The notes: generated by a model not told the origin, from the letters alone. A stretch of 64,000 nucleotides of DNA from Candidatus Omnitrophota bacterium (GCA_018830005.1 JAHJTE010000001.1:449332-513331); one strand, 5' to 3'; numbered from the stretch's first letter, positions 1 through 64,000 are shown. Program-made: numbers and translations.

Positions 1-40
1 AAGAAATAGTCTATGGAATCGACTATAGTTAAACAGATTA

Positions 41-244
41 ATGGAAGATATAGATAAAAGCATAAGGGAAATAGAAGTTGAGGCAAGTTCTCCGCAAGAG
101 GCTATAGAGATAGCCCTTAAGAAATTAGGCGTTAAAAGAAATGAAGTAGAGATAAAGATATTGAATGAGGAAACCAAAGGGCTTTTTGGAATGGAAGGAT
201 CAAAACCAGCAAAAGTTAAAGTGAGAGTAAAGGAAAGAAAGTGA
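41..244 (+). CDS. small KhpB/Jag N-terminal-domain (Jag_N-like) protein
   Basis: 67-aa ORF. The sequence EAIEIALKKLGV...EVEI.IL.E..KGLFG...KPAKVKV matches the Jag_N fold pattern. The stop TGA overlaps the GTG of the next ORF. Confidence 0.5.
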   Translation: MEDIDKSIREIEVEASSPQEAIEIALKKLGVKRNEVEIKILNEETKGLFGMEGSKPAKVKVRVKERK

Positions 245-500
245 CATATAAAATAACTGGAGATTGTCCTGAATGAGGCTATCCAAAGAAGTGAATCTTC
301 GGGATCCCGAAGAAGTTCTTTAGAAGTAACATCATTCGGGACAAACAATGCGGCCTTTGCGTAGAAAAGTGTCCTTTAAAAGTAATAGTAAAGAATGGAG
401 AAAGATACCAGATTACAGACAATTGCGAAGAATGCGGCATAGGTATAGAAAGCTGTCCAATGAGGGCGATTGTTGAAGTAGTAGAAGATTTTAAGAGATA
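241..500 (+). pseudogene. ferredoxin-like (CxxCxxxCP) ORF with two in-frame TGA codons; candidate selenoprotein or disrupted gene
   Basis: The frame runs from GTG 241 (GTGA overlap with the upstream stop) to TAG 500. It encodes VTYKITGDCPE*GYPKK*IFGIPKK...QCGLCVEKCP...DNCEECGIGIESCP. The TGA codons lie at 274-276 and 292-294. A 16-bp perfect palindrome (297-312) follows immediately. Confidence 0.35.
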
Positions 501-518
501 GAAAACGATTGATAGACT

Positions 519-716
519 ATGCCTAGATGTGTGGCTAAAGAAATACAAGCTAAAGAGTTTACTCCCAGAGCAATAGGCAAAATTAGAGAAGGCAATTTCT
601 ATATCCCTGATTGCCCATATTATGAATCGCGAATTAATTTCCCTAAAAAAGTCAAAATAGACGAAATTCTTATTGGTTGGCATTGTTTCAATTGTAATAA
701 TTTTAAAGAAGATTAA
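519..716 (+). CDS. hypothetical small Cys-rich protein
   Basis: 65-aa ORF containing DCPYY...WHCFNCNN. It is tightly packed with the next ORF (stop 716, start 720). Confidence 0.35.
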   Translation: MPRCVAKEIQAKEFTPRAIGKIREGNFYIPDCPYYESRINFPKKVKIDEILIGWHCFNCNNFKED

Positions 717-719
717 AAA

Positions 720-944
720 ATGGAATTTGAAAATCAAGGTATTAAATGTAGCAAATTTTGGGAAACAGAATTGGTCATCAAGAAGACTGAAGCTAAAATA
801 AGTGAGACAAGTAGCATTAAAGAGAGGCGATATTATGCTCAAGACATCTTACTTGAGGCAGAAGGTTTATTATCGTGTTTAAATTATAATTCTGGAAATC
901 CAGATTGCTTGAATTGTCACTCTATCTGCCGCGGCCACATTTAA
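720..944 (+). CDS. hypothetical small Cys-rich protein
   Basis: 74-aa ORF with a C-terminal CLNYNSGNPDCLNCHSICRGH cysteine cluster. Confidence 0.35.
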   Translation: MEFENQGIKCSKFWETELVIKKTEAKISETSSIKERRYYAQDILLEAEGLLSCLNYNSGNPDCLNCHSICRGHI

Positions 945-1006
945 GAATATGAATATTTAGCTAAAGAGAAAAGAAAAAAAGTTATTAATAGATAGGAGTC
1001 TCTCAT

Positions 1007-1402
1007 ATGTTTAAGAAAGACCAAAGATTGAAGATGCAAGAGAAAATTATTGATATCGAAGCCGGGATGCAAGGAAATATTAAATTTAGCAGCCCAGTCA
1101 ACTTAAGAATAAGCGGCAAATTTGAAGGAGAATTAGAAACCCAAGGAGTCTTAGCAATAGGAGAAAAGGCGGATGTAAAAGCTAAGAAGATCAAGGGAGA
1201 GTATATAACAATAGCCGGTAATGTAAAAGGTGATATTATAAGTAGTAAACGTCTGGAACTTTCTTCATCTGCAAAGGTGATTGGAAATATTAAGGCCCCA
1301 ATTTTGGTCATTAATGAAGGTGCTATGTTGAAAGGAAACTGTGAGGTCCCTTTCGAAGCTGAAAAAAGCGAGCCTAAAAAACACTCTAAAAAGAAGAAAT
1401 AA
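1007..1402 (+). CDS. bactofilin (CcmA/DUF583 family) cytoskeletal protein
   Basis: The ORF contains repetitive beta-helical motifs (GKFEGELE..GVLAIGEKADVKAKKIKGEYITIAGNVKGDIIS..LELSSSAKVIGNIKAPILVINEGA) and a Lys-rich tail. Confidence 0.8.
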   Translation: MFKKDQRLKMQEKIIDIEAGMQGNIKFSSPVNLRISGKFEGELETQGVLAIGEKADVKAKKIKGEYITIAGNVKGDIISSKRLELSSSAKVIGNIKAPILVINEGAMLKGNCEVPFEAEKSEPKKHSKKKK

Positions 1403-1544
1403 AGTTCCTTTCTATATTTTTTGATTTTATTTCTTTATACACCTTTTCAAAATTTCTCTCTATGCTTATCTTTACAATAAATCTTTGATGTCCACCTTTT
1501 AAAAGAGGACAGACATTAACTCTCTACCTTCCAAATAGTTACGT

Positions 1545-1752
1545 CTTTTTAAGCCCCAAAACATTGGACAAATAGGACTCCTTCGGCGCGCTCACTGCGT
1601 TCGCTTGCTCAGGATTTCGCTAAAGTGCTCAAAATTTAGCGAGGGGATAGCCTCTCTAAGTCCAGAATATTCTTGATATAACAAGGTATTGCGTATATAA
1701 TTACTCTATTAAATTGAGAGAGGTTTCCCCTCATGATGTTTGAGAGGGACCC
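1545..1752 (+). repeat. intergenic repeat-family copy A (promoter plus conserved leader module)
   Basis: It shares about 60 nt with copy B (ggacaaataggactccttcggcg..ctcac..cgttcgcttgctcaggatttcgctaaa). It also carries the GAGG-loop-CCTC hairpin, TTGATA-17-TATAAT, and the leader gagaggtttcccctcatgatgtttgagagggaccc. Confidence 0.7.
1673..1701 (+). promoter_or_regulatory. sigma70-type promoter (TTGATA-17 nt-TATAAT) inside repeat copy A
   Basis: TTGATA at 1673-1678, 17-nt spacer, TATAAT at 1696-1701. The identical architecture recurs in copies B, D and G. Confidence 0.6.
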
Positions 1753-1785
1753 TTGATTTTTCTACAATAACAGAAAAATCAAGGG
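1750..1785 (+). other. strong hairpin (11-bp stem) in the leader of a structured noncoding region
   Basis: cccttgatttttc-tacaataaca-gaaaaatcaaggg forms a perfect inverted repeat. Confidence 0.5.
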
Positions 1786-2177
1786 TGCTCCTAAGCCTAT
1801 CGGGAAAATATTGTAAAGATTTTCCCGATGTTTAGGCAAGGAGCCCCCTCAAAGTGTTTAAGCGAGGGGGCAGAGTATATTCGGAAAATTAATGGTTGTT
1901 CCGATGTTTAGGCAAGGAGCAATTTTCTTACTGTATTGATTAGAATTGAAATATAATAGCCTCAAAAAGGAGGCTGTATGGGCAGGATGAATTTAGAGTA
2001 ATTAGACTAATCTTAGGGCGCTAGTAAATTAGCGCCTTTTCTAATTAGGTACGTGTCCCCGGAATTTGGTGCAGTTTCTACAAAGTTAATATCCGATAAG
2101 AATGAGGAGATTATTGTCCTTAATTCAGAACTAGCCAAGAAGGTAATAAGAAAAATAACCAAAGGAGGCGGATAAAA

Positions 2178-2804
2178 ATGAACTATTGGTATAAGTATTT
2201 GGGAGCGGTTATAGTTACATCTTTAATGGGCTGTGGTATGTTAACAGAGCCAGTAAAAGAGACTTCTAATGGTTATGAGCTACAGAAAAATACTTCTTTA
2301 AGGGTTATCTTGCAAACTCCTCTTAGCTCCAATACGAATGAGAGGGGCGATCAGTTTACTACGTATCTTGCTCAGGCCTTGGTTTTTAAAGAAAAGGCCA
2401 TATTACCTAAAGATACACAGATACGCGGCTTAGTTAAAAGAGTCAAGAAATATGAAAAACTTGGAGACCGCGCCAGTTTATTTCTGCTTTTTGACCAGAT
2501 TGTTTTTTCTGATGGTATACGAATACCGCTAGTGGCAAGTTTAAATACAGAAGAAGGAGATAGGGTAATAAAGATCAAGGGAAAGGCTCTAAAAGATACC
2601 ACAATAATTGGAGGTAGTGCTCTTGTGGGAACTGTGGTAGGAAGAAAGACATTAGGAAAAGACGGAGCAAAGAAAGGCCTTATTGTTGGAGCAGGCCTTG
2701 GTACAGGTGCTGTGCTTTTGTCTAATATGAAAGAAATAAAACTTCCTGCAGGTACAGAACTTGTGATAAAACTTGATGAACTTCTTCTACTTCCCAAGGA
2801 ATAG
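2178..2804 (+). CDS. hypothetical lipoprotein with a Gly-rich C-terminal hydrophobic segment
   Basis: Signal peptide with lipobox LMGCG. The C-terminus reads GLIVGAGLGTGAVLLSN. An RBS (aaaggaggcgg) lies upstream. Confidence 0.6.
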   Translation: MNYWYKYLGAVIVTSLMGCGMLTEPVKETSNGYELQKNTSLRVILQTPLSSNTNERGDQFTTYLAQALVFKEKAILPKDTQIRGLVKRVKKYEKLGDRASLFLLFDQIVFSDGIRIPLVASLNTEEGDRVIKIKGKALKDTTIIGGSALVGTVVGRKTLGKDGAKKGLIVGAGLGTGAVLLSNMKEIKLPAGTELVIKLDELLLLPKE

Positions 2805-2934
2805 ATGTCAGAGAACTTTGAGGTAGGGGAGTCTAAGGAGTCGGTAGGAGTGTACTGTTTGTCACCTTGATGCAATTGTCCGTCTTCTAATAGAGGACAA
2901 ACAGCAATCCTTTACTTCCCAAATAGTTGCAGAC

Positions 2935-3160
2935 TTCTCAGCCTAAAAATACCGGACAAATAGGACTCCTTCGGCGTACTCACTTCGTTCGCTTGCTCAG
3001 GATTTCGCTAAATACTTATATTAAAGTACTCAAAATTTGGTGAGGAAATCGCCTCTCCGAATCCAGAATTTTCTTGATATAGCAAGGTATTGCGTATATA
3101 ATTGCTCTATTAAATTGAGAGAGGTTTCCCCTCATGACATTTGAGAGGGACCCCATTTTT
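2935..3160 (+). repeat. intergenic repeat-family copy B
   Basis: Near-identical to copy A across the upstream 60 nt, the GAGG-hairpin, the promoter (TTGATA 3074-3079, TATAAT 3097-3102) and the leader gagaggtttcccctcatgacatttgagagggacccc. Confidence 0.7.
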
Positions 3161-3189
3161 TTCATCTCTGATGAAAAAAGTATAAGAGT

Positions 3190-3327
3190 AGGGGACGGTT
3201 CCTTAGAATGTAACTGATTAAGAGGCAATAGATTACAAATACTAATAAACAAGCTAAAAACAAGTTGATTATTTGCTATTATAATTAATTGAAATAAAAT
3301 AACTTGCATCAAGAGGAACCGTCCCCT
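3190..3327. repeat. 14-bp perfect inverted repeat pair (aggggacggttcct / aggaaccgtcccct) bracketing about 110 nt of very AT-rich sequence
   Basis: Left arm 3190-3203, right arm 3314-3327. It resembles a MITE with terminal inverted repeats or a closing stem of a structured RNA. Confidence 0.5.
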
Positions 3328-3443
3328 TAATTCTTAATTCCACTTACTGCGCAAGGAGAAAACAGGAGGAGTTTTGTATCAGATAGCCGATAAACTGTAA
3401 TAAAGCAAATTCCGAAGAAGGGAGAAGAAGGGAGGATTAAAAC

Positions 3444-3581
3444 ATGGCAGACAAGAATAAACCATTGCAGTCAGGCGTTGGATCTCTAAAGCTATTTATC
3501 ATTGCGGCGGTAGTCATCCTTATCGCATGGATAATCGGCAAAGGCGTCTTAACGCTTATTTCATCTGCAAAACAAATGTAA
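3444..3581 (+). CDS. hypothetical small membrane peptide (45 aa)
   Basis: The ORF is below the size cutoff of the ORF track. It has a strong RBS (ggagaagaagggaggattaaaacATG). Translation MADKNKPLQSGVGSLKLFIIAAVVILIAWIIGKGVLTLISSAKQM contains one transmembrane helix. Confidence 0.4.
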   Translation: MADKNKPLQSGVGSLKLFIIAAVVILIAWIIGKGVLTLISSAKQM

Positions 3582-3770
3582 TGGTTTTAGGTTTCATGTT
3601 CTGGAATAATGTCTGAAAAACGGAAATTATAAGAATGAAAATAGCGCTTATTGAACCTCGCGCTTGCGAAGCAAATGTCTAAAGAAAGAGTTCAAATAAT
3701 ATAATAATATTCTAGCGTTAAGTAGCCGGAATAGCAAAGTTAGCAAAGGAATAAGGAAAGGATTAAAATC

Positions 3771-4805
3771 ATGAATGATTATGTGTTTTCTGGCATTTTA
3801 ATAGTATCCGGCTTTACTGCCGGGTGGATACTTTATCTTTTTGTTTCATTTTTGCTTAAACGGAGTGATGGTCTTTTCAAAGAGCTCAAGGCCGATTTAA
3901 GGCGAATTAAAAGTCCCTTACGTTTTTTGGTGCCCGCTTTGTGTATTTCGATGGTTATTCCTTTCTTGCGGTTACCGGAAAAGGTGGGTGGCTTTATTAG
4001 CCATTTTATTCAAATCCTGTTTATTGCGTTGTTTGGTTGGGTTATCGTAAAGATTGTTTTTATTGTCCGCGATGCGCTTTTGAACCGTTATGATATTAAT
4101 GCTCGGGACAATGTGCATGCCCGCAGCATGCATACACAAATACGTTTAATCGCAAACATCATTGGCGTGGTTCTAGTTTTGTTAAGTGTTTCTTTTATTT
4201 TGATGAGTTTTGCAGAAGTCAGGCAGATAGGGGTCAGCATATTGGCTTCGGCAGGAGTTATCGGTATAGTTATAGGTTTTGCTGCACAAAAAACGCTAGG
4301 GAATCTTATCGCCGGCATTCAGATAGCCATCGCTCAGCCAATTCGGCTGGATGATGTGGTCATTATTGAAGGCGAATGGGGATGGATTGAGGAAATTACC
4401 CTCACTTTTGTGGTAGTGCGTATTTGGGATCTAAGGCGATTGGTAATTCCGATATCGTATTTTCTTGAAAAGCCATTTCAGAATTGGACGCGGACTTCAG
4501 CAGATTTGCTGGGAACTGTTTTTATCTATACCGATTACACTGTACCCGTGAAAGAAGTACGTAATGAATTAACACGTATCCTGGAAAATAATTCAAAGTG
4601 GGATAAAAAGGTCAATGTGTTGCAGGTTACCAATGCTACTGAAAAAACAGTTGAACTGCGAGCGCTGATGAGCGCAGCAGATTCTCCTACTGCCTGGGGT
4701 TTACGCTGTGAGGTCAGGGAAAAGCTCCTGGAGTTTCTGCAACAACGCTTCCCGGAATGTTTACCGCGGATTCGCATTGAAATGAATAAGGGGGAATCAA
4801 GTTGA
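3771..4805 (+). CDS. mechanosensitive ion channel, MscS family
   Basis: The ORF has N-terminal transmembrane helices and the MscS core LGNLIAGIQIAIAQPIRLDDVVIIEGEWGWIEEITLTFVVVRIWD. Confidence 0.85.
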   Translation: MNDYVFSGILIVSGFTAGWILYLFVSFLLKRSDGLFKELKADLRRIKSPLRFLVPALCISMVIPFLRLPEKVGGFISHFIQILFIALFGWVIVKIVFIVRDALLNRYDINARDNVHARSMHTQIRLIANIIGVVLVLLSVSFILMSFAEVRQIGVSILASAGVIGIVIGFAAQKTLGNLIAGIQIAIAQPIRLDDVVIIEGEWGWIEEITLTFVVVRIWDLRRLVIPISYFLEKPFQNWTRTSADLLGTVFIYTDYTVPVKEVRNELTRILENNSKWDKKVNVLQVTNATEKTVELRALMSAADSPTAWGLRCEVREKLLEFLQQRFPECLPRIRIEMNKGESS

Positions 4806-4836
4806 TACGAACAGCGTTTTCTGGTAAAAACTCTGC

Positions 4837-4866
4837 TGTCCACCTAAAAGAGGTGGACATTTTATA
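4837..4866 (+). terminator. rho-independent terminator
   Basis: The stem tgtccacct/aggtggaca with loop aaaag is followed by a T-rich run. Confidence 0.7.
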
Positions 4867-4894
4867 TCTATCTATACTTCAAATGGTTACGCAA

Positions 4895-5050
4895 TTTCCA
4901 GCCCAAAATGACCGGACATTTTGGGCAATTCTAACGAGGAAACAGCCTCTCTAAAGTTGCAGTATTAGGCATATATTAAGGTGATTCCTATATATAAGCG
5001 TTATTTGGAAACAGAGAGGTTTCCCCTCATGGAATACGAGAGCGACCCCA
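4895..5050 (+). repeat. intergenic repeat-family copy C (diverged)
   Basis: It contains ccaaaatgaccggaca, the hairpin GAGGaaacagCCTCtct, and the leader gagaggtttcccctcatggaatacgagagcgacccc. The promoter hexamers are not conserved. Confidence 0.55.
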
Positions 5051-5188
5051 TTTTCTATTTCCGTGATTTTCGACGATGTAGCGCCAAGGATAACGGTATG
5101 CAATTACTGAAGTTGCGTTGTTTAAGGATATGTTTTAGCTGAGTTCTTCTTTTGTTATCTCAAAAATATTTATGAAAGGAGGATTGAG

Positions 5189-5719
5189 ATGAAGAAAAAC
5201 ATTGTATTTGCTTTTGCGGCAATTGTTTTTATTGCGTTTTTTCTTCCTTGGGTTTCAGTTGGGACGGGATCTGCAGTCGGAAAACTGACTAAAATTATCC
5301 AGGGAGAGGGGAAGCAAGCGCAATTTATGTCCATAAGCGGTTTTCAGGTTCCGGTTATGGCAAACAGTAAAGAATCAAAATTGATGGTCACAGTTATTAA
5401 AATTTTCCAGCCGGGCATAACAAATGCGGATAAAAAAAGTTACTTAATCTGGGTTGTCCCTCTTATGGCAATAATTATGTCTTTGGCAGCTAGGTTCTTT
5501 AAGGATAATAAGTGGGTGCATTTGGCTATCGCAATAATCGGGGTGTTGATATTTGTGGTGGCGGTATTTAAAATTGCTACAACCGATTTAGATAAAGTAG
5601 TGATGAAGGTAAATATTGAGTCCGGACTATGGTTGGTATTTATCGGTTATCTTGGGATCGGCGTTTTAAGCGTAGTTGAATTTTTGCGTTTATTTAAGGC
5701 CAAGGTCGATTCCGATTGA
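5189..5719 (+). CDS. hypothetical integral membrane protein
   Basis: 176-aa ORF with 4-5 hydrophobic helices and an RBS (aaaggagg). Confidence 0.55.
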   Translation: MKKNIVFAFAAIVFIAFFLPWVSVGTGSAVGKLTKIIQGEGKQAQFMSISGFQVPVMANSKESKLMVTVIKIFQPGITNADKKSYLIWVVPLMAIIMSLAARFFKDNKWVHLAIAIIGVLIFVVAVFKIATTDLDKVVMKVNIESGLWLVFIGYLGIGVLSVVEFLRLFKAKVDSD

Positions 5720-5830
5720 TTTATCCTGTGTATTAACCATTGATATAATGGTCGATTAGGAGTAATTTAAAGTTGTCTTATCAATTAAAAAATAGTTTTT
5801 ATGAGTTATTTTAATTTATGGGAGGTGGGT

Positions 5831-6505
5831 ATGAAAAAAAGAAGCGTGATGTTCGTTGTTGTGGGTTGCGTGTCTTTTCTCTTGCTTGTTACCTCAATCG
5901 CGAGAGCAGAGGAAGTAAAACCGTTGCAGCTAGCGCTAATTGATACAATTCAGCTTGTTCCAGCAACTGATTCGATCAAAGGGCTCCGGTTAGAAGTCTA
6001 CGGGGTTAACAATGATGTGACTGGTTTAAGTTTAGGTTTTGTGCATAAAGCTACAGGTAATGTTAAAGGAGTAGAATTAGGTCTAGTGGGAGTTGTCGAA
6101 GGTGATTTTTATGGTTGGCAGAGCTCTTGGATTCTTAGCTCCGTATCGGGAAGGTTTGTAGGCGTGCAAGGAGGAATTGTTTCTCTTGCTAAAGACAAAT
6201 TTACCGGTTGGCAGAGTGGTATTGTAGCTTCGACTGAGGGGATGTTTAAAGGCCTTCAGAGTGGCCTGGTGAATATTGCTAATACTGATGCCAAAGGAGT
6301 CCAGCTCGGTGCTGTTAACTGGACTGAAAATTCCTTTGAGGGAGTTCAGCTGGGCATTGTTAATCATGCCGGCGAAGTGCGCGGATTACAGCTTGGTATT
6401 GTCAATTATACCAAGTCTCTCAACGGCCTCCAGATCGGCCTTGCCAACTACAACGGCAATAAAGACCCTCTGGAATTCATGGTGCTTGTTAACTGGTCGT
6501 TCTAA
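5831..6505 (+). CDS. secreted protein with tandem about 14-15-aa G-x-Q-x-G-x-V-N repeats
   Basis: The start is at ATG 5831 (RBS ggaggtg), followed by signal peptide MKKRSVMFVVVGCVSFLLLVTSIARA. At least six repeats of the form G(L/V)Q(L/S)G(I/L/A)VN are present. Confidence 0.6.
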   Translation: MKKRSVMFVVVGCVSFLLLVTSIARAEEVKPLQLALIDTIQLVPATDSIKGLRLEVYGVNNDVTGLSLGFVHKATGNVKGVELGLVGVVEGDFYGWQSSWILSSVSGRFVGVQGGIVSLAKDKFTGWQSGIVASTEGMFKGLQSGLVNIANTDAKGVQLGAVNWTENSFEGVQLGIVNHAGEVRGLQLGIVNYTKSLNGLQIGLANYNGNKDPLEFMVLVNWSF

Positions 6506-6624
6506 TTAATCTATAAACTATCCTTTAGCTCAAACAGGGATATCTCCTAATATGCGCTCAATTGATATAGGGGGATATCCCTATATTTTAGCCTTATCTT
6601 TCAAATAGTTTAGAAAGTTAGGTC

Positions 6625-6827
6625 AAAAATGACTGGACAAAACGGACATGGCTCGACGCATTCGTTTCGCCCTTCGAAGAAGCTCAGGGTTTGCTTCATT
6701 TGCTCACCATGAGTGAGGAATCACCTCTCTGAAGTCAAAATATTCTTGATATAACAAGGTATTGCGGATATAATTGCCATTGTGAATTAAGAGAGGTTTC
6801 CCCTCGGCTAATATGAGAGCGACCCCA
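6625..6827 (+). repeat. intergenic repeat-family copy D
   Basis: It contains gactggacaaaacggac, ttgctcaccatgagtGAGGaatcaCCTCtct, a promoter (TTGATA 6746-6751, TATAAT 6769-6774) and the leader gagaggtttcccctcggctaatatgagagcgacccc. Confidence 0.7.
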
Positions 6828-6902
6828 ATTCTTGAGAATATGTGATTAAATAGTAGTAATGAGTCAAGGTTGCAATAAGCACAGCACAAAAGGGGTATCA
6901 AC

Positions 6903-7256
6903 ATGAAAAACCTTTTCAGCCAGTTACGTGTAAACAAAAACATCTGTTTCTGTCTTATCCTTTTCTCTGTTGCTGCCGTGGTTTGTGCGCAGACACTCGA
7001 GAGACAGCGTCCCCCTATATCTGCGCAGGAAGCCATCCGCCTGGCCGAACGATACGTGACTAATAACAAGATTGACGTCTCGAAGCATTTCATCAGTTCG
7101 GTGCGCTATATTGTGTCGGGAAGTTGGACAGATAGCTCAATAGGCAAAGGTCCCTATTGGCAAGTAACCTACGAATTGGTTCAATTAGCGGATGGGGGTC
7201 AGCACTTCATATTGATTTATATGGACGGTAAGATCGGCAGAATCGGCGGATTATGA
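6903..7256 (+). CDS. hypothetical secreted protein (possibly PepSY-like)
   Basis: 117-aa ORF with an N-terminal signal peptide (CLILFSVAAVVCAQT). Confidence 0.5.
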   Translation: MKNLFSQLRVNKNICFCLILFSVAAVVCAQTLERQRPPISAQEAIRLAERYVTNNKIDVSKHFISSVRYIVSGSWTDSSIGKGPYWQVTYELVQLADGGQHFILIYMDGKIGRIGGL

Positions 7257-7284
7257 AAACAAGTTCGCCGAAGCATTCATTGGT

Positions 7285-7328
7285 CGTTAAGAGAGGTTTC
7301 CCCTCGGCTAATATGAGAGGGACCCCAG
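7285..7328 (+). repeat. intergenic repeat-family copy E (3' leader module only)
   Basis: The sequence gagaggtttcccctcggctaatatgagagggacccc lacks the upstream promoter part. Confidence 0.55.
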
Positions 7329-7363
7329 TAATATCATTCTCTTCAGCATTCGGGAGAGTTTCA

Positions 7364-7399
7364 AGGCTATTGATTGATACCGGTCAATAGCCTTTTTTA
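7364..7399 (+). terminator. rho-independent terminator
   Basis: aggctattga...tcaatagcct followed by TTTTTT. Confidence 0.7.
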
Positions 7400-7665
7400 T
7401 CTGTTGCTGTTTCAAAGAGTTAGGGCATTATATTTATTGGCACTATATCGAATTTTTCCACACCATAAGCTGTTTATAAAGCCTCTCTGAATATCGCCAC
7501 TTAATCGCCAAAATAGGCCAATTCCTCTCTTAGTTTATGGCAGCTAGTTTATGCTATATTGGTCAAGATATTGGATATAGATCGGGTTGAATATGGGCAT
7601 AAACTAGGAATTGAGAAGGCTCATTATGTGTTGCAAATATATCAAATTGGGATATAATTCCTTAT

Positions 7666-8988
7666 ATGGAGAATAATGGCTTAATCATAGCATTGACAGG
7701 GCGGTTTGGGGCTGGTTGTTCAACAACAGCTAATTTCTTTGCCAATAATAAGAAGCTGAATTGTAAAAGCTATAGCATCTCAGCATTTCTGAAAGACAAG
7801 GCAAAGAAAGAAATAGTCAATTTTGAACAAAAGAATCCCGAAGAAAGAAGAAAGATTCTGCAGGATTTGGGTGATAGTTTAAGAAAGGAAAAGCTAAGCG
7901 CTCTGGTAGATCCTATAATTAAAGACATTAAAGATAACAATGTAGAAAATGTGGTTATTGAATGCATCAGAAATCCAGGTGAGGTTACAGAATTAAGGCA
8001 TGCATTTGGTAATCGTTTTTTTCTCTTAGCCATAGACTCAGAGACAGAAACTCGTTGGAAGAGAGTCGAAAAGATGTATAAAGGAAATAGAGCAAACTTC
8101 GATATTAATGACCGACGAGATGCTGGTGAGGAGCAGCCGCCATTGCCTAATGGGCAAAATGTGAAAAAGTGCATTGAGCTAGCGGATATATTGATTAATA
8201 GCGAAGATAATTTTTATAAAGAAGATGAAACAAAAGACGAAGTAGTTATTGATCGCTACGGACAAAAACTATCCGATTATACTGAATTAATGTTAAACCC
8301 GGGTGCCAGACCACCATATCCGGATGAATTATATATGCATCATTCTTGTAGCGTGGCTTTATGGTCTAAATGTTCCAGGAGACAGGTAGGGGCTACTATA
8401 ATCCATGAGGTGTTGAATAAGAAACCTGATAAGCAAGATGTAAAAAATAAGAGCGATAGCGATAAAGAAATTATACTTGAAAGTTACGTCATTGCGACTG
8501 GTTGTAATAATGTACCATGGGGAGAGATTGATTGCAGAGTTTTGTACAAGAGTGAGTCGACTAAAAAAAGATGTCATAAAGAAAAGGTTAAGATTAAACA
8601 TTTTAGCAAGTACAAATATTGCAGGGAATGTGGGGCGGCATTGAACGATCGTACTTTAGTTTGTACCTGTGGAGTTGAAAATTCAAAATTACCCGGAAAG
8701 TTGTTGGATGTTTGTAGAGCTGTTCATGCGGAAGAGTCAGCTATACTCCAGGCAGCCAAGTTAGGAACCACCCCATTAAATGGGGCTAAGCTTTATACTT
8801 CTACTTTTCCTTGCATGCTTTGTTGTAAAAAGATTATTAACGCAGGTATCAAGAATTTAATATATTTAGAGTCTTACCCGATGGAAGAGTCATTAGCTAT
8901 TAGCATGTTTAGGAAGTGTAATGTCAAGATTTCTAAATACGAAGGTGTGAATTCAATTGTATTTAACAGGCTTTTTAAAAGAGAATAG
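7666..8988 (+). CDS. P-loop kinase-like domain fused to a zinc-dependent cytidine/dCMP deaminase domain; candidate anti-phage dCTP deaminase
   Basis: The N-terminus has a Walker-A-like LTGRFGAGCSTT. The middle has a zinc ribbon (CRECGAALNDRTLVCTCG). The C-terminus has the CDA signature HAEESAIL...PCMLCC. Confidence 0.75.
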   Translation: MENNGLIIALTGRFGAGCSTTANFFANNKKLNCKSYSISAFLKDKAKKEIVNFEQKNPEERRKILQDLGDSLRKEKLSALVDPIIKDIKDNNVENVVIECIRNPGEVTELRHAFGNRFFLLAIDSETETRWKRVEKMYKGNRANFDINDRRDAGEEQPPLPNGQNVKKCIELADILINSEDNFYKEDETKDEVVIDRYGQKLSDYTELMLNPGARPPYPDELYMHHSCSVALWSKCSRRQVGATIIHEVLNKKPDKQDVKNKSDSDKEIILESYVIATGCNNVPWGEIDCRVLYKSESTKKRCHKEKVKIKHFSKYKYCRECGAALNDRTLVCTCGVENSKLPGKLLDVCRAVHAEESAILQAAKLGTTPLNGAKLYTSTFPCMLCCKKIINAGIKNLIYLESYPMEESLAISMFRKCNVKISKYEGVNSIVFNRLFKRE

Positions 8989-9045
8989 CGATAAAGTTCT
9001 TGCATTGAGACAAAAAAGAATTATAATATAGTCAAAGAGATAAAT

Positions 9046-9234
9046 ATGAAAAGATGTCCTCAATGTAAAAGATTTGGCGTTGAGTATGATCCCCAGACAG
9101 GAAAAGAGAAATGTGTCTGGAGTGATTGCTTGTGGATTAATGAAACAGATATTGATTTAGATACTTATGATTACGGAGTAAATTTTGTAGAATTTAGGGA
9201 TTCTATAAATATCAAGCGAGAAATGGCAGTTTAA
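9046..9234 (+). CDS. small zinc-ribbon protein (CPQC...C..C)
   Basis: 62-aa ORF with a CxxC pair (CPQCKRFG...CVWSDC). It is followed by a bidirectional terminator. Confidence 0.4.
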   Translation: MKRCPQCKRFGVEYDPQTGKEKCVWSDCLWINETDIDLDTYDYGVNFVEFRDSINIKREMAV

Positions 9235-9251
9235 AATTAAATATTCTGACA

Positions 9252-9283
9252 AAAGCGATAGCCAAAAGCTATCGCTTTTTTTG
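9252..9283. terminator. bidirectional rho-independent terminator between convergent genes
   Basis: agcgatagc-caaaa-gctatcgct followed by TTTTTTT. It lies between the + strand 9046 gene and the - strand recombinase. Confidence 0.65.
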
Positions 9284-9287
9284 TTTT

Positions 9288-10898
9288 TTATAATGATAAA
9301 GCTATAAGTAAGTTTTTCCACATTTCGAGCTGTTTATTCCAATTTAACTCGAAGGCAATGTTGCGTAGCTTGTACTCGGGGATTAAGGAGATATTTTTGT
9401 TTTCTGAGCAGAGGATTTCTTCTTGTATAGTTGGCGCAAGCAGCAAAAGGTTCATCATTTGATTGAGCCGCTGGTGATTCAAGTTAAGCCATTTGGCAAC
9501 TTGCTTTAAGCCTTCAGCTTTTCCTTCAGCAAGGATGCCTTGGACTTGATGTGCCAAGATAAGATTCTGCCTTAATTGTGGCTCGTTCTTGATATTTATT
9601 TGATTAGGAGGGACTGGCAGGTTTTTGAGTTCCTTGAGTCCTACCTTATATTGGCGTCTCCTATTATCTTTTAGCAGAACGATTTCAAGTATCCCTTTAT
9701 TACCATCGAAACTTGCTTCTTTAAGGACTGTTTTAATGATTGCAATCTTTTCTTGAAGGCTAAAGGTATCCCATATTTTTTCGTCGAGTTTGGGTAGAGG
9801 AGTCAAGGTTCTGAGTAATTCGACGATTTTCTGTTCAATCTTCTGCGTGCTCAGTAAGCGGGTAGGACAGGTTTTGTAGCCACGCTTACTGGCGCTCATA
9901 CAAAGGTAGTAGTGATACCTGTATTTATTGGCTTTGATGTTGTAGGAGAAGTACATCGCGCAGTTGCAGGCTTTACAGCGCAGGAGGCCGGTAAGCAGAC
10001 CCACATGTTTAGTCTTCTTGGTCATTTTCCAGTCAGGCTTGTTTTTTGCAAGTATGCTTTGTGCTTTCTGGAAGGTTTTTTCCGAAATAATTGCTTCATG
10101 TTCTCCCGGATATAACTCGGCCTGGTATGAAACCTTGCCGGCGTAAAGCACATTTCTTAAGATTAGCTGAATACCGTTGATTGTAAACTGAATCCCACCG
10201 AATTTTCTGCCTTTTTCAGATGTATGCTGCTTAGTTGTACATCCCAGGTCATTCATAATCATGGTTACGGACAGAAGGGAGCGCTTTTCAATATACGAGG
10301 TGAAGATTTTACGCACGATCTTGGCTTCTTTCTGGTTAACCACGAGCTTATGCTTATCCTTATCGATGTTATAGCCTAAAGATGGCCTTCCTCCGATCCA
10401 TTTGCCTTTTCTCTTAGCAGCGCCCATCTTGTCGCGGGTGCGTTCTGAGATAATCTCGCGCTCAAACTGCGCAAAAGAGAGGAGGATATTAAGCGTAAGC
10501 CTGCCCATCGAGTTTTGCGTATTAAAGTGCTGTGTTACTGATACGAAGGTGGCACCATGTTTTTCAAATACAGACAGGAGCTCTGCAAAATCAAGAAGTG
10601 AGCGCGATAAGCGGTCAACCTTATAGACTACTACGCAATTAATTTTATTGGCTTTGATGTCAGTAAGAAGCCTCTGAAGTGCAGGTCTGTCTGTATTGGC
10701 TCCGGTGAAGCCACCGTCATCGTAGTATTCTGGCGAAGCTACCCAGCCTTCGTTTTTCTGGCTGGTGATGTAGCTTTCGCAGGACTCGCGTTGGGCATCC
10801 AGAGTAGTAAAGTCGCGCTCAAGTCCATCGCTGACCGATTTGCGCGTATAAATGGCGCAATTAATAATCTTTTTTTCTTCGGGTTCTGTAGTTTTCAT
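9288..10898 (-). CDS. large serine recombinase (resolvase/invertase N-domain, recombinase domain and zinc ribbon)
   Basis: The N-terminus has the catalytic Ser region (AIYTRKSVSDGLERDFTTLDAQRE) and VVVYKVDRLSRSL. Further along are YRYHYYLC...CP and a coiled-coil. The start overlaps the stop of the upstream DUF2924 gene (ATGA). Confidence 0.9.
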   Translation of the reverse strand: MKTTEPEEKKIINCAIYTRKSVSDGLERDFTTLDAQRESCESYITSQKNEGWVASPEYYDDGGFTGANTDRPALQRLLTDIKANKINCVVVYKVDRLSRSLLDFAELLSVFEKHGATFVSVTQHFNTQNSMGRLTLNILLSFAQFEREIISERTRDKMGAAKRKGKWIGGRPSLGYNIDKDKHKLVVNQKEAKIVRKIFTSYIEKRSLLSVTMIMNDLGCTTKQHTSEKGRKFGGIQFTINGIQLILRNVLYAGKVSYQAELYPGEHEAIISEKTFQKAQSILAKNKPDWKMTKKTKHVGLLTGLLRCKACNCAMYFSYNIKANKYRYHYYLCMSASKRGYKTCPTRLLSTQKIEQKIVELLRTLTPLPKLDEKIWDTFSLQEKIAIIKTVLKEASFDGNKGILEIVLLKDNRRRQYKVGLKELKNLPVPPNQINIKNEPQLRQNLILAHQVQGILAEGKAEGLKQVAKWLNLNHQRLNQMMNLLLLAPTIQEEILCSENKNISLIPEYKLRNIAFELNWNKQLEMWKNLLIALSL

Positions 10899-11365
10899 AG
10901 GTTAAAAAAGTTATATCCGTTCCAATGCACTCCGGTTATTTCTTCAGCTATGGTGGTAAGATGCTTATATATTTTCCCGTTATATTCAAAGCCATTATCA
11001 AGTACCTTGACTTGGATATTTTTGCCTTTATATTTCTTGATGATGACACTTCCTGGGATAGGGAGACGTCTGTCCCTTCCGCAACTTTTCTTTCTTGCCT
11101 GCGTTTCTAGGCTTATCTTCGGTCTAATTGACTTATTATTGACAGGATCATAAAGCTTTATAAGTTCTCTAAGCCTATTTTCCGCTTTTTGCGATAAGCC
11201 GCCATATTTAAGCTCCTGCAGGCGGTAGGCAATCTTTCTTATTAGGTAGATTTTATTGTCTGAAGTCGCCTTTTGGCCATTAAATAGCGTCACAAATTCC
11301 TTCTGGAGCTCCGGAATCGCCTTATTTTTCAGGGCTATAATTTTGGCTTCTAATGTCTCTTTCAT
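10895..11365 (-). CDS. DUF2924-family protein (recombinase-associated)
   Basis: The C-terminus carries the DUF2924 signature (...KYKGKNIQVKVLDNGFEYNGKIYKHLTTIAEEITGVHWNGYNFF). It is translationally coupled to the serine recombinase. Confidence 0.7.
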   Translation of the reverse strand: MKETLEAKIIALKNKAIPELQKEFVTLFNGQKATSDNKIYLIRKIAYRLQELKYGGLSQKAENRLRELIKLYDPVNNKSIRPKISLETQARKKSCGRDRRLPIPGSVIIKKYKGKNIQVKVLDNGFEYNGKIYKHLTTIAEEITGVHWNGYNFFNL

Positions 11366-11631
11366 TGGCGCATTTTCCTCAGGTCACATAGGGCCATACA
11401 ATTCGAGATAAGTCAAGGGGATTAGAGAGGTATTTCATTCAGAAGGACAAGCCTTGCGATTTTTGCTAAAAGTGTTAAAATGGAGACAATATGAAAGAAC
11501 TTGACAAGAGTGGAATTTGGGAGTATAAAAGAAATATAGACGATGAGTGGTATGTTTCGAAGGGGGAACTGCCACGTAAAAATAATTAAAACCTTCGCCA
11601 AAAGCGGAGGTTTTTGTATTTATGGGTATAG

Positions 11632-12051
11632 ATGGACAGAATTTCAAAAGAAACGCGTAGTCAGAATATGGCCGCCATTAAAGGAACAGACACTACTCCT
11701 GAAATGGCTGTAAGAAGAATGCTTTATTCTTTAGGGTATAGATATAGGTTGCATAAAAAGGATCTTCCGGGTAAGCCCGATATTTTTATAAGGAATCGTA
11801 ATGCTGCAATATTTGTGAATGGCTGTTTTTGGCACCAACATCCGAATTGCAGATTTGCAACTAAACCGAAAAGCAACAGAAGATTCTGGATGAAGAAATT
11901 AAAGAAAAACATAAAGCGTGACGAAGAAAATCTTATGAGACTCAAAAAGTTGGGCTATAAGATTATCTCCATATGGGAGTGTGAAATCGGCAAACAGTCA
12001 GTCAGTTTGAATCAGAGGCTCGTGAAGAGATTAGCAAGATCATTAGGGTAA
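11632..12051 (+). CDS. vsr: very-short-patch repair endonuclease
   Basis: SQNMAAIKGTDTTPE...FVNGCFWHQHPNC...WECE matches Vsr motifs. It sits immediately upstream of the C5-methyltransferases. Confidence 0.9.
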   Translation: MDRISKETRSQNMAAIKGTDTTPEMAVRRMLYSLGYRYRLHKKDLPGKPDIFIRNRNAAIFVNGCFWHQHPNCRFATKPKSNRRFWMKKLKKNIKRDEENLMRLKKLGYKIISIWECEIGKQSVSLNQRLVKRLARSLG

Positions 12052-12056
12052 AAATT

Positions 12057-13121
12057 ATGGGTAAAGCCGGTTTTAATGTGGTCGATTTGTTCTGCGGATG
12101 CGGCGGTCTGTCGCTCGGGTTTATAGAAGCCGGATATAAGGTAATCCTGGGAGTTGACAATGATTCGGCAGCTCTGGAGACCTTTAAAGCCAATCATAAT
12201 GGAGCTGAGGCGTGCAATATAGATCTTTCCGATAATTCTTTTTTGAAAAAGATGTACAGGGCTGTAAAGGATGAGAAAATTGATGTAATAATAGCAGGTC
12301 CGCCGTGTCAGGGTTTTTCTCTTACCGGACCACGTAATTTCGATGATAAGAGAAATGTTCTTTATCTGGCGGTTATTACCGCAGTAAAAAAAATAAAACC
12401 GAAAGCGTTTCTTATTGAGAACGTGCCCGGACTGGCAGCTCTTTACGGCGGTCAGGTTAAGGATGAGATTATCAGGCGTCTTAAAGAAGTGGGATACAAT
12501 GTAACAATGGATATTCTTTGTGCCGCAGATTACGGCGTGCCGCAGTTGCGGAAGCGGGTCTTCTTTGGGGGACTGGAAAAGAGTCTGGGACAGTTTGAAT
12601 TTCCTTCAAAAACGCATTCACCGGATAATTATGTTACCTGTGCCGATGCTATCAGTGATCTGCCGGGCAGAGAAAGCGAACTGGGAGAAGAGGAGGATGA
12701 TTACGAAAGCTCTCCGCTTACTTCCTATCAGAGAAAACTGCGCAGCAACTGCAGGAAATTATATAATCACATAGCTACAAACCACACTGAAATTGTAAAG
12801 AGTGTTATTAAGCTTGTTCCGGAGGGCGGAGATTACAGGGATCTCCCGAAAGGAGTTGGCGAGCACAGACAGTTTAATGAAGCATGGACCCGTTATCACG
12901 GCAGTAGGCCTTCATATACAATTGACACCGGTCATCGCAACCACTTTCATTACAGACATAACAGGGTTCCCACCATAAGAGAGAATGCACGATTACAGTC
13001 TTTTTCCGATTCTTTTATTTTCTACGGGACTAAAACACAGCAAAACAGGCAGGTGGGTAACGCTGTGCCGCCTTTATTGGGATATCATTTGGCCAGGCAG
13101 ATTCTTCGCTATATAAAGTAG
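12057..13121 (+). CDS. DNA (cytosine-5)-methyltransferase
   Basis: Motif I FCGCGGLSLGF, motif IV GPPCQGFS, motif VI ENV (FLIENVPGL), and a C-terminal QxRxGNAV. Confidence 0.92.
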   Translation: MGKAGFNVVDLFCGCGGLSLGFIEAGYKVILGVDNDSAALETFKANHNGAEACNIDLSDNSFLKKMYRAVKDEKIDVIIAGPPCQGFSLTGPRNFDDKRNVLYLAVITAVKKIKPKAFLIENVPGLAALYGGQVKDEIIRRLKEVGYNVTMDILCAADYGVPQLRKRVFFGGLEKSLGQFEFPSKTHSPDNYVTCADAISDLPGRESELGEEEDDYESSPLTSYQRKLRSNCRKLYNHIATNHTEIVKSVIKLVPEGGDYRDLPKGVGEHRQFNEAWTRYHGSRPSYTIDTGHRNHFHYRHNRVPTIRENARLQSFSDSFIFYGTKTQQNRQVGNAVPPLLGYHLARQILRYIK

Positions 13122-13129
13122 GAGTATCT

Positions 13130-14395
13130 ATGGAAAAGTACAGATTTATAGATCTTTTTGCAGGATGCGGCGGTCTCTGCGACGGGTTTGAACAGACCGG
13201 ACTGTTTGAGCATGTTGCCTCCGTAGAATGGGAAAAAGCCCCGCGGGACACGCTTGTCAAACGCCTGAGGGATAAATGGGGCTATGCAGATGCCGAATAT
13301 CGTGCAGTCCGTTTTGATATTCAGCGGACAGGCGAGTTATTTAAAGGATGGGCAGATGATCCTGTTTATGGAAGCAGTATCGGACTGGATAATATTATTT
13401 CGAAAAGCGGACATATAGATCTGATTATAGGCGGTCCTCCATGTCAGGCATATTCTGTAGCAGGCAGGATTCGGGACGAACACGGTATGCAGAATGACTA
13501 CAGGAATTATCTTTTTGAATGTTATCTGAAAGCTGTCGACAGATACAGGCCGAAAGTATTTGTTTTTGAAAATGTCGAAGGAATATTAAGTGCACGTCCC
13601 AATGGAATAGCTATAATTGAGAAAATCAGGCATGCATTTTCAGATCACGGTTATGAACTGATTTCCGATCTGCGCGGAAAAGCGGTGATTGATCTGTCGC
13701 ATTTTGGTATACCTCAGCGGCGAACAAGGGTAATACTGGTAGGATTGAGAAAACAGACATTCGGAAGAGCATGCCAGGCAGCTTTAGCCGATTTTTATGA
13801 TAATATTCTGCAGGCATACCGGTCGCCGACCGTGGCGACTGTCAGGAAAGCCATAGGTGATCTGGATGCTCTTTATCCGACTCCAAAAGATTGTCGCATC
13901 GGCGGAAAAATGTTTTCGCATAAACCAGAAAGTTCCGGAATATCCAACCATACTCCCCGTTATCATAACAGAAGAGACATAGGGATTTTTGGAGATCTTG
14001 CAGGCGACATTGAGTCAGGAAGAAACCGGTACGCAGGCATAATAGAACTGCAGAAGCTTTATACTGAAAGAACAGGAAAAACTTCCAATGTGCACAAATA
14101 CTATGTATTGAGGTGGGCTCAGCCTAGCAACACAATTCCCGCCCATCTTTACAAAGACGGTTTGCGTCATATTCATCCGGATCCGAAACAGGCACGATCC
14201 ATTACTGTAAGAGAAGCAGCCCGTCTTCAGGCATTTGATGATGATTTTGAATTTATCGGCAGCATGGGGGATCAGTATAAAATGATCGGCAATGCGGTGC
14301 CGCCTTTATTCGCCAAAATTCTTGCCGAAGCAATATATGATTTTATTAGAGATTTGCAGGTCTCCGGAAGGAGGAAAGCATGTCGAAGGAAATAA
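13130..14395 (+). CDS. DNA (cytosine-5)-methyltransferase (second, paralogous)
   Basis: FAGCGGLCDGF, GGPPCQAYS, FVFENVEG, GNAVPP. Confidence 0.92.
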   Translation: MEKYRFIDLFAGCGGLCDGFEQTGLFEHVASVEWEKAPRDTLVKRLRDKWGYADAEYRAVRFDIQRTGELFKGWADDPVYGSSIGLDNIISKSGHIDLIIGGPPCQAYSVAGRIRDEHGMQNDYRNYLFECYLKAVDRYRPKVFVFENVEGILSARPNGIAIIEKIRHAFSDHGYELISDLRGKAVIDLSHFGIPQRRTRVILVGLRKQTFGRACQAALADFYDNILQAYRSPTVATVRKAIGDLDALYPTPKDCRIGGKMFSHKPESSGISNHTPRYHNRRDIGIFGDLAGDIESGRNRYAGIIELQKLYTERTGKTSNVHKYYVLRWAQPSNTIPAHLYKDGLRHIHPDPKQARSITVREAARLQAFDDDFEFIGSMGDQYKMIGNAVPPLFAKILAEAIYDFIRDLQVSGRRKACRRK

Positions 14396-15384
14396 TTTAT
14401 GCCCGAAAGCTGTATGATCAGGAATTAGGTTATAGGAAGGGGCAGCCTAAAAAAGCAGGGAGATATTTTTTTATATCGAAAGAATGTATAGCCTACTTTC
14501 CGCCATTAAGCACGCTGATAAAAAACGATCATATACTGATAAAAATCATTCCTCCTGATTCGCAGAAAATCGTTCTGAGTAATTATGTATATCATAATGA
14601 CAAAATCACTGATAATAAGTCGCACGGAAGAGATGAATACAGATTGTACTTAAACAGTGAGACTGATACGGAAAGGAACTTTTTTAAGCCGGGAGATATT
14701 GCAGTGCTCTATAGGTATGCCGTTGAAAATGAATCCATATATAAAATTTTCTATTTTCCGGTTTCGCAGAAAGATAATCATTATAAAAGGCTTGAAGCAA
14801 TGATAGAGGAGAGCAGGATTAAAGGCGGGCACGCCTTAATTGAAGCCTCGAAAATTCCTTTTATCAGACTGCCAAGCCGTATTGATTTGGAAGATAGGGT
14901 AATTCCAAAGGAAGTAATGGAAGATGTGCTGAGCGAACCTCTGGAACCCCTGCCTGCCGAAGTCATGGAAAACGAGTTTCTGTTTACACGTACTATACGA
15001 GAGAACAACTTCAGGGAACTGCTGCTGTTTTTTTATGATTATCGGTGTGCTGTTACCGGATCAGCAATGAGATATAAAAATCTGATTAACCTTCAGGCAG
15101 CGCATATAATACCTGATGAGCATGGCGGACCTCCGCATCCCAAAAACGGACTCCCCCTGTCCAGAGATTTACATTGGGCTTTTGACATCGGTTTTTTCAC
15201 AGTAGACGATCAATACGAAATAAACGTTCATGAAAAAGTTAAAGATATTCAGATAATGCGGGAGATAAATAACAGAAAGATAATATTGCCTCAGGATAAT
15301 CGGGCCTGGCCCAGTATCCATTCACTTAAATGGCATAGAGATAATGTATTTGGTATTTTTACGTCTAAAACACTGGAACCGTAA
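14380..15384 (+). CDS. HNH-family endonuclease; putative restriction endonuclease of the adjacent R-M module
   Basis: C-terminal HNH motif YRCAVTGS...AAHIIPDEHGG...NGLPLSRDLHWAFD. It overlaps the methyltransferase stop by 16 nt. Confidence 0.7.
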   Translation: MSKEIIYARKLYDQELGYRKGQPKKAGRYFFISKECIAYFPPLSTLIKNDHILIKIIPPDSQKIVLSNYVYHNDKITDNKSHGRDEYRLYLNSETDTERNFFKPGDIAVLYRYAVENESIYKIFYFPVSQKDNHYKRLEAMIEESRIKGGHALIEASKIPFIRLPSRIDLEDRVIPKEVMEDVLSEPLEPLPAEVMENEFLFTRTIRENNFRELLLFFYDYRCAVTGSAMRYKNLINLQAAHIIPDEHGGPPHPKNGLPLSRDLHWAFDIGFFTVDDQYEINVHEKVKDIQIMREINNRKIILPQDNRAWPSIHSLKWHRDNVFGIFTSKTLEP

Positions 15385-15538
15385 TATTTGCCGTTGTTGG
15401 CAGATGTTTTATATAAGCCTTTGCGGAACAGAACCCGAACAATCGGATCTTAGGCGAGTATTTGATTTATAGCCTGTTGAGGCACGGATAATTCGATAAA
15501 GCGTCTACAAACAGCAGATAGAATTCGTTGAATCTGAA

Positions 15539-15733
15539 ATGAATGTATCAGATAAAGAAGTTATATTCTTGCTTCAACTTGAAGATGTTCAGGAAGAAGC
15601 TATGCAGAAACTTAATCGCAGTCTGACTGCGGATGAGTTGTATGAGGTTAAAAAAGGAGTTGAGTTCGGATTAGAGCATTGGCCGGAAGTTGTCCGGCAT
15701 GCAATTGACAATCTGAAGGAGCATTCTAAATAG
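15539..15733 (+). CDS. hypothetical small protein
   Basis: 64-aa ORF with no recognisable motif. Confidence 0.3.
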   Translation: MNVSDKEVIFLLQLEDVQEEAMQKLNRSLTADELYEVKKGVEFGLEHWPEVVRHAIDNLKEHSK

Positions 15734-15918
15734 GTAAAGAATTTTGGGATATGGTAGGCGGCTCAGGAACGTACGAGGAAGTTCTGGGAATCTATCAGGA
15801 AGTCGGCAAGGAAAAAGGCTCTGATATGTTGGATCAATTAGCGTTAGGTTACTAAGGTAAAATCCTACCAAAAGTCCATCCTTTCGAAAGATTCAGAATC
15901 GGTTTATCTAAAAGGACG

Positions 15919-25613: not shown

Positions 25614-26834
25614 ATGAGAAATAGATATTTAATCTCGACAATAGACGAAATCTGTTTTCCAATGCACAAAATGGCTTTTGTTTCTGGGCCGCGCCAATGT
25701 GGGAAGACAACATTGGCAAAAATAATGCTCAAGAAGCGTGGAAAGGGCATCTACAACAATTGGGATGATGTAGAGTTTAGAAGAATATGGACAAAGAATC
25801 CTTCAAGCATAATACCCAAAAAGAGTAAGCATGCTCCTATTGTCATTTTTGACGAGATTCATAAAGCAAAGTTGTGGAAAAGAACCCTGAAGGGGATTTA
25901 TGATACCTTAGAACAACCATTAGATATAATCGTTACGGGTAGTGCACGACTGAATGTTTATAAGAAAGGAAGTGATAGTCTTTTAGGGAGATATTATCAT
26001 TTTCGTTTGCATCCTTTTTCGCTTGCAGAAATTGAAAAGAATCCTGTTATTAATCCGGATAATTTTCTCGACCAGGTGTTTTCAAAATCATTAAATTCAA
26101 AAAAGACAACCCAGAAAAATTTAGATGCTTTGATGCGGTTTGGAGGATTTCCGGAGCCATTCTTGGCACAAAATGAACGTCATGCCAGACTGTGGCAAAA
26201 AGGAAGAGTTGAGAAAGTTATAAGAGAAGATTTGAGAGATTTAAGCAGGATTCCAGAATTAAGTCAGATTGAAATGCTTACATCTTTAATACCGGAGAAA
26301 GTGGGTTCTTTTTTAAGTAGGGCTACATTGCGAGAAACTCTTGAAGTTAGTTTCGATACTATTCGAAGGTGGTTGACTTATCTTAAAGAGCTGTATTATA
26401 TATTTGAGCTAAAACCCTATCAAAAATCCATATCCAGAACATTAAAAAAAGAAGGAAAACTTTATCTGTGGGACTATAGTGAGGTTAAGGATATATCTGC
26501 AAGATTTGAGAACATGGTAGCGAGTCACTTGCTAAAGTTTTGTCATTTCTGGACAGATAATGGGACCGGTAATTATGAATTATTTAGTCTTCGTAGCAAA
26601 GATAAGGCAGAAATAGATTTTCTAATATGCAAGGATAATAAGCCCTGGCTGCCCATTGAGGCAAAGCTGAATGATGCGAATCTCTCTGGTAATTGGAAAA
26701 AGTTTATTAATCAGATACCTTGCAATAAAGGGATTCAAATAGTCCATAAGGCAAATTACAGGAAACTTCATAAGTATGGGGAAAAGCAAATTTTGGTTGC
26801 CAGCGCTTCTGATATACTATCCTATTTTGTGTAG
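25614..26834 (+). CDS. AAA-family ATPase with C-terminal DUF4143-like domain
   Basis: Walker A GPRQCGKTT and Walker B VIFDEIH. It has its own TTGACA...TATACT promoter upstream (25580-25610). Confidence 0.8.
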   Translation: MRNRYLISTIDEICFPMHKMAFVSGPRQCGKTTLAKIMLKKRGKGIYNNWDDVEFRRIWTKNPSSIIPKKSKHAPIVIFDEIHKAKLWKRTLKGIYDTLEQPLDIIVTGSARLNVYKKGSDSLLGRYYHFRLHPFSLAEIEKNPVINPDNFLDQVFSKSLNSKKTTQKNLDALMRFGGFPEPFLAQNERHARLWQKGRVEKVIREDLRDLSRIPELSQIEMLTSLIPEKVGSFLSRATLRETLEVSFDTIRRWLTYLKELYYIFELKPYQKSISRTLKKEGKLYLWDYSEVKDISARFENMVASHLLKFCHFWTDNGTGNYELFSLRSKDKAEIDFLICKDNKPWLPIEAKLNDANLSGNWKKFINQIPCNKGIQIVHKANYRKLHKYGEKQILVASASDILSYFV

Positions 26835-26920
26835 GCAGTTATCAGGCAGGTTCTAACTTCGTCTAATCAGCGACCCCAAGTTATTATTTAGACTTAATAA
26901 AAATTTGTAAAGGCATTAAT

Positions 26921-27949
26921 ATGTACCGTGTTAAGAATATTCTTATAGTTCGTACCGATCGTATGGGTGATGTGATTCTAACCATACCTGCTATCCGCGC
27001 GTTAGATCAGACATTTCCTTTAGCAAGGATTTCGTTGTGGGTAGATCAATCGACAAAGGATCTTGTAGAGGGCTTGCCTTTCATTGACGAGGTAATTATT
27101 GAAGATAGGGCTGGTGGCTGGTGGAGTTATTTTCGGCACGTCGCTGCCTTAAGAAGGAAGAAATTTGATCTCGCTATTATCTATCACACAAAAAAACGTA
27201 ATAATATGGCATGTTTCTTGGCCGGCATTCCCCATAGACTTGGATATAAGAATAATAAATTTGGTTTTCTTTTAACCCAGCCCATTGTTGATGATCGTCA
27301 TTTAGGAACGAAGCACGAAGCTGAATATTGTCTGGATCTATTGAAAGCTATTGGCGTAAAAGGTGGGGACTTAGAGCTTCAATTGGCTCTGCATGAAGAC
27401 GCTGAGGTCTGGGCAGAACGGTTTTTTATAGATCATAAACTTGTTGGTAGCCCTGTTATTGCCTTTCATCCTAGCGCAAGTTGTCCTACCAGGTTTTGGC
27501 CGATAGATTTTTACGCGGATTTGGCATCCCGGATTATTAGACAATATAAGGCGTCGATCATTATTGTTGGCGGAAAAACTGCGCAACCAGCAGCCGGTAA
27601 GATAATGGCACATGCTGGGTGCAGGGTGATTGATCTGACAGGGCAGACTTCGCTCTCACAGCTTACGAGTATTTTAAAGAGGTGTCGGATGCTTATTTCG
27701 AATGATTCTGGACCTGTTCATATGGGAGCAGCAGTGGGAATTCCTGTTATTTCTCTTTTTTTACGTTCGCAGCCAGGGATTAATCCTCAGCGCTGGCGCC
27801 CATTGGGTCAAAACAGCATACTTCTTCAGAACAAAAAAGGGGAAGAAATCCTTCTTGATCCCACCTGTAAAGTTGTAAGTGGTAGGTTTGATTCAATTAG
27901 CACCGAAGAAGTCTTCTCAAAAGTTGAAGAAGTCTTCTTAAAATGTTAG
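26921..27949 (+). CDS. glycosyltransferase family 9 (ADP-heptose:LPS heptosyltransferase-like)
   Basis: ILIVRTDRMGDVILTIPAIRAL N-terminus and C-terminal GNDSGPVHMGAAVGIPVISLF. Confidence 0.85.
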   Translation: MYRVKNILIVRTDRMGDVILTIPAIRALDQTFPLARISLWVDQSTKDLVEGLPFIDEVIIEDRAGGWWSYFRHVAALRRKKFDLAIIYHTKKRNNMACFLAGIPHRLGYKNNKFGFLLTQPIVDDRHLGTKHEAEYCLDLLKAIGVKGGDLELQLALHEDAEVWAERFFIDHKLVGSPVIAFHPSASCPTRFWPIDFYADLASRIIRQYKASIIIVGGKTAQPAAGKIMAHAGCRVIDLTGQTSLSQLTSILKRCRMLISNDSGPVHMGAAVGIPVISLFLRSQPGINPQRWRPLGQNSILLQNKKGEEILLDPTCKVVSGRFDSISTEEVFSKVEEVFLKC

Positions 27950-28488
27950 TCTTCTATCCTTATAGTCTTCGGAATGTTCGCTTTTTGTATAGAGGATAGC
28001 CTGCTATTTTTTCTTTATAACCAGTTGAGCGAATTTTGTTTCTGAAGATGTTGGGAAAAGATATAATTGCTTTTATGAATAAGGAGAGGAATTTCCTCGC
28101 GAAACGTTAGAAGGACCCCATTTACCGATTTTATGATATAATTTTAGCCAGATGAAAATTAAGGGTGTCGTCATGCGGGATGGGCCAAGATAAAAGGAGA
28201 TACGTTGGCAAGAGATAATTATTCATATAAAAAGTATCAGAAAGAATTGGCCAGGAAAAAGAAGGCAGAGGAAAAGAAACAAAGAAAACTGGATAAAAAA
28301 GCGATGGAGGCCACGCCTGAGTCTGGACAGGTTCCCAATGACCAGGTCGCCTTAGAATAAAGAAATACTTGTAATCTTTTTTAAAAGTCCTATAATCATA
28401 ACTCAAGGCTAAATCTTTAGCAGAAATAAAAGACACCCCGCGCTTATTGGAATTGCGCGGGCGTTGTCCTTGTAGACAAGGAGGAAAC

Positions 28489-28650
28489 ATGGGATATCAT
28501 GGTGGTGGTGGATTCGGCGGGCCACGGGAGATGCACAAGGCTGTTTGCTCGGAGTGTAAGAAAGAGTGCGAAGTCCCGTTTAAACCCAGAGATAATCGTC
28601 CGATATACTGCAAGGATTGTTATTCAAAGCGCAAGAATGAAGGTCGTTAA
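28489..28650 (+). CDS. small CxxC-x17-CxxC zinc-ribbon protein
   Basis: RBS caaggagg. Sequence MGYHGGGGFGGPREMHKAVCSECKKECEVPFKPRDNRPIYCKDCY. Confidence 0.5.
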   Translation: MGYHGGGGFGGPREMHKAVCSECKKECEVPFKPRDNRPIYCKDCYSKRKNEGR

Positions 28651-28920
28651 AAGAAGATATTTTGTTAGTCTCTTGTTTCTAGTAGATCCGCAAAGGTAAT
28701 GTTTTAAATCATTTTGTGGCGGTTCTTGCAATAATTTTAGACTTATTTCTCTTACAATTAATGCCTCTAGAAATCAGCGAGGAATTCCTTCTCTGGTGCT
28801 CAAAACTCCTAGATATAGTAGGATATTATGTCTAAAATACAACCAGGCAAACAAGAGAGTTTTTCCCTCGGCCCATACGAAAGGGGCCCTTAAGATATTT
28901 GGAATTACTAAAGGACGAAA

Positions 28921-29184
28921 ATGGATAAGGATAAACTAAAAGAGCTCCTTCATCCCCTATTTAACAAGATAAGCAATATCTGCCTTGCTGCTGGTTCAAA
29001 CAGGGAAATTTTGAAACAGGAAGGCTTGTATAAACTTTCTGATGAAGATTTAGAAGAGAGAATTTCCCATATTATTGATGTGTTAGGCAGTATTGAAGAG
29101 AATGCTAAATCTTTAAATAAGGCTCTAGGAGAGCTTTATGAGTTGTTAGCCAAAGAAGCAACTTTCCAGCCGCCAGAGCCATAA
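28921..29184 (+). CDS. hypothetical protein
   Basis: 87-aa acidic helical ORF. Confidence 0.4.
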   Translation: MDKDKLKELLHPLFNKISNICLAAGSNREILKQEGLYKLSDEDLEERISHIIDVLGSIEENAKSLNKALGELYELLAKEATFQPPEP

Positions 29185-29437
29185 GAATAGACCGCCACAT
29201 TTAACTTAACCTCTTATTTTACAATAGATTATGTAATTCGCTTTGTAAAATACCTATTCTTGTGTTATACTTATAAGTGGATAAGACTATAAAGTCAGTA
29301 AGACGAGAAAGGCAAACCATTTGAAAGAATGGGGCGGGCCGAGTGCCCGGTCCTAAAAGGACCGCAAAACTTCAAGAGCCTAAATCCTTGAAAGTGAGGA
29401 TATGGTAGTCAGTTGCCGAAACAGAACGAAGAAGTTT

Positions 29438-29471
29438 AAGCCTATTCTTTCAAAAGAATAGGCTTTTTTAT
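29438..29471 (+). terminator. rho-independent terminator (possibly the 3' end of a small RNA)
   Basis: aagcctattctt-tcaaa-agaataggctt followed by TTTTTAT. Confidence 0.65.
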
Positions 29472-29485
29472 TGGGGGTGGCAACA

Positions 29486-29860
29486 ATGAATCACAAGATT
29501 TTAGTAGTAGATGATGAGTCTGATGTACGCGAGGTAATTAGCCAATATTTTGATAGGAGAGGCTATGATGTAGATACTGCAAGCAATGGACAGGAGGCCC
29601 TGTCTAGAATATTGGTTGAGAGACCAGAATTAATATTGTTAGACATTAGGATGCCTGAAATGGATGGGATTGAGTGTCTGCGTAGAATAAAGAAACTTGA
29701 TAAAGAAATGACGGTTATTATGGTTACCTGCGTGGATGAAATAGATACAGCTAAGAAAGCGCTTAGATTAGGTGCTACAGACTACATAACGAAACCCCTT
29801 GGCTTTAGTGCCTTAGAGACAGCTATTTCAACGTACCTTTTCCTTAAGAGCGTTAATTAA
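29486..29860 (+). CDS. single-domain response regulator (CheY-like receiver)
   Basis: ILVVDDESDVREVI...LILLDIRMPEMDGIE...DYITKP. Probable ATG start at 29486 after RBS gggggtgg. Confidence 0.85.
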   Translation: MNHKILVVDDESDVREVISQYFDRRGYDVDTASNGQEALSRILVERPELILLDIRMPEMDGIECLRRIKKLDKEMTVIMVTCVDEIDTAKKALRLGATDYITKPLGFSALETAISTYLFLKSVN

Positions 29861-31024
29861 ATGAATAGGTGGCCCAAAATGGTAAAAGTACTGGTAGTAG
29901 ATGATGAATTGGATTTCTGTAATTCCCTGGAGGAAGTTCTTTCTAGAGAAGGCTATCGGGTAATAATCGCCACTTCAGGAAGAGAGGCCTTAGAAAAGGT
30001 AAAAACAGAAAGGCCGCAACTGATCCTGCTGGACATTAGGATGCCTGAAATGGATGGGATTCAGACTTTAGAGAGGATAAGGCAGATTGATAAACAGGTA
30101 GTTATTACAATGGTCACAATAGTAAAAGATACCAAAGTTGAACAGCGGACTTTAAAGTTAGGAGCAGTTAATTATATTACCAAGCCAATCGATTTAGACT
30201 TACTCAAAAGAAGCATCCATGGGTGGGCAACAAAGGTAGAGGTCCAACAGCTTGAGGAGGTTGATATTATAGCTTTGGATTACGATGAAAAAAAATTTAG
30301 GACAATCTTAGATCAATTTAGGAAAAAGGGCTATAATATAAAGAGTATTGAAAATAAAAGCAGTGAACTTGATTTAGCAGAGGGTCCTTTTGACCTTTTA
30401 ATTCTTAGGGCAGATTTATTAGGCGAGGATACAATACGGGTGCTGGCAAAATATAAACAAGCATATCCGGGACTACCTGTTATGATAGCAGTAGAGCCAG
30501 AATCAGTAAAGGAATTAATAGATAGAATTAAAAGATATGGCTCCTGTAAATATTTACCACCCTCCTTTGATGCAAACGGCCTTATTATGGTAATATATAG
30601 GATGGTATCCAAGGCTAAAGAAAAAAAGGAGATTAGAGAAGAAAAAAAGCCCAGCGATTACATTCTTATAGTGGATGATGAACCTGACGTATGTGAATAT
30701 ACGGGTAAGTTTCTAGCTAACGAAGGATATAAGGTGTCTTCAGTAACTGATTCCAAGGCTGTGTTAGAGCAGGTTGAAGCATTAAAGCCCTTTATCGTAC
30801 TTCTAGATATTGTTATGCCAGATGTAGATGGTCTTGAACTCTTAAAAAAGATAAAGAAAATTAGTCCACAGACTCAGGTTATAATTATAACAGGCCTAAA
30901 AGATGAATCTGTTTGCAGAGAATCTATAGAGTTAGGTGCTTGTGATTATATAGTGAAGCCATTTTCCCTGGATCAACTCAAAGTCACAGTACTAATCAAC
31001 AGCATCAAATCACATCTAAACTAG
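29861..31024 (+). CDS. multi-receiver response regulator (REC - central domain - REC)
   Basis: Two canonical REC domains (VLVVDDELD...LILLDIRMPEMDGIQ and ILIVDDEPD...VLLDIVMPDVDGLE) with no output domain. Confidence 0.8.
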   Translation: MNRWPKMVKVLVVDDELDFCNSLEEVLSREGYRVIIATSGREALEKVKTERPQLILLDIRMPEMDGIQTLERIRQIDKQVVITMVTIVKDTKVEQRTLKLGAVNYITKPIDLDLLKRSIHGWATKVEVQQLEEVDIIALDYDEKKFRTILDQFRKKGYNIKSIENKSSELDLAEGPFDLLILRADLLGEDTIRVLAKYKQAYPGLPVMIAVEPESVKELIDRIKRYGSCKYLPPSFDANGLIMVIYRMVSKAKEKKEIREEKKPSDYILIVDDEPDVCEYTGKFLANEGYKVSSVTDSKAVLEQVEALKPFIVLLDIVMPDVDGLELLKKIKKISPQTQVIIITGLKDESVCRESIELGACDYIVKPFSLDQLKVTVLINSIKSHLN

Positions 31025-31026
31025 AA

Positions 31027-31998
31027 ATGTACCAAAGGACCAGGATAATCCTTGATTGGACAATTGCAATATCTGTTTATTCCCTCTTATTATTAATCAT
31101 ACCTTTTTCTAACAAACTTCTTGTTAGTCTAAATGCAGATACAGTTGATGTTATTTTAAATATGATAATAAACTTATTAATCGCAGCAGTATTTATCTGT
31201 TTATTAATTTATTTAATCGCAAGAGGTAAAGAATCTGCCGCCTCTTCATATATATGGCTGGGAGTTTTTTTCATCGTAAGCATGTTCTTTTTAATGAATG
31301 TAAAAGTCACTACAGATAGATTACATTTCTTAGGATATGGTATATTGAGTTTATTTGTTTATCGGGCCCTAAGACATAATATTGGTACACAAATTCTCTA
31401 CGGATGGTCGAGTCTTTTTATAATGTTTTTTGCTGTTTTGGATGAGATGCTTCAGATATCTGGTTTAGGTGGACGTGGCTTCGAGATCAAGGATGTTGGT
31501 ATAGATTGGCTAAGTGGTCTAACAGGACAATTTTTAATCGCTCTGGTCGTTAGGCCAAAATTGGAGGCAGTAAATATAAAGATACGTAGATATGTTGAGG
31601 AGTTGAAAAAGATAAAGACTTATAAGGATGCACGCATGCCAAAAGCCCAAAGATGCAATCTCAAAAAAATCGCAAAGCAGATTTGTTTTGCTTTTAAAAG
31701 AAATACAGGTCATAATGGCGGTCATGTGCACTTCAAGTATAAAGGAAAACAGGATCATTTAGTTTTGATTTGTCACAATCGGAAATTAGAGCAGATTGTT
31801 GTCAAGAATAAGAATTGTAAAAAAGGAGAATATGTTGAATGGAATCAATCTGAATTTTCTGATCTTTTACCCAAGATAGCCTTTTTAAAATTGCTCCCTT
31901 CGATAGATAATATCATAATAGACCATACATCCTTCCAGAAGAGTTGGCCTTGTTTTGATGAATTTCAAAGCTGGCTGAATACCATCCCTGCTTGTTGA
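31027..31998 (+). CDS. integral membrane protein (VanZ-like N-terminal region)
   Basis: Several transmembrane helices, with GYGILSLFVYRAL resembling VanZ. Confidence 0.5.
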   Translation: MYQRTRIILDWTIAISVYSLLLLIIPFSNKLLVSLNADTVDVILNMIINLLIAAVFICLLIYLIARGKESAASSYIWLGVFFIVSMFFLMNVKVTTDRLHFLGYGILSLFVYRALRHNIGTQILYGWSSLFIMFFAVLDEMLQISGLGGRGFEIKDVGIDWLSGLTGQFLIALVVRPKLEAVNIKIRRYVEELKKIKTYKDARMPKAQRCNLKKIAKQICFAFKRNTGHNGGHVHFKYKGKQDHLVLICHNRKLEQIVVKNKNCKKGEYVEWNQSEFSDLLPKIAFLKLLPSIDNIIIDHTSFQKSWPCFDEFQSWLNTIPAC

Positions 31999-32165
31999 TT
32001 TTACATTCCGCGTATATAGATGAATGTCTTTTGAGTATAAATTGTGCCTTACGTAATCTCCAAGGGTTACATAGGACTAGTCCTGCAAAATTCTTTGAAT
32101 TTTGTAGGGATTTTTATAGGGAGATAATTTTGTAGCATTCGCAGGATTTCACTATATTTTTATAT

Positions 32166-32300
32166 TTTGGTGCTCAAAATTTGGCGAGGAAAATGACCTC
32201 TTTAGAACACCGAATTTTCTTGATAATTGGTATATTCTCGATATAATAAAGTCTTGTAGATAAAGATAGGAGTTCTCTCGTGATATTTGAGGGAGACCCC
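32166..32300 (+). repeat. intergenic repeat-family copy G
   Basis: It contains gctcaaaatttggcGAGGaaaatgaCCTCtt, a promoter (TTGATA 32220-32225, TATAAT 32242-32247) and the leader ggagttctctcgtgatatttgagggagacccc. Confidence 0.65.
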
Positions 32301-32330
32301 AGCTTTTTTTGCAGCATTAAAATAAAAGTA

Positions 32331-32768
32331 ATGAAAAATAAAATTTTTATAACGACAGTTATTATTTTATTGTATTCCTTTATTTGTTATGGACAGGGTG
32401 GCCTTTATTCAATAGTTGACCCGGAAGGAAAGAATAACCACGTAAAAATTGAATGGCATAGAATTGAACAAATAATCAATTCCGAGATAAAGGATATCAC
32501 AATTATTGAATTTAATGGTGGGTGGAAAGATGTCCAAGAAGCAAAAAAACAACTTCTAGAGAAATTGAATGATAAAGAAGTAAAAGTATCCTCTGTGCCT
32601 TTGTGGAACATGGACATCGCCGTAGAATTGGTTGGTATTATTGAATTTCAAGAGGGTTCACAAGGTAAGATTGCTGTGGCTCAATATAGAGTTGGTTTCC
32701 AAGATAACACTGGTAAACCATGGTATTTTCAATGGGATGAGAGAATGCCATTTAAACCAACAAGTTAG
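32331..32768 (+). CDS. hypothetical secreted protein
   Basis: Start at MKNKIFITTVIILLYSFICYG (signal peptide). The longer ORF beginning at 32280 starts inside the repeat leader. Confidence 0.5.
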   Translation: MKNKIFITTVIILLYSFICYGQGGLYSIVDPEGKNNHVKIEWHRIEQIINSEIKDITIIEFNGGWKDVQEAKKQLLEKLNDKEVKVSSVPLWNMDIAVELVGIIEFQEGSQGKIAVAQYRVGFQDNTGKPWYFQWDERMPFKPTS

Positions 32769-32858
32769 AAACAAAAAAAGTAGTTTCCCGTTACCCACCT
32801 CAGTTAAATTTTAATGTAGGATTTAACAAGATAGACCAGTTCTTTTTTTAAATGAGAA

Positions 32859-34640
32859 GTGAGAGAAAAATTAATTTATTGTTATAATAAGATCTCCAAG
32901 AATCCTCTAACTATAATTTGTGCAGTCCTTATTGGCTACCTAGTCCTAACCGTATTTTTTACTTACCCCTTAATTAATAATTTCACTACTGGTTTCTATA
33001 GCGATGGCGGTGATGGTCCATTATTTCTCTGGAACCTTTGGTGGGTAAAATTTGCCCTTCTTGACCTTAAGACCAATCCTTTCCATACAGATTATATCTT
33101 TTACCCGAACAGCATAAATCTGACCTTGCATGAATTGACCTTCTTAAACGGACTTATTTCTATACCGTTTCAGTTACTTTTTGATGTTCTTGTTGCTAAT
33201 AATATTCTGACTGTCCTATCCTTTGTCCTCTCTGGTTTCGGAACATACCTGTTAATCAATTATTTGGTTAAAAACAGGCTGGCAGCCTTTATCGGGGGTT
33301 TCATCTTTGCCTTTTGTCCTTATAGGTTTGCACATCTTTTAGGCCATTACGATTTAATAACGACTCAATGGATTCCCTTTTATGTCCTTTTTTTGATCCG
33401 CATGACCAAGGAAAAAGGTAAGCTATTTAATGCGATTCTAGCTGGTATCTTTTTATTATTCAATGTCTTCTCAGCTTATTATTATCTCTTTTATTTGATA
33501 ATTTTTACGTTTCTTTACCTTGGATATGTATTGATATCGGATAAGAAGTTAATTTTAAATCGCCTCTTTCTTAAAAAGATCTTAACATTTTTTCTTACCT
33601 TCTTCATAATCTTTTTGCCTCTTTTGATAGCTATCTTCAGATACGTGTCTTTAGAATCTAGACTTCTAGACTTAACACATTCGCAATTTGCAGAAAATTA
33701 TGTAGCAGATTTGGCTGGTTTTTTTACGCCCTCGGTATTACATCCGGTTCTTGGTGAATTTGCAGGCCAAATTGCGCAATACTTTAGGGGCAATACAGCA
33801 GAATGCACAGTCTTTATCGGCTTTACGGTTATTATTTTGACAACGCTGGCAATAATTAAATTCTATAATAAGAAGAAGGATGCGAAATTTTGGTCATTTT
33901 CTCTTATTGTTTTTCTTCTTTTGTCGCTAGGCTTATTTCCCCATTTTTTAGGAAGAAAGATAATGATTCCGTTGCCATTTTTTATTATTTATTTTACTCC
34001 TATTTTAAAGAATGTAAGAATCCCAGCTCGCTTTTTGATAATGGCAATGTTATGTTGTGCAATATTGTCCTCGTTTTCTCTTGTTTTTATTTTTGATAAA
34101 CTAAAAAAAACTTGGAAGAAATCGTTCGCTGCTATTATTATAATAGCATTGATTTCATTTGAATATTTAGCCAGAGTCCCTATAGAAAATATTAAACCGC
34201 CACTTATTTACGAGCAGATTAAAAGAGATAAACAGACAGGCGTTGTTTTAGAAATTCCTCTGGGGTGGCAGGATAGTATTAAGTTACTTGGCGAACAATC
34301 AAGCGTGCGCGCTATGTATTACCAGTCTATACATCAGAAGCCTATATTTGGAGGTTATGTATCGAGATTCCCTTCCAGCGCTGCGTTTTATTACTTACGT
34401 CAGCCAATTTTCGTAGCTATTCTCGAGTTACAGAGAACAAGGGAAATTCAGCTACCTAAAAATATTTCCCAAGAGCAGAAAAGGGTAGAAGAATTTATAG
34501 ACTCTTTTAATCTAAGATATATTATAATTCATTCGCCTTATTTAAATACACCAGTTCATGAATATATAGAAAATATATTCCCTTTAAATAAAATTTATGA
34601 AGATGCCAAAATAGTTGTCTATAGGATTAAGGATTTATGA
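32859..34640 (+). CDS. large polytopic membrane protein (possibly GT-C-type glycosyltransferase/YfhO-like)
   Basis: 593 aa with at least 12 hydrophobic helices and a soluble C-terminal domain. Confidence 0.65.
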   Translation: MREKLIYCYNKISKNPLTIICAVLIGYLVLTVFFTYPLINNFTTGFYSDGGDGPLFLWNLWWVKFALLDLKTNPFHTDYIFYPNSINLTLHELTFLNGLISIPFQLLFDVLVANNILTVLSFVLSGFGTYLLINYLVKNRLAAFIGGFIFAFCPYRFAHLLGHYDLITTQWIPFYVLFLIRMTKEKGKLFNAILAGIFLLFNVFSAYYYLFYLIIFTFLYLGYVLISDKKLILNRLFLKKILTFFLTFFIIFLPLLIAIFRYVSLESRLLDLTHSQFAENYVADLAGFFTPSVLHPVLGEFAGQIAQYFRGNTAECTVFIGFTVIILTTLAIIKFYNKKKDAKFWSFSLIVFLLLSLGLFPHFLGRKIMIPLPFFIIYFTPILKNVRIPARFLIMAMLCCAILSSFSLVFIFDKLKKTWKKSFAAIIIIALISFEYLARVPIENIKPPLIYEQIKRDKQTGVVLEIPLGWQDSIKLLGEQSSVRAMYYQSIHQKPIFGGYVSRFPSSAAFYYLRQPIFVAILELQRTREIQLPKNISQEQKRVEEFIDSFNLRYIIIHSPYLNTPVHEYIENIFPLNKIYEDAKIVVYRIKDL

Positions 34641-34816
34641 TTAGTTTAAGTAGCGAGATTAAATTAGCAGGAAATTTTTCTTTCAGTATTGCCTCTGAGA
34701 TGCTAAAGTATACTTGTAGCCAAAGAGATTATATCTGCGCTTTATCTTGAAATAGAGATAAGTTAGGCAGTTAATTTTTTGGATAAGGCTTTAGAGGTGG
34801 CTTAAAAGGAGATTGC

Positions 34817-35611
34817 ATGTTAAAAAAGATACTAATAACTCTTGGATTTTTAATGGTGACTGCAGGTTTAGTTTTTGTTTCTTCATGCGCCTTTTGCGAA
34901 AGCCAGGCTAGGCAAGACGTGACAGTAGAATTTCAAGGCCGTTATTGGGTTACGGATTTGGATACAGAGGCTAAAGTGGTTGAGTCTAATGTAGGCGCGA
35001 AGTTTGATTTCAAGACAGACCTTGGCATCGGTGATGAAGATTTTCCAGAAGGACGAATTATCTGGCATATAGGGCCGAATAACAAAATAAGACTTGGCTA
35101 CACCCAGGTAGATTATAGCGGCGATCAGAGTATATCACGTACTATTGAGTTTAAAGGTCAATCTTATACCTCAGGAGCGCAGGTAAAGTCAGATTTAGAT
35201 ATAACCTATTTAAGATTTGGGTGGTTATGGCAATTCGTTGACTTATTTGATGGAGGTATGAAATTTGGCACTATATTGGAGGCAAAAGGTATATTGGCAG
35301 ATGTTTCGCTTGATGCACCGGCTTTGACCATCAAGGAATCAGAGGAGTTCTTTGGCGTATTACCAACAGTCGGCGTTACCTTAGATATTAACCCAGTTAA
35401 AAAAATGAATCTCTTTGCTGAGATCTCTGGTATTTCGGCCGGGGACTATGGTTATTTTTTTGATGCAGAGGCAGGTATAAAGATACTACCGTTTAAGAAT
35501 CTTGACATAGTCGGTGGCTATAGAATGATCGACATCGAGGCAGAAGATGATCCTGATTTCTTCCAGGCTCAGATTTCAGGACCATTTTTGGCTGCGACGT
35601 TAAAATTTTAG
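34817..35611 (+). CDS. putative outer-membrane beta-barrel protein
   Basis: Signal peptide, alternating amphipathic beta-strand pattern, and a C-terminal aromatic residue (…ATLKF). Confidence 0.55.
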   Translation: MLKKILITLGFLMVTAGLVFVSSCAFCESQARQDVTVEFQGRYWVTDLDTEAKVVESNVGAKFDFKTDLGIGDEDFPEGRIIWHIGPNNKIRLGYTQVDYSGDQSISRTIEFKGQSYTSGAQVKSDLDITYLRFGWLWQFVDLFDGGMKFGTILEAKGILADVSLDAPALTIKESEEFFGVLPTVGVTLDINPVKKMNLFAEISGISAGDYGYFFDAEAGIKILPFKNLDIVGGYRMIDIEAEDDPDFFQAQISGPFLAATLKF

Positions 35612-35621
35612 GTTTCTTTAG

Positions 35622-35873
35622 ATGAAAAGTTTTATAATTGGATTAATAGCAGGAAGTTTGTGTACAATCTCTTTTCTTCCGCAAGTAATAAGGATTTTTA
35701 AGACAAAACGCACAAAGGACCTCTCTTTAATTACATTTTCTGTATTTTCTTTAGGCGTATTACTTTGGTTAATCTACGGGATATTGATAGGAGAGTTGCC
35801 GATTATTCTGGCTAATACCGCAACCTTGGCTTTGGCGCTTTTGATTGTGATAATGAAAATTAAGTATAAGTGA
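35622..35873 (+). CDS. SemiSWEET (PQ-loop/MtN3) sugar transporter
   Basis: 83 aa with 3 transmembrane helices and the PQ motif (SFLPQVIRIFKTK). Confidence 0.75.
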   Translation: MKSFIIGLIAGSLCTISFLPQVIRIFKTKRTKDLSLITFSVFSLGVLLWLIYGILIGELPIILANTATLALALLIVIMKIKYK

Positions 35874-35940
35874 ATTCGGCTAAATCACTTATGTTGTCTT
35901 GAGGACTCTATAAGTGATGTGCTCATTAAGGAGGTGTAAT

Positions 35941-36225
35941 ATGGCGATTTATTTTATGTTTGGTAAATATTCACGAGAGGCAATACAAGGAATAAGCGCT
36001 AATCGGACAAAGGAAGCTACGGGCGTCATTGAAAAACTTGGCGGCAAGTTAAAATCAACGTATGCCCTTTTAGGGGAGCATGATTTGGTTCTTATAGTAG
36101 ATTTTCCTGGTTTACAAGATGCGATGAAGGCGTCCTTGGCTCTGACTAGGTTAACAAATGTTGCGTTCTCTACATCACCAGCAATAACAGTAGAAGATTT
36201 CGATAAGATGATTGCTCAGGCCTAA
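35941..36225 (+). CDS. GYD-domain protein
   Basis: MAIYFMFGKYSREAIQGIS...GGKL...YALLGEHDLVLIVDFP. Confidence 0.7.
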   Translation: MAIYFMFGKYSREAIQGISANRTKEATGVIEKLGGKLKSTYALLGEHDLVLIVDFPGLQDAMKASLALTRLTNVAFSTSPAITVEDFDKMIAQA

Positions 36226-36265
36226 GCTTTTTTTGAATTCAGATCTGGATAGGCTAGGTGGTTTT

Positions 36266-36805
36266 ATGAAAAAAATTTTAGTTATGTTATCTTTAGTTAT
36301 TTTTATTGGTATTGCCTGTGGCTACAATTCTGCCCAAGACAATGATGTTGTAATATTGGAAACAAATCAGGGGATTATAAAAATTAGATTGTATCCTAAG
36401 ATAGCTCCCAAGGCCTGTGAGAATTTCACAGAATTGGTTAAACAGGGCTATTATGATGGGATAATTTTTCATAGGGTAATAAAAAATTTTATGATTCAGG
36501 CAGGCGACCCAACAGGAACAGGAAGAGGAGGTCAGTCAATCTGGGGCATGCCTTTTGAAGACGAGGTTACTACTGGTGTCAAATTCAATAAGCCAGGATT
36601 AGTTGCAATGGCAAATGCCGGTCCCGATACAAATGGCAGCCAGTTTTTTATTACAACAGTCTCTACGCCCTGGCTTAATATGCGCCATACAATATTCGGT
36701 GAGGTTATTTCAGGCTACGATGTAGTCGGAAAAATCGAGAATACAGCTACGGGGCCTCTAGATAGGCCACTTGTTGAACAGAAGATTATAAAGGCACACT
36801 TTTAA
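36266..36805 (+). CDS. ppiB: peptidyl-prolyl cis-trans isomerase, cyclophilin type (signal peptide/lipoprotein)
   Basis: YDGIIFHRVIKNFMIQAGDP...GPDTNGSQFFITT. ATG start at 36266 (MKKILVMLSL). Confidence 0.9.
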   Translation: MKKILVMLSLVIFIGIACGYNSAQDNDVVILETNQGIIKIRLYPKIAPKACENFTELVKQGYYDGIIFHRVIKNFMIQAGDPTGTGRGGQSIWGMPFEDEVTTGVKFNKPGLVAMANAGPDTNGSQFFITTVSTPWLNMRHTIFGEVISGYDVVGKIENTATGPLDRPLVEQKIIKAHF

Positions 36806-36820
36806 CCAAGGAGGGAAAAG

Positions 36821-37057
36821 ATGCCATATGACAGCAGTCTGGATGAATCTTTATTTTCAAAGTCTTGGGAAAACGATTCCGGCCGTTTAACAGTAAGTGT
36901 TTATTCTTACAATAAAGGCGCTAGGAAATTACAAATCAACAGGGAGAACAGGGATCCTGAAGGAGGCTTTAGGTTTGCTAAACTTGGCAGAATGACTAAG
37001 GCAGAGGCAGGGGCTGTTGTTCCATTAATCCAGGAGGCCCTAGAGTTCCTGGATTAG
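36821..37057 (+). CDS. hypothetical protein
   Basis: 78-aa ORF preceded by an RBS (aaggaggg). Confidence 0.4.
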   Translation: MPYDSSLDESLFSKSWENDSGRLTVSVYSYNKGARKLQINRENRDPEGGFRFAKLGRMTKAEAGAVVPLIQEALEFLD

Positions 37058-37077
37058 ATAATTAGTTTAGACTGAAA

Positions 37078-37506
37078 ATGGACGATATAATCATACAGAG
37101 AGCCAAGGAAGAAGATGCCCCCTACATTGAAGAGAAGCTGAAAAAATATCTTCTTGATTCTGAGAATGCCAGTCGGGAACAGTTTTTTGTTGCAAAGAAT
37201 AATAACAAGACAGTGGCGTTTGCCAGGATAAAAGATTATGGAGAATATTTCGAACTTGCTTCCTTGGGAGTGGATTATTGCCATCGGAAAAAAGGCATTG
37301 GCACGAAGATGGTTTTGTTTCTTATTGAAGAGGCAAAGAGACGTAATCCGCAAAAGCCTATATACGGCGTGACCCATAGGCCCAATTTTGTAGAAAGAGT
37401 TGGTTTTAAGGAAATCCCGAAAGGCCCTGAGGCATTAGAATACAAGCGACACCACAGAACAGTCCTTGGTCCTAAGAAGAATAAGATTATGCTATTTAAG
37501 GCATAA
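37078..37506 (+). CDS. GNAT-family N-acetyltransferase
   Basis: Acetyl-CoA binding motif HRKKGIGTKMVLFLIEEAKRR. Confidence 0.75.
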   Translation: MDDIIIQRAKEEDAPYIEEKLKKYLLDSENASREQFFVAKNNNKTVAFARIKDYGEYFELASLGVDYCHRKKGIGTKMVLFLIEEAKRRNPQKPIYGVTHRPNFVERVGFKEIPKGPEALEYKRHHRTVLGPKKNKIMLFKA

Positions 37507-37618
37507 TTTAGCAAACAGAGTAGAAGGAATTATAGAAGAATAAGTTCGAGGTGGTTCCTAGATTAGTTCTGAAACTACTGCTTTTAGGACTACCCACCAT
37601 ATAATATTCTTTTTTAAA

Positions 37619-38881
37619 ATGTCCTTTATGAGGATTAGTTCGGATAAAACAAGAAGAGGATTCCTGATTCTCTCCTGGGCGCTTTATGATCTAGCTAACC
37701 AGTTCTTTGTCCTGAATATAATATCTCTTTATTTTGTGCGCTGGCTTGTTTTGGAGAAAGGAGTACCGGAGATTCTCTATAGCATTTCTTTTGGGATTTC
37801 AATATTTTTCGTAGCTCTCTTGGCACCATTTCTGGGATTTATTTCAGACCTCACCCGAAGATACAAAGGTTTTCTCACATGTTTTACGCTGCTTTCTGTA
37901 ATCTTTACGATTTTTTTAAGTCTTAGCGAAAGTATTCTCTTAGCACTTATATTTTTTGCCATAGCCAATTTTGGCTGTCAGATTGCTGTTGTCTTCTATA
38001 ATGCCCTTATGGTTGATATTGCACCTAAGGAAAGACTGGGATTAATTTCAGGCTTAGGCAGAATGTTTGCATATTTGGGAGCTGTGTTATCACTATATTT
38101 TGTAAAGCCTTTAGTCTTAGAATATGGATACAAGTCAGCATTTCTTCCTGCCGCTTTATTTTTCCTGATATTCTCCCTACCTTGTATTATTCTCATAAAG
38201 GATAAATATTCAAAGCAGGCAATAGGTCTAATTCAGTTTTTCAAGAGGGATAGTATAAGTAAGGCATTTAAAACCATACGCACATCATTTTCGCAAACTT
38301 ACAAGATACCCGGCGCCTCGGATTTTCTAAAATCAGCCTTTTTTGGCTTGGCTGCTATAAATGTAATAATCCTTTTTATGTCCGTATATGCCAGTCAGGT
38401 ATTTAGATTAAACGAATCCCAGATGATTAACCTTGTTGCCTTTGGGGCATTTTTTGCAATAATCGGCAGCATTATTTCAGGCGCAATCAGTGATTATATA
38501 GGCTATAGGAGATGTTTGATTTCCGTATTTATTCTCTGGATATTTTGTTTTTTAGCTGGCGCGATAGCGAAAAGCCCTGGTTTCTTTTTCTTCGTTGGTG
38601 CGGCAGTAGGATTAGCCATGGGCGCAACCAGTGTTGTGGCTCGCGCCTTAGCTATTAGTTTAGTGCCTAAGGATAGAATTGGAGCGGTTTTTGGTTTGTT
38701 TAATTTTGTAGGATATATTTCAAGTATTTTGGGAGCCTTATTCTGGGGTCTTATGCTTTTATTACTTTCTCCCTTGGGAGAGATAGGTTATCGTCTGGCT
38801 TTATTCAGCCTAAATATATTCATATTTTTAGGCATATTTTTCATTTTACGCATTCCTAAAACGAGAAAGAATATAGGATAG
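37619..38881 (+). CDS. MFS transporter
   Basis: 420 aa with about 12 transmembrane helices and MFS-like loop motifs. Confidence 0.8.
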   Translation: MSFMRISSDKTRRGFLILSWALYDLANQFFVLNIISLYFVRWLVLEKGVPEILYSISFGISIFFVALLAPFLGFISDLTRRYKGFLTCFTLLSVIFTIFLSLSESILLALIFFAIANFGCQIAVVFYNALMVDIAPKERLGLISGLGRMFAYLGAVLSLYFVKPLVLEYGYKSAFLPAALFFLIFSLPCIILIKDKYSKQAIGLIQFFKRDSISKAFKTIRTSFSQTYKIPGASDFLKSAFFGLAAINVIILFMSVYASQVFRLNESQMINLVAFGAFFAIIGSIISGAISDYIGYRRCLISVFILWIFCFLAGAIAKSPGFFFFVGAAVGLAMGATSVVARALAISLVPKDRIGAVFGLFNFVGYISSILGALFWGLMLLLLSPLGEIGYRLALFSLNIFIFLGIFFILRIPKTRKNIG

Positions 38882-38899
38882 AATAATTTAGGAAATGAG

Positions 38900-39691
38900 A
38901 TGAAGAAAAGACTTAAGTATATCTATGGTCCGGTTTCATCCTGGAGATTGGGAAGCTCTCTAGGCATAGATCCTGTATCAGGCAAAGTAAAAATCTGCAC
39001 ATTTGATTGTATTTACTGTCAGCTGGGCAAGACCAAGATATTTAGCGATAGAAGAAGGATTTTTGTGCCTACGCAAAGACTCTTGCGAGAAATTAAAATG
39101 CTACCAGCTTTGGAAGCAGACTATATTACATTTTCTGGAACTGCTGAACCTACTCTTGCTAAGAATTTGGGCCAGATGATAAAGGTAATAAGGGGAAAAA
39201 GGCGTGAAAGAATCGCCGTCTTGACCAATGCCTCATTAATCTATAGGCAAGACGTCCAAAGAGACTTACTCTTAGCTGATTTTGTTGCAGTAAAAATTGA
39301 TGCCAATTCACAGGATTTATTCCTCAGAGTAAATAAACCCATGAAAAAGATAAAATTTCCTACTATAATAAAGGCAATAGGGGACTTTAGAGATAAATTC
39401 AAAGGTGAATTGGGATTGCAGATTATGTTTGTTAAGGAAAACAAAAGATATGCAAAGGAAATAGCCCAGATAGCAGCCCAGATTAGGCCGGATGAAATTC
39501 AGATTAATACGCCTTTAAGGCCTTCCCAGGCTGCGGCCTTGTCAAAGAAGGAATTAAAAACAATAGAAGACACATTTTTAAAAACATGCGCCAAGAATAC
39601 AAGGATTGTCAGTGTTTATAAGGCTAAAAATAAAAAAGTGATTCCGATAAATAAATGTGATACACTGAGACGAAGACCAAAGTTGCATTAG
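38900..39691 (+). CDS. radical SAM domain protein
   Basis: YGPVSSWRLGSSLGID...CTFDCIYCQLG (CxxxCxxC). Confidence 0.75.
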   Translation: MKKRLKYIYGPVSSWRLGSSLGIDPVSGKVKICTFDCIYCQLGKTKIFSDRRRIFVPTQRLLREIKMLPALEADYITFSGTAEPTLAKNLGQMIKVIRGKRRERIAVLTNASLIYRQDVQRDLLLADFVAVKIDANSQDLFLRVNKPMKKIKFPTIIKAIGDFRDKFKGELGLQIMFVKENKRYAKEIAQIAAQIRPDEIQINTPLRPSQAAALSKKELKTIEDTFLKTCAKNTRIVSVYKAKNKKVIPINKCDTLRRRPKLH

Positions 39692-39700
39692 GAGATAGCT

Positions 39701-41362
39701 ATGTTTAAAATCCGCAAACGCAAAATTATCTTTATTTCTTTAGCTAGTTTGTTTTTTGTGAGCCTTTTTACTTTGTCTGCGCTAGCTGCTGATAATAGCA
39801 GGCAAGATGATGCAATTTGTGTAGCTTTTTTAAGCGGAATCGGTTGCTCGCATTGTGCCAAAGTAGATCCTGTCTTATTTGTTGAATATACCGCAAAATA
39901 TCCAAATCTAGTAGTTATAGAATATGAGATTTATAAATTGCGAGCCTCTAATCGCGAGATTAGCGATGAATATTTCAAGACCTATCTTCCCGAGCGCAGA
40001 AGCGGCATACCATTTTTAATACTTAACAAAGAACAAACAGCAGTTGGCAGTAGCAATGTGTTTAAGCTAGAAGAGCTAATAAAGGGATCTTCTTCGAATA
40101 AGTGTCCTTTAGCAGATGGTTCCTCAGTTGATTTAGCTCATTTGGATATCACGAATCTGCCAGGTGAGGTAAAGTTCTGGACAAAGAATAGAGTTTTAAT
40201 TTCGGGAGAAGGGGGCCAGGGGCGGATATTAAGAAAGATTCTAATTGAAAAAGACATATCCTCTGCTTTGAGGAACGTTAAGTTTGTTAAGATAGATCCT
40301 GTAACTGTAGAGATATCAGGTGGTGAAATAAAATTTGATAATGCAATAAAGATAGGTAATTGGATTTTGCAATGGAGAGGAGCACCAATAAAAGCAGGGG
40401 TTAGCCAATTTGGCTTTGTATCAAATCCCATATTCTGGATGTTAATTACTTTCCTTCTGCTCATAACGCCGTTTTCCTTATCCAGAATTCGAAAGTCAAA
40501 GAAAGACATACACTTAAGTCCAGAGCAGGCAAGGAAAAGGAGGGATTGGATTATCGTTGCAGTTGTATTGCTTTCTTTGTTTGTTTTCTTCATTTCAGCG
40601 CGTGATATCCAGCCGGATTTATTAGAGCGGACTGGCTATAAGATGCCACTACCTATTTTTACTTTCATTATTGCCTTAATCGATGGGTTTAATCCCTGCA
40701 ATATGTTTGTTCTTACCTTTCTTCTGACGCTGCTTATTTCAGCTTCTGATTCAAAGGCGAGAATATATTCTGTTGGTTCTTGTTTTGTATTTGTAGTATT
40801 TGTCTTTTATTTTTCATTCATGGCTTTATGGTTGAATATCTTTAAATACATCGGATTCTTAACGCCGCTGCGAATCACAATAGCTATTATTGCACTAGTT
40901 GCAGGACTTATTAACTGCAAGGAGTTGTTATTCTTTAAAAAAGGCATTTCCCTTACTATAGGAGAGCAACACAAAGGGCCGCTCTTGGTAAGAATTTCCA
41001 GAATGAAAGATATAATCCAGAAAGGCTCGCTTCCTCTTTTAATAGTCTCTTCAATTACCCTTGCGGTATTCGCCTCTTTGGTTGAGTTGCCCTGTACTGC
41101 AGGATTTCCTATAATTTACACCGCTATATTATCTGCAAAGGTATTACAAACTAGCCTTATCTACTACGCCTATTTGTTTTTATATAATTTAATATATGTA
41201 ATTCCACTAGTAGCAATAATTGCAATATTCGGACATACCTTGAAAGCGAAACATATTACTCAAAGACAGGTACAGCTAATAAAATTTATGGGTGGGATAA
41301 TAATGATTCTGTTGGGGATAATTTTATTAGCTAGCCCGAAATTGATTGGAATAGGACTATGA
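39701..41362 (+). CDS. thiol:disulfide interchange membrane protein (thioredoxin-like CxxC N-domain plus DsbD/CcdA-type transmembrane domain)
   Basis: GCSHC (CxxC) in the N-terminal periplasmic domain, and a C-terminal transmembrane core with FNPCNMFVL. Confidence 0.7.
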   Translation: MFKIRKRKIIFISLASLFFVSLFTLSALAADNSRQDDAICVAFLSGIGCSHCAKVDPVLFVEYTAKYPNLVVIEYEIYKLRASNREISDEYFKTYLPERRSGIPFLILNKEQTAVGSSNVFKLEELIKGSSSNKCPLADGSSVDLAHLDITNLPGEVKFWTKNRVLISGEGGQGRILRKILIEKDISSALRNVKFVKIDPVTVEISGGEIKFDNAIKIGNWILQWRGAPIKAGVSQFGFVSNPIFWMLITFLLLITPFSLSRIRKSKKDIHLSPEQARKRRDWIIVAVVLLSLFVFFISARDIQPDLLERTGYKMPLPIFTFIIALIDGFNPCNMFVLTFLLTLLISASDSKARIYSVGSCFVFVVFVFYFSFMALWLNIFKYIGFLTPLRITIAIIALVAGLINCKELLFFKKGISLTIGEQHKGPLLVRISRMKDIIQKGSLPLLIVSSITLAVFASLVELPCTAGFPIIYTAILSAKVLQTSLIYYAYLFLYNLIYVIPLVAIIAIFGHTLKAKHITQRQVQLIKFMGGIIMILLGIILLASPKLIGIGL

Positions 41363-42162
41363 AGAAGATAGCTATCTTAATTTTAATTTTTGCAATTTTA
41401 ATCTCTGCATTAATATTAGCAAAAAATTTGATAGCAAAAGGAGCCATAACTGCTGCGGTTAAGGCCGTAACAGGCCTTCGTTTAACTATTGATAGCTTCA
41501 ATGTTGGAATACTTAAGAGCAATATCAACATTGAGGGCTTGATGCTGTATAACCCAGAAGGCTTCCAAGATAAGATAATGGTTAATATGCCACAGATTTA
41601 CGTTGATTATGATCTGGGTGATTTTTTAAAAGGCAAGGTTCATTTAGAGGAGCTAAAGATACATTTAGAGGAATTGATAGTTATCAAGAACAGTAATGGC
41701 GAGCTTAATCTTAATAGCTTAAAGGTTGTCCAAGAAAGAAAGAGAGAAAAAGAGGCTGCATCAGAAGAAAAGAAAGCAAAGGAAGTCCAATTACAGATAG
41801 ATTCCCTCAAACTAAAAATTGGCAAGGTTATTTATAAAGATTATTCAAGCCCACCCCGTGTGCACCTGAGAGAATATAAGGTAAATATAAATGAGAAATA
41901 CACAAATATTACAGACATGCGTACGGCCGCGAGTTTAATTATTGTCAGGGCCCTCATGAATACTGCTATTGCCAGCTTAACGGATTTTGATGTGGGATTG
42001 TTGAAGGATAGCGTGGGGGACGTTTTAAGATCAGCAAGTAAAGTTGCTATAGACGCTGCAGGTAAGGTTGTTGATGTTGGTAGAAAAGCTAAAGATACTA
42101 CTAGTGAAGCTATAGGCAAAACCGCAGATAGAATAAAGGATATATTTCCCTTTGGAAGGTAA
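41359..42162 (+). CDS. hypothetical membrane-anchored protein
   Basis: N-terminal transmembrane helix. Start overlaps the previous stop. Confidence 0.5.
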   Translation: MKKIAILILIFAILISALILAKNLIAKGAITAAVKAVTGLRLTIDSFNVGILKSNINIEGLMLYNPEGFQDKIMVNMPQIYVDYDLGDFLKGKVHLEELKIHLEELIVIKNSNGELNLNSLKVVQERKREKEAASEEKKAKEVQLQIDSLKLKIGKVIYKDYSSPPRVHLREYKVNINEKYTNITDMRTAASLIIVRALMNTAIASLTDFDVGLLKDSVGDVLRSASKVAIDAAGKVVDVGRKAKDTTSEAIGKTADRIKDIFPFGR

Positions 42163-43002
42163 CTAGGCTATTTCTTTTATCCTCTCGACTACTTCCTTGG
42201 TAGTTGAATCCGGTGTTGATGCCCCAGCAGTCACTCCTACATTCCTAATATCCTTAAACCAGCTTGGCTTCAAGTCTCGTTTTGATTGCACCCAGTAGCT
42301 TCTTGTATTAAGATTTTTTGCTATTTCATAGAGCCTTTTTGTGTTGGCGCTGGTTTTTGAGCCGATGATAATTATGACCTCATTTTTAAGAGGTAGTTTT
42401 TTAATCTCCTGCTGTTTTATTCTCGTTGGCCTACAAATCGTATTAAAAAATTCTGTCTTTTCTACAGTCTTATTTAAGACATCTACAATTTTTGATACCT
42501 TATCTAGATTTTGAGTGGATTGCACTACAACCGCAGCCTTTTTTATCTTGCTGATTATATTGATTGGAATAGTTTTAAGATCATGGATAACTATTGCCTT
42601 GCCTTTTAGTTGACCCATAATACCCTGCACTTCGTCGTGTTTCTTATCTCCGATGATTATGATTTTGTAGCCAAGGCGTTCCATCCTTGCCGCAATCCTG
42701 TGAATCTCTTTGACCATCGGGCAAGTTGCATCTACAATTCTATATCCACATCTTTTAGCCTTTTTGATGGTGTCTAGAGGAGCTCCATGGGCCCGGATTA
42801 GAAGTGTTTTAGCATTACCCCTGCCTATTTTTTTAATCTTTTTTATGCCTGCCTTACGAATCCGGCTTACGACATCTTCGTTGTGCACGATATCACCCAG
42901 CATGTAGGCGTTTTTTTTAGAAGTTGCGGTTTTAAGGGAGATCTGCAATGCGCGCTTGACCCCAAAACAAAAACCAGCAGATTTAGCTATAGTTATTTTC
43001 AT
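42163..43002 (-). CDS. ispH: 4-hydroxy-3-methylbut-2-enyl diphosphate reductase
   Basis: MKITIAKSAGFCFGVKRA...; a conserved LytB family pattern runs across the ORF. Confidence 0.9.
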   Translation of the reverse strand: MKITIAKSAGFCFGVKRALQISLKTATSKKNAYMLGDIVHNEDVVSRIRKAGIKKIKKIGRGNAKTLLIRAHGAPLDTIKKAKRCGYRIVDATCPMVKEIHRIAARMERLGYKIIIIGDKKHDEVQGIMGQLKGKAIVIHDLKTIPINIISKIKKAAVVVQSTQNLDKVSKIVDVLNKTVEKTEFFNTICRPTRIKQQEIKKLPLKNEVIIIIGSKTSANTKRLYEIAKNLNTRSYWVQSKRDLKPSWFKDIRNVGVTAGASTPDSTTKEVVERIKEIA

Positions 43003-43008
43003 ATCTAT

Positions 43009-44094
43009 TTAGTTTCTCAAGAAGAGACTTCCTAGGTATTTCCTAAGCAGCACTTTAAATTTCTTTTTCATTTTTAACTTGGAAAGGATTGAATATGCTT
43101 GCCTAAGTAGAGAGTTGATCTTATTTTGACAGTAGGTGTCAGCCCTGGATTTCTTTAGAAGGGACCTGAATTTTTTTAGGTCTTTATAATTTTTAGTTTT
43201 CTTTTCTAAGAGGTCTTTAAAGATTGATCTATCGTTCCTATTTAAATTCTTAAAAGTCTCACAGACTAGTAAAGTCTTTTTTGATTCTGCCAGATCGCAG
43301 AGTATGGGTTTTCCGATTTCTCTACTTGTAGCTAGGACACCGAGCATATCGTCCTGAATCTGAAACGCCTGACCAAAAAGAATAGCCATTTTTGAAATGC
43401 GGGCGAGTTCTTTCTTTCCTGCTCCGGAGAGGATTGCTGCTGTGAGCAAGGGGGACTCAAATGTGTATTTGGCGGTTTTTAATGTATAATTTAGGAACAC
43501 TCTTTTTTCATTAATGCTAGCAGGTTTCTTCCAACCATCTATTACATCGATGAATTCGCCGATACTTGTAGAAGCAGCAGCCTCTAGGAATTTCCTTAGC
43601 GCTAAATATTTTCTCTTTGAATCTTCTTCTATTGAAAGGAATGCATCAATGCTTAAGGTAAATATAAAATCTCCGACAACAATGCCTAGATTCTGGCCAA
43701 TGTCACTTTCAGAATGAGTCTTTAATTTCGCGTTGAAGAACTTGTGTAATGTTGGCTTGCCGCGGCGTAAAGCCGACTTATCTATAACATCATCATGCAC
43801 AAGCATAAAATCATGTAGCAGCTCAAAAGATAGGCAACAGCGTAGGAGATTCTTATAGGAGAATTTCCTCTTTTTTGTATATCCATGATAGCTGATAAGA
43901 AACAGAAGGGGTCGAATTCGTTTTCCTTTGCCCTGCAGAAAATATTTTATGCCGTTAAAGAAGGTATTTGAAATCAGGCGAAGTTTATAGTTAGCATTAA
44001 CTTCCTTAAGGAAAGAGGCAAGGTTCTTATCAATATCTTTTCTCCATTTGTTTAACATGGTATTAATGTTAACATAAAGGAAATCCATTGACAA
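43009..44094 (-). CDS. polyprenyl diphosphate synthase (trans-isoprenyl diphosphate synthase)
   Basis: GKRIRPLL and a first DDxxD motif (LVHDDVID). Confidence 0.85.
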   Translation of the reverse strand: MSMDFLYVNINTMLNKWRKDIDKNLASFLKEVNANYKLRLISNTFFNGIKYFLQGKGKRIRPLLFLISYHGYTKKRKFSYKNLLRCCLSFELLHDFMLVHDDVIDKSALRRGKPTLHKFFNAKLKTHSESDIGQNLGIVVGDFIFTLSIDAFLSIEEDSKRKYLALRKFLEAAASTSIGEFIDVIDGWKKPASINEKRVFLNYTLKTAKYTFESPLLTAAILSGAGKKELARISKMAILFGQAFQIQDDMLGVLATSREIGKPILCDLAESKKTLLVCETFKNLNRNDRSIFKDLLEKKTKNYKDLKKFRSLLKKSRADTYCQNKINSLLRQAYSILSKLKMKKKFKVLLRKYLGSLFLRN

Positions 44095-44212
44095 TCTAAA
44101 TTTAGTTGCAGTAATCCCTTAAATTGATATAATAAGAAAGGTGGAAATTATCTAAAATGTCTCCTCATTCCAGCGGACTGGTATGGGGTTATGTGTTCAT
44201 TGGAGGTGCTTT

Positions 44213-44401
44213 ATGTTTAGATTTGGCATGGGCGAACTTATTGTAATCTTATTGATAATCTTGCTTCTATTCGGCGCTAAAAAACTACCAGAGATTGCTC
44301 GCGCCTTAGGAAAGTCAATTAAAGAATTCAAGAAGGCGGGCAAAGAAATAAAAGAAGACGTCCAAGAAGTGACAAAGGGAGAAGATAAGGATATCTCCTA
44401 A
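44213..44401 (+). CDS. tatA: twin-arginine translocase subunit TatA/E
   Basis: [37 protein letters not shown]. The true start is probably at ATG 44213 or 44228. Confidence 0.8.
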
Positions 44402-44407
44402 GGTTTT

Positions 44408-45160
44408 ATGAGGCCTCACCTGGCAAGCTCAATGAATCCAAAAGATTCAACCAATCCAGATAGCTTAGATAAGCCACTTACGTTAGTAGGGCATTTGCAA
44501 GAATTAAGATCAAGGGTTATAAAGTCTATTTTTTGTATTTTAATCTGCTTTGTCTTTATTTTTAGTTATGCCGAAGATCTACTCTTGTTTTTGGTCAAGC
44601 CCATAGGCAGGCTTGTATTTATTGCTCCTCAGGAGGCCTTCACTACTAATATAAAGATCGTCTTTCTGGCAAGCTTATTTTTATCCTCGCCGTTTATAAT
44701 CTATCAGATTTGGAAGTTTGTCTCTGTGGGTTTGATGCCGAGAGAAAGAAAATTCGTATTGATATTCGGACCATTATCCTTTGTTTTTTTTATACTTGGC
44801 GCCGGCTTCGGATATTTTATAATTGTTCCCATAGGTTTGAGATTTCTCCTTAGTTTTGCTACTGAATTTATACCTGCGATGATAACCTTAAGTAAATACA
44901 TATCTTTTTTGGCAACTTTGGTTTTTGCTTTCGCCATAGTTTTTCAACTACCTTTAATAAGTCTGTTTCTTACCAAGATAGGCATAGTTACGCCTCGTTT
45001 CTTATCTGAGAAAAGAAGGCATGCAGTAGTATTTATTTTTATCATTGCCGCAATGCTTACGCCTCCGGATGTGATTACGCAGATTCTAATGGCCCTGCCC
45101 TTATTATTTTTGTATGAGATTGGGATTATTTTTTCTAAATTAGTATACCATTCAGCTTGA
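44408..45160 (+). CDS. tatC: twin-arginine translocase subunit TatC
   Basis: Six transmembrane helices and TatC family motifs (LVGHLQELRSR...). Confidence 0.9.
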   Translation: MRPHLASSMNPKDSTNPDSLDKPLTLVGHLQELRSRVIKSIFCILICFVFIFSYAEDLLLFLVKPIGRLVFIAPQEAFTTNIKIVFLASLFLSSPFIIYQIWKFVSVGLMPRERKFVLIFGPLSFVFFILGAGFGYFIIVPIGLRFLLSFATEFIPAMITLSKYISFLATLVFAFAIVFQLPLISLFLTKIGIVTPRFLSEKRRHAVVFIFIIAAMLTPPDVITQILMALPLLFLYEIGIIFSKLVYHSA

Positions 45161-45220
45161 GTTCCAAACCTTATTCAAGAGATTTAAGGCAGGGGTGAAT
45201 ATAGGAGAATTAAAAATTAT

Positions 45221-45250
45221 TTGACAAATGTATCTCTTTATGTTAGTATA
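45221..45250 (+). promoter_or_regulatory. sigma70-type promoter of the hydrogenase operon
   Basis: TTGACA at 45221-45226, a 17-18 nt spacer, then TAGTAT. Confidence 0.55.
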
Positions 45251-45251
45251 T

Positions 45252-45269
45252 TTGTGATTTTATTCACAA
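45252..45269 (+). promoter_or_regulatory. Rex operator (TTGTGAttttatTCACAA) overlapping the transcription start
   Basis: An 18-bp palindrome matches the Rex consensus TTGTGAA-N4-TTCACAA. A rex gene lies at 59174-59842. Confidence 0.65.
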
Positions 45270-45273
45270 AGTA

Positions 45274-46365
45274 TTGCCATCCCAATTCTTTGAGGTTTAC
45301 AAGGGCAATCCCCAGGCAACAATCCAAAGTTTAAATTTTATGCATTATCTATCTTCTGAAAGCCTCTCCAGATTTTTAGAAATCCTAAAAAATGACTATG
45401 AGGTCTACGCCCCTGTTAAAAAGGGAGATCAGCGTTTTTATAAGAGGTATACTGATTCTGGCGATTCTTTTATAATTGGTGAAGTGCGCTCATTTGAACC
45501 GCTAAAGTCATTTTTCTCTCGCGCCAGGGAAAAGGTTGCGGATGATTTCAAACCTGACATTCCGCATCATCGGGATAGGCCTCTTGCCATCGTAGGAGTA
45601 AAGGCCTGCGATCTAAAAGGTTTTAAGGTCCAAGACCATGTATTCAGAGACCACGATTATGAGGATCCCTTTTATCTTAAGGCACGCAAGGAAAATTTAA
45701 TTATCTCAGCTGATTGTACCTGTGCCATAGATACTTGTTTCTGCCTTGCCATGGGGATTAAGCCTTACCCCCAGGAAGACTTTGATATTAATCTTTCTCA
45801 AATCAGTAATGGTTTTATCGTAGAGGCTGGTTCGCGAAAAGGCGGCGAGCTTATTGACAAGAATTCTGCTCTTTTTGAAAAGGCAAGTCAGGCCTCTATT
45901 ACAGAGCGAGACCAGCAGAGGAGCAGGGTTATTAAGGAAGTCGAAAAAAATATTAAAGATAATTTTATTCCAAATCAAGGGTCTTTGGAAGGGATTATAG
46001 AAAAGAATTATGAATCCGATATCTGGGCTGATGAGGCTAAGACCTGCGTAGAATGCGGTGCATGTAATACTGTTTGTCCAACCTGTCATTGCTTCCTTCT
46101 CTATGACCAGAAGGATACAAGGGCCATGGCGCGTTTTCGTATTTGGGATTCATGTATGATAAAGGACTTTGCAAAGGTAGCGGGCGGTGCTAATCCTAGG
46201 TCAAAACTCTGGATGAGATTGAGAAACAGGTTCGAAAAGAAGTTCGATTTCTTTCCAAGGCTTGCCAATGTTTATGCATGCACAGGTTGCGGTCGCTGCA
46301 TATCTGCCTGTCCGGCAAAGATAGATATAAGAAAGGTTTTAAAGAGATTAGTAAAAGATGAATAA
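45274..46365 (+). CDS. AsrA / sulfhydrogenase-beta-like iron-sulfur subunit
   Basis: Cys clusters CTCAIDTCFC, CVECGACNTVCPTCHC and CTGCGRCISACP align with AsrA. The start may instead be ATG 45340. Confidence 0.8.
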   Translation: MPSQFFEVYKGNPQATIQSLNFMHYLSSESLSRFLEILKNDYEVYAPVKKGDQRFYKRYTDSGDSFIIGEVRSFEPLKSFFSRAREKVADDFKPDIPHHRDRPLAIVGVKACDLKGFKVQDHVFRDHDYEDPFYLKARKENLIISADCTCAIDTCFCLAMGIKPYPQEDFDINLSQISNGFIVEAGSRKGGELIDKNSALFEKASQASITERDQQRSRVIKEVEKNIKDNFIPNQGSLEGIIEKNYESDIWADEAKTCVECGACNTVCPTCHCFLLYDQKDTRAMARFRIWDSCMIKDFAKVAGGANPRSKLWMRLRNRFEKKFDFFPRLANVYACTGCGRCISACPAKIDIRKVLKRLVKDE

Positions 46366-47173
46366 TCCATACAGGCCTATTGAGGCAGAAGTCTTCGATA
46401 CAATCACAGAGACGCCTACAATAAAGACGATTAGATTCAAACCAAAAGAAGAGATAACGTTTCAAACAGGACAGTTCATAGAGTTGACTATTCCTGGTGT
46501 TGGAGAGGCCCCTTTTACTCCCTCATCGCGACCTTCTGTTAAAGATATAATGGAAGTTACTGTAATGAAAGTAGGCAAGGTTACTGAGAAGATTCACGAG
46601 TTGAAAGCGGGTGATATTATAGGAGTGAGGGGCCCTTTTGGGAAAGGATATCCTTTAGATGAATTTAGGGGAAAGGAAATCTTGGTTGTAGGCGGAGGTT
46701 GCGGCTTTGCGCCTTTAAGAAGTCTAATGTATTCTCTGTTTGAAAGAAGCGATGACTTTAAGAAATTATTCTTTAGAGGCGGCTGTAAAACATCTAAGGA
46801 GTTGGTATATAGAAGCGAGGCAGATGAGTGGGCCAAGAGAAAAGATTTAGATTTGAAACTTACAGTCGACAAAGGTGATAGTAGCTGGAAGGGACACGTG
46901 GGCCTGGTAACGACTATTTTAGATGATGTAAAGATGAATTATAAGCAAGGCATTGCGATTGTTTGTGGTCCTCCCATAATGATGAAATTTGCAACTATGA
47001 AATTGCTCGAAATGGGATTTGAGGAGAATAATATCTATCTTTCTATGGAAAAAAATATGTCCTGCGGCATTGGAAAATGCGGTCATTGTAGAATAGGCAC
47101 TTATTATGCATGCAAAGATGGGCCGGTCTTTCGTTATGACAAGATAAATAAATTCCATGAAATTTGGGAGTGA
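46358..47173 (+). CDS. AsrB / sulfhydrogenase-gamma / PyrK-like FAD-NAD(P)H oxidoreductase subunit with [2Fe-2S]
   Basis: VGEAPFT, GGGCGFAPLRS, and a C-terminal MSCGIGKCGHCRIGTYYACKDGPVF. Confidence 0.85.
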   Translation: MNNPYRPIEAEVFDTITETPTIKTIRFKPKEEITFQTGQFIELTIPGVGEAPFTPSSRPSVKDIMEVTVMKVGKVTEKIHELKAGDIIGVRGPFGKGYPLDEFRGKEILVVGGGCGFAPLRSLMYSLFERSDDFKKLFFRGGCKTSKELVYRSEADEWAKRKDLDLKLTVDKGDSSWKGHVGLVTTILDDVKMNYKQGIAIVCGPPIMMKFATMKLLEMGFEENNIYLSMEKNMSCGIGKCGHCRIGTYYACKDGPVFRYDKINKFHEIWE

Positions 47174-47174
47174 T

Positions 47175-47732
47175 ATGAGTACGAGTGCAGAAGAAATTCA
47201 TCAGGGAAAATTAAATATCAAGTCGGAAAAGGGTAAGGACAAGAGGCTTTTTATCGATCTTGATATCTGTTCTTCAGGTGAATGTAAGGACTGCGAAATA
47301 AATTGTAGTTATTTTTATCATCCAGATAATAATGGCATTATGTCAGTAGCAGAGCTAGCAACTTATGCTCTTGTCTGCAGAAGATGCGAAGAGCCGCACT
47401 GCGTTAATGCCTGTCCTGTCCAAGCCCTGGAACAGGATAAGGATAAGGATAAGTTTTTGATAAGGCATAATATGCGTTGCATAAGCTGTAAGTCTTGCTC
47501 CCATGCCTGTCCTTACGGCACGATATATCCAGAAAATGTCCCTTTGCTAATTCAGAATTGCGATTTTTGTCTTGATAGAAAAAATAAGCCGGATGAACCG
47601 TTGTGTATAAAGACCTGCCCTTACGGTGCCTTGGCCTTGAAGAAGAGCGATATCAAATTGGATAAGGATACTTTTTTAGTAGGTGATAATCTAATAGTCC
47701 ATTCTACACATTGGGATAGGGAAAAGGCGTGA
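47175..47732 (+). CDS. 4Fe-4S ferredoxin-domain protein (hydrogenase Fe-S subunit)
   Basis: Several CxxCxxCxxxCP-like clusters (CRRCEEPHCVNACP; CISCKSCSHACPYG). Confidence 0.75.
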   Translation: MSTSAEEIHQGKLNIKSEKGKDKRLFIDLDICSSGECKDCEINCSYFYHPDNNGIMSVAELATYALVCRRCEEPHCVNACPVQALEQDKDKDKFLIRHNMRCISCKSCSHACPYGTIYPENVPLLIQNCDFCLDRKNKPDEPLCIKTCPYGALALKKSDIKLDKDTFLVGDNLIVHSTHWDREKA

Positions 47733-48652
47733 TCTATATAATCTATTTTTTATTTTTTGGTTTTCTCTTAACAGCTGTTATCGGACTTCTGGCAAGCTGG
47801 ATAGATAGGAAGGTTACGGCCAGGGTTCAATATCGGGTTGGTCCGCCGATTCTGCAGCCATTGATAGATATCATAAAACTTCTCGGTAAGGAGACGCTTA
47901 TCCCAGGTAGGGCTCATAAGCTAACATTTTTGATGGCACCGGTTATTGGTATCGCGGCTGTTATATTAGTATCGACCTTACTATGGATGAATAATATCAG
48001 TCCTGATAAGGGCTTCCTGGGTGACCTTATAGTAGTATTATATTTATTGGTGATTCCTTCTTTGAGCATTGTTATGGGTGGCTTTGCATCAGGCAATCCG
48101 CTTGCAAGTTTAGGCGCTTCCAGAGAGATGAAGCTTGTATTAGGTTATGAACTTCCATTTTTGCTTGCAGTATTGGTTCCGATTATAAAATCTAATTTTT
48201 CTATTAGACTTGGCGAGATACTAGGTTTTCAGGCAGCTAGTGGTGTTATTATTGGGAGCTTCTCTGGCATCTTGGCCTTTATTGTTATCTTGATGTGTGT
48301 GCAGGCAAAGTTGGCCCTGGTTCCTTTTGATATACCAGAGGCAGAGACAGAAATAATAGGCGGTCCCTTGATAGAATATTCAGGTAGCGCACTTGCTATT
48401 TATAGACTCATGAAGAATATGTTCTTATTTGTATTGCCGTTTTTCTTGATGATATTATTCATGGGCGGGTTTAGATTTGATGGCATACACCTTTTATATG
48501 GTATTTTAAAATATGTTGGCATAGTTGCTCTTATAACAGTTATAAGAAATACTAACCCCCGCGTAAGGATTGATCAGGCGATTAGATTTTTTTGGGGTCC
48601 AATGACTATAATTGCTTTAGTTGCACTTGTCTTGGCATTGTTGGGGAAATAG
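47729..48652 (+). CDS. membrane subunit, NuoH/HycD/MbhM-like
   Basis: 307 aa, 8 transmembrane helices, complex-I subunit-1 family pattern. Confidence 0.8.
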   Translation: MIYIIYFLFFGFLLTAVIGLLASWIDRKVTARVQYRVGPPILQPLIDIIKLLGKETLIPGRAHKLTFLMAPVIGIAAVILVSTLLWMNNISPDKGFLGDLIVVLYLLVIPSLSIVMGGFASGNPLASLGASREMKLVLGYELPFLLAVLVPIIKSNFSIRLGEILGFQAASGVIIGSFSGILAFIVILMCVQAKLALVPFDIPEAETEIIGGPLIEYSGSALAIYRLMKNMFLFVLPFFLMILFMGGFRFDGIHLLYGILKYVGIVALITVIRNTNPRVRIDQAIRFFWGPMTIIALVALVLALLGK

Positions 48653-48656
48653 CAAA

Positions 48657-49079
48657 ATGAGTATGAAATTAAAGGCATTACTGAAATCTCCCTGGGTGTT
48701 TCACCTCTCGACCGGTAGTTGCAACAACTGCGATATCGAGATACTAGACTGTCTTACGCCCAGATTTGATGTGGAAAGATTTGGAATGCTCTTAGCAGGC
48801 AGTATTAGGCATGCTGATGTGCTTTTGGTTACTGGTTCAGGTAACAGAAAATCAATGCAGAGAGTAAAAAAATTGTACGAGCAGGTTCCAAAACCATGCC
48901 TTGTCGTTGCTATAGGAGAGTGTTCTTTGTCTCGAGGTATGTTTATTGACAGTTATAATTGCCCTATGCCTTTGGATAAAATTATACCAGTTGATGTTTA
49001 TATACCAGGCTGTCCTCCTAAACCAGAGGCGATTATTGCAGGTGTAGTAAAATTGATTGAGAAGGTAAAAAAGGGCTAA
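48657..49079 (+). CDS. [NiFe]-hydrogenase small subunit, NuoB/MbhJ-like
   Basis: GSCNNCDIE...GECS...PGCPP Cys motifs of the NuoB/HycG family. Confidence 0.85.
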   Translation: MSMKLKALLKSPWVFHLSTGSCNNCDIEILDCLTPRFDVERFGMLLAGSIRHADVLLVTGSGNRKSMQRVKKLYEQVPKPCLVVAIGECSLSRGMFIDSYNCPMPLDKIIPVDVYIPGCPPKPEAIIAGVVKLIEKVKKG

Positions 49080-49088
49080 AGAGAAAAA

Positions 49089-49562
49089 ATGAAAAGAGAA
49101 GAAGTCTTATCTGATTTAAAAGAAAGATTCAAAAAAGATATAGTTGATTTTTTTGATAAGCATTCCAAAAGGGTTTATATCGAGATTAAGCCTGAATCAT
49201 TGGTTAAGGTAGCCTCCTACATTTTTAAAGACTTAAAGGCGCGCTTTAATATTGCATCTGGACTAGATGCGCGAAATCATATGGAGATTTTATATCACTT
49301 TATATTAGAAGAAATAAATCTACTGATATCTCTAAGAGTAAAACTGGATAAGTCAAAACTGGAAATAGATTCACTCAGCAATGTCTTTGAGGGTGCGAAT
49401 TGGATTGAGAGAGAAATCCATGAACTTCTGGGTATAAATTTTAGGAATCACCCTGATTTGAGAAGACTTCTTTTGTCAGAGGATTGGCCTGAAGGCGTTT
49501 ATCCATTGAGAAGAGATTATAAAGAGTGGGATAAAAAGGCTATCCGGGATAGGGGAGTATAA
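49089..49562 (+). CDS. NuoC/HycE-N/MbhK-like subunit
   Basis: 157 aa matching the 30-kDa subunit family (EREIHELLGINF). Confidence 0.8.
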   Translation: MKREEVLSDLKERFKKDIVDFFDKHSKRVYIEIKPESLVKVASYIFKDLKARFNIASGLDARNHMEILYHFILEEINLLISLRVKLDKSKLEIDSLSNVFEGANWIEREIHELLGINFRNHPDLRRLLLSEDWPEGVYPLRRDYKEWDKKAIRDRGV

Positions 49563-50743
49563 TGGCGCGAACAATAGTTCCAATAGGACCATATCATCCG
49601 CTTCAAGAAGAGCCGGAATTTTTTACCCTGACAGTTGAAGGTGAAAGGGTAGTGGATGTTGATGTGCAGATAGGCTATAACCATAGGGGAATAGAAAAAC
49701 TCTCTGAGAGCAAGACATTTGACCAATCTACTTTTGTCATAGAGAGAATCTGCGGTATATGTTCTACAAGCCATCCATTTGCTTATACAAGGGCAGTAGA
49801 GGATATCATACCTATGGAGGTACCTCCTAGGGCAAAATATATAAGGACAATAATCGCCGAAGGCGAAAGAATACATTCGCATCTGTTATGGCTTGGGCTT
49901 GCCGGTCATTTCTTAGGATATAATACTGTTTATATGTGGGCCTGGAAGTTACGAGAAGAAATCTTAGATGTGATGGAAATATTATCCGGCAACAGAAATA
50001 ACTATGCTATGTTTAAGCCCGGCGGAGTAAGAAGAGATATAAAGCCTGAAGATATTCCGGGCGTCTTAAGCAAGATAGACTCTATTGTTCCTACTTTAAC
50101 AATGCTCAAGAAAGCTGTTATAGATGATCCTGTTCTTCATGCGCGTACCAAGGGAGTCGGGATTCTTACAAAAGAAGAGTCTATAGACTTTTGTGCGCTT
50201 GGGCCTACTGCGAGGGCATCAGGCGTTGGGCGAGACCTGAGAAAAGATTCTCCTTACGGAGCATATGAAGAAGTAGAATGGGACATGATAGTAACCCAGA
50301 ATGGCGATGTGTTTGATAAGGTAGTTGTCAGGATACTGGAGACATTTGAGTCGATAAAGATAATGAAGCACTGCCTATCAAATTTGCCAAAAGGTGAAAT
50401 AGACGCAAATATAAAGAGTATCCCGTCGGGTGAAGGTATTGGTCATATCGAGGCACCAAGGGGTGAATGTTTCCATTATGTAAGAAGCGATGGAACTAAT
50501 AGGCCAGTCCGACATAAAGTACGCGCACCAACCTTTATGAACCTGCCGACATATAAGGCGACTATTGTGGGTGAGACGATTTCTGATGCAACAATAATTT
50601 TAGCTGCTATAGATCCCTGCTATTGTTGTACGGAAAGGATGGCAGTGCGCAATAAGAAGGGTGAGAAGATGTATAACGGTCAGGATCTAGTTAGATTATC
50701 ACAGGATAAGACTAAACAGATTAGAAAGAAGATGGGTGTGTAG
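49562..50743 (+). CDS. group-4 [NiFe]-hydrogenase large subunit (MbhL/EchE-like)
   Basis: N-terminal RICGICSTSH and C-terminal DPCYCCTER Ni-binding motifs are both intact. A roughly 30-aa C-terminal extension is present for endopeptidase processing. Confidence 0.9.
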   Translation: MARTIVPIGPYHPLQEEPEFFTLTVEGERVVDVDVQIGYNHRGIEKLSESKTFDQSTFVIERICGICSTSHPFAYTRAVEDIIPMEVPPRAKYIRTIIAEGERIHSHLLWLGLAGHFLGYNTVYMWAWKLREEILDVMEILSGNRNNYAMFKPGGVRRDIKPEDIPGVLSKIDSIVPTLTMLKKAVIDDPVLHARTKGVGILTKEESIDFCALGPTARASGVGRDLRKDSPYGAYEEVEWDMIVTQNGDVFDKVVVRILETFESIKIMKHCLSNLPKGEIDANIKSIPSGEGIGHIEAPRGECFHYVRSDGTNRPVRHKVRAPTFMNLPTYKATIVGETISDATIILAAIDPCYCCTERMAVRNKKGEKMYNGQDLVRLSQDKTKQIRKKMGV

Positions 50744-52406
50744 GGATATGAATATGAGCGCTGAACTTTTCAGAATGGACAATCTATCCTTTTTCGTAAG
50801 TTTATTTATAGTTTTCTTCTCTTTGCTTACGATTATTTATTCCTTCGGATTCATGAAGGAGAGAAAAGGAAAGCTTAGCTATTACCTATATATACTACTG
50901 ACACTGATATCTTCCTTAGGTGTTGTTGTTTCGAATAATCTTGCATTGCTTGTTGTATTTTGGGGATTTTCCGGATTTCTTCTTTATCTTTTGATAGGTT
51001 TTGGTCAAACAAAGCGCACACCTTCCACTGCTAAAAAATCATTTATAATAATCGGCGCAACAGATGCATTTATGCTTTTGGGCTTGGCCTTTATCTGGCA
51101 TTTAGCAGGCTCGTTTAATATAGACAAGTTAAGCATTCCTCTAGATAATAGGCTTTCAGTTATTGCCTATCTAAGTCTTGCTGTAGGTGCCTTTGCTAAG
51201 GCAGGGGCTATGCCTTTTCATACATGGGTGCCAGACACTGCCGAAGATGCGCCTACCCCTGTTAGTGCGTTTTTACCTGCATCTTTAGATAAACTTCTTG
51301 GTATATATTTCCTGGCGCGAATCTCGCTGGATATCTTTCAGATGAATGCAGCCATGAATATGTTTTTAATGCTGCTGGGGAGTTTTACTATCGTGGCCGC
51401 GGTTATGATGGCACTTATGCAACATGATTTAAAGAGGCTTTTGGGTTATCATGCTGTAAGCCAGGTCGGATACATGGTTTTAGGTATAGGTACAGGCAGC
51501 CTTATTGGTATTGCAGGCGGCCTGTTTCATATGCTAAATAATGCTATATATAAATCCTGTTTATTTTTCTCTGGAGGTATAGTCGAGAAAAAAACACAGA
51601 CAACAGATTTGGAAAAATTAGGCGGCCTTGCCAAAATTATGCCCACTGCGTTTATTACGTTTTTAATAGCCTCATTCGCAATATCAGGTGTGCCGCCATT
51701 TAATGGCTTTGTTTCAAAATGGATGCTCTATCAAGGTATAATCGAGACTGCCCAAAGAGGTGGTTTTGTCTGGATAATATGCCTTATTGCGGCTATGTTC
51801 GGCAGCGCACTTACCTTAGCAAGCTTTATGAAACTAATACACGCTATATTTTTAGGTCAAGTCTCTAAAGAGCTCTCAATTGCAAGCAACAAGCAAAGGG
51901 ACATTGGTATTACTATGTATATTGCGCCTGTTGTACTTGCGGCCTTATGTGTTATCTTTGGCGTATTTGCATATAAGATACCGCTTAATATGTTTATCTT
52001 TCCTAGTTTAGGCCAAGATGTAGGATTTTCTGGGATATGGAATCCTGGTCTGGCTACTATTTTGATACTTCTAGGCATTCTCTTAGGTGTTCTAATTTAT
52101 TTTCTAGGTACGATAAAGACCGCGAGAGAATCTGAGGCCTTTATAGGAGGGGAGATACTAGAAAAACAGCCGGATATGAGGATTTCAGGAACTGAATTCT
52201 ATAATACGATCAAAAACATAGGTCCATTAAAGGTTATCTATAGATTAGCAGATAATAAGGTGTTTGATATTTATTCTGTTGGTGAAAAGATAACCCTAAC
52301 GTTTAATAAGATATTGCGCTATATTCACAATGGCATTCTTTCTTCCTATTTAGCATGGACCCTTTTAGGGATGATTGTTTTGTTCTACGTTTTATTGTTG
52401 AGGTAG
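50736..52406 (+). CDS. Mrp antiporter subunit D-like / NuoL-M-N family membrane subunit (MbhH-like)
   Basis: 556 aa, about 14 transmembrane helices, with the conserved WVPDA.D.PTPVSA motif. Confidence 0.8.
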   Translation: MCRDMNMSAELFRMDNLSFFVSLFIVFFSLLTIIYSFGFMKERKGKLSYYLYILLTLISSLGVVVSNNLALLVVFWGFSGFLLYLLIGFGQTKRTPSTAKKSFIIIGATDAFMLLGLAFIWHLAGSFNIDKLSIPLDNRLSVIAYLSLAVGAFAKAGAMPFHTWVPDTAEDAPTPVSAFLPASLDKLLGIYFLARISLDIFQMNAAMNMFLMLLGSFTIVAAVMMALMQHDLKRLLGYHAVSQVGYMVLGIGTGSLIGIAGGLFHMLNNAIYKSCLFFSGGIVEKKTQTTDLEKLGGLAKIMPTAFITFLIASFAISGVPPFNGFVSKWMLYQGIIETAQRGGFVWIICLIAAMFGSALTLASFMKLIHAIFLGQVSKELSIASNKQRDIGITMYIAPVVLAALCVIFGVFAYKIPLNMFIFPSLGQDVGFSGIWNPGLATILILLGILLGVLIYFLGTIKTARESEAFIGGEILEKQPDMRISGTEFYNTIKNIGPLKVIYRLADNKVFDIYSVGEKITLTFNKILRYIHNGILSSYLAWTLLGMIVLFYVLLLR

Positions 52407-52410
52407 TTAG

Positions 52411-52959
52411 ATGGCAGAGCTGTACTTGTTATTAATATTTATGATTATCGCTGCGATAATCGCCGTTGAAGTAGAGGATCTTCTTTCTTCGGTAATTGCA
52501 GTTGGTGCTGTAGGCTTAGGGCTTTCAATAGTTTTTTTGATACTCAAGGCACCTGATGTAGCCATTACACAGCTTGTTGTTGAGATATTGTGCCTTATTA
52601 TCCTGATAAGGGCGACATTGAAGAGGGATATTCCTTTTTCAACTACAGGCAGGTGGTTTTTTAATACACTTATTACAGTCTGTTTTATTGCAGTATTTCT
52701 GATGTTGGCTCACAAATGCTTAAAGGATATACCAGAATTTGGTTTTCCGATAATGCGGGTTGCAAAAACATATTTGTCACAAGGACTGAATAAGACAGGT
52801 GCCAGTAATCTCGTTGCTTCTGTAATACTTGATTTTAGGGCCTATGATACTTTGGGTGAGGCCACAATATTATTTACAGCTGTAGTGGGTGTTTTGGCGA
52901 TTGTGCGCGGCGTCGGCAGAAAGAAAGAAAAACAAATAATTAGGGAAGAGGATGAGTAG
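52411..52959 (+). CDS. MnhB-domain membrane subunit
   Basis: APDVAITQLVVE MnhB signature. Confidence 0.7.
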   Translation: MAELYLLLIFMIIAAIIAVEVEDLLSSVIAVGAVGLGLSIVFLILKAPDVAITQLVVEILCLIILIRATLKRDIPFSTTGRWFFNTLITVCFIAVFLMLAHKCLKDIPEFGFPIMRVAKTYLSQGLNKTGASNLVASVILDFRAYDTLGEATILFTAVVGVLAIVRGVGRKKEKQIIREEDE

Positions 52960-53407
52960 AGAACACGATAAAGGCATGACTCTGATTGTAAAGACGATTA
53001 CGCGTCTGACAGTAGGACTGATACTCCTTTACGGTATCTATATTATTTCGCATGGCCATGTATCGCCAGGAGGCGGATTTGCCGGAGGCGTTATCGTGGC
53101 ATTGAGCTTTATTCATCTTATGCTTGCTTATGGAAAGGAAGAGGCCTTCAAGCGATTGTCCAAATCAGCTGCCTCAATTTTTGAGAGTACGGGTGCAATA
53201 TTGTTTTTGGCTATTGCTCTACTTGGATTTAGCGGTGGTTACTTTTTCCTAAACTTTTTACCTAAAGGAGAGCCTTTCAGGCTATTTAGCGCTGGCACGA
53301 TTCCTTTAAGCAATATAGCCATAAGCCTAAAAGTAGGTGCAGGTCTTTTTGCAATTTTCGTTGCACTCGTATTGTTAAAATTGGATTCCAAAAAGGATAA
53401 AGAATGA
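52952..53407 (+). CDS. Mrp/Mbh small membrane subunit (MrpB C-terminal-like / MbhE-like)
   Basis: Transmembrane protein (GGGFAGGVIVALSF). Overlapping starts and stops with its neighbours. Confidence 0.6.
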   Translation: MSREHDKGMTLIVKTITRLTVGLILLYGIYIISHGHVSPGGGFAGGVIVALSFIHLMLAYGKEEAFKRLSKSAASIFESTGAILFLAIALLGFSGGYFFLNFLPKGEPFRLFSAGTIPLSNIAISLKVGAGLFAIFVALVLLKLDSKKDKE

Positions 53408-53739
53408 TTTATTTACTCTGTCTTTGTCTATTCTCAGTCGGACTTTATTGCATATTAAGGAAACGCAATATTATTAAGATTATTATTGGCATCGTCATAG
53501 CCGAATATGCAGTAAACCTATTTTTTATATTGATAGCCTTTAGGATGAATGGCCGCGCTCCGCTCTTTTCACCTGATGTGAACATAACAAATATGGTTGA
53601 TCCCTTACCGCAGGCATTGGTGTTGACAGCGATTGTAATTGGACTTGCGACCACTGCATTATTAGTAGCTATTGCTATGAGAATTTATGAGAAATACGGG
53701 ACATTTGATATAACAAAGATAAGGGAGCTTAGGGGATGA
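53404..53739 (+). CDS. MrpC/NuoK-like subunit
   Basis: 111 aa with 3 transmembrane helices. ATGA overlaps on both sides. Confidence 0.75.
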   Translation: MIYLLCLCLFSVGLYCILRKRNIIKIIIGIVIAEYAVNLFFILIAFRMNGRAPLFSPDVNITNMVDPLPQALVLTAIVIGLATTALLVAIAMRIYEKYGTFDITKIRELRG

Positions 53740-55241
53740 TGCAGTTAGAGAGTATAATACCGCTTTTTGTCGCTATTCCATTAGGAGGCGCGTTTCTAAT
53801 CTCGCTTCTCGGCAAAAGAATAAAATGGCTGCCGGATTGTTTTGGTGTAATAACAACGCTCCTTTTGTGTGGTCTGTCTTTGTTTAGCGTGCGCCTTTGT
53901 AGTACATTTGGAATACTTACCTATAATGTTGGTTCTTGGCTGCCGCCTATAGGCATAGGAATGGTTTTAGATGGATTGGCCTCATTTATGCTTGTGACTG
54001 TAAATTTGATTGCATGCTGTGTTACGGTTTATTCAATAAATTACATGGAAAGATTCACCGCTAAATGGAAATTTTATACATTGTTTCTTTTGATGCTAGG
54101 CGGGATGAACGGTGTGATTATAAGCGGAGACATATTTAATCTTTTTGTATTTTTAGAGATTGCCTCTGTGGCAAGCTATGCCTTGGTTGCATTCGGAACA
54201 GAGCGCCATGAACTTGAGGCAGCGTTTAAATATGCTGTTATGGGTACGGTAGCTTCGCTTTTTATTCTTTTGGGTATAGCATTTTTATACAGTTATACTT
54301 CTACACTGAATATGGCGGATATGTCAAGAATCTTGATGCTAAAAGGAACAGGTAATATTACCCTTTTGGTAAGCGTTCTCTTTATTATGGGATTCGGCTT
54401 GAAGGCAGCACTCGTTCCTTTCCATGCCTGGCTGCCAGATGCCCATCCTTCTGCACCCGCACCAATATCTGCTATGCTCTCTGGCGTATTAATAAAATCA
54501 CTTGGCATCTATGCCTTATGTAGAATATTCTACAATGTAATTGGTATAAGCCCTGCCATATCTTCAATATTAATGTTTTTAGGAACACTGTCTATGGTTA
54601 TTGGCGGCTATTTGGCTATTGGCCAATGGGATTTCAAACGACTCCTGGCATATTCATCTATAAGCCAGATAGGCTATATTGTTCTGGGTATTGGCCTGGG
54701 AACGCCATTAGGTATATTGGGTGGATTGTTTCACCTTTTTAACCATTCTATATTTAAGTCACTGCTCTTTTTGAATTCCGGAGCCCTAGAATATTCAACA
54801 GGCACACGCGATTTGCAGAAGATGGGAGGGCTTTCCAAGAGAATGCCTTTTACGAATGCAACGAGTCTCATAGGATCTATGTCCATTGCAGGCGTTCCAC
54901 CTTTTAATGGATTCTGGAGTAAACTACTTATTATAATTGCAGCAGTACAGGCGCAGAGATATGGATATGCATTTTGGGCTGTTTTGGTGAGTATATTGAC
55001 CTTGGCAATGTATACTAAGGTCCTGAAATACGCATTCTTTGGCAAATTAAAGGAAAGATTGAACAGGATAAAAGAGGTACCGTTTTTTATGAAGTTGTCT
55101 ATGGGTGTATTGGCATTTATATGTTTAGCAGGAGGACTCTTGCTTATTTCCGGCGAAGCCGGGTCTTTTCTTACTATGTCAACAGATGTTCTTTTAAATG
55201 GCACTGGATATGCGGCAATGGTTTTAAGGAATATACGATGA
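53736..55241 (+). CDS. Mrp antiporter subunit D / NuoN-like
   Basis: 501 aa with WLPDAHPSAPAPISA. Confidence 0.8.
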   Translation: MMQLESIIPLFVAIPLGGAFLISLLGKRIKWLPDCFGVITTLLLCGLSLFSVRLCSTFGILTYNVGSWLPPIGIGMVLDGLASFMLVTVNLIACCVTVYSINYMERFTAKWKFYTLFLLMLGGMNGVIISGDIFNLFVFLEIASVASYALVAFGTERHELEAAFKYAVMGTVASLFILLGIAFLYSYTSTLNMADMSRILMLKGTGNITLLVSVLFIMGFGLKAALVPFHAWLPDAHPSAPAPISAMLSGVLIKSLGIYALCRIFYNVIGISPAISSILMFLGTLSMVIGGYLAIGQWDFKRLLAYSSISQIGYIVLGIGLGTPLGILGGLFHLFNHSIFKSLLFLNSGALEYSTGTRDLQKMGGLSKRMPFTNATSLIGSMSIAGVPPFNGFWSKLLIIIAAVQAQRYGYAFWAVLVSILTLAMYTKVLKYAFFGKLKERLNRIKEVPFFMKLSMGVLAFICLAGGLLLISGEAGSFLTMSTDVLLNGTGYAAMVLRNIR

Positions 55242-55735
55242 AGAGCAGGATAATTTTATTTATAGTAGCGTTTGTGACTTGGTCCTTTTTGAACTGGGTG
55301 CCAGACTGGCAGCATCTTGTTACAGGCGTTTTTGTTTCCGGCCTTGTGGCTTATCTGACAGGTGATTTATTTATCCAGACGCCGGGAAAATTAAAACATC
55401 GCCTACGTTATTATTACTTTTTCTTTAATTATCTGCCCATATTCTTATGGGAAATAATTAAGGCCAATATAGATGTCGCCTATAGGGTTATACATCCAAA
55501 TCTGCCTATAAATCCTGGGATTGTGAAAGTAAAGACCAGTTTGAAGTCAGATACAGCCTTGACATTTTTGGCTAATTCGATAACGCTTACACCTGGTACT
55601 CTAAGCGTTGATATTGATAGAGATAATGGAATTTTGTATGTGCATTGGATTAACGTAGAGACAGAGGATATCGAATCTGCCACAAAGCGTATTGTGGGAC
55701 GTTTTGAAAAGATGCTGGCGAAAATTTTTGATTAG
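55238..55735 (+). CDS. MrpE-like subunit
   Basis: The start is ATG 55238, within an ATGA overlap with the preceding stop. It matches the MnhE family. Confidence 0.7.
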   Translation: MKSRIILFIVAFVTWSFLNWVPDWQHLVTGVFVSGLVAYLTGDLFIQTPGKLKHRLRYYYFFFNYLPIFLWEIIKANIDVAYRVIHPNLPINPGIVKVKTSLKSDTALTFLANSITLTPGTLSVDIDRDNGILYVHWINVETEDIESATKRIVGRFEKMLAKIFD

Positions 55736-55755
55736 GATAAGATTTTGGAGCAATA

Positions 55756-56142
55756 ATGAAAGATTCTAACAGGTTAAAGATAGTCAAATGGATTATAGGC
55801 GCAATTATCTTGACAGCCATTTTGGTCCTGATAATGATTCGGCCTATGCCCTGTCTTTTTCAAGCCGGGCTTATCTACGTTGAGTTTCTGTGTAGAGCGC
55901 TTTACATAATTATATTGGCCTGTTTCCTATGTCTTTACCGTATCTATCGAGGCCCAACCGGAGCTGACAGGATTGTTGCCATAGATATCTTGGGTATCAT
56001 GATTGTAGGATTCTGTTCATTATTGACTATAGCAACAGGTCGCCTCTGGTATATTGATATTGGTATAGCTTGGGCGCTTCAGAGTTTTATAAGCACGTTA
56101 GCACTTTCCAAATACTTGGAAGGAAGAGGCTTTGATGAATAA
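55756..56142 (+). CDS. MrpF-like subunit
   Basis: Small 3-transmembrane protein. Position in the Mrp gene order. Confidence 0.6.
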   Translation: MKDSNRLKIVKWIIGAIILTAILVLIMIRPMPCLFQAGLIYVEFLCRALYIIILACFLCLYRIYRGPTGADRIVAIDILGIMIVGFCSLLTIATGRLWYIDIGIAWALQSFISTLALSKYLEGRGFDE

Positions 56143-56470
56143 CATAATAGGACTGATATTTATAACGGTTGGTCTAATGTTTGATCTATTGGGATGCCTT
56201 GGGCTTGTACGGCTTCCGGATGTATATAATCGTCTGCAGGCTGCCACAAAATGTGTTACCCTAGGCACCTGTAGTATACTGTTTGGGACATTTCTCATTG
56301 TTGGATTTACTGCTGCAGGAATGAAATCACTTTTATGTATAATATTCCTTATCTTAACCTCTCCTGTGGCAGCGCATGCCATAGCCAGAGGTGCGCATCG
56401 CTCAGGTGTCAAGCTTTGGGATAAGAGCGTTGTTGATAAATACGCCCAAGATAAAGAGGGCGAGGTCTAG
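56132..56470 (+). CDS. MrpG-like subunit
   Basis: RLPDVYNRLQAATKCVTLG MnhG signature. Confidence 0.75.
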   Translation: MMNNIIGLIFITVGLMFDLLGCLGLVRLPDVYNRLQAATKCVTLGTCSILFGTFLIVGFTAAGMKSLLCIIFLILTSPVAAHAIARGAHRSGVKLWDKSVVDKYAQDKEGEV

Positions 56471-56472
56471 AG

Positions 56473-57087
56473 ATGAAATATCCTAAAATTAGAGAGTTGA
56501 TTGAGGCAATAAAGGCGCTTATTAAAGGACCTTATACGTCAAAATTTCCAAAACAGCCGCATCAACCACATCCGAATTTCAGAGGACAGCCGAAGTTTGA
56601 CGATAAAAAATGTGTTGGCTGTCTTGCCTGCGAAGAGGTCTGTCCGGTGGGAGCGATTGCTCATAGTGACGTAGATGCGACAGATGGTAAGCATAAGCGA
56701 ATTATAAGTCATTATACAGATACATGTATATTCTGTGGTCAGTGTGAGGCAGCTTGTATTGCTGATCATGAAGGTATAAAGTTATCCAATGATTGGGAGC
56801 TTTCATTCTTTGATAGGAGTAAGGCCGAAGAGAAAATAGAAAGAGAGTTGCAGGTTTGCGAAATCTGCGCTAAACCTATTGCCTGCAAAAAGCACCTGGC
56901 CTGGATTGCCGAAAGGATAGGAGAACTCAGTTTTTCAAGCCCCACACTTTATCTTACCCATCTTAAAAACCTTGGAATAGTTGATGAAAACATTACTTCT
57001 GTATTGAAAGACCAAGGACGTTCTGACCGAGTAAAAATTCTCTGTGCCGCCTGCAGGAGAGAAACTACCCTGACTACGAAAGAGTAA
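56473..57087 (+). CDS. 2x[4Fe-4S] ferredoxin subunit (NuoI/MbhN-like)
   Basis: CVGCLACEEVCPVGAI and CIFCGQCEAACIADH. Confidence 0.8.
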   Translation: MKYPKIRELIEAIKALIKGPYTSKFPKQPHQPHPNFRGQPKFDDKKCVGCLACEEVCPVGAIAHSDVDATDGKHKRIISHYTDTCIFCGQCEAACIADHEGIKLSNDWELSFFDRSKAEEKIERELQVCEICAKPIACKKHLAWIAERIGELSFSSPTLYLTHLKNLGIVDENITSVLKDQGRSDRVKILCAACRRETTLTTKE

Positions 57088-57138
57088 AAATAATAAATAG
57101 TTTAAAGGCAAAAAATCGCATAGCCTGAGGCATTATCT

Positions 57139-57594
57139 ATGCAAATGAAAGATATTTTCAAAGGAAAGGTTGTTGTTGTGGGTGTCGGTAATATCTTGCG
57201 TAGAGATGATGGCTTTGGTCCTGTTCTGATTGATAAGCTAAAAGCAAATACAAGTGTAGTATGTATTGATGCAGGTTCCTCTCTTGAAGGTTACGCTGGC
57301 AAAATTGCAAAAGAGAAGCCTGATACGATATTAATCGCTGACGCTGTGCATTTGGGGCTTGAACCAGGAAACTATGACATTTTGAAGTCATCTGAGATAG
57401 TAAAAGGTGGTTTAACTACGCATGATATTTCACCTAGAATGTTCCTTGACTATCTAAAAAAAGAAACAGGGGCAGATATATATATGCTGGGTATTCAACC
57501 AGAGGATGTTTCTTTTGGCGAGGGGTTATCTGAGAGCGTTAAAGGAGCCCTGGAAGAAATAGTGGGTTTAATAAGAGAGGCAGAACATGCATGA
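57139..57594 (+). CDS. hycI: hydrogenase maturation endopeptidase (HycI/HyaD family)
   Basis: VVVVGVGNILRRDDGFGPVLIDKL...ADAV. Confidence 0.85.
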   Translation: MQMKDIFKGKVVVVGVGNILRRDDGFGPVLIDKLKANTSVVCIDAGSSLEGYAGKIAKEKPDTILIADAVHLGLEPGNYDILKSSEIVKGGLTTHDISPRMFLDYLKKETGADIYMLGIQPEDVSFGEGLSESVKGALEEIVGLIREAEHA

Positions 57595-57829
57595 GTCACA
57601 TTTGATTGAGCCGATAATCAAAGGAATATCAGAGCACGCAAAAAAAGAAGGGGCCAAAAAAGTATCCAAGCTAATTCTAAAGATTGGAGAGCTGAATTGC
57701 CTAAATGAGGATTCGTTTAAGGCAACATTCTCTCTTCTGTCAAAAGGGACTATGCTTGATGGCGCTAAATTAGAGATTGTATTTTTCCCAGGCTCCAGGA
57801 TAGAGGTTGTATCCTTTGATGTGGAATAG
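57587..57829 (+). CDS. hypA: HypA-like protein lacking the C-terminal zinc finger
   Basis: The N-terminus MHESHLIEPIIKGISEHAKKEGAKKVSKLILKIGELNCLNEDS matches HypA. The ORF ends after 80 aa with no CxxC...CxxC. Confidence 0.6.
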   Translation: MHESHLIEPIIKGISEHAKKEGAKKVSKLILKIGELNCLNEDSFKATFSLLSKGTMLDGAKLEIVFFPGSRIEVVSFDVE

Positions 57830-57865
57830 AATTTTACCAATCTACATATAAGAGAAAGATAAACA

Positions 57866-59167
57866 ATGTGTTATGCAATTCCCGGAAAGGTAAAGGAAAT
57901 AGGCGAAAAATCAGTGCTGGTTGACTATTTTGGCGAGACAAGAAAAGCGATTAACGAATTTTACGATGTTCGTATAGGTGACTATGTCTGTGCCCAGGGA
58001 GGTTTTGTAATAAAAAAGGTTTCTCCTTCCGAGGCAGAGAGCACTCTCTCGGCCTGGCAGGAGCTTTTTTTCGAGCTTAAGCAAATAGATTTACGCCTTT
58101 CCAGATTAGATCTTAAAAATAAAGGGATAGATAAGAGACTTTCTTCAATACTGGATAATGCTTTAGAAAACAAAAGCCTGTCTTTAGAGGATTTACTGTA
58201 TCTATTCAATACAGAAAGCCGTTCTGGGATTGAACTGATTTATAAGACCGCTAATTTCCTTCGTCAAAAATACATTAAGAATTCCTGCTGTGTACATGGG
58301 ATAATTGAGATTTCAAATTATTGCACGCAGGGTTGCATGTATTGTGGTATATCGACTCATAACAAGGCTCTTGGCCGGTATAGAATGACTCATAAAGAAA
58401 TAGTTGATTCAGCCCTCCTGGCAATAGAGGAATTTGGATTTAAGGCCATCCTACTACAGAGCGGCGAAGATGCATTCTATACTGCTGATAGGCTTGCTGA
58501 TATAGTTGCGGAAATAAAGGCAAAGGCAGGCGTTCTTATCTGTATAAGTTTTGGCGAGATAGGTATTGATGGATTAGAAAAGCTTTATAAGGCTGGGGCA
58601 AGGGCAATCTTGATGCGTTTTGAGACTTCAAATCCAAAGATCTATGAAAGACTGCATCCTGGCAGGAGCTTGAATACGCGCTTAGACCACATTAAAAAGG
58701 CAGGGCAAATCGGTTATTTGATTATGACCGGTGGACTTATTGGATTGCCGGATCAGACCAGAGAAGATATTATAAACGATATATATCTGGCTAAGGAGTT
58801 ACAAGCTGAGATGTATTCCTTTGGTCCTTTTCTGCCGCATCCAGAGACGCCATTAGCTTCTAACTCTCCTCCTAATGAAGATGATGTATTGAAGGCCCTG
58901 GCATTAACTAGACTTATCGATCCAGAAAAGAGCAAGATCTTAGTAACTACTGCTTTCGAGACACTTTGTCCTGATGCCCGTAGGCATGGGCTTCTTGCAG
59001 GCGCAAATTCAGTAATGCTTAATGTAACCCCTATTAAATATAGAAAACAGTATTCAATTTATCCTAATAGGGCCTACGATAAAGAAGAAATAACGACTCA
59101 GATTAAAGAGACAATAGCACTTCTGCAATCTCTTGGCAGGGCCCCTACGGATTTAGGCGTGAATTAA
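57866..59167 (+). CDS. HypC (N-terminal 75 aa) fused to HydE-type radical SAM maturase
   Basis: MCYAIPGKVKEI...GDYVCAQGGFVI matches HypC, with the essential Cys2. The remainder carries CTQGCMYCG, YRMTHKEIVDSALLAIEEFGFKAILLQSGED, GLPDQTREDI, GPFLPHPETPLAS and GANSVMLNVTP, which match HydE. Confidence 0.85.
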   Translation: MCYAIPGKVKEIGEKSVLVDYFGETRKAINEFYDVRIGDYVCAQGGFVIKKVSPSEAESTLSAWQELFFELKQIDLRLSRLDLKNKGIDKRLSSILDNALENKSLSLEDLLYLFNTESRSGIELIYKTANFLRQKYIKNSCCVHGIIEISNYCTQGCMYCGISTHNKALGRYRMTHKEIVDSALLAIEEFGFKAILLQSGEDAFYTADRLADIVAEIKAKAGVLICISFGEIGIDGLEKLYKAGARAILMRFETSNPKIYERLHPGRSLNTRLDHIKKAGQIGYLIMTGGLIGLPDQTREDIINDIYLAKELQAEMYSFGPFLPHPETPLASNSPPNEDDVLKALALTRLIDPEKSKILVTTAFETLCPDARRHGLLAGANSVMLNVTPIKYRKQYSIYPNRAYDKEEITTQIKETIALLQSLGRAPTDLGVN

Positions 59168-59173
59168 TAGCAA

Positions 59174-59842
59174 TTGATAAAAACTATGAAAGTTAAAACA
59201 AAGTCAAAGGCCAGCTTTTCTCTTGAGACAATTAAACGTCTGAGTCTATACTTGAGAAATTTAAAGAGGGCCAAGGAGCGCAATGTTGATGTTATTTCCT
59301 CTGATAAGATAAGTCAGTTTCTTAATGTAACGCCTGTTCAGTTCAGAAAGGATTTGTCATACTTTGGAGGTTTTGGCAAAAGAGGCGTTGGCTATAACGT
59401 GGAAAAATTGATACTGGAGATCGAGAATATATTAGGAGTAAATAAGGAATGGAAGATTATTATGGTAGGTGTGGGAAGATTAGGAAGCGCCCTTTTAAGC
59501 TTTGAAGGCTTTTCTAAATTCAACATCAAAATAAGCTTTTGCTTTGATGTTGACGAAGAGAAAACGGGGAAAACAAAAAAGGGAGTAGAAATCCTGCATA
59601 TAAAAGATATGAAGAATATTATAAAAAATAATGATATTAAAATAGCAATAATTTCAACCCCGCCTGAGGCAGCGCAGGATGTCGCTGATGAGTTGGTGGA
59701 TGCAGGGATAAAAGGAATTTTAAATTTTGCACCCAGCATCCTTAAAGTCCCTGAATATGTCTCGGTCTCAAATGTTGATATGGCCTGTGAGTTGGAGAGT
59801 TTGATATTTTTTGCAAAGCGTAAACGCACCCTTAAGAGGTAA
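59174..59842 (+). CDS. rex: redox-sensing transcriptional repressor Rex
   Basis: IKRLSLYLRNL..., FSYFGGFGKRGVGYNV, Rossmann VGVGRLGSAL, and GIKGILNFAP. Confidence 0.85.
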   Translation: MIKTMKVKTKSKASFSLETIKRLSLYLRNLKRAKERNVDVISSDKISQFLNVTPVQFRKDLSYFGGFGKRGVGYNVEKLILEIENILGVNKEWKIIMVGVGRLGSALLSFEGFSKFNIKISFCFDVDEEKTGKTKKGVEILHIKDMKNIIKNNDIKIAIISTPPEAAQDVADELVDAGIKGILNFAPSILKVPEYVSVSNVDMACELESLIFFAKRKRTLKR

Positions 59843-59845
59843 TAG

Positions 59846-61345
59846 ATGCTCTTAGAGACAGTAAAAAAAGATTCCTGGATAGGCAATAGGATAAAAAAAG
59901 ACCAAATTGAAAAATATTTGAGTAAGGGTGAGAGTTTTATTAATGAAGGTTTAATAAATCAGGCATTGATTACTAATATTGAAGCCTCTCCTGCAAGAAT
60001 CAAGGATATCCTTAAGAAATCATTAGAGGTTAAAACCCTGACCCTTGATGAGGCCGCAGCCCTATTGAATGTTAAGGATAGCTCGTTATGGGAGGAGATG
60101 AGGCAGACTGCGGCTCAAGTTAAGAGAAAGGTTTACGATAACAGAATTGTTACCTTTGCGCCTTTATATCTTAGTAATCTCTGCGTAAATAATTGTCTTT
60201 ATTGTGCTTTTAGAGAAGACAATTCGATAATAAGAAGAAGATCGCTCAAGCTAGATGAGGTGCGCAGGGAAACAGAGGCATTGGCAGGAGAGATTGGACA
60301 TAAACGCTTAATAGTTGTTTATGGAGAACATCCAAAAACAGATATAGATTATATGGCTTCTACAATAGGAACAATTTACGGGGTCAAGGTAAAGACAAAG
60401 AATGGTTGCGGCCAAATACGCAGGGTTAATGTTAATGCCGCACCATTATCCATAGAAGATTTAGGGGTTTTACATGGATTGGGAATAGGAACCTATCAGG
60501 TGTTTCAGGAGACCTACCATTATGAAACTTACGAGAAGTTTCATCCCAAAGGGACGATAAAGGCAGATTATAAATGGAGATTGTATTGCATGCATCGGGC
60601 GCTTGAGGCAGGTATTGATGATATAGGTATCGGTGTCCTCTTTGGCTTATATAACTGGAAATTCGAAGTCTTAGCGCTCCTTTCTCATGCGCGCGAACTT
60701 GAGCAAAAATTCGCAGTAGGTCCTCATACTATTTCTTTCCCCCGAGTTGAAGCAGCTGCCAATACCCCATCTTTTACTAAGATATCGCCTTATAAGGTCA
60801 GCGATGAAGATTTCGAGAAATTGGTTACTGTAATAAGACTAGCTGTTCCTTATACAGGCATGATCCTTACTGCTCGGGAAAGTGCACAGATAAGAAAAAA
60901 GGTTCTTCCTTTAGGTTGTACCCAGACAGATGCCTCTACAAGGATAGGCATAGGCGCTTATAGCGATCGTGAGTCTAAACAAGAAGGGGCAAGACAGCAG
61001 TTTTTCTTGGGTGATACCAGAGATTTAGATGAGGTAACAAGGGAATTACTTCAGATGGGTTATATTACTTCTTTCTGTACTGCTGGTTATCGCTGTGGCA
61101 GGACTGGAAAATGTATTATGCAGCTTCTTAGAACAGGCAAGGAAGGGGAATTCTGTAAATTAAATGCAATACTTACGTTTAGAGAATGGCTCGATGATTT
61201 TGCAAGCCCTCAAACAAAACAACTAGGTGAGAAAATTCTTAAGAAAGAATTAGACGAGGTTAAGTCTAGGATGCCCTTAGATTATTCTAGGCTCATCCAA
61301 TATTACGAAAGGATTAAGCAGGGAGAGAGGGATCTCTATTTCTAA
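59846..61345 (+). CDS. hydG: HydG-type radical SAM enzyme (tyrosine lyase family, ThiH/HydG)
   Basis: CVNNCLYCAFR, GTYQVFQETYHYETYEKFHP, GIDDIGIGVLFGLYNWKFEVLALLSHA, and a C-terminal Cys-containing auxiliary domain (SFCTAGYRCGRTGKC). Confidence 0.85.
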   Translation: MLLETVKKDSWIGNRIKKDQIEKYLSKGESFINEGLINQALITNIEASPARIKDILKKSLEVKTLTLDEAAALLNVKDSSLWEEMRQTAAQVKRKVYDNRIVTFAPLYLSNLCVNNCLYCAFREDNSIIRRRSLKLDEVRRETEALAGEIGHKRLIVVYGEHPKTDIDYMASTIGTIYGVKVKTKNGCGQIRRVNVNAAPLSIEDLGVLHGLGIGTYQVFQETYHYETYEKFHPKGTIKADYKWRLYCMHRALEAGIDDIGIGVLFGLYNWKFEVLALLSHARELEQKFAVGPHTISFPRVEAAANTPSFTKISPYKVSDEDFEKLVTVIRLAVPYTGMILTARESAQIRKKVLPLGCTQTDASTRIGIGAYSDRESKQEGARQQFFLGDTRDLDEVTRELLQMGYITSFCTAGYRCGRTGKCIMQLLRTGKEGEFCKLNAILTFREWLDDFASPQTKQLGEKILKKELDEVKSRMPLDYSRLIQYYERIKQGERDLYF

Positions 61346-61487
61346 GCTTATTGATAATTTTCCCTAATGTCAAATTTATTGCTTTTATTTTTCTTTTATG
61401 ATAGGATTATTAACATCCTACCTTTGAACTGGGAATTATTTTTCCGTAAAATAAGACATAAAGTAATGAGTTAAAAGGAGCTATCAG

Positions 61488-64000
61488 GATGAAGAATTAT
61501 GTTTTTAAGTCGCTATTAGTCAGTATCTTAGTTTTAGGCTTTTTTCTTTCTCATGGCCCCTTGTTTACTAAACTTGCTTTTTGTAAAGACGCTCCCACTA
61601 GAGATATGCCAGAGTTACCTAAGGTATCTCCAGAGCCAACATCCCAACCACCTCATTTAAATAAACCAATAGACCCTAATTTTGATGCAGCTTACCTACT
61701 AGATTGGACTGATGCAGATTGTGCAGAGGCCTATAAGCTAGAAGAAGCAGATAACCCCCAGTTTAGCAACCCTGTTAGTTATAGCTCGAGCGCTTCTCAA
61801 TTCTTTGTTGACAAAGGAACCACAGGTACTTATTATTACCGCGTCAAAGCTGTTCTTCCTGCTTCAAAAGGCATAACTAAAGGAGAGAACTTTTTACAAA
61901 AGATCTTTTCCTGGCTGAAGCAGTATTTTTCTGCAAATCAAGCTTATGCTGGTACGACCTGCGATACGATTGCTACTACTGGCTGGAGTAATACAGAGAC
62001 TATAGACATTGTAGAGCCTATAAGCTTTATTGATGCTATAGTCTATACTGCAGATACTGAAATCCCTCTGCAAGATGCTGTAGTTACTTCACCAGACTTT
62101 CCTGGAAGTGCTACCTCTGATATAGATGGAAAATTCTCCTTTTCCTTCCAAACACTTTTCCCAGAATCAGGCAAACTTACCGTAACCATTGACATTACAA
62201 AAGGTGACTTTACCTCTGCTCAGAGAACAGTGGAAGTAGTAGCCAGCAGACATTCAGCTGTAGCCTCTATTTATCTCACACCCTTAGACCCAGTTGTAAC
62301 CACTATTCCTCCTGAAGGTGGAACGCATATTAATTCTACTGGAGAGATAGAGCTTATTTTCCCTGAAGGCGCAGTAGAAGAACCCACAGACATAAACACC
62401 ACCCAATACCAAAAAGGCAAGACCCTACCAGATGAGTTACCTGAAACCTCATTTTTTACCTATGCCCTTAATCTAGAAACAGAAACCACAATTACCAGGA
62501 GAAAGGTTACTACATTTCAACAGCCTGTAACCATGCGTGTGGCCAATACGTTAGGCTTCGCTCCTGGAACACCAGTTCCGGGAGGAGTCTATAATGAAGA
62601 AACGCACCAATGGGAAGATACAGGTCTTATGGGCTATGTCTCGACCGATGGAGCCTGGTTGGAATTTGAGATTACCAGCTTTTCATCCTGGGATTTGAAT
62701 TTGCCAGTGAGACGCAGGACTCGCACTAGACGGACAGTTGTGAGAAAAAATGCTGTAAAAGAAACTGTTAAGAAAGATGAAGAGGCAGAAGATCCTGGTG
62801 TAAGTGTCCGCTCCGGCGCTTTAAATATTGAGCATACTCTTCCTGCTATAAAAAGATTAGGTAAAGAGAGCTCATTAGTATTTAACTATAATTCAAATAC
62901 AGCCAGCCCTTCAGAATTTATTTCTATCGAAACAAATCTTGATACCGGGACTACAGATATACCTTATACTTCTACTTTTAGCGTAGATTTTGCTGGCAAG
63001 ATTGCCCAGGCAACATACCAAGGAGTAGAGGGGGATGTGCGGTATGCCTATTTGTTTGATGGTAAGACTCCTGCAGGTGAATATTTGTCCACTGGAAGCT
63101 ATCCTTACACAATAAAGATAAGCAATGATTACGCTGATTTAACTTATTGGACTACGGATAGTTTTGCTGGTGATCCAATAGCTGATACTGGGATACCAGC
63201 AATAGAGCCTGTTCCTATAACTTCTGATATAGACAGGAGACTAATTATAAACAATCAAAGAAATAGTCCTTTTGGTACTGGTTGGACTCTGAAGGGATTA
63301 GATAGGCTTTATCATGACCCTGATGGCGACATGCTTCTTATGAAAGGAGATGGTTCAAGTGCTGTATTTATGAACGCAGCCTTTATTTATGTGACTAACG
63401 AACTCTGGGATGTTTCAGTCATAAACGCAAAGACCAATTCCTTGATTGATGAAGTCTTACTCAATGAGGCTTCTTATGACATAGCTATTACACCTGATGG
63501 AACGCGTGCCTATCTAATTGCAGCAGAAGCTACTTCCGCGTATCTATCAGTTATAGATACCAGCATAAACGAAGTTATTGATAAGATCCTGATAGATATT
63601 CCTGGCGATCCATGGGGCAGTATTAGTATTACCCCGGATGGAAAATATGCTTATGTTTCAGGCTTTTCGCCTGGAATCATTATTTTTGACATCCAGAAGG
63701 GAAGCCCAACTTACCATACTGTAGTAGATACAATAACTACTCCAGATTATGTCCTTGACATGAAGTTTAATTCTAATGGCACTTTTTGTTATGCCACATG
63801 TCCGGATTCTGACCTTTTTATTGTTATTGATACAAACACAAAACAAGTTGTGGACGAGTTAGAATTGCCAATGTTTAGTGGTCCTTTTGGCCTTGCCTTG
63901 TCACCGTCTGAAAAAAGTGCTTATGTAGTTGAGAATTACGCAGGAACGGTTGATGTTATTGACATCGACCCTTTAAATCCCAGTTATTTAACTGTTTTGG
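61488..64000 (+). CDS. large secreted protein with C-terminal YVTN-type beta-propeller repeats (3'-truncated by the window end)
   Basis: Signal peptide (MKNYVFKSLLVSILVLGFFLS). The open frame runs to the window end. Repeats such as ITPDGTRAYLIAAEATSAYLSVIDTSINEVI and FIYVTNELWDVSVINAKTN are typical of YVTN propeller blades. Confidence 0.75.

What the first reader, a model, noticed from the sequence alone, without database searches (positions are those of the whole stretch)
57139..61345. HypC-HydE fusion and HydG embedded in the [NiFe]-hydrogenase maturation cluster
Directly downstream of a group-4 membrane-bound [NiFe] hydrogenase operon (large subunit 49562-50743 with intact Ni-binding Cys motifs) lie, in order, the processing protease HycI, a HypA-like protein, and a single ORF (57866-59167). 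The first roughly 75 residues of that ORF are a bona fide HypC (MC...GDYV...GFVI). The remaining roughly 350 residues align along their length with the [FeFe]-hydrogenase radical SAM maturase HydE. Next comes rex, then a HydG-type tyrosine-lyase radical SAM enzyme. 

HydE and HydG are known as builders of the [FeFe] H-cluster dithiolate and CO/CN ligands. HypC is the chaperone carrying the Fe(CN)2CO moiety to [NiFe] large subunits. A covalent HypC-HydE fusion next to HydG, with no HydF, no HydA and no HypE/HypF in this neighbourhood, suggests a hybrid route. Radical SAM chemistry (tyrosine-derived CO/CN-) could feed a HypC-bound iron centre for a [NiFe] enzyme, in place of the carbamoylphosphate (HypE/HypF) route. 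I am not aware of this architecture being described.
Basis: partly seen in the sequence, partly recalled or inferred. Interest (0 to 1): 0.85.

Follow-up and report, generated by a model that had tools for sequence, protein, structure and literature searches.

The report
HypC–HydE-like fusion serving [NiFe] hydrogenases
A real, widely conserved gene fuses the iron chaperone of nickel-iron hydrogenases (HypC) to a remodelled copy of a radical enzyme known only from iron-iron hydrogenase assembly (HydE) and travels with HydG, suggesting an undescribed way for anaerobes to build the Fe-CO/CN part of the [NiFe] active site.

Summary
The window holds group-4 [NiFe] hydrogenase genes, then HycI, a mini-HypA, HypC::HydE-like (57866-59167), Rex and HydG, tightly packed. 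The fusion is not an artefact: identical copies occur in independent assemblies, and 354 GTDB species across several phyla encode it.

The new finding is that the radical-SAM domain is a paralogue of HydE, here called HydE′, not HydE itself.
- It scores below the HydE equivalog cutoff.
- It is 31-40 % identical to canonical HydEs, including standalone HydEs in the same genomes (L038, L058).
- It keeps the radical-SAM cluster and the two Fe-carrying methionines.
- In all 83 sequences it replaces the R54/T134/R155 site with a C-x-H site and lacks the auxiliary cluster.
- Among 150 diverse representatives, the remodelled site tracks the HypC domain (21 of 26 vs 0 of 99).

HydE′ sits after [NiFe] genes and their protease. 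HydG is adjacent in most loci and is fused in frame in three separate lineages. HypD/E/F never occur nearby, although other Omnitrophota carry canonical HypCDEF with a standalone HypC.

Best reading (about 0.55): a HydG and HydE′ route hands an Fe-CO/CN unit to HypC for [NiFe] maturation. Whether it replaces HypDEF remains untested, because whole-genome inventories were out of reach.

The parts
45221..45249 (+). Promoter-like site (TTGACA-17-TAGTAT with TG) just upstream of the first hydrogenase gene
   Evidence: This is a consensus match only. It is consistent with an operon start before 45274.
45274..47732 (+). Three electron-transfer subunits: AsrA-like Fe-S protein (Fer4_22), AsrB-like FAD/NAD-binding protein, and a CooF-like 4Fe-4S protein
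   Evidence: Pfam. The same AsrA/AsrB-like pair precedes the [NiFe] subunits in 42-43 related loci.
47729..49562 (+). NuoH-like membrane subunit, NuoB-like [NiFe] small subunit, NuoC-like subunit
   Evidence: Pfam NADHdh, Oxidored_q6 and Complex1_30kDa.
49562..50743 (+). Group-4 [NiFe] hydrogenase large subunit, with RICGICS..H and DPCYCC motifs and a cleavable C-terminal extension
50736..56470 (+). Mrp/Mbh-type antiporter-like membrane subunits
   Evidence: Pfam families on the identical locus L001: Proton_antipo_M, MbhD/E, MnhB, Oxidored_q2, MNHE, MrpF, PhaG.
56473..57087 (+). HycF/NuoI-like 2x[4Fe-4S] subunit
57139..57594 (+). HycI-type large-subunit maturation endopeptidase
   Evidence: PF01750 and TIGR00072. 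A HycI gene ends within 0.7 kb upstream of the fusion in 57 of 78 related loci.
57587..57829 (+). Mini-HypA: an 80-aa protein with an N-terminal MHE start, matching only the N-terminal part of HypA, with no Zn-finger motifs
   Evidence: An approximately 80-aa version is conserved in about 45 related loci.
57866..58090 (+). HypC domain of the fusion (residues 1-75): N-terminal Cys2 and a beta-barrel. The conserved His is replaced by Gln44.
58091..58156 (+). End of the long connecting helix (model helix 54-78) and the linker (residues 76-97), partly conserved (L78 nearly invariant; S79 and D97 invariant)
58157..59167 (+). HydE-like radical-SAM TIM-barrel domain (HydE′, residues 98-433)
   Evidence: TIGR03956 245.8 bits. 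247 bits to T. maritima HydE. TM-score 0.93 normalised to the target, rmsd 1.4 Å.
58286..58297 (+). C141-C142-V143-H144, the family-specific C-x-H site. It replaces V51-H52-I53-R54 of T. maritima HydE.
   Evidence: C142 and H144 in 83 of 83 sequences; the site tracks the HypC fusion.
58322..58345 (+). Radical-SAM CX3CX2C motif (C153, C157, C160)
59174..59842 (+). Rex redox-sensing repressor
   Evidence: 262 bits. Rex lies between the fusion and HydG, or next to them, in about 40 related loci.
59846..61345 (+). HydG-type tyrosine-lyase radical-SAM maturase
   Evidence: TIGR03955 463 bits. 451 bits to T. italicus HydG over the full length.
61076..61156 (+). Variant C-terminal cluster motif of HydG: C411-x2-G414-x2-C417-x5-C423-x13-C437, in place of the canonical CxxCx22C

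Best explanation
The cluster encodes a [NiFe]-hydrogenase-dedicated maturation module built from parts of the [FeFe] pathway.

**Proposed steps**
1. HydG cleaves tyrosine and assembles an Fe(Cys)(CO)2(CN)-type synthon, as it does in H-cluster synthesis.
2. The HydE-like domain (HydE′) takes up that synthon and carries out the same radical attack on the cysteine sulfur as HydE.
3. HydE′ does not dimerise two Fe units or pass the product to HydF. Its remodelled lower site (Cys142-x-His144, Gly/Ala247, Phe/Cys226) holds a mononuclear Fe-CO/CN unit.
4. That unit passes to Cys2 of the covalently attached HypC domain.
5. HypC delivers it to the apo large subunit, directly or via HypD if one is present.
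6. Mini-HypA then helps insert nickel and HycI cleaves the C-terminal extension.

**Status of the steps.** Shown: the anatomy, the paralogy, the residue pattern and the gene linkage. Inferred: the substrate, the product and the hand-off. This reading is agnostic on whether HypD/E/F still supply the scaffold or the second cyanide.
For: 1. **HydE′ is a paralogue, not HydE.**
   - It scores 245.8 against a 254.6 cutoff. Standalone HydEs in fusion-bearing genomes score 359.6 (L038) and 330.7 (L058).
   - Canonical HydEs, including those two, group with 94 of 100 bootstraps.
   - Fused domains are about 60 % identical to each other but only 31-40 % identical to any canonical HydE, including the same-genome copy.
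2. **Residue logic** (residue roles from PMC11826987 and PMC10114646).
   - Kept in 83 of 83: C63/C67/C70, M224, M291, L157. Also kept: T269 (82 of 83; one Ser), V105 (75 Val, 8 Leu/Ile) and K309 as R/K.
   - Replaced in 83 of 83: R54 to H, R155 to G/A, T134 to F/C/L.
   - A new Cys sits at position 52, and the auxiliary-cluster Cys residues are lost.
   - Mutating one of the Thr/Arg/Arg site residues is reported to impair [FeFe] maturation.
3. **The remodelled site tracks HypC.** Across 150 representatives at 50 % clustering, 99 have R/T/R and none of those has HypC. 26 are remodelled, of which 21 carry HypC.
4. **[NiFe] linkage.**
   - A large subunit lies within 12 kb upstream in 56 of 69 loci, and HycI is directly upstream in 57 of 78.
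   - The linkage holds for group-4, group-3b-like and Tat-type enzymes.
   - Two of the three standalone HydE′ genes also sit beside [NiFe] genes.
5. **HydG linkage.**
   - HydG is adjacent, or separated only by rex, in 35 of 63 loci.
   - It immediately follows all three standalone HydE′ genes.
   - It is fused in frame as HypC-HydE′-HydG in three separate proteins. P0122 and P0129 were each recovered from two or more independent assemblies.
6. HypC is always N-terminal with invariant Cys2, as a free N-terminal Cys requires. The AF2 model is confident as one unit (pLDDT 91.6, pTM 0.91).
7. Published Omnitrophota MAGs of this type (group 4g plus Mrp, 91-93 % complete) have no identifiable [FeFe] hydrogenase (PMC8542988).
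8. The anaerobic CO source for [NiFe] is an acknowledged open question, so there is a vacant function (PMC12134894).
Against: - No whole-genome inventory was possible. This genome may carry hydA, hydF and a canonical hydE elsewhere, in which case HydG could serve only the [FeFe] system.
- In 9 loci HydG lies at the far end of a [FeFe] hydrogenase cluster, and next to a canonical HydE in the four of them whose sequence extends past HydG. Only one HydG is seen per locus, so the HydG adjacency is partly explained by the [FeFe] system.
- 25 of 63 loci with enough downstream sequence have no HydG within 6 kb.
- The HydG synthon has 2 CO and 1 CN, whereas the [NiFe] iron needs 1 CO and 2 CN. A ligand exchange or an extra cyanide source is therefore required.
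- Monophyly of the fused clade is unresolved with the distant HydG root (37 of 100).
- I could not read model coordinates, so the distance between Cys2 and the C-x-H site is unknown.
- There are no experimental data.
Confidence: 0.55

Rival explanations
1. Strong version: HydG plus HypC::HydE′ fully replace HypD/HypE/HypF, so all three diatomic ligands of the [NiFe] iron derive from tyrosine and none from carbamoyl phosphate.
For: - There are no HypD/E/F hits in about 1.5 Mb of window plus about 90 fetched neighbourhoods, using either E. coli or Omnitrophota queries.
- Conversely, 82 HypD neighbourhoods contain HypC (70), HypE (68) and HypF (35) but never HydE′ or HydG.
- L018 holds an otherwise complete accessory set (FUS, HydG, protease, TatC, Ni transporter, HypA, HypB) without HypDEF.
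- L177 has the same TatA-TatC...HypA-HypB synteny (HypB 67 % and TatC 50 % identical) but carries HypF'-HypC-HypD-HypE exactly where L018 has none.
- In L076 the fusion occupies the hypC slot after hypA-hypB and no hypDE follow.
- The HypC His implicated in the canonical route is an invariant Gln.
Against: - Absence within ±10 kb is not absence from the genome. Operon-specific HypC paralogues such as E. coli hybG also lie away from hypDE.
- HypD is regarded as universal for [NiFe] maturation.
- The stoichiometry of the HydG product (2 CO : 1 CN) does not match Fe(CN)2CO.
- No complete genome could be inventoried.
Confidence: 0.2
2. A fusion of convenience. HypC serves the [NiFe] enzyme and the radical-SAM domain is simply this lineage's HydE for an [FeFe] hydrogenase encoded elsewhere. 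Adjacent hypC and hydE genes fused at the junction of two hydrogenase clusters and act independently.
For: - In 9 of 83 loci a [FeFe] hydrogenase cluster lies a few kb downstream of the fusion, in the order FUS-Rex-...-HydA-...-HydG.
- Some Omnitrophota carry both group 4g and A3 [FeFe] hydrogenases (PMC10066038).
- The domain is HydE-like over its full length, with the same fold.
Against: - Genomes with the [FeFe] cluster keep a separate canonical HydE (L038, L058, L028).
- All fused domains have lost R54/T134/R155, a site whose mutation is reported to impair [FeFe] maturation.
- None of 99 canonical-type HydE representatives carries HypC.
- Unfused HydE′ still sits beside [NiFe] genes.
- The fusion is about 60 % conserved across several phyla.
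Confidence: 0.1
3. HydE′ works in [NiFe] maturation but not on HydG's product. For example, it might generate CO or a sulfur species from another small molecule, or modify the HypC-bound iron directly. HydG would then be present only for the [FeFe] system.
For: - The link to [NiFe] operons is stronger than the link to HydG: 25 of 63 loci lack a nearby HydG.
- HydE turns over thiazolidine-type surrogates (PMC10114646), so the fold can accept other sulfur substrates.
- Other HydE-like enzymes are fused to a different small carrier domain, PF11823 Se/S carrier.
Against: - Triple HypC-HydE′-HydG fusions occur in three lineages.
- HydG immediately follows every standalone HydE′ examined.
- The Fe-carrying methionines M224 and M291 are invariant.
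Confidence: 0.13
4. Artefact or pseudogene: a frameshift or misassembly joins separate hypC and hydE genes.
For: None found.
Against: - The identical ORF occurs in independent assemblies.
- More than 120 clusters and 354 GTDB species share the architecture.
- The linker is conserved.
- The single-chain model is confident.
Confidence: 0.01

Closest known systems
HydE, the [FeFe]-hydrogenase H-cluster radical-SAM maturase (T. maritima HydE; PDB 3CIX, 7O1O)
   Same: - Full-length alignment (residues 99-427 vs 9-334, about 40 % identity) and the same TIM-barrel fold (TM-score 0.93, rmsd 1.4 Å).
- CX3CX2C motif.
- Met224 and Met291, which carry the Fe(I)S(CO)2CN intermediates, plus L157, T269 and a basic residue at position 309.
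- HydG as gene neighbour.
   Different: - Scores below the equivalog cutoff and falls outside the canonical HydE clade.
- R54/T134/R155 are replaced by H / F,C,L / G,A, and a new Cys sits at position 52.
- No auxiliary-cluster cysteines.
- Fused to HypC and embedded in [NiFe] operons rather than [FeFe] operons.
- Coexists with a true HydE in some genomes.
HypC/HybG/HupF, the chaperones that carry Fe(CN)2CO for [NiFe] enzymes
   Same: - N-terminal MC(x)(x)(I/V)PG with the essential Cys2.
- Predicted beta-barrel followed by a C-terminal helix.
- Position in the operon after the structural genes and the protease, like an enzyme-specific HypC paralogue such as HybG.
   Different: - The conserved His (E. 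coli H51; 'VHxGF' in all four solved HypCs) is an invariant Gln ('AQGGF').
- The C-terminal helix continues into a 335-residue radical-SAM enzyme.
- It is never found next to hypD/hypE, whereas standalone HypC accompanies HypD in 70 of 82 HypD neighbourhoods.
HydG, the tyrosine lyase that builds the Fe(Cys)(CO)2(CN) synthon
   Same: - The window's HydG passes the equivalog cutoff (463 vs 312 bits).
- It is about 55 % identical to T. italicus HydG over the full length, including the C-terminal domain.
- A His aligns with the one I recall as the dangler-iron ligand (residue role from memory).
   Different: - Its genomic partner is HypC::HydE′ in a [NiFe] operon, with no HydF nearby.
- In the window and most group-4 loci the CxxCx22C motif reads C-x2-G-x2-C-x5-C-x13-C. 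That variant also occurs next to HydF and a canonical HydE in L038, so it is not diagnostic of a new function.
HypX, the aerobic CO-ligand synthase for O2-tolerant [NiFe] hydrogenases
   Same: A functional analogy only: an accessory enzyme added to the Hyp machinery that supplies CO to the HypC-bound iron (PMC12134894).
   Different: HypX has an unrelated fold and chemistry (formyl-THF to formyl-CoA to CO), works under oxic conditions, and is not fused to HypC.
Maturase fusions such as algal HydEF (from my own knowledge) and the HydE-HydG fusion P0148 found here
   Same: There is precedent for consecutive maturases being fused into one polypeptide.
   Different: Those fusions stay within the [FeFe] pathway. 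This one crosses from the [FeFe] toolkit to the [NiFe] toolkit.

Membership tests
HypC/HupF family (PF01455, TIGR00074) | Profile match above the curated threshold | tested here: inconclusive
   Pfam 53.7 bits exceeds the 28.5 cutoff. TIGR00074 scores 45.4, just under its 48 cutoff.
HypC/HupF family (PF01455, TIGR00074) | N-terminal Cys2 directly after the initiator Met | tested here: met
   M1-C2-Y3-A4-I5-P6-G7 is invariant in 69 sequences.
HypC/HupF family (PF01455, TIGR00074) | Conserved His (E. coli H51) in the 'VHxGF' strand | tested here: not met
   It aligns to Gln44 ('AQGGF'), which is invariant in the 69 fusion sequences (Ala in L012). All four solved HypCs have His there.
HypC/HupF family (PF01455, TIGR00074) | Small beta-barrel followed by a C-terminal helix | tested here: met
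   The AF2 model has strands at 6-52 and a helix at 54-78, with pLDDT about 77-90.
HypC/HupF family (PF01455, TIGR00074) | Works with HypD (complex formation or gene linkage) | tested here: not met
   No HypD lies within ±10 kb in 81 loci or in the window. Presence elsewhere in the genome was not testable.
HydE (TIGR03956 equivalog) | Score at or above the equivalog cutoff (254.6 bits) | tested here: not met
   245.8 bits. Same-genome standalone HydEs score 359.6 and 330.7.
HydE (TIGR03956 equivalog) | Radical-SAM CX3CX2C motif and the HydE TIM-barrel fold | tested here: met
   C153/C157/C160 are invariant. Foldseek TM-score 0.93, rmsd 1.4 Å to 3CIX.
HydE (TIGR03956 equivalog) | Met224 and Met291, which hold the Fe(I)S(CO)2CN intermediates | tested here: met
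   M316 and M384 are present in 83 of 83 sequences (roles from PMC11826987).
HydE (TIGR03956 equivalog) | R54/T134/R155 site that contacts the CN ligands of the product and is needed for HydA maturation | tested here: not met
   H144, C226 (F in most sequences) and A247 (G in most) stand in their place. The replacement holds in 83 of 83 fused sequences, and the triad is intact in 99 canonical representatives.
HydE (TIGR03956 equivalog) | Groups with canonical HydEs in a tree | tested here: not met
   The canonical clade (T. maritima, Monoglobus, L038 and L058 standalone) has 94 of 100 bootstraps and excludes all fused domains.
HydE (TIGR03956 equivalog) | Co-occurrence with HydF and HydA | tested here: not met
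   Neither is present in the 64-kb window. The genome-wide status could not be tested.
HydG (TIGR03955 equivalog) | Score at or above the equivalog cutoff (312 bits) with full-length coverage | tested here: met
   463 bits covering residues 26-499. 451 bits to PDB 4WCX.
HydG (TIGR03955 equivalog) | C-terminal CxxCx22C ligands of the auxiliary cluster | tested here: not met
   C411 and C437 are kept. The second Cys is Gly414, and extra Cys residues appear at 417 and 423. About half of the partner HydGs in other loci have the canonical motif.
HydG (TIGR03955 equivalog) | His that ligates the dangler iron | tested here: met
   SHAR aligns with YHAN of T. italicus HydG. The role of this residue is from my own knowledge.
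HypA (PF01155, TIGR00100) | N-terminal MHE nickel site | tested here: met
   The protein starts MHESH.
HypA (PF01155, TIGR00100) | Zinc domain with two CxxC pairs, and a full-length match | tested here: not met
   It is 80 aa, matches profile positions 1-68 of 112, scores 62.3 bits against an 88.1 cutoff, and has no CxxC motif.
Group 4 membrane-bound [NiFe] hydrogenase | Large subunit with RxCGxC and DPCxxC Ni-Fe ligands, NuoB/C/D/H/L-like partners and an Mrp module | tested here: met
   The subgroup (4g) is inferred from the literature on Omnitrophota and was not computed here.

The most novel reading that the evidence does not exclude
In these anaerobes (Omnitrophota, Margulisiibacteriota/Saganbacteria, Brevinematales, Atribacterota and others) the Fe(CN)2CO unit of [NiFe] hydrogenase is built entirely from tyrosine by HydG and a HypC-tethered HydE paralogue. 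HypD, HypE, HypF and carbamoyl phosphate would not be needed. That would be a second, evolutionarily independent [NiFe] cofactor pathway, made by recruiting the [FeFe] machinery.
Probability: 0.2. Interest if true: 0.95.

Novelty: new variant of a known kind. Interest (0 to 1): 0.85.

Why it matters
[quoted passage not shown] This finding supplies a concrete, widespread and testable candidate. A HydG tyrosine lyase, the only known biological maker of Fe-bound CO and CN from an amino acid, is linked genetically and in some lineages covalently to a HypC chaperone through a HydE paralogue whose product site has been rebuilt.

Even the weaker version of the idea would be the first crossover between the [FeFe] and [NiFe] maturation systems, which are considered unrelated. 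It would also define a new HydE subfamily whose residue differences (C-x-H in place of R/T/R) speak directly to the debated question of how HydE handles and releases its product.

It has a practical consequence for annotation. Pipelines variously label these proteins 'HypC', 'radical SAM protein', 'biotin synthase' or 'HydE'. A HydE/HydG call therefore cannot be taken as evidence of an [FeFe] hydrogenase in these phyla.

Tried and rejected
1. **Assembly artefact or frameshift.** Rejected.
2. **Contig-length trick.** I matched the 'longest_contig' column of protein searches against fusion-bearing contigs (848437, 598929, 1516639, 1275267 and others) to detect HydF on the same contig. It failed. 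The HydF C-terminal half is 60-75 % conserved across phyla, and the top 120 hits were fragments on short contigs.
3. **Metagenome scan with Omnitrophota HypD**. The loci were useful only for the reciprocal neighbourhood test.
4. **Whole-genome inventory** of hypDEF, hydA and hydF for the window's genome or for the complete chromosomes CP070797.1 and CP070684.1.
5. **Canonical Rex operator** (TTGTGAAN6TTCACAA, up to 3 mismatches). None in the window.
6. **Rfam and tRNA scans** of the region. Nothing found.
7. **Another conserved unknown partner**, such as a HypD analogue, by clustering all ORFs of 83 loci. None found.
8. **Split-off HypC upstream of standalone HydE′ genes.** None found. One upstream fragment turned out to be the C-terminus of a [NiFe] large subunit.
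9. **Literature.** Nine searches and six papers read found no description of a HypC-radical-SAM fusion or of HydE/HydG acting on [NiFe] enzymes. The Omnitrophota and Margulisbacteria papers do not discuss maturation genes.
10. **HmdB/HcgA, PylB, BioB or ThiH membership** of the radical-SAM domain. All score far below their cutoffs.
11. **Rooted monophyly of the fused clade.** Unresolved with HydG as outgroup.
12. **Cys2 to C-x-H distance in the AF2 model.** Coordinates are not exposed by the tools.

Full report
**1. Observation**

- HycI lies at 57139-57594.
- An 80-aa HypA-like gene lies at 57587-57829.
- One 433-aa ORF lies at 57866-59167. Its residues 1-64 match HupF/HypC (PF01455, 53.7 bits). 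Residues 98-418 match the HydE model TIGR03956 end to end at 245.8 bits, just under the 254.6 cutoff.
- Rex lies at 59174-59842.
- HydG lies at 59846-61345 (TIGR03955, 463 bits, cutoff 312).

Gene spacings from HycI to HydG range from -8 to +36 bp, and HycI starts 51 bp after the last hydrogenase gene, so this is probably one transcription unit with the upstream group-4 [NiFe] hydrogenase (45274-57087). A promoter-like site lies at 45221-45249. The large subunit has both Ni-Fe ligand motifs and a C-terminal extension. Downstream of HydG is an unrelated giant surface protein. No HypD/E/F, HydF or HydA is detectable in the 64-kb window.

**2. The fusion is real and widespread**

The identical protein is found in an NCBI MAG (GCA_043815545.1) and in an independent Logan assembly. 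More than 120 protein clusters at 61-100 % identity share the HypC plus radical-SAM architecture. 354 GTDB species representatives encode it. Most record titles name Omnitrophota; others name Margulisiibacteriota/Saganbacteria/WOR-1, Brevinematales/Spirochaetota, Atribacterota, Auribacterota, Elusimicrobia and WOR-3. The HypC N-terminus MCYAIPG, the linker and the radical-SAM motif are invariant. AlphaFold2 models the whole chain confidently (pLDDT 91.6, pTM 0.91).

**3. The radical-SAM domain is a HydE paralogue (HydE′), not HydE**

It has the HydE fold (TM-score 0.93, rmsd 1.4 Å to T. maritima HydE), but three lines of evidence separate it from HydE.

*Coexistence with a true HydE.* Some fusion-bearing genomes also encode a standalone, high-scoring HydE next to HydG. 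L038 scores 359.6 bits and has HydF alongside. L058 scores 330.7 bits and has HydA, HydG and the start of HydF. L028 has a partial copy.

*Sequence distance.* These standalone proteins group with T. maritima and Monoglobus HydE (94 of 100 bootstraps). The fused domains are about 60 % identical to each other and only 31-40 % identical to any canonical HydE, including the one in the same genome. Rooted monophyly of the fused group is unresolved.

*Residue pattern.* I mapped the functional residues of T. maritima HydE (roles from PMC11826987 and PMC10114646) onto 83 fused sequences.
- Kept: the radical-SAM cysteines; Met224 and Met291, which carry the mononuclear Fe(I)S(CO)2CN intermediates; L157, V105 and T269; and a basic residue at position 309.
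- Changed: Arg54 is always His. Arg155 is always Gly or Ala. Thr134 is Phe, Cys or Leu. Position 52 is always Cys, giving C-x-H (CCVH in the window, residues 141-144).
- Lost: the auxiliary-cluster cysteines.

In canonical HydE the Thr/Arg/Arg residues contact the CN ligands of the product near the exit toward HydF, and mutating one of them is reported to impair hydrogenase maturation.

*Association with HypC.* Across 150 diverse representatives from an exhaustive search of 1.84 billion proteins:
- 99 have R/T/R, and none of those has a HypC domain;
- 26 have the remodelled site; of those, 21 carry HypC, 2 are fragments and 3 are standalone.

**4. Context**

I compared 83 related loci (82 distinct). 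Counts below use only loci with enough flanking sequence.

| Feature relative to the fusion | Loci |
|---|---|
| [NiFe] large subunit within 12 kb upstream | 56 of 69 |
| HycI ending within 0.7 kb upstream | 57 of 78 |
| HydG adjacent, or separated only by rex | 35 of 63 |

- The typical order is [NiFe] small subunit, large subunit, HycI, (mini-HypA), fusion, (Rex), HydG.
- The partner hydrogenase may be group 4 (as here), a soluble group-3b-like enzyme with AsrA/AsrB-like subunits, or a Tat-type enzyme.
- All three standalone HydE′ genes are immediately followed by HydG, and two of them sit beside [NiFe] genes.
- Three separate proteins are in-frame HypC-HydE′-HydG triple fusions: L012 on the complete chromosome CP070797.1, P0122 and P0129. 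The latter two were each assembled independently at least twice, and both lie in [NiFe] clusters.
- Nine loci carry a [FeFe] hydrogenase cluster between Rex and HydG.
- Published Omnitrophota MAGs with group 4g plus Mrp, 91-93 % complete, have no identifiable [FeFe] hydrogenase (PMC8542988).

**5. HypD/E/F**

None occurs in about 1.5 Mb of window plus neighbourhoods, using E. coli or Omnitrophota queries. Canonical sets do exist in the phylum.
- L095 has HypF'-HypC-HypD-HypE, HycI, a group-3c-like enzyme, HypA and HypB.
- L096 and L177 are similar, each with a standalone HypC and a full-length HypA.

In 82 HypD neighbourhoods, HypC (70), HypE (68) and HypF (35) are common, while HydE′ and HydG are absent.

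L177 and the fusion-bearing L018 share TatA-TatC...HypA-HypB synteny (HypB 67 % identical). L177 has HypF'CDE in between. L018 has only a His-rich putative metal transporter there, and carries the fusion plus HydG upstream of its hydrogenase.

This suggests replacement but does not prove it. I could not inventory any whole genome, and enzyme-specific HypC paralogues such as E. coli hybG also sit apart from hypDE.

**6. Other sequence features**

- The HypC domain keeps Cys2 but has an invariant Gln where characterised HypCs have His.
- HydG is close to crystallised HydGs (451 bits to T. italicus HydG). It includes the C-terminal domain and a His aligned with the one I recall as the dangler-iron ligand.
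- In this window its CxxCx22C motif reads C-x2-G-x2-C-x5-C-x13-C. That variant also occurs beside HydF and a canonical HydE in L038, so it is not diagnostic of a new function.

**7. Interpretation**

The best-supported reading (about 0.55) is that HydG and HydE′ form a module dedicated to [NiFe] maturation.
1. HydG makes its Fe(Cys)(CO)2(CN) synthon.
2. HydE′ performs the HydE-type radical step.
3. HydE′ retains a mononuclear Fe-CO/CN unit at the rebuilt Cys/His site instead of dimerising it for HydF.
4. HydE′ passes the unit to Cys2 of the tethered HypC.

The anatomy, the paralogy and the gene linkage are shown. The substrate, the product and the hand-off are inferred.

The strong version, full replacement of HypDEF, gets about 0.2. 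The alternatives are a fusion of convenience with ordinary HydE function (about 0.1, disfavoured by sections 3 and 4), a [NiFe] role unrelated to HydG (about 0.13), and an artefact (about 0.01).

The stoichiometric mismatch (2 CO : 1 CN against 1 CO : 2 CN) and the missing genome inventories are the main weaknesses.

**8. Novelty and significance**

Nine literature searches found no description of this architecture or of radical-SAM involvement in [NiFe] maturation. A 2025 review names the anaerobic origin of the CO ligand as the field's most pressing question and does not mention radical-SAM enzymes. The parts belong to known families, so I class this as a new variant of a known kind. It is a new HydE subfamily fused to HypC, and it could reveal a new cofactor route.

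Noticed in passing
window 57587-57829; about 45 related loci (e.g. L003:9720-9962): A conserved 80-aa 'mini-HypA'. It keeps the N-terminal MHE nickel motif but lacks the zinc-binding domain with its CxxC pairs. Omnitrophota with canonical HypCDEF have full-length HypA of 114-117 aa (L095, L096, L177), so the truncated HypA seems to travel with the fusion.
   Followed up: partly
window 61076-61156 (HydG residues 411-437): The HydG auxiliary-cluster motif is C-x2-G-x2-C-x5-C-x13-C instead of CxxCx22C. The second Cys is lost and two new Cys appear. About half of the partner HydGs share this variant, mostly in group-4 loci. L038's HydG also has it, although it sits between HydF and a canonical HydE.
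   Followed up: partly
window 11632-22949: A defence-like island: Vsr endonuclease, two C5-cytosine methylases (DruM/DrmMII-like), an HNH protein, a 743-aa protein with no family match, and two ORFs that match the N-terminal and C-terminal parts of Druantia DruE (286 and 360 bits). It looks like a Druantia-type system with a split DruE.
   Followed up: partly
P0155, P0186, P0200: Another small-carrier fusion to a HydE-like enzyme: an N-terminal PF11823 'putative Se/S carrier' domain plus a HydE-like radical SAM. R54 and T134 are kept but position 155 is Asn. Function and context are unknown.
   Followed up: no
L035:12757-13014: An 85-aa ORF directly after HydG matches only the last 72 positions (321-392) of HydF. 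It is either a remnant of a decayed hydF or a stand-alone cluster-binding mini-HydF, in a locus ordered [NiFe]-HycI-fusion-HydG.
   Followed up: no
L177:6097-7257 (also the cut ORF at L095:1-138): Omnitrophota 'short HypF' of about 386 aa. It contains only the HypF_C domains and lacks the acylphosphatase, zinc-finger and YrdC domains. L096 has a full 761-aa HypF.
   Followed up: no
window 45274-47732: The group-4 Mbh/Mrp hydrogenase is preceded by AsrA-like (Fer4_22), AsrB-like (FAD/NAD) and CooF-like subunits, implying an NAD(P)H-linked module on a membrane-bound enzyme. The same set was noted for Saganbacteria (PMC6349859), and the AsrA/B-like pair also accompanies the soluble group-3b-like enzymes of related loci.
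   Followed up: partly
P0148 (803 aa): A HydE-HydG fusion without HypC and with the canonical R/T/R site. It is presumably an [FeFe]-pathway fusion and is a useful contrast to the triple fusions.
   Followed up: no
L089:4766-7208: A standalone HydE′-HydG pair in what looks like an archaeal contig (histone-fold protein, CDP-alcohol phosphatidyltransferase, inositol-1-phosphate synthase). No hydrogenase gene was called in the 13.8-kb locus (about 4.8 kb upstream and 8 kb downstream of HydE′).
   Followed up: no
window 61489-64000 (runs off the end): A very large secreted protein with a signal peptide. The equivalent gene in L001 is 1854 aa with RHS/YD-shell repeats. It is unrelated to the hydrogenase cluster.
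   Followed up: no
L018:18053-18814: A His-rich membrane protein (…HGHEHVHDQGKEHFHVHNHHHDHLHMHE…) lies between TatC and HypA. It is probably a Ni/Co transporter and occupies the position where the syntenic locus L177 has HypF'-HypC-HypD-HypE.
   Followed up: partly
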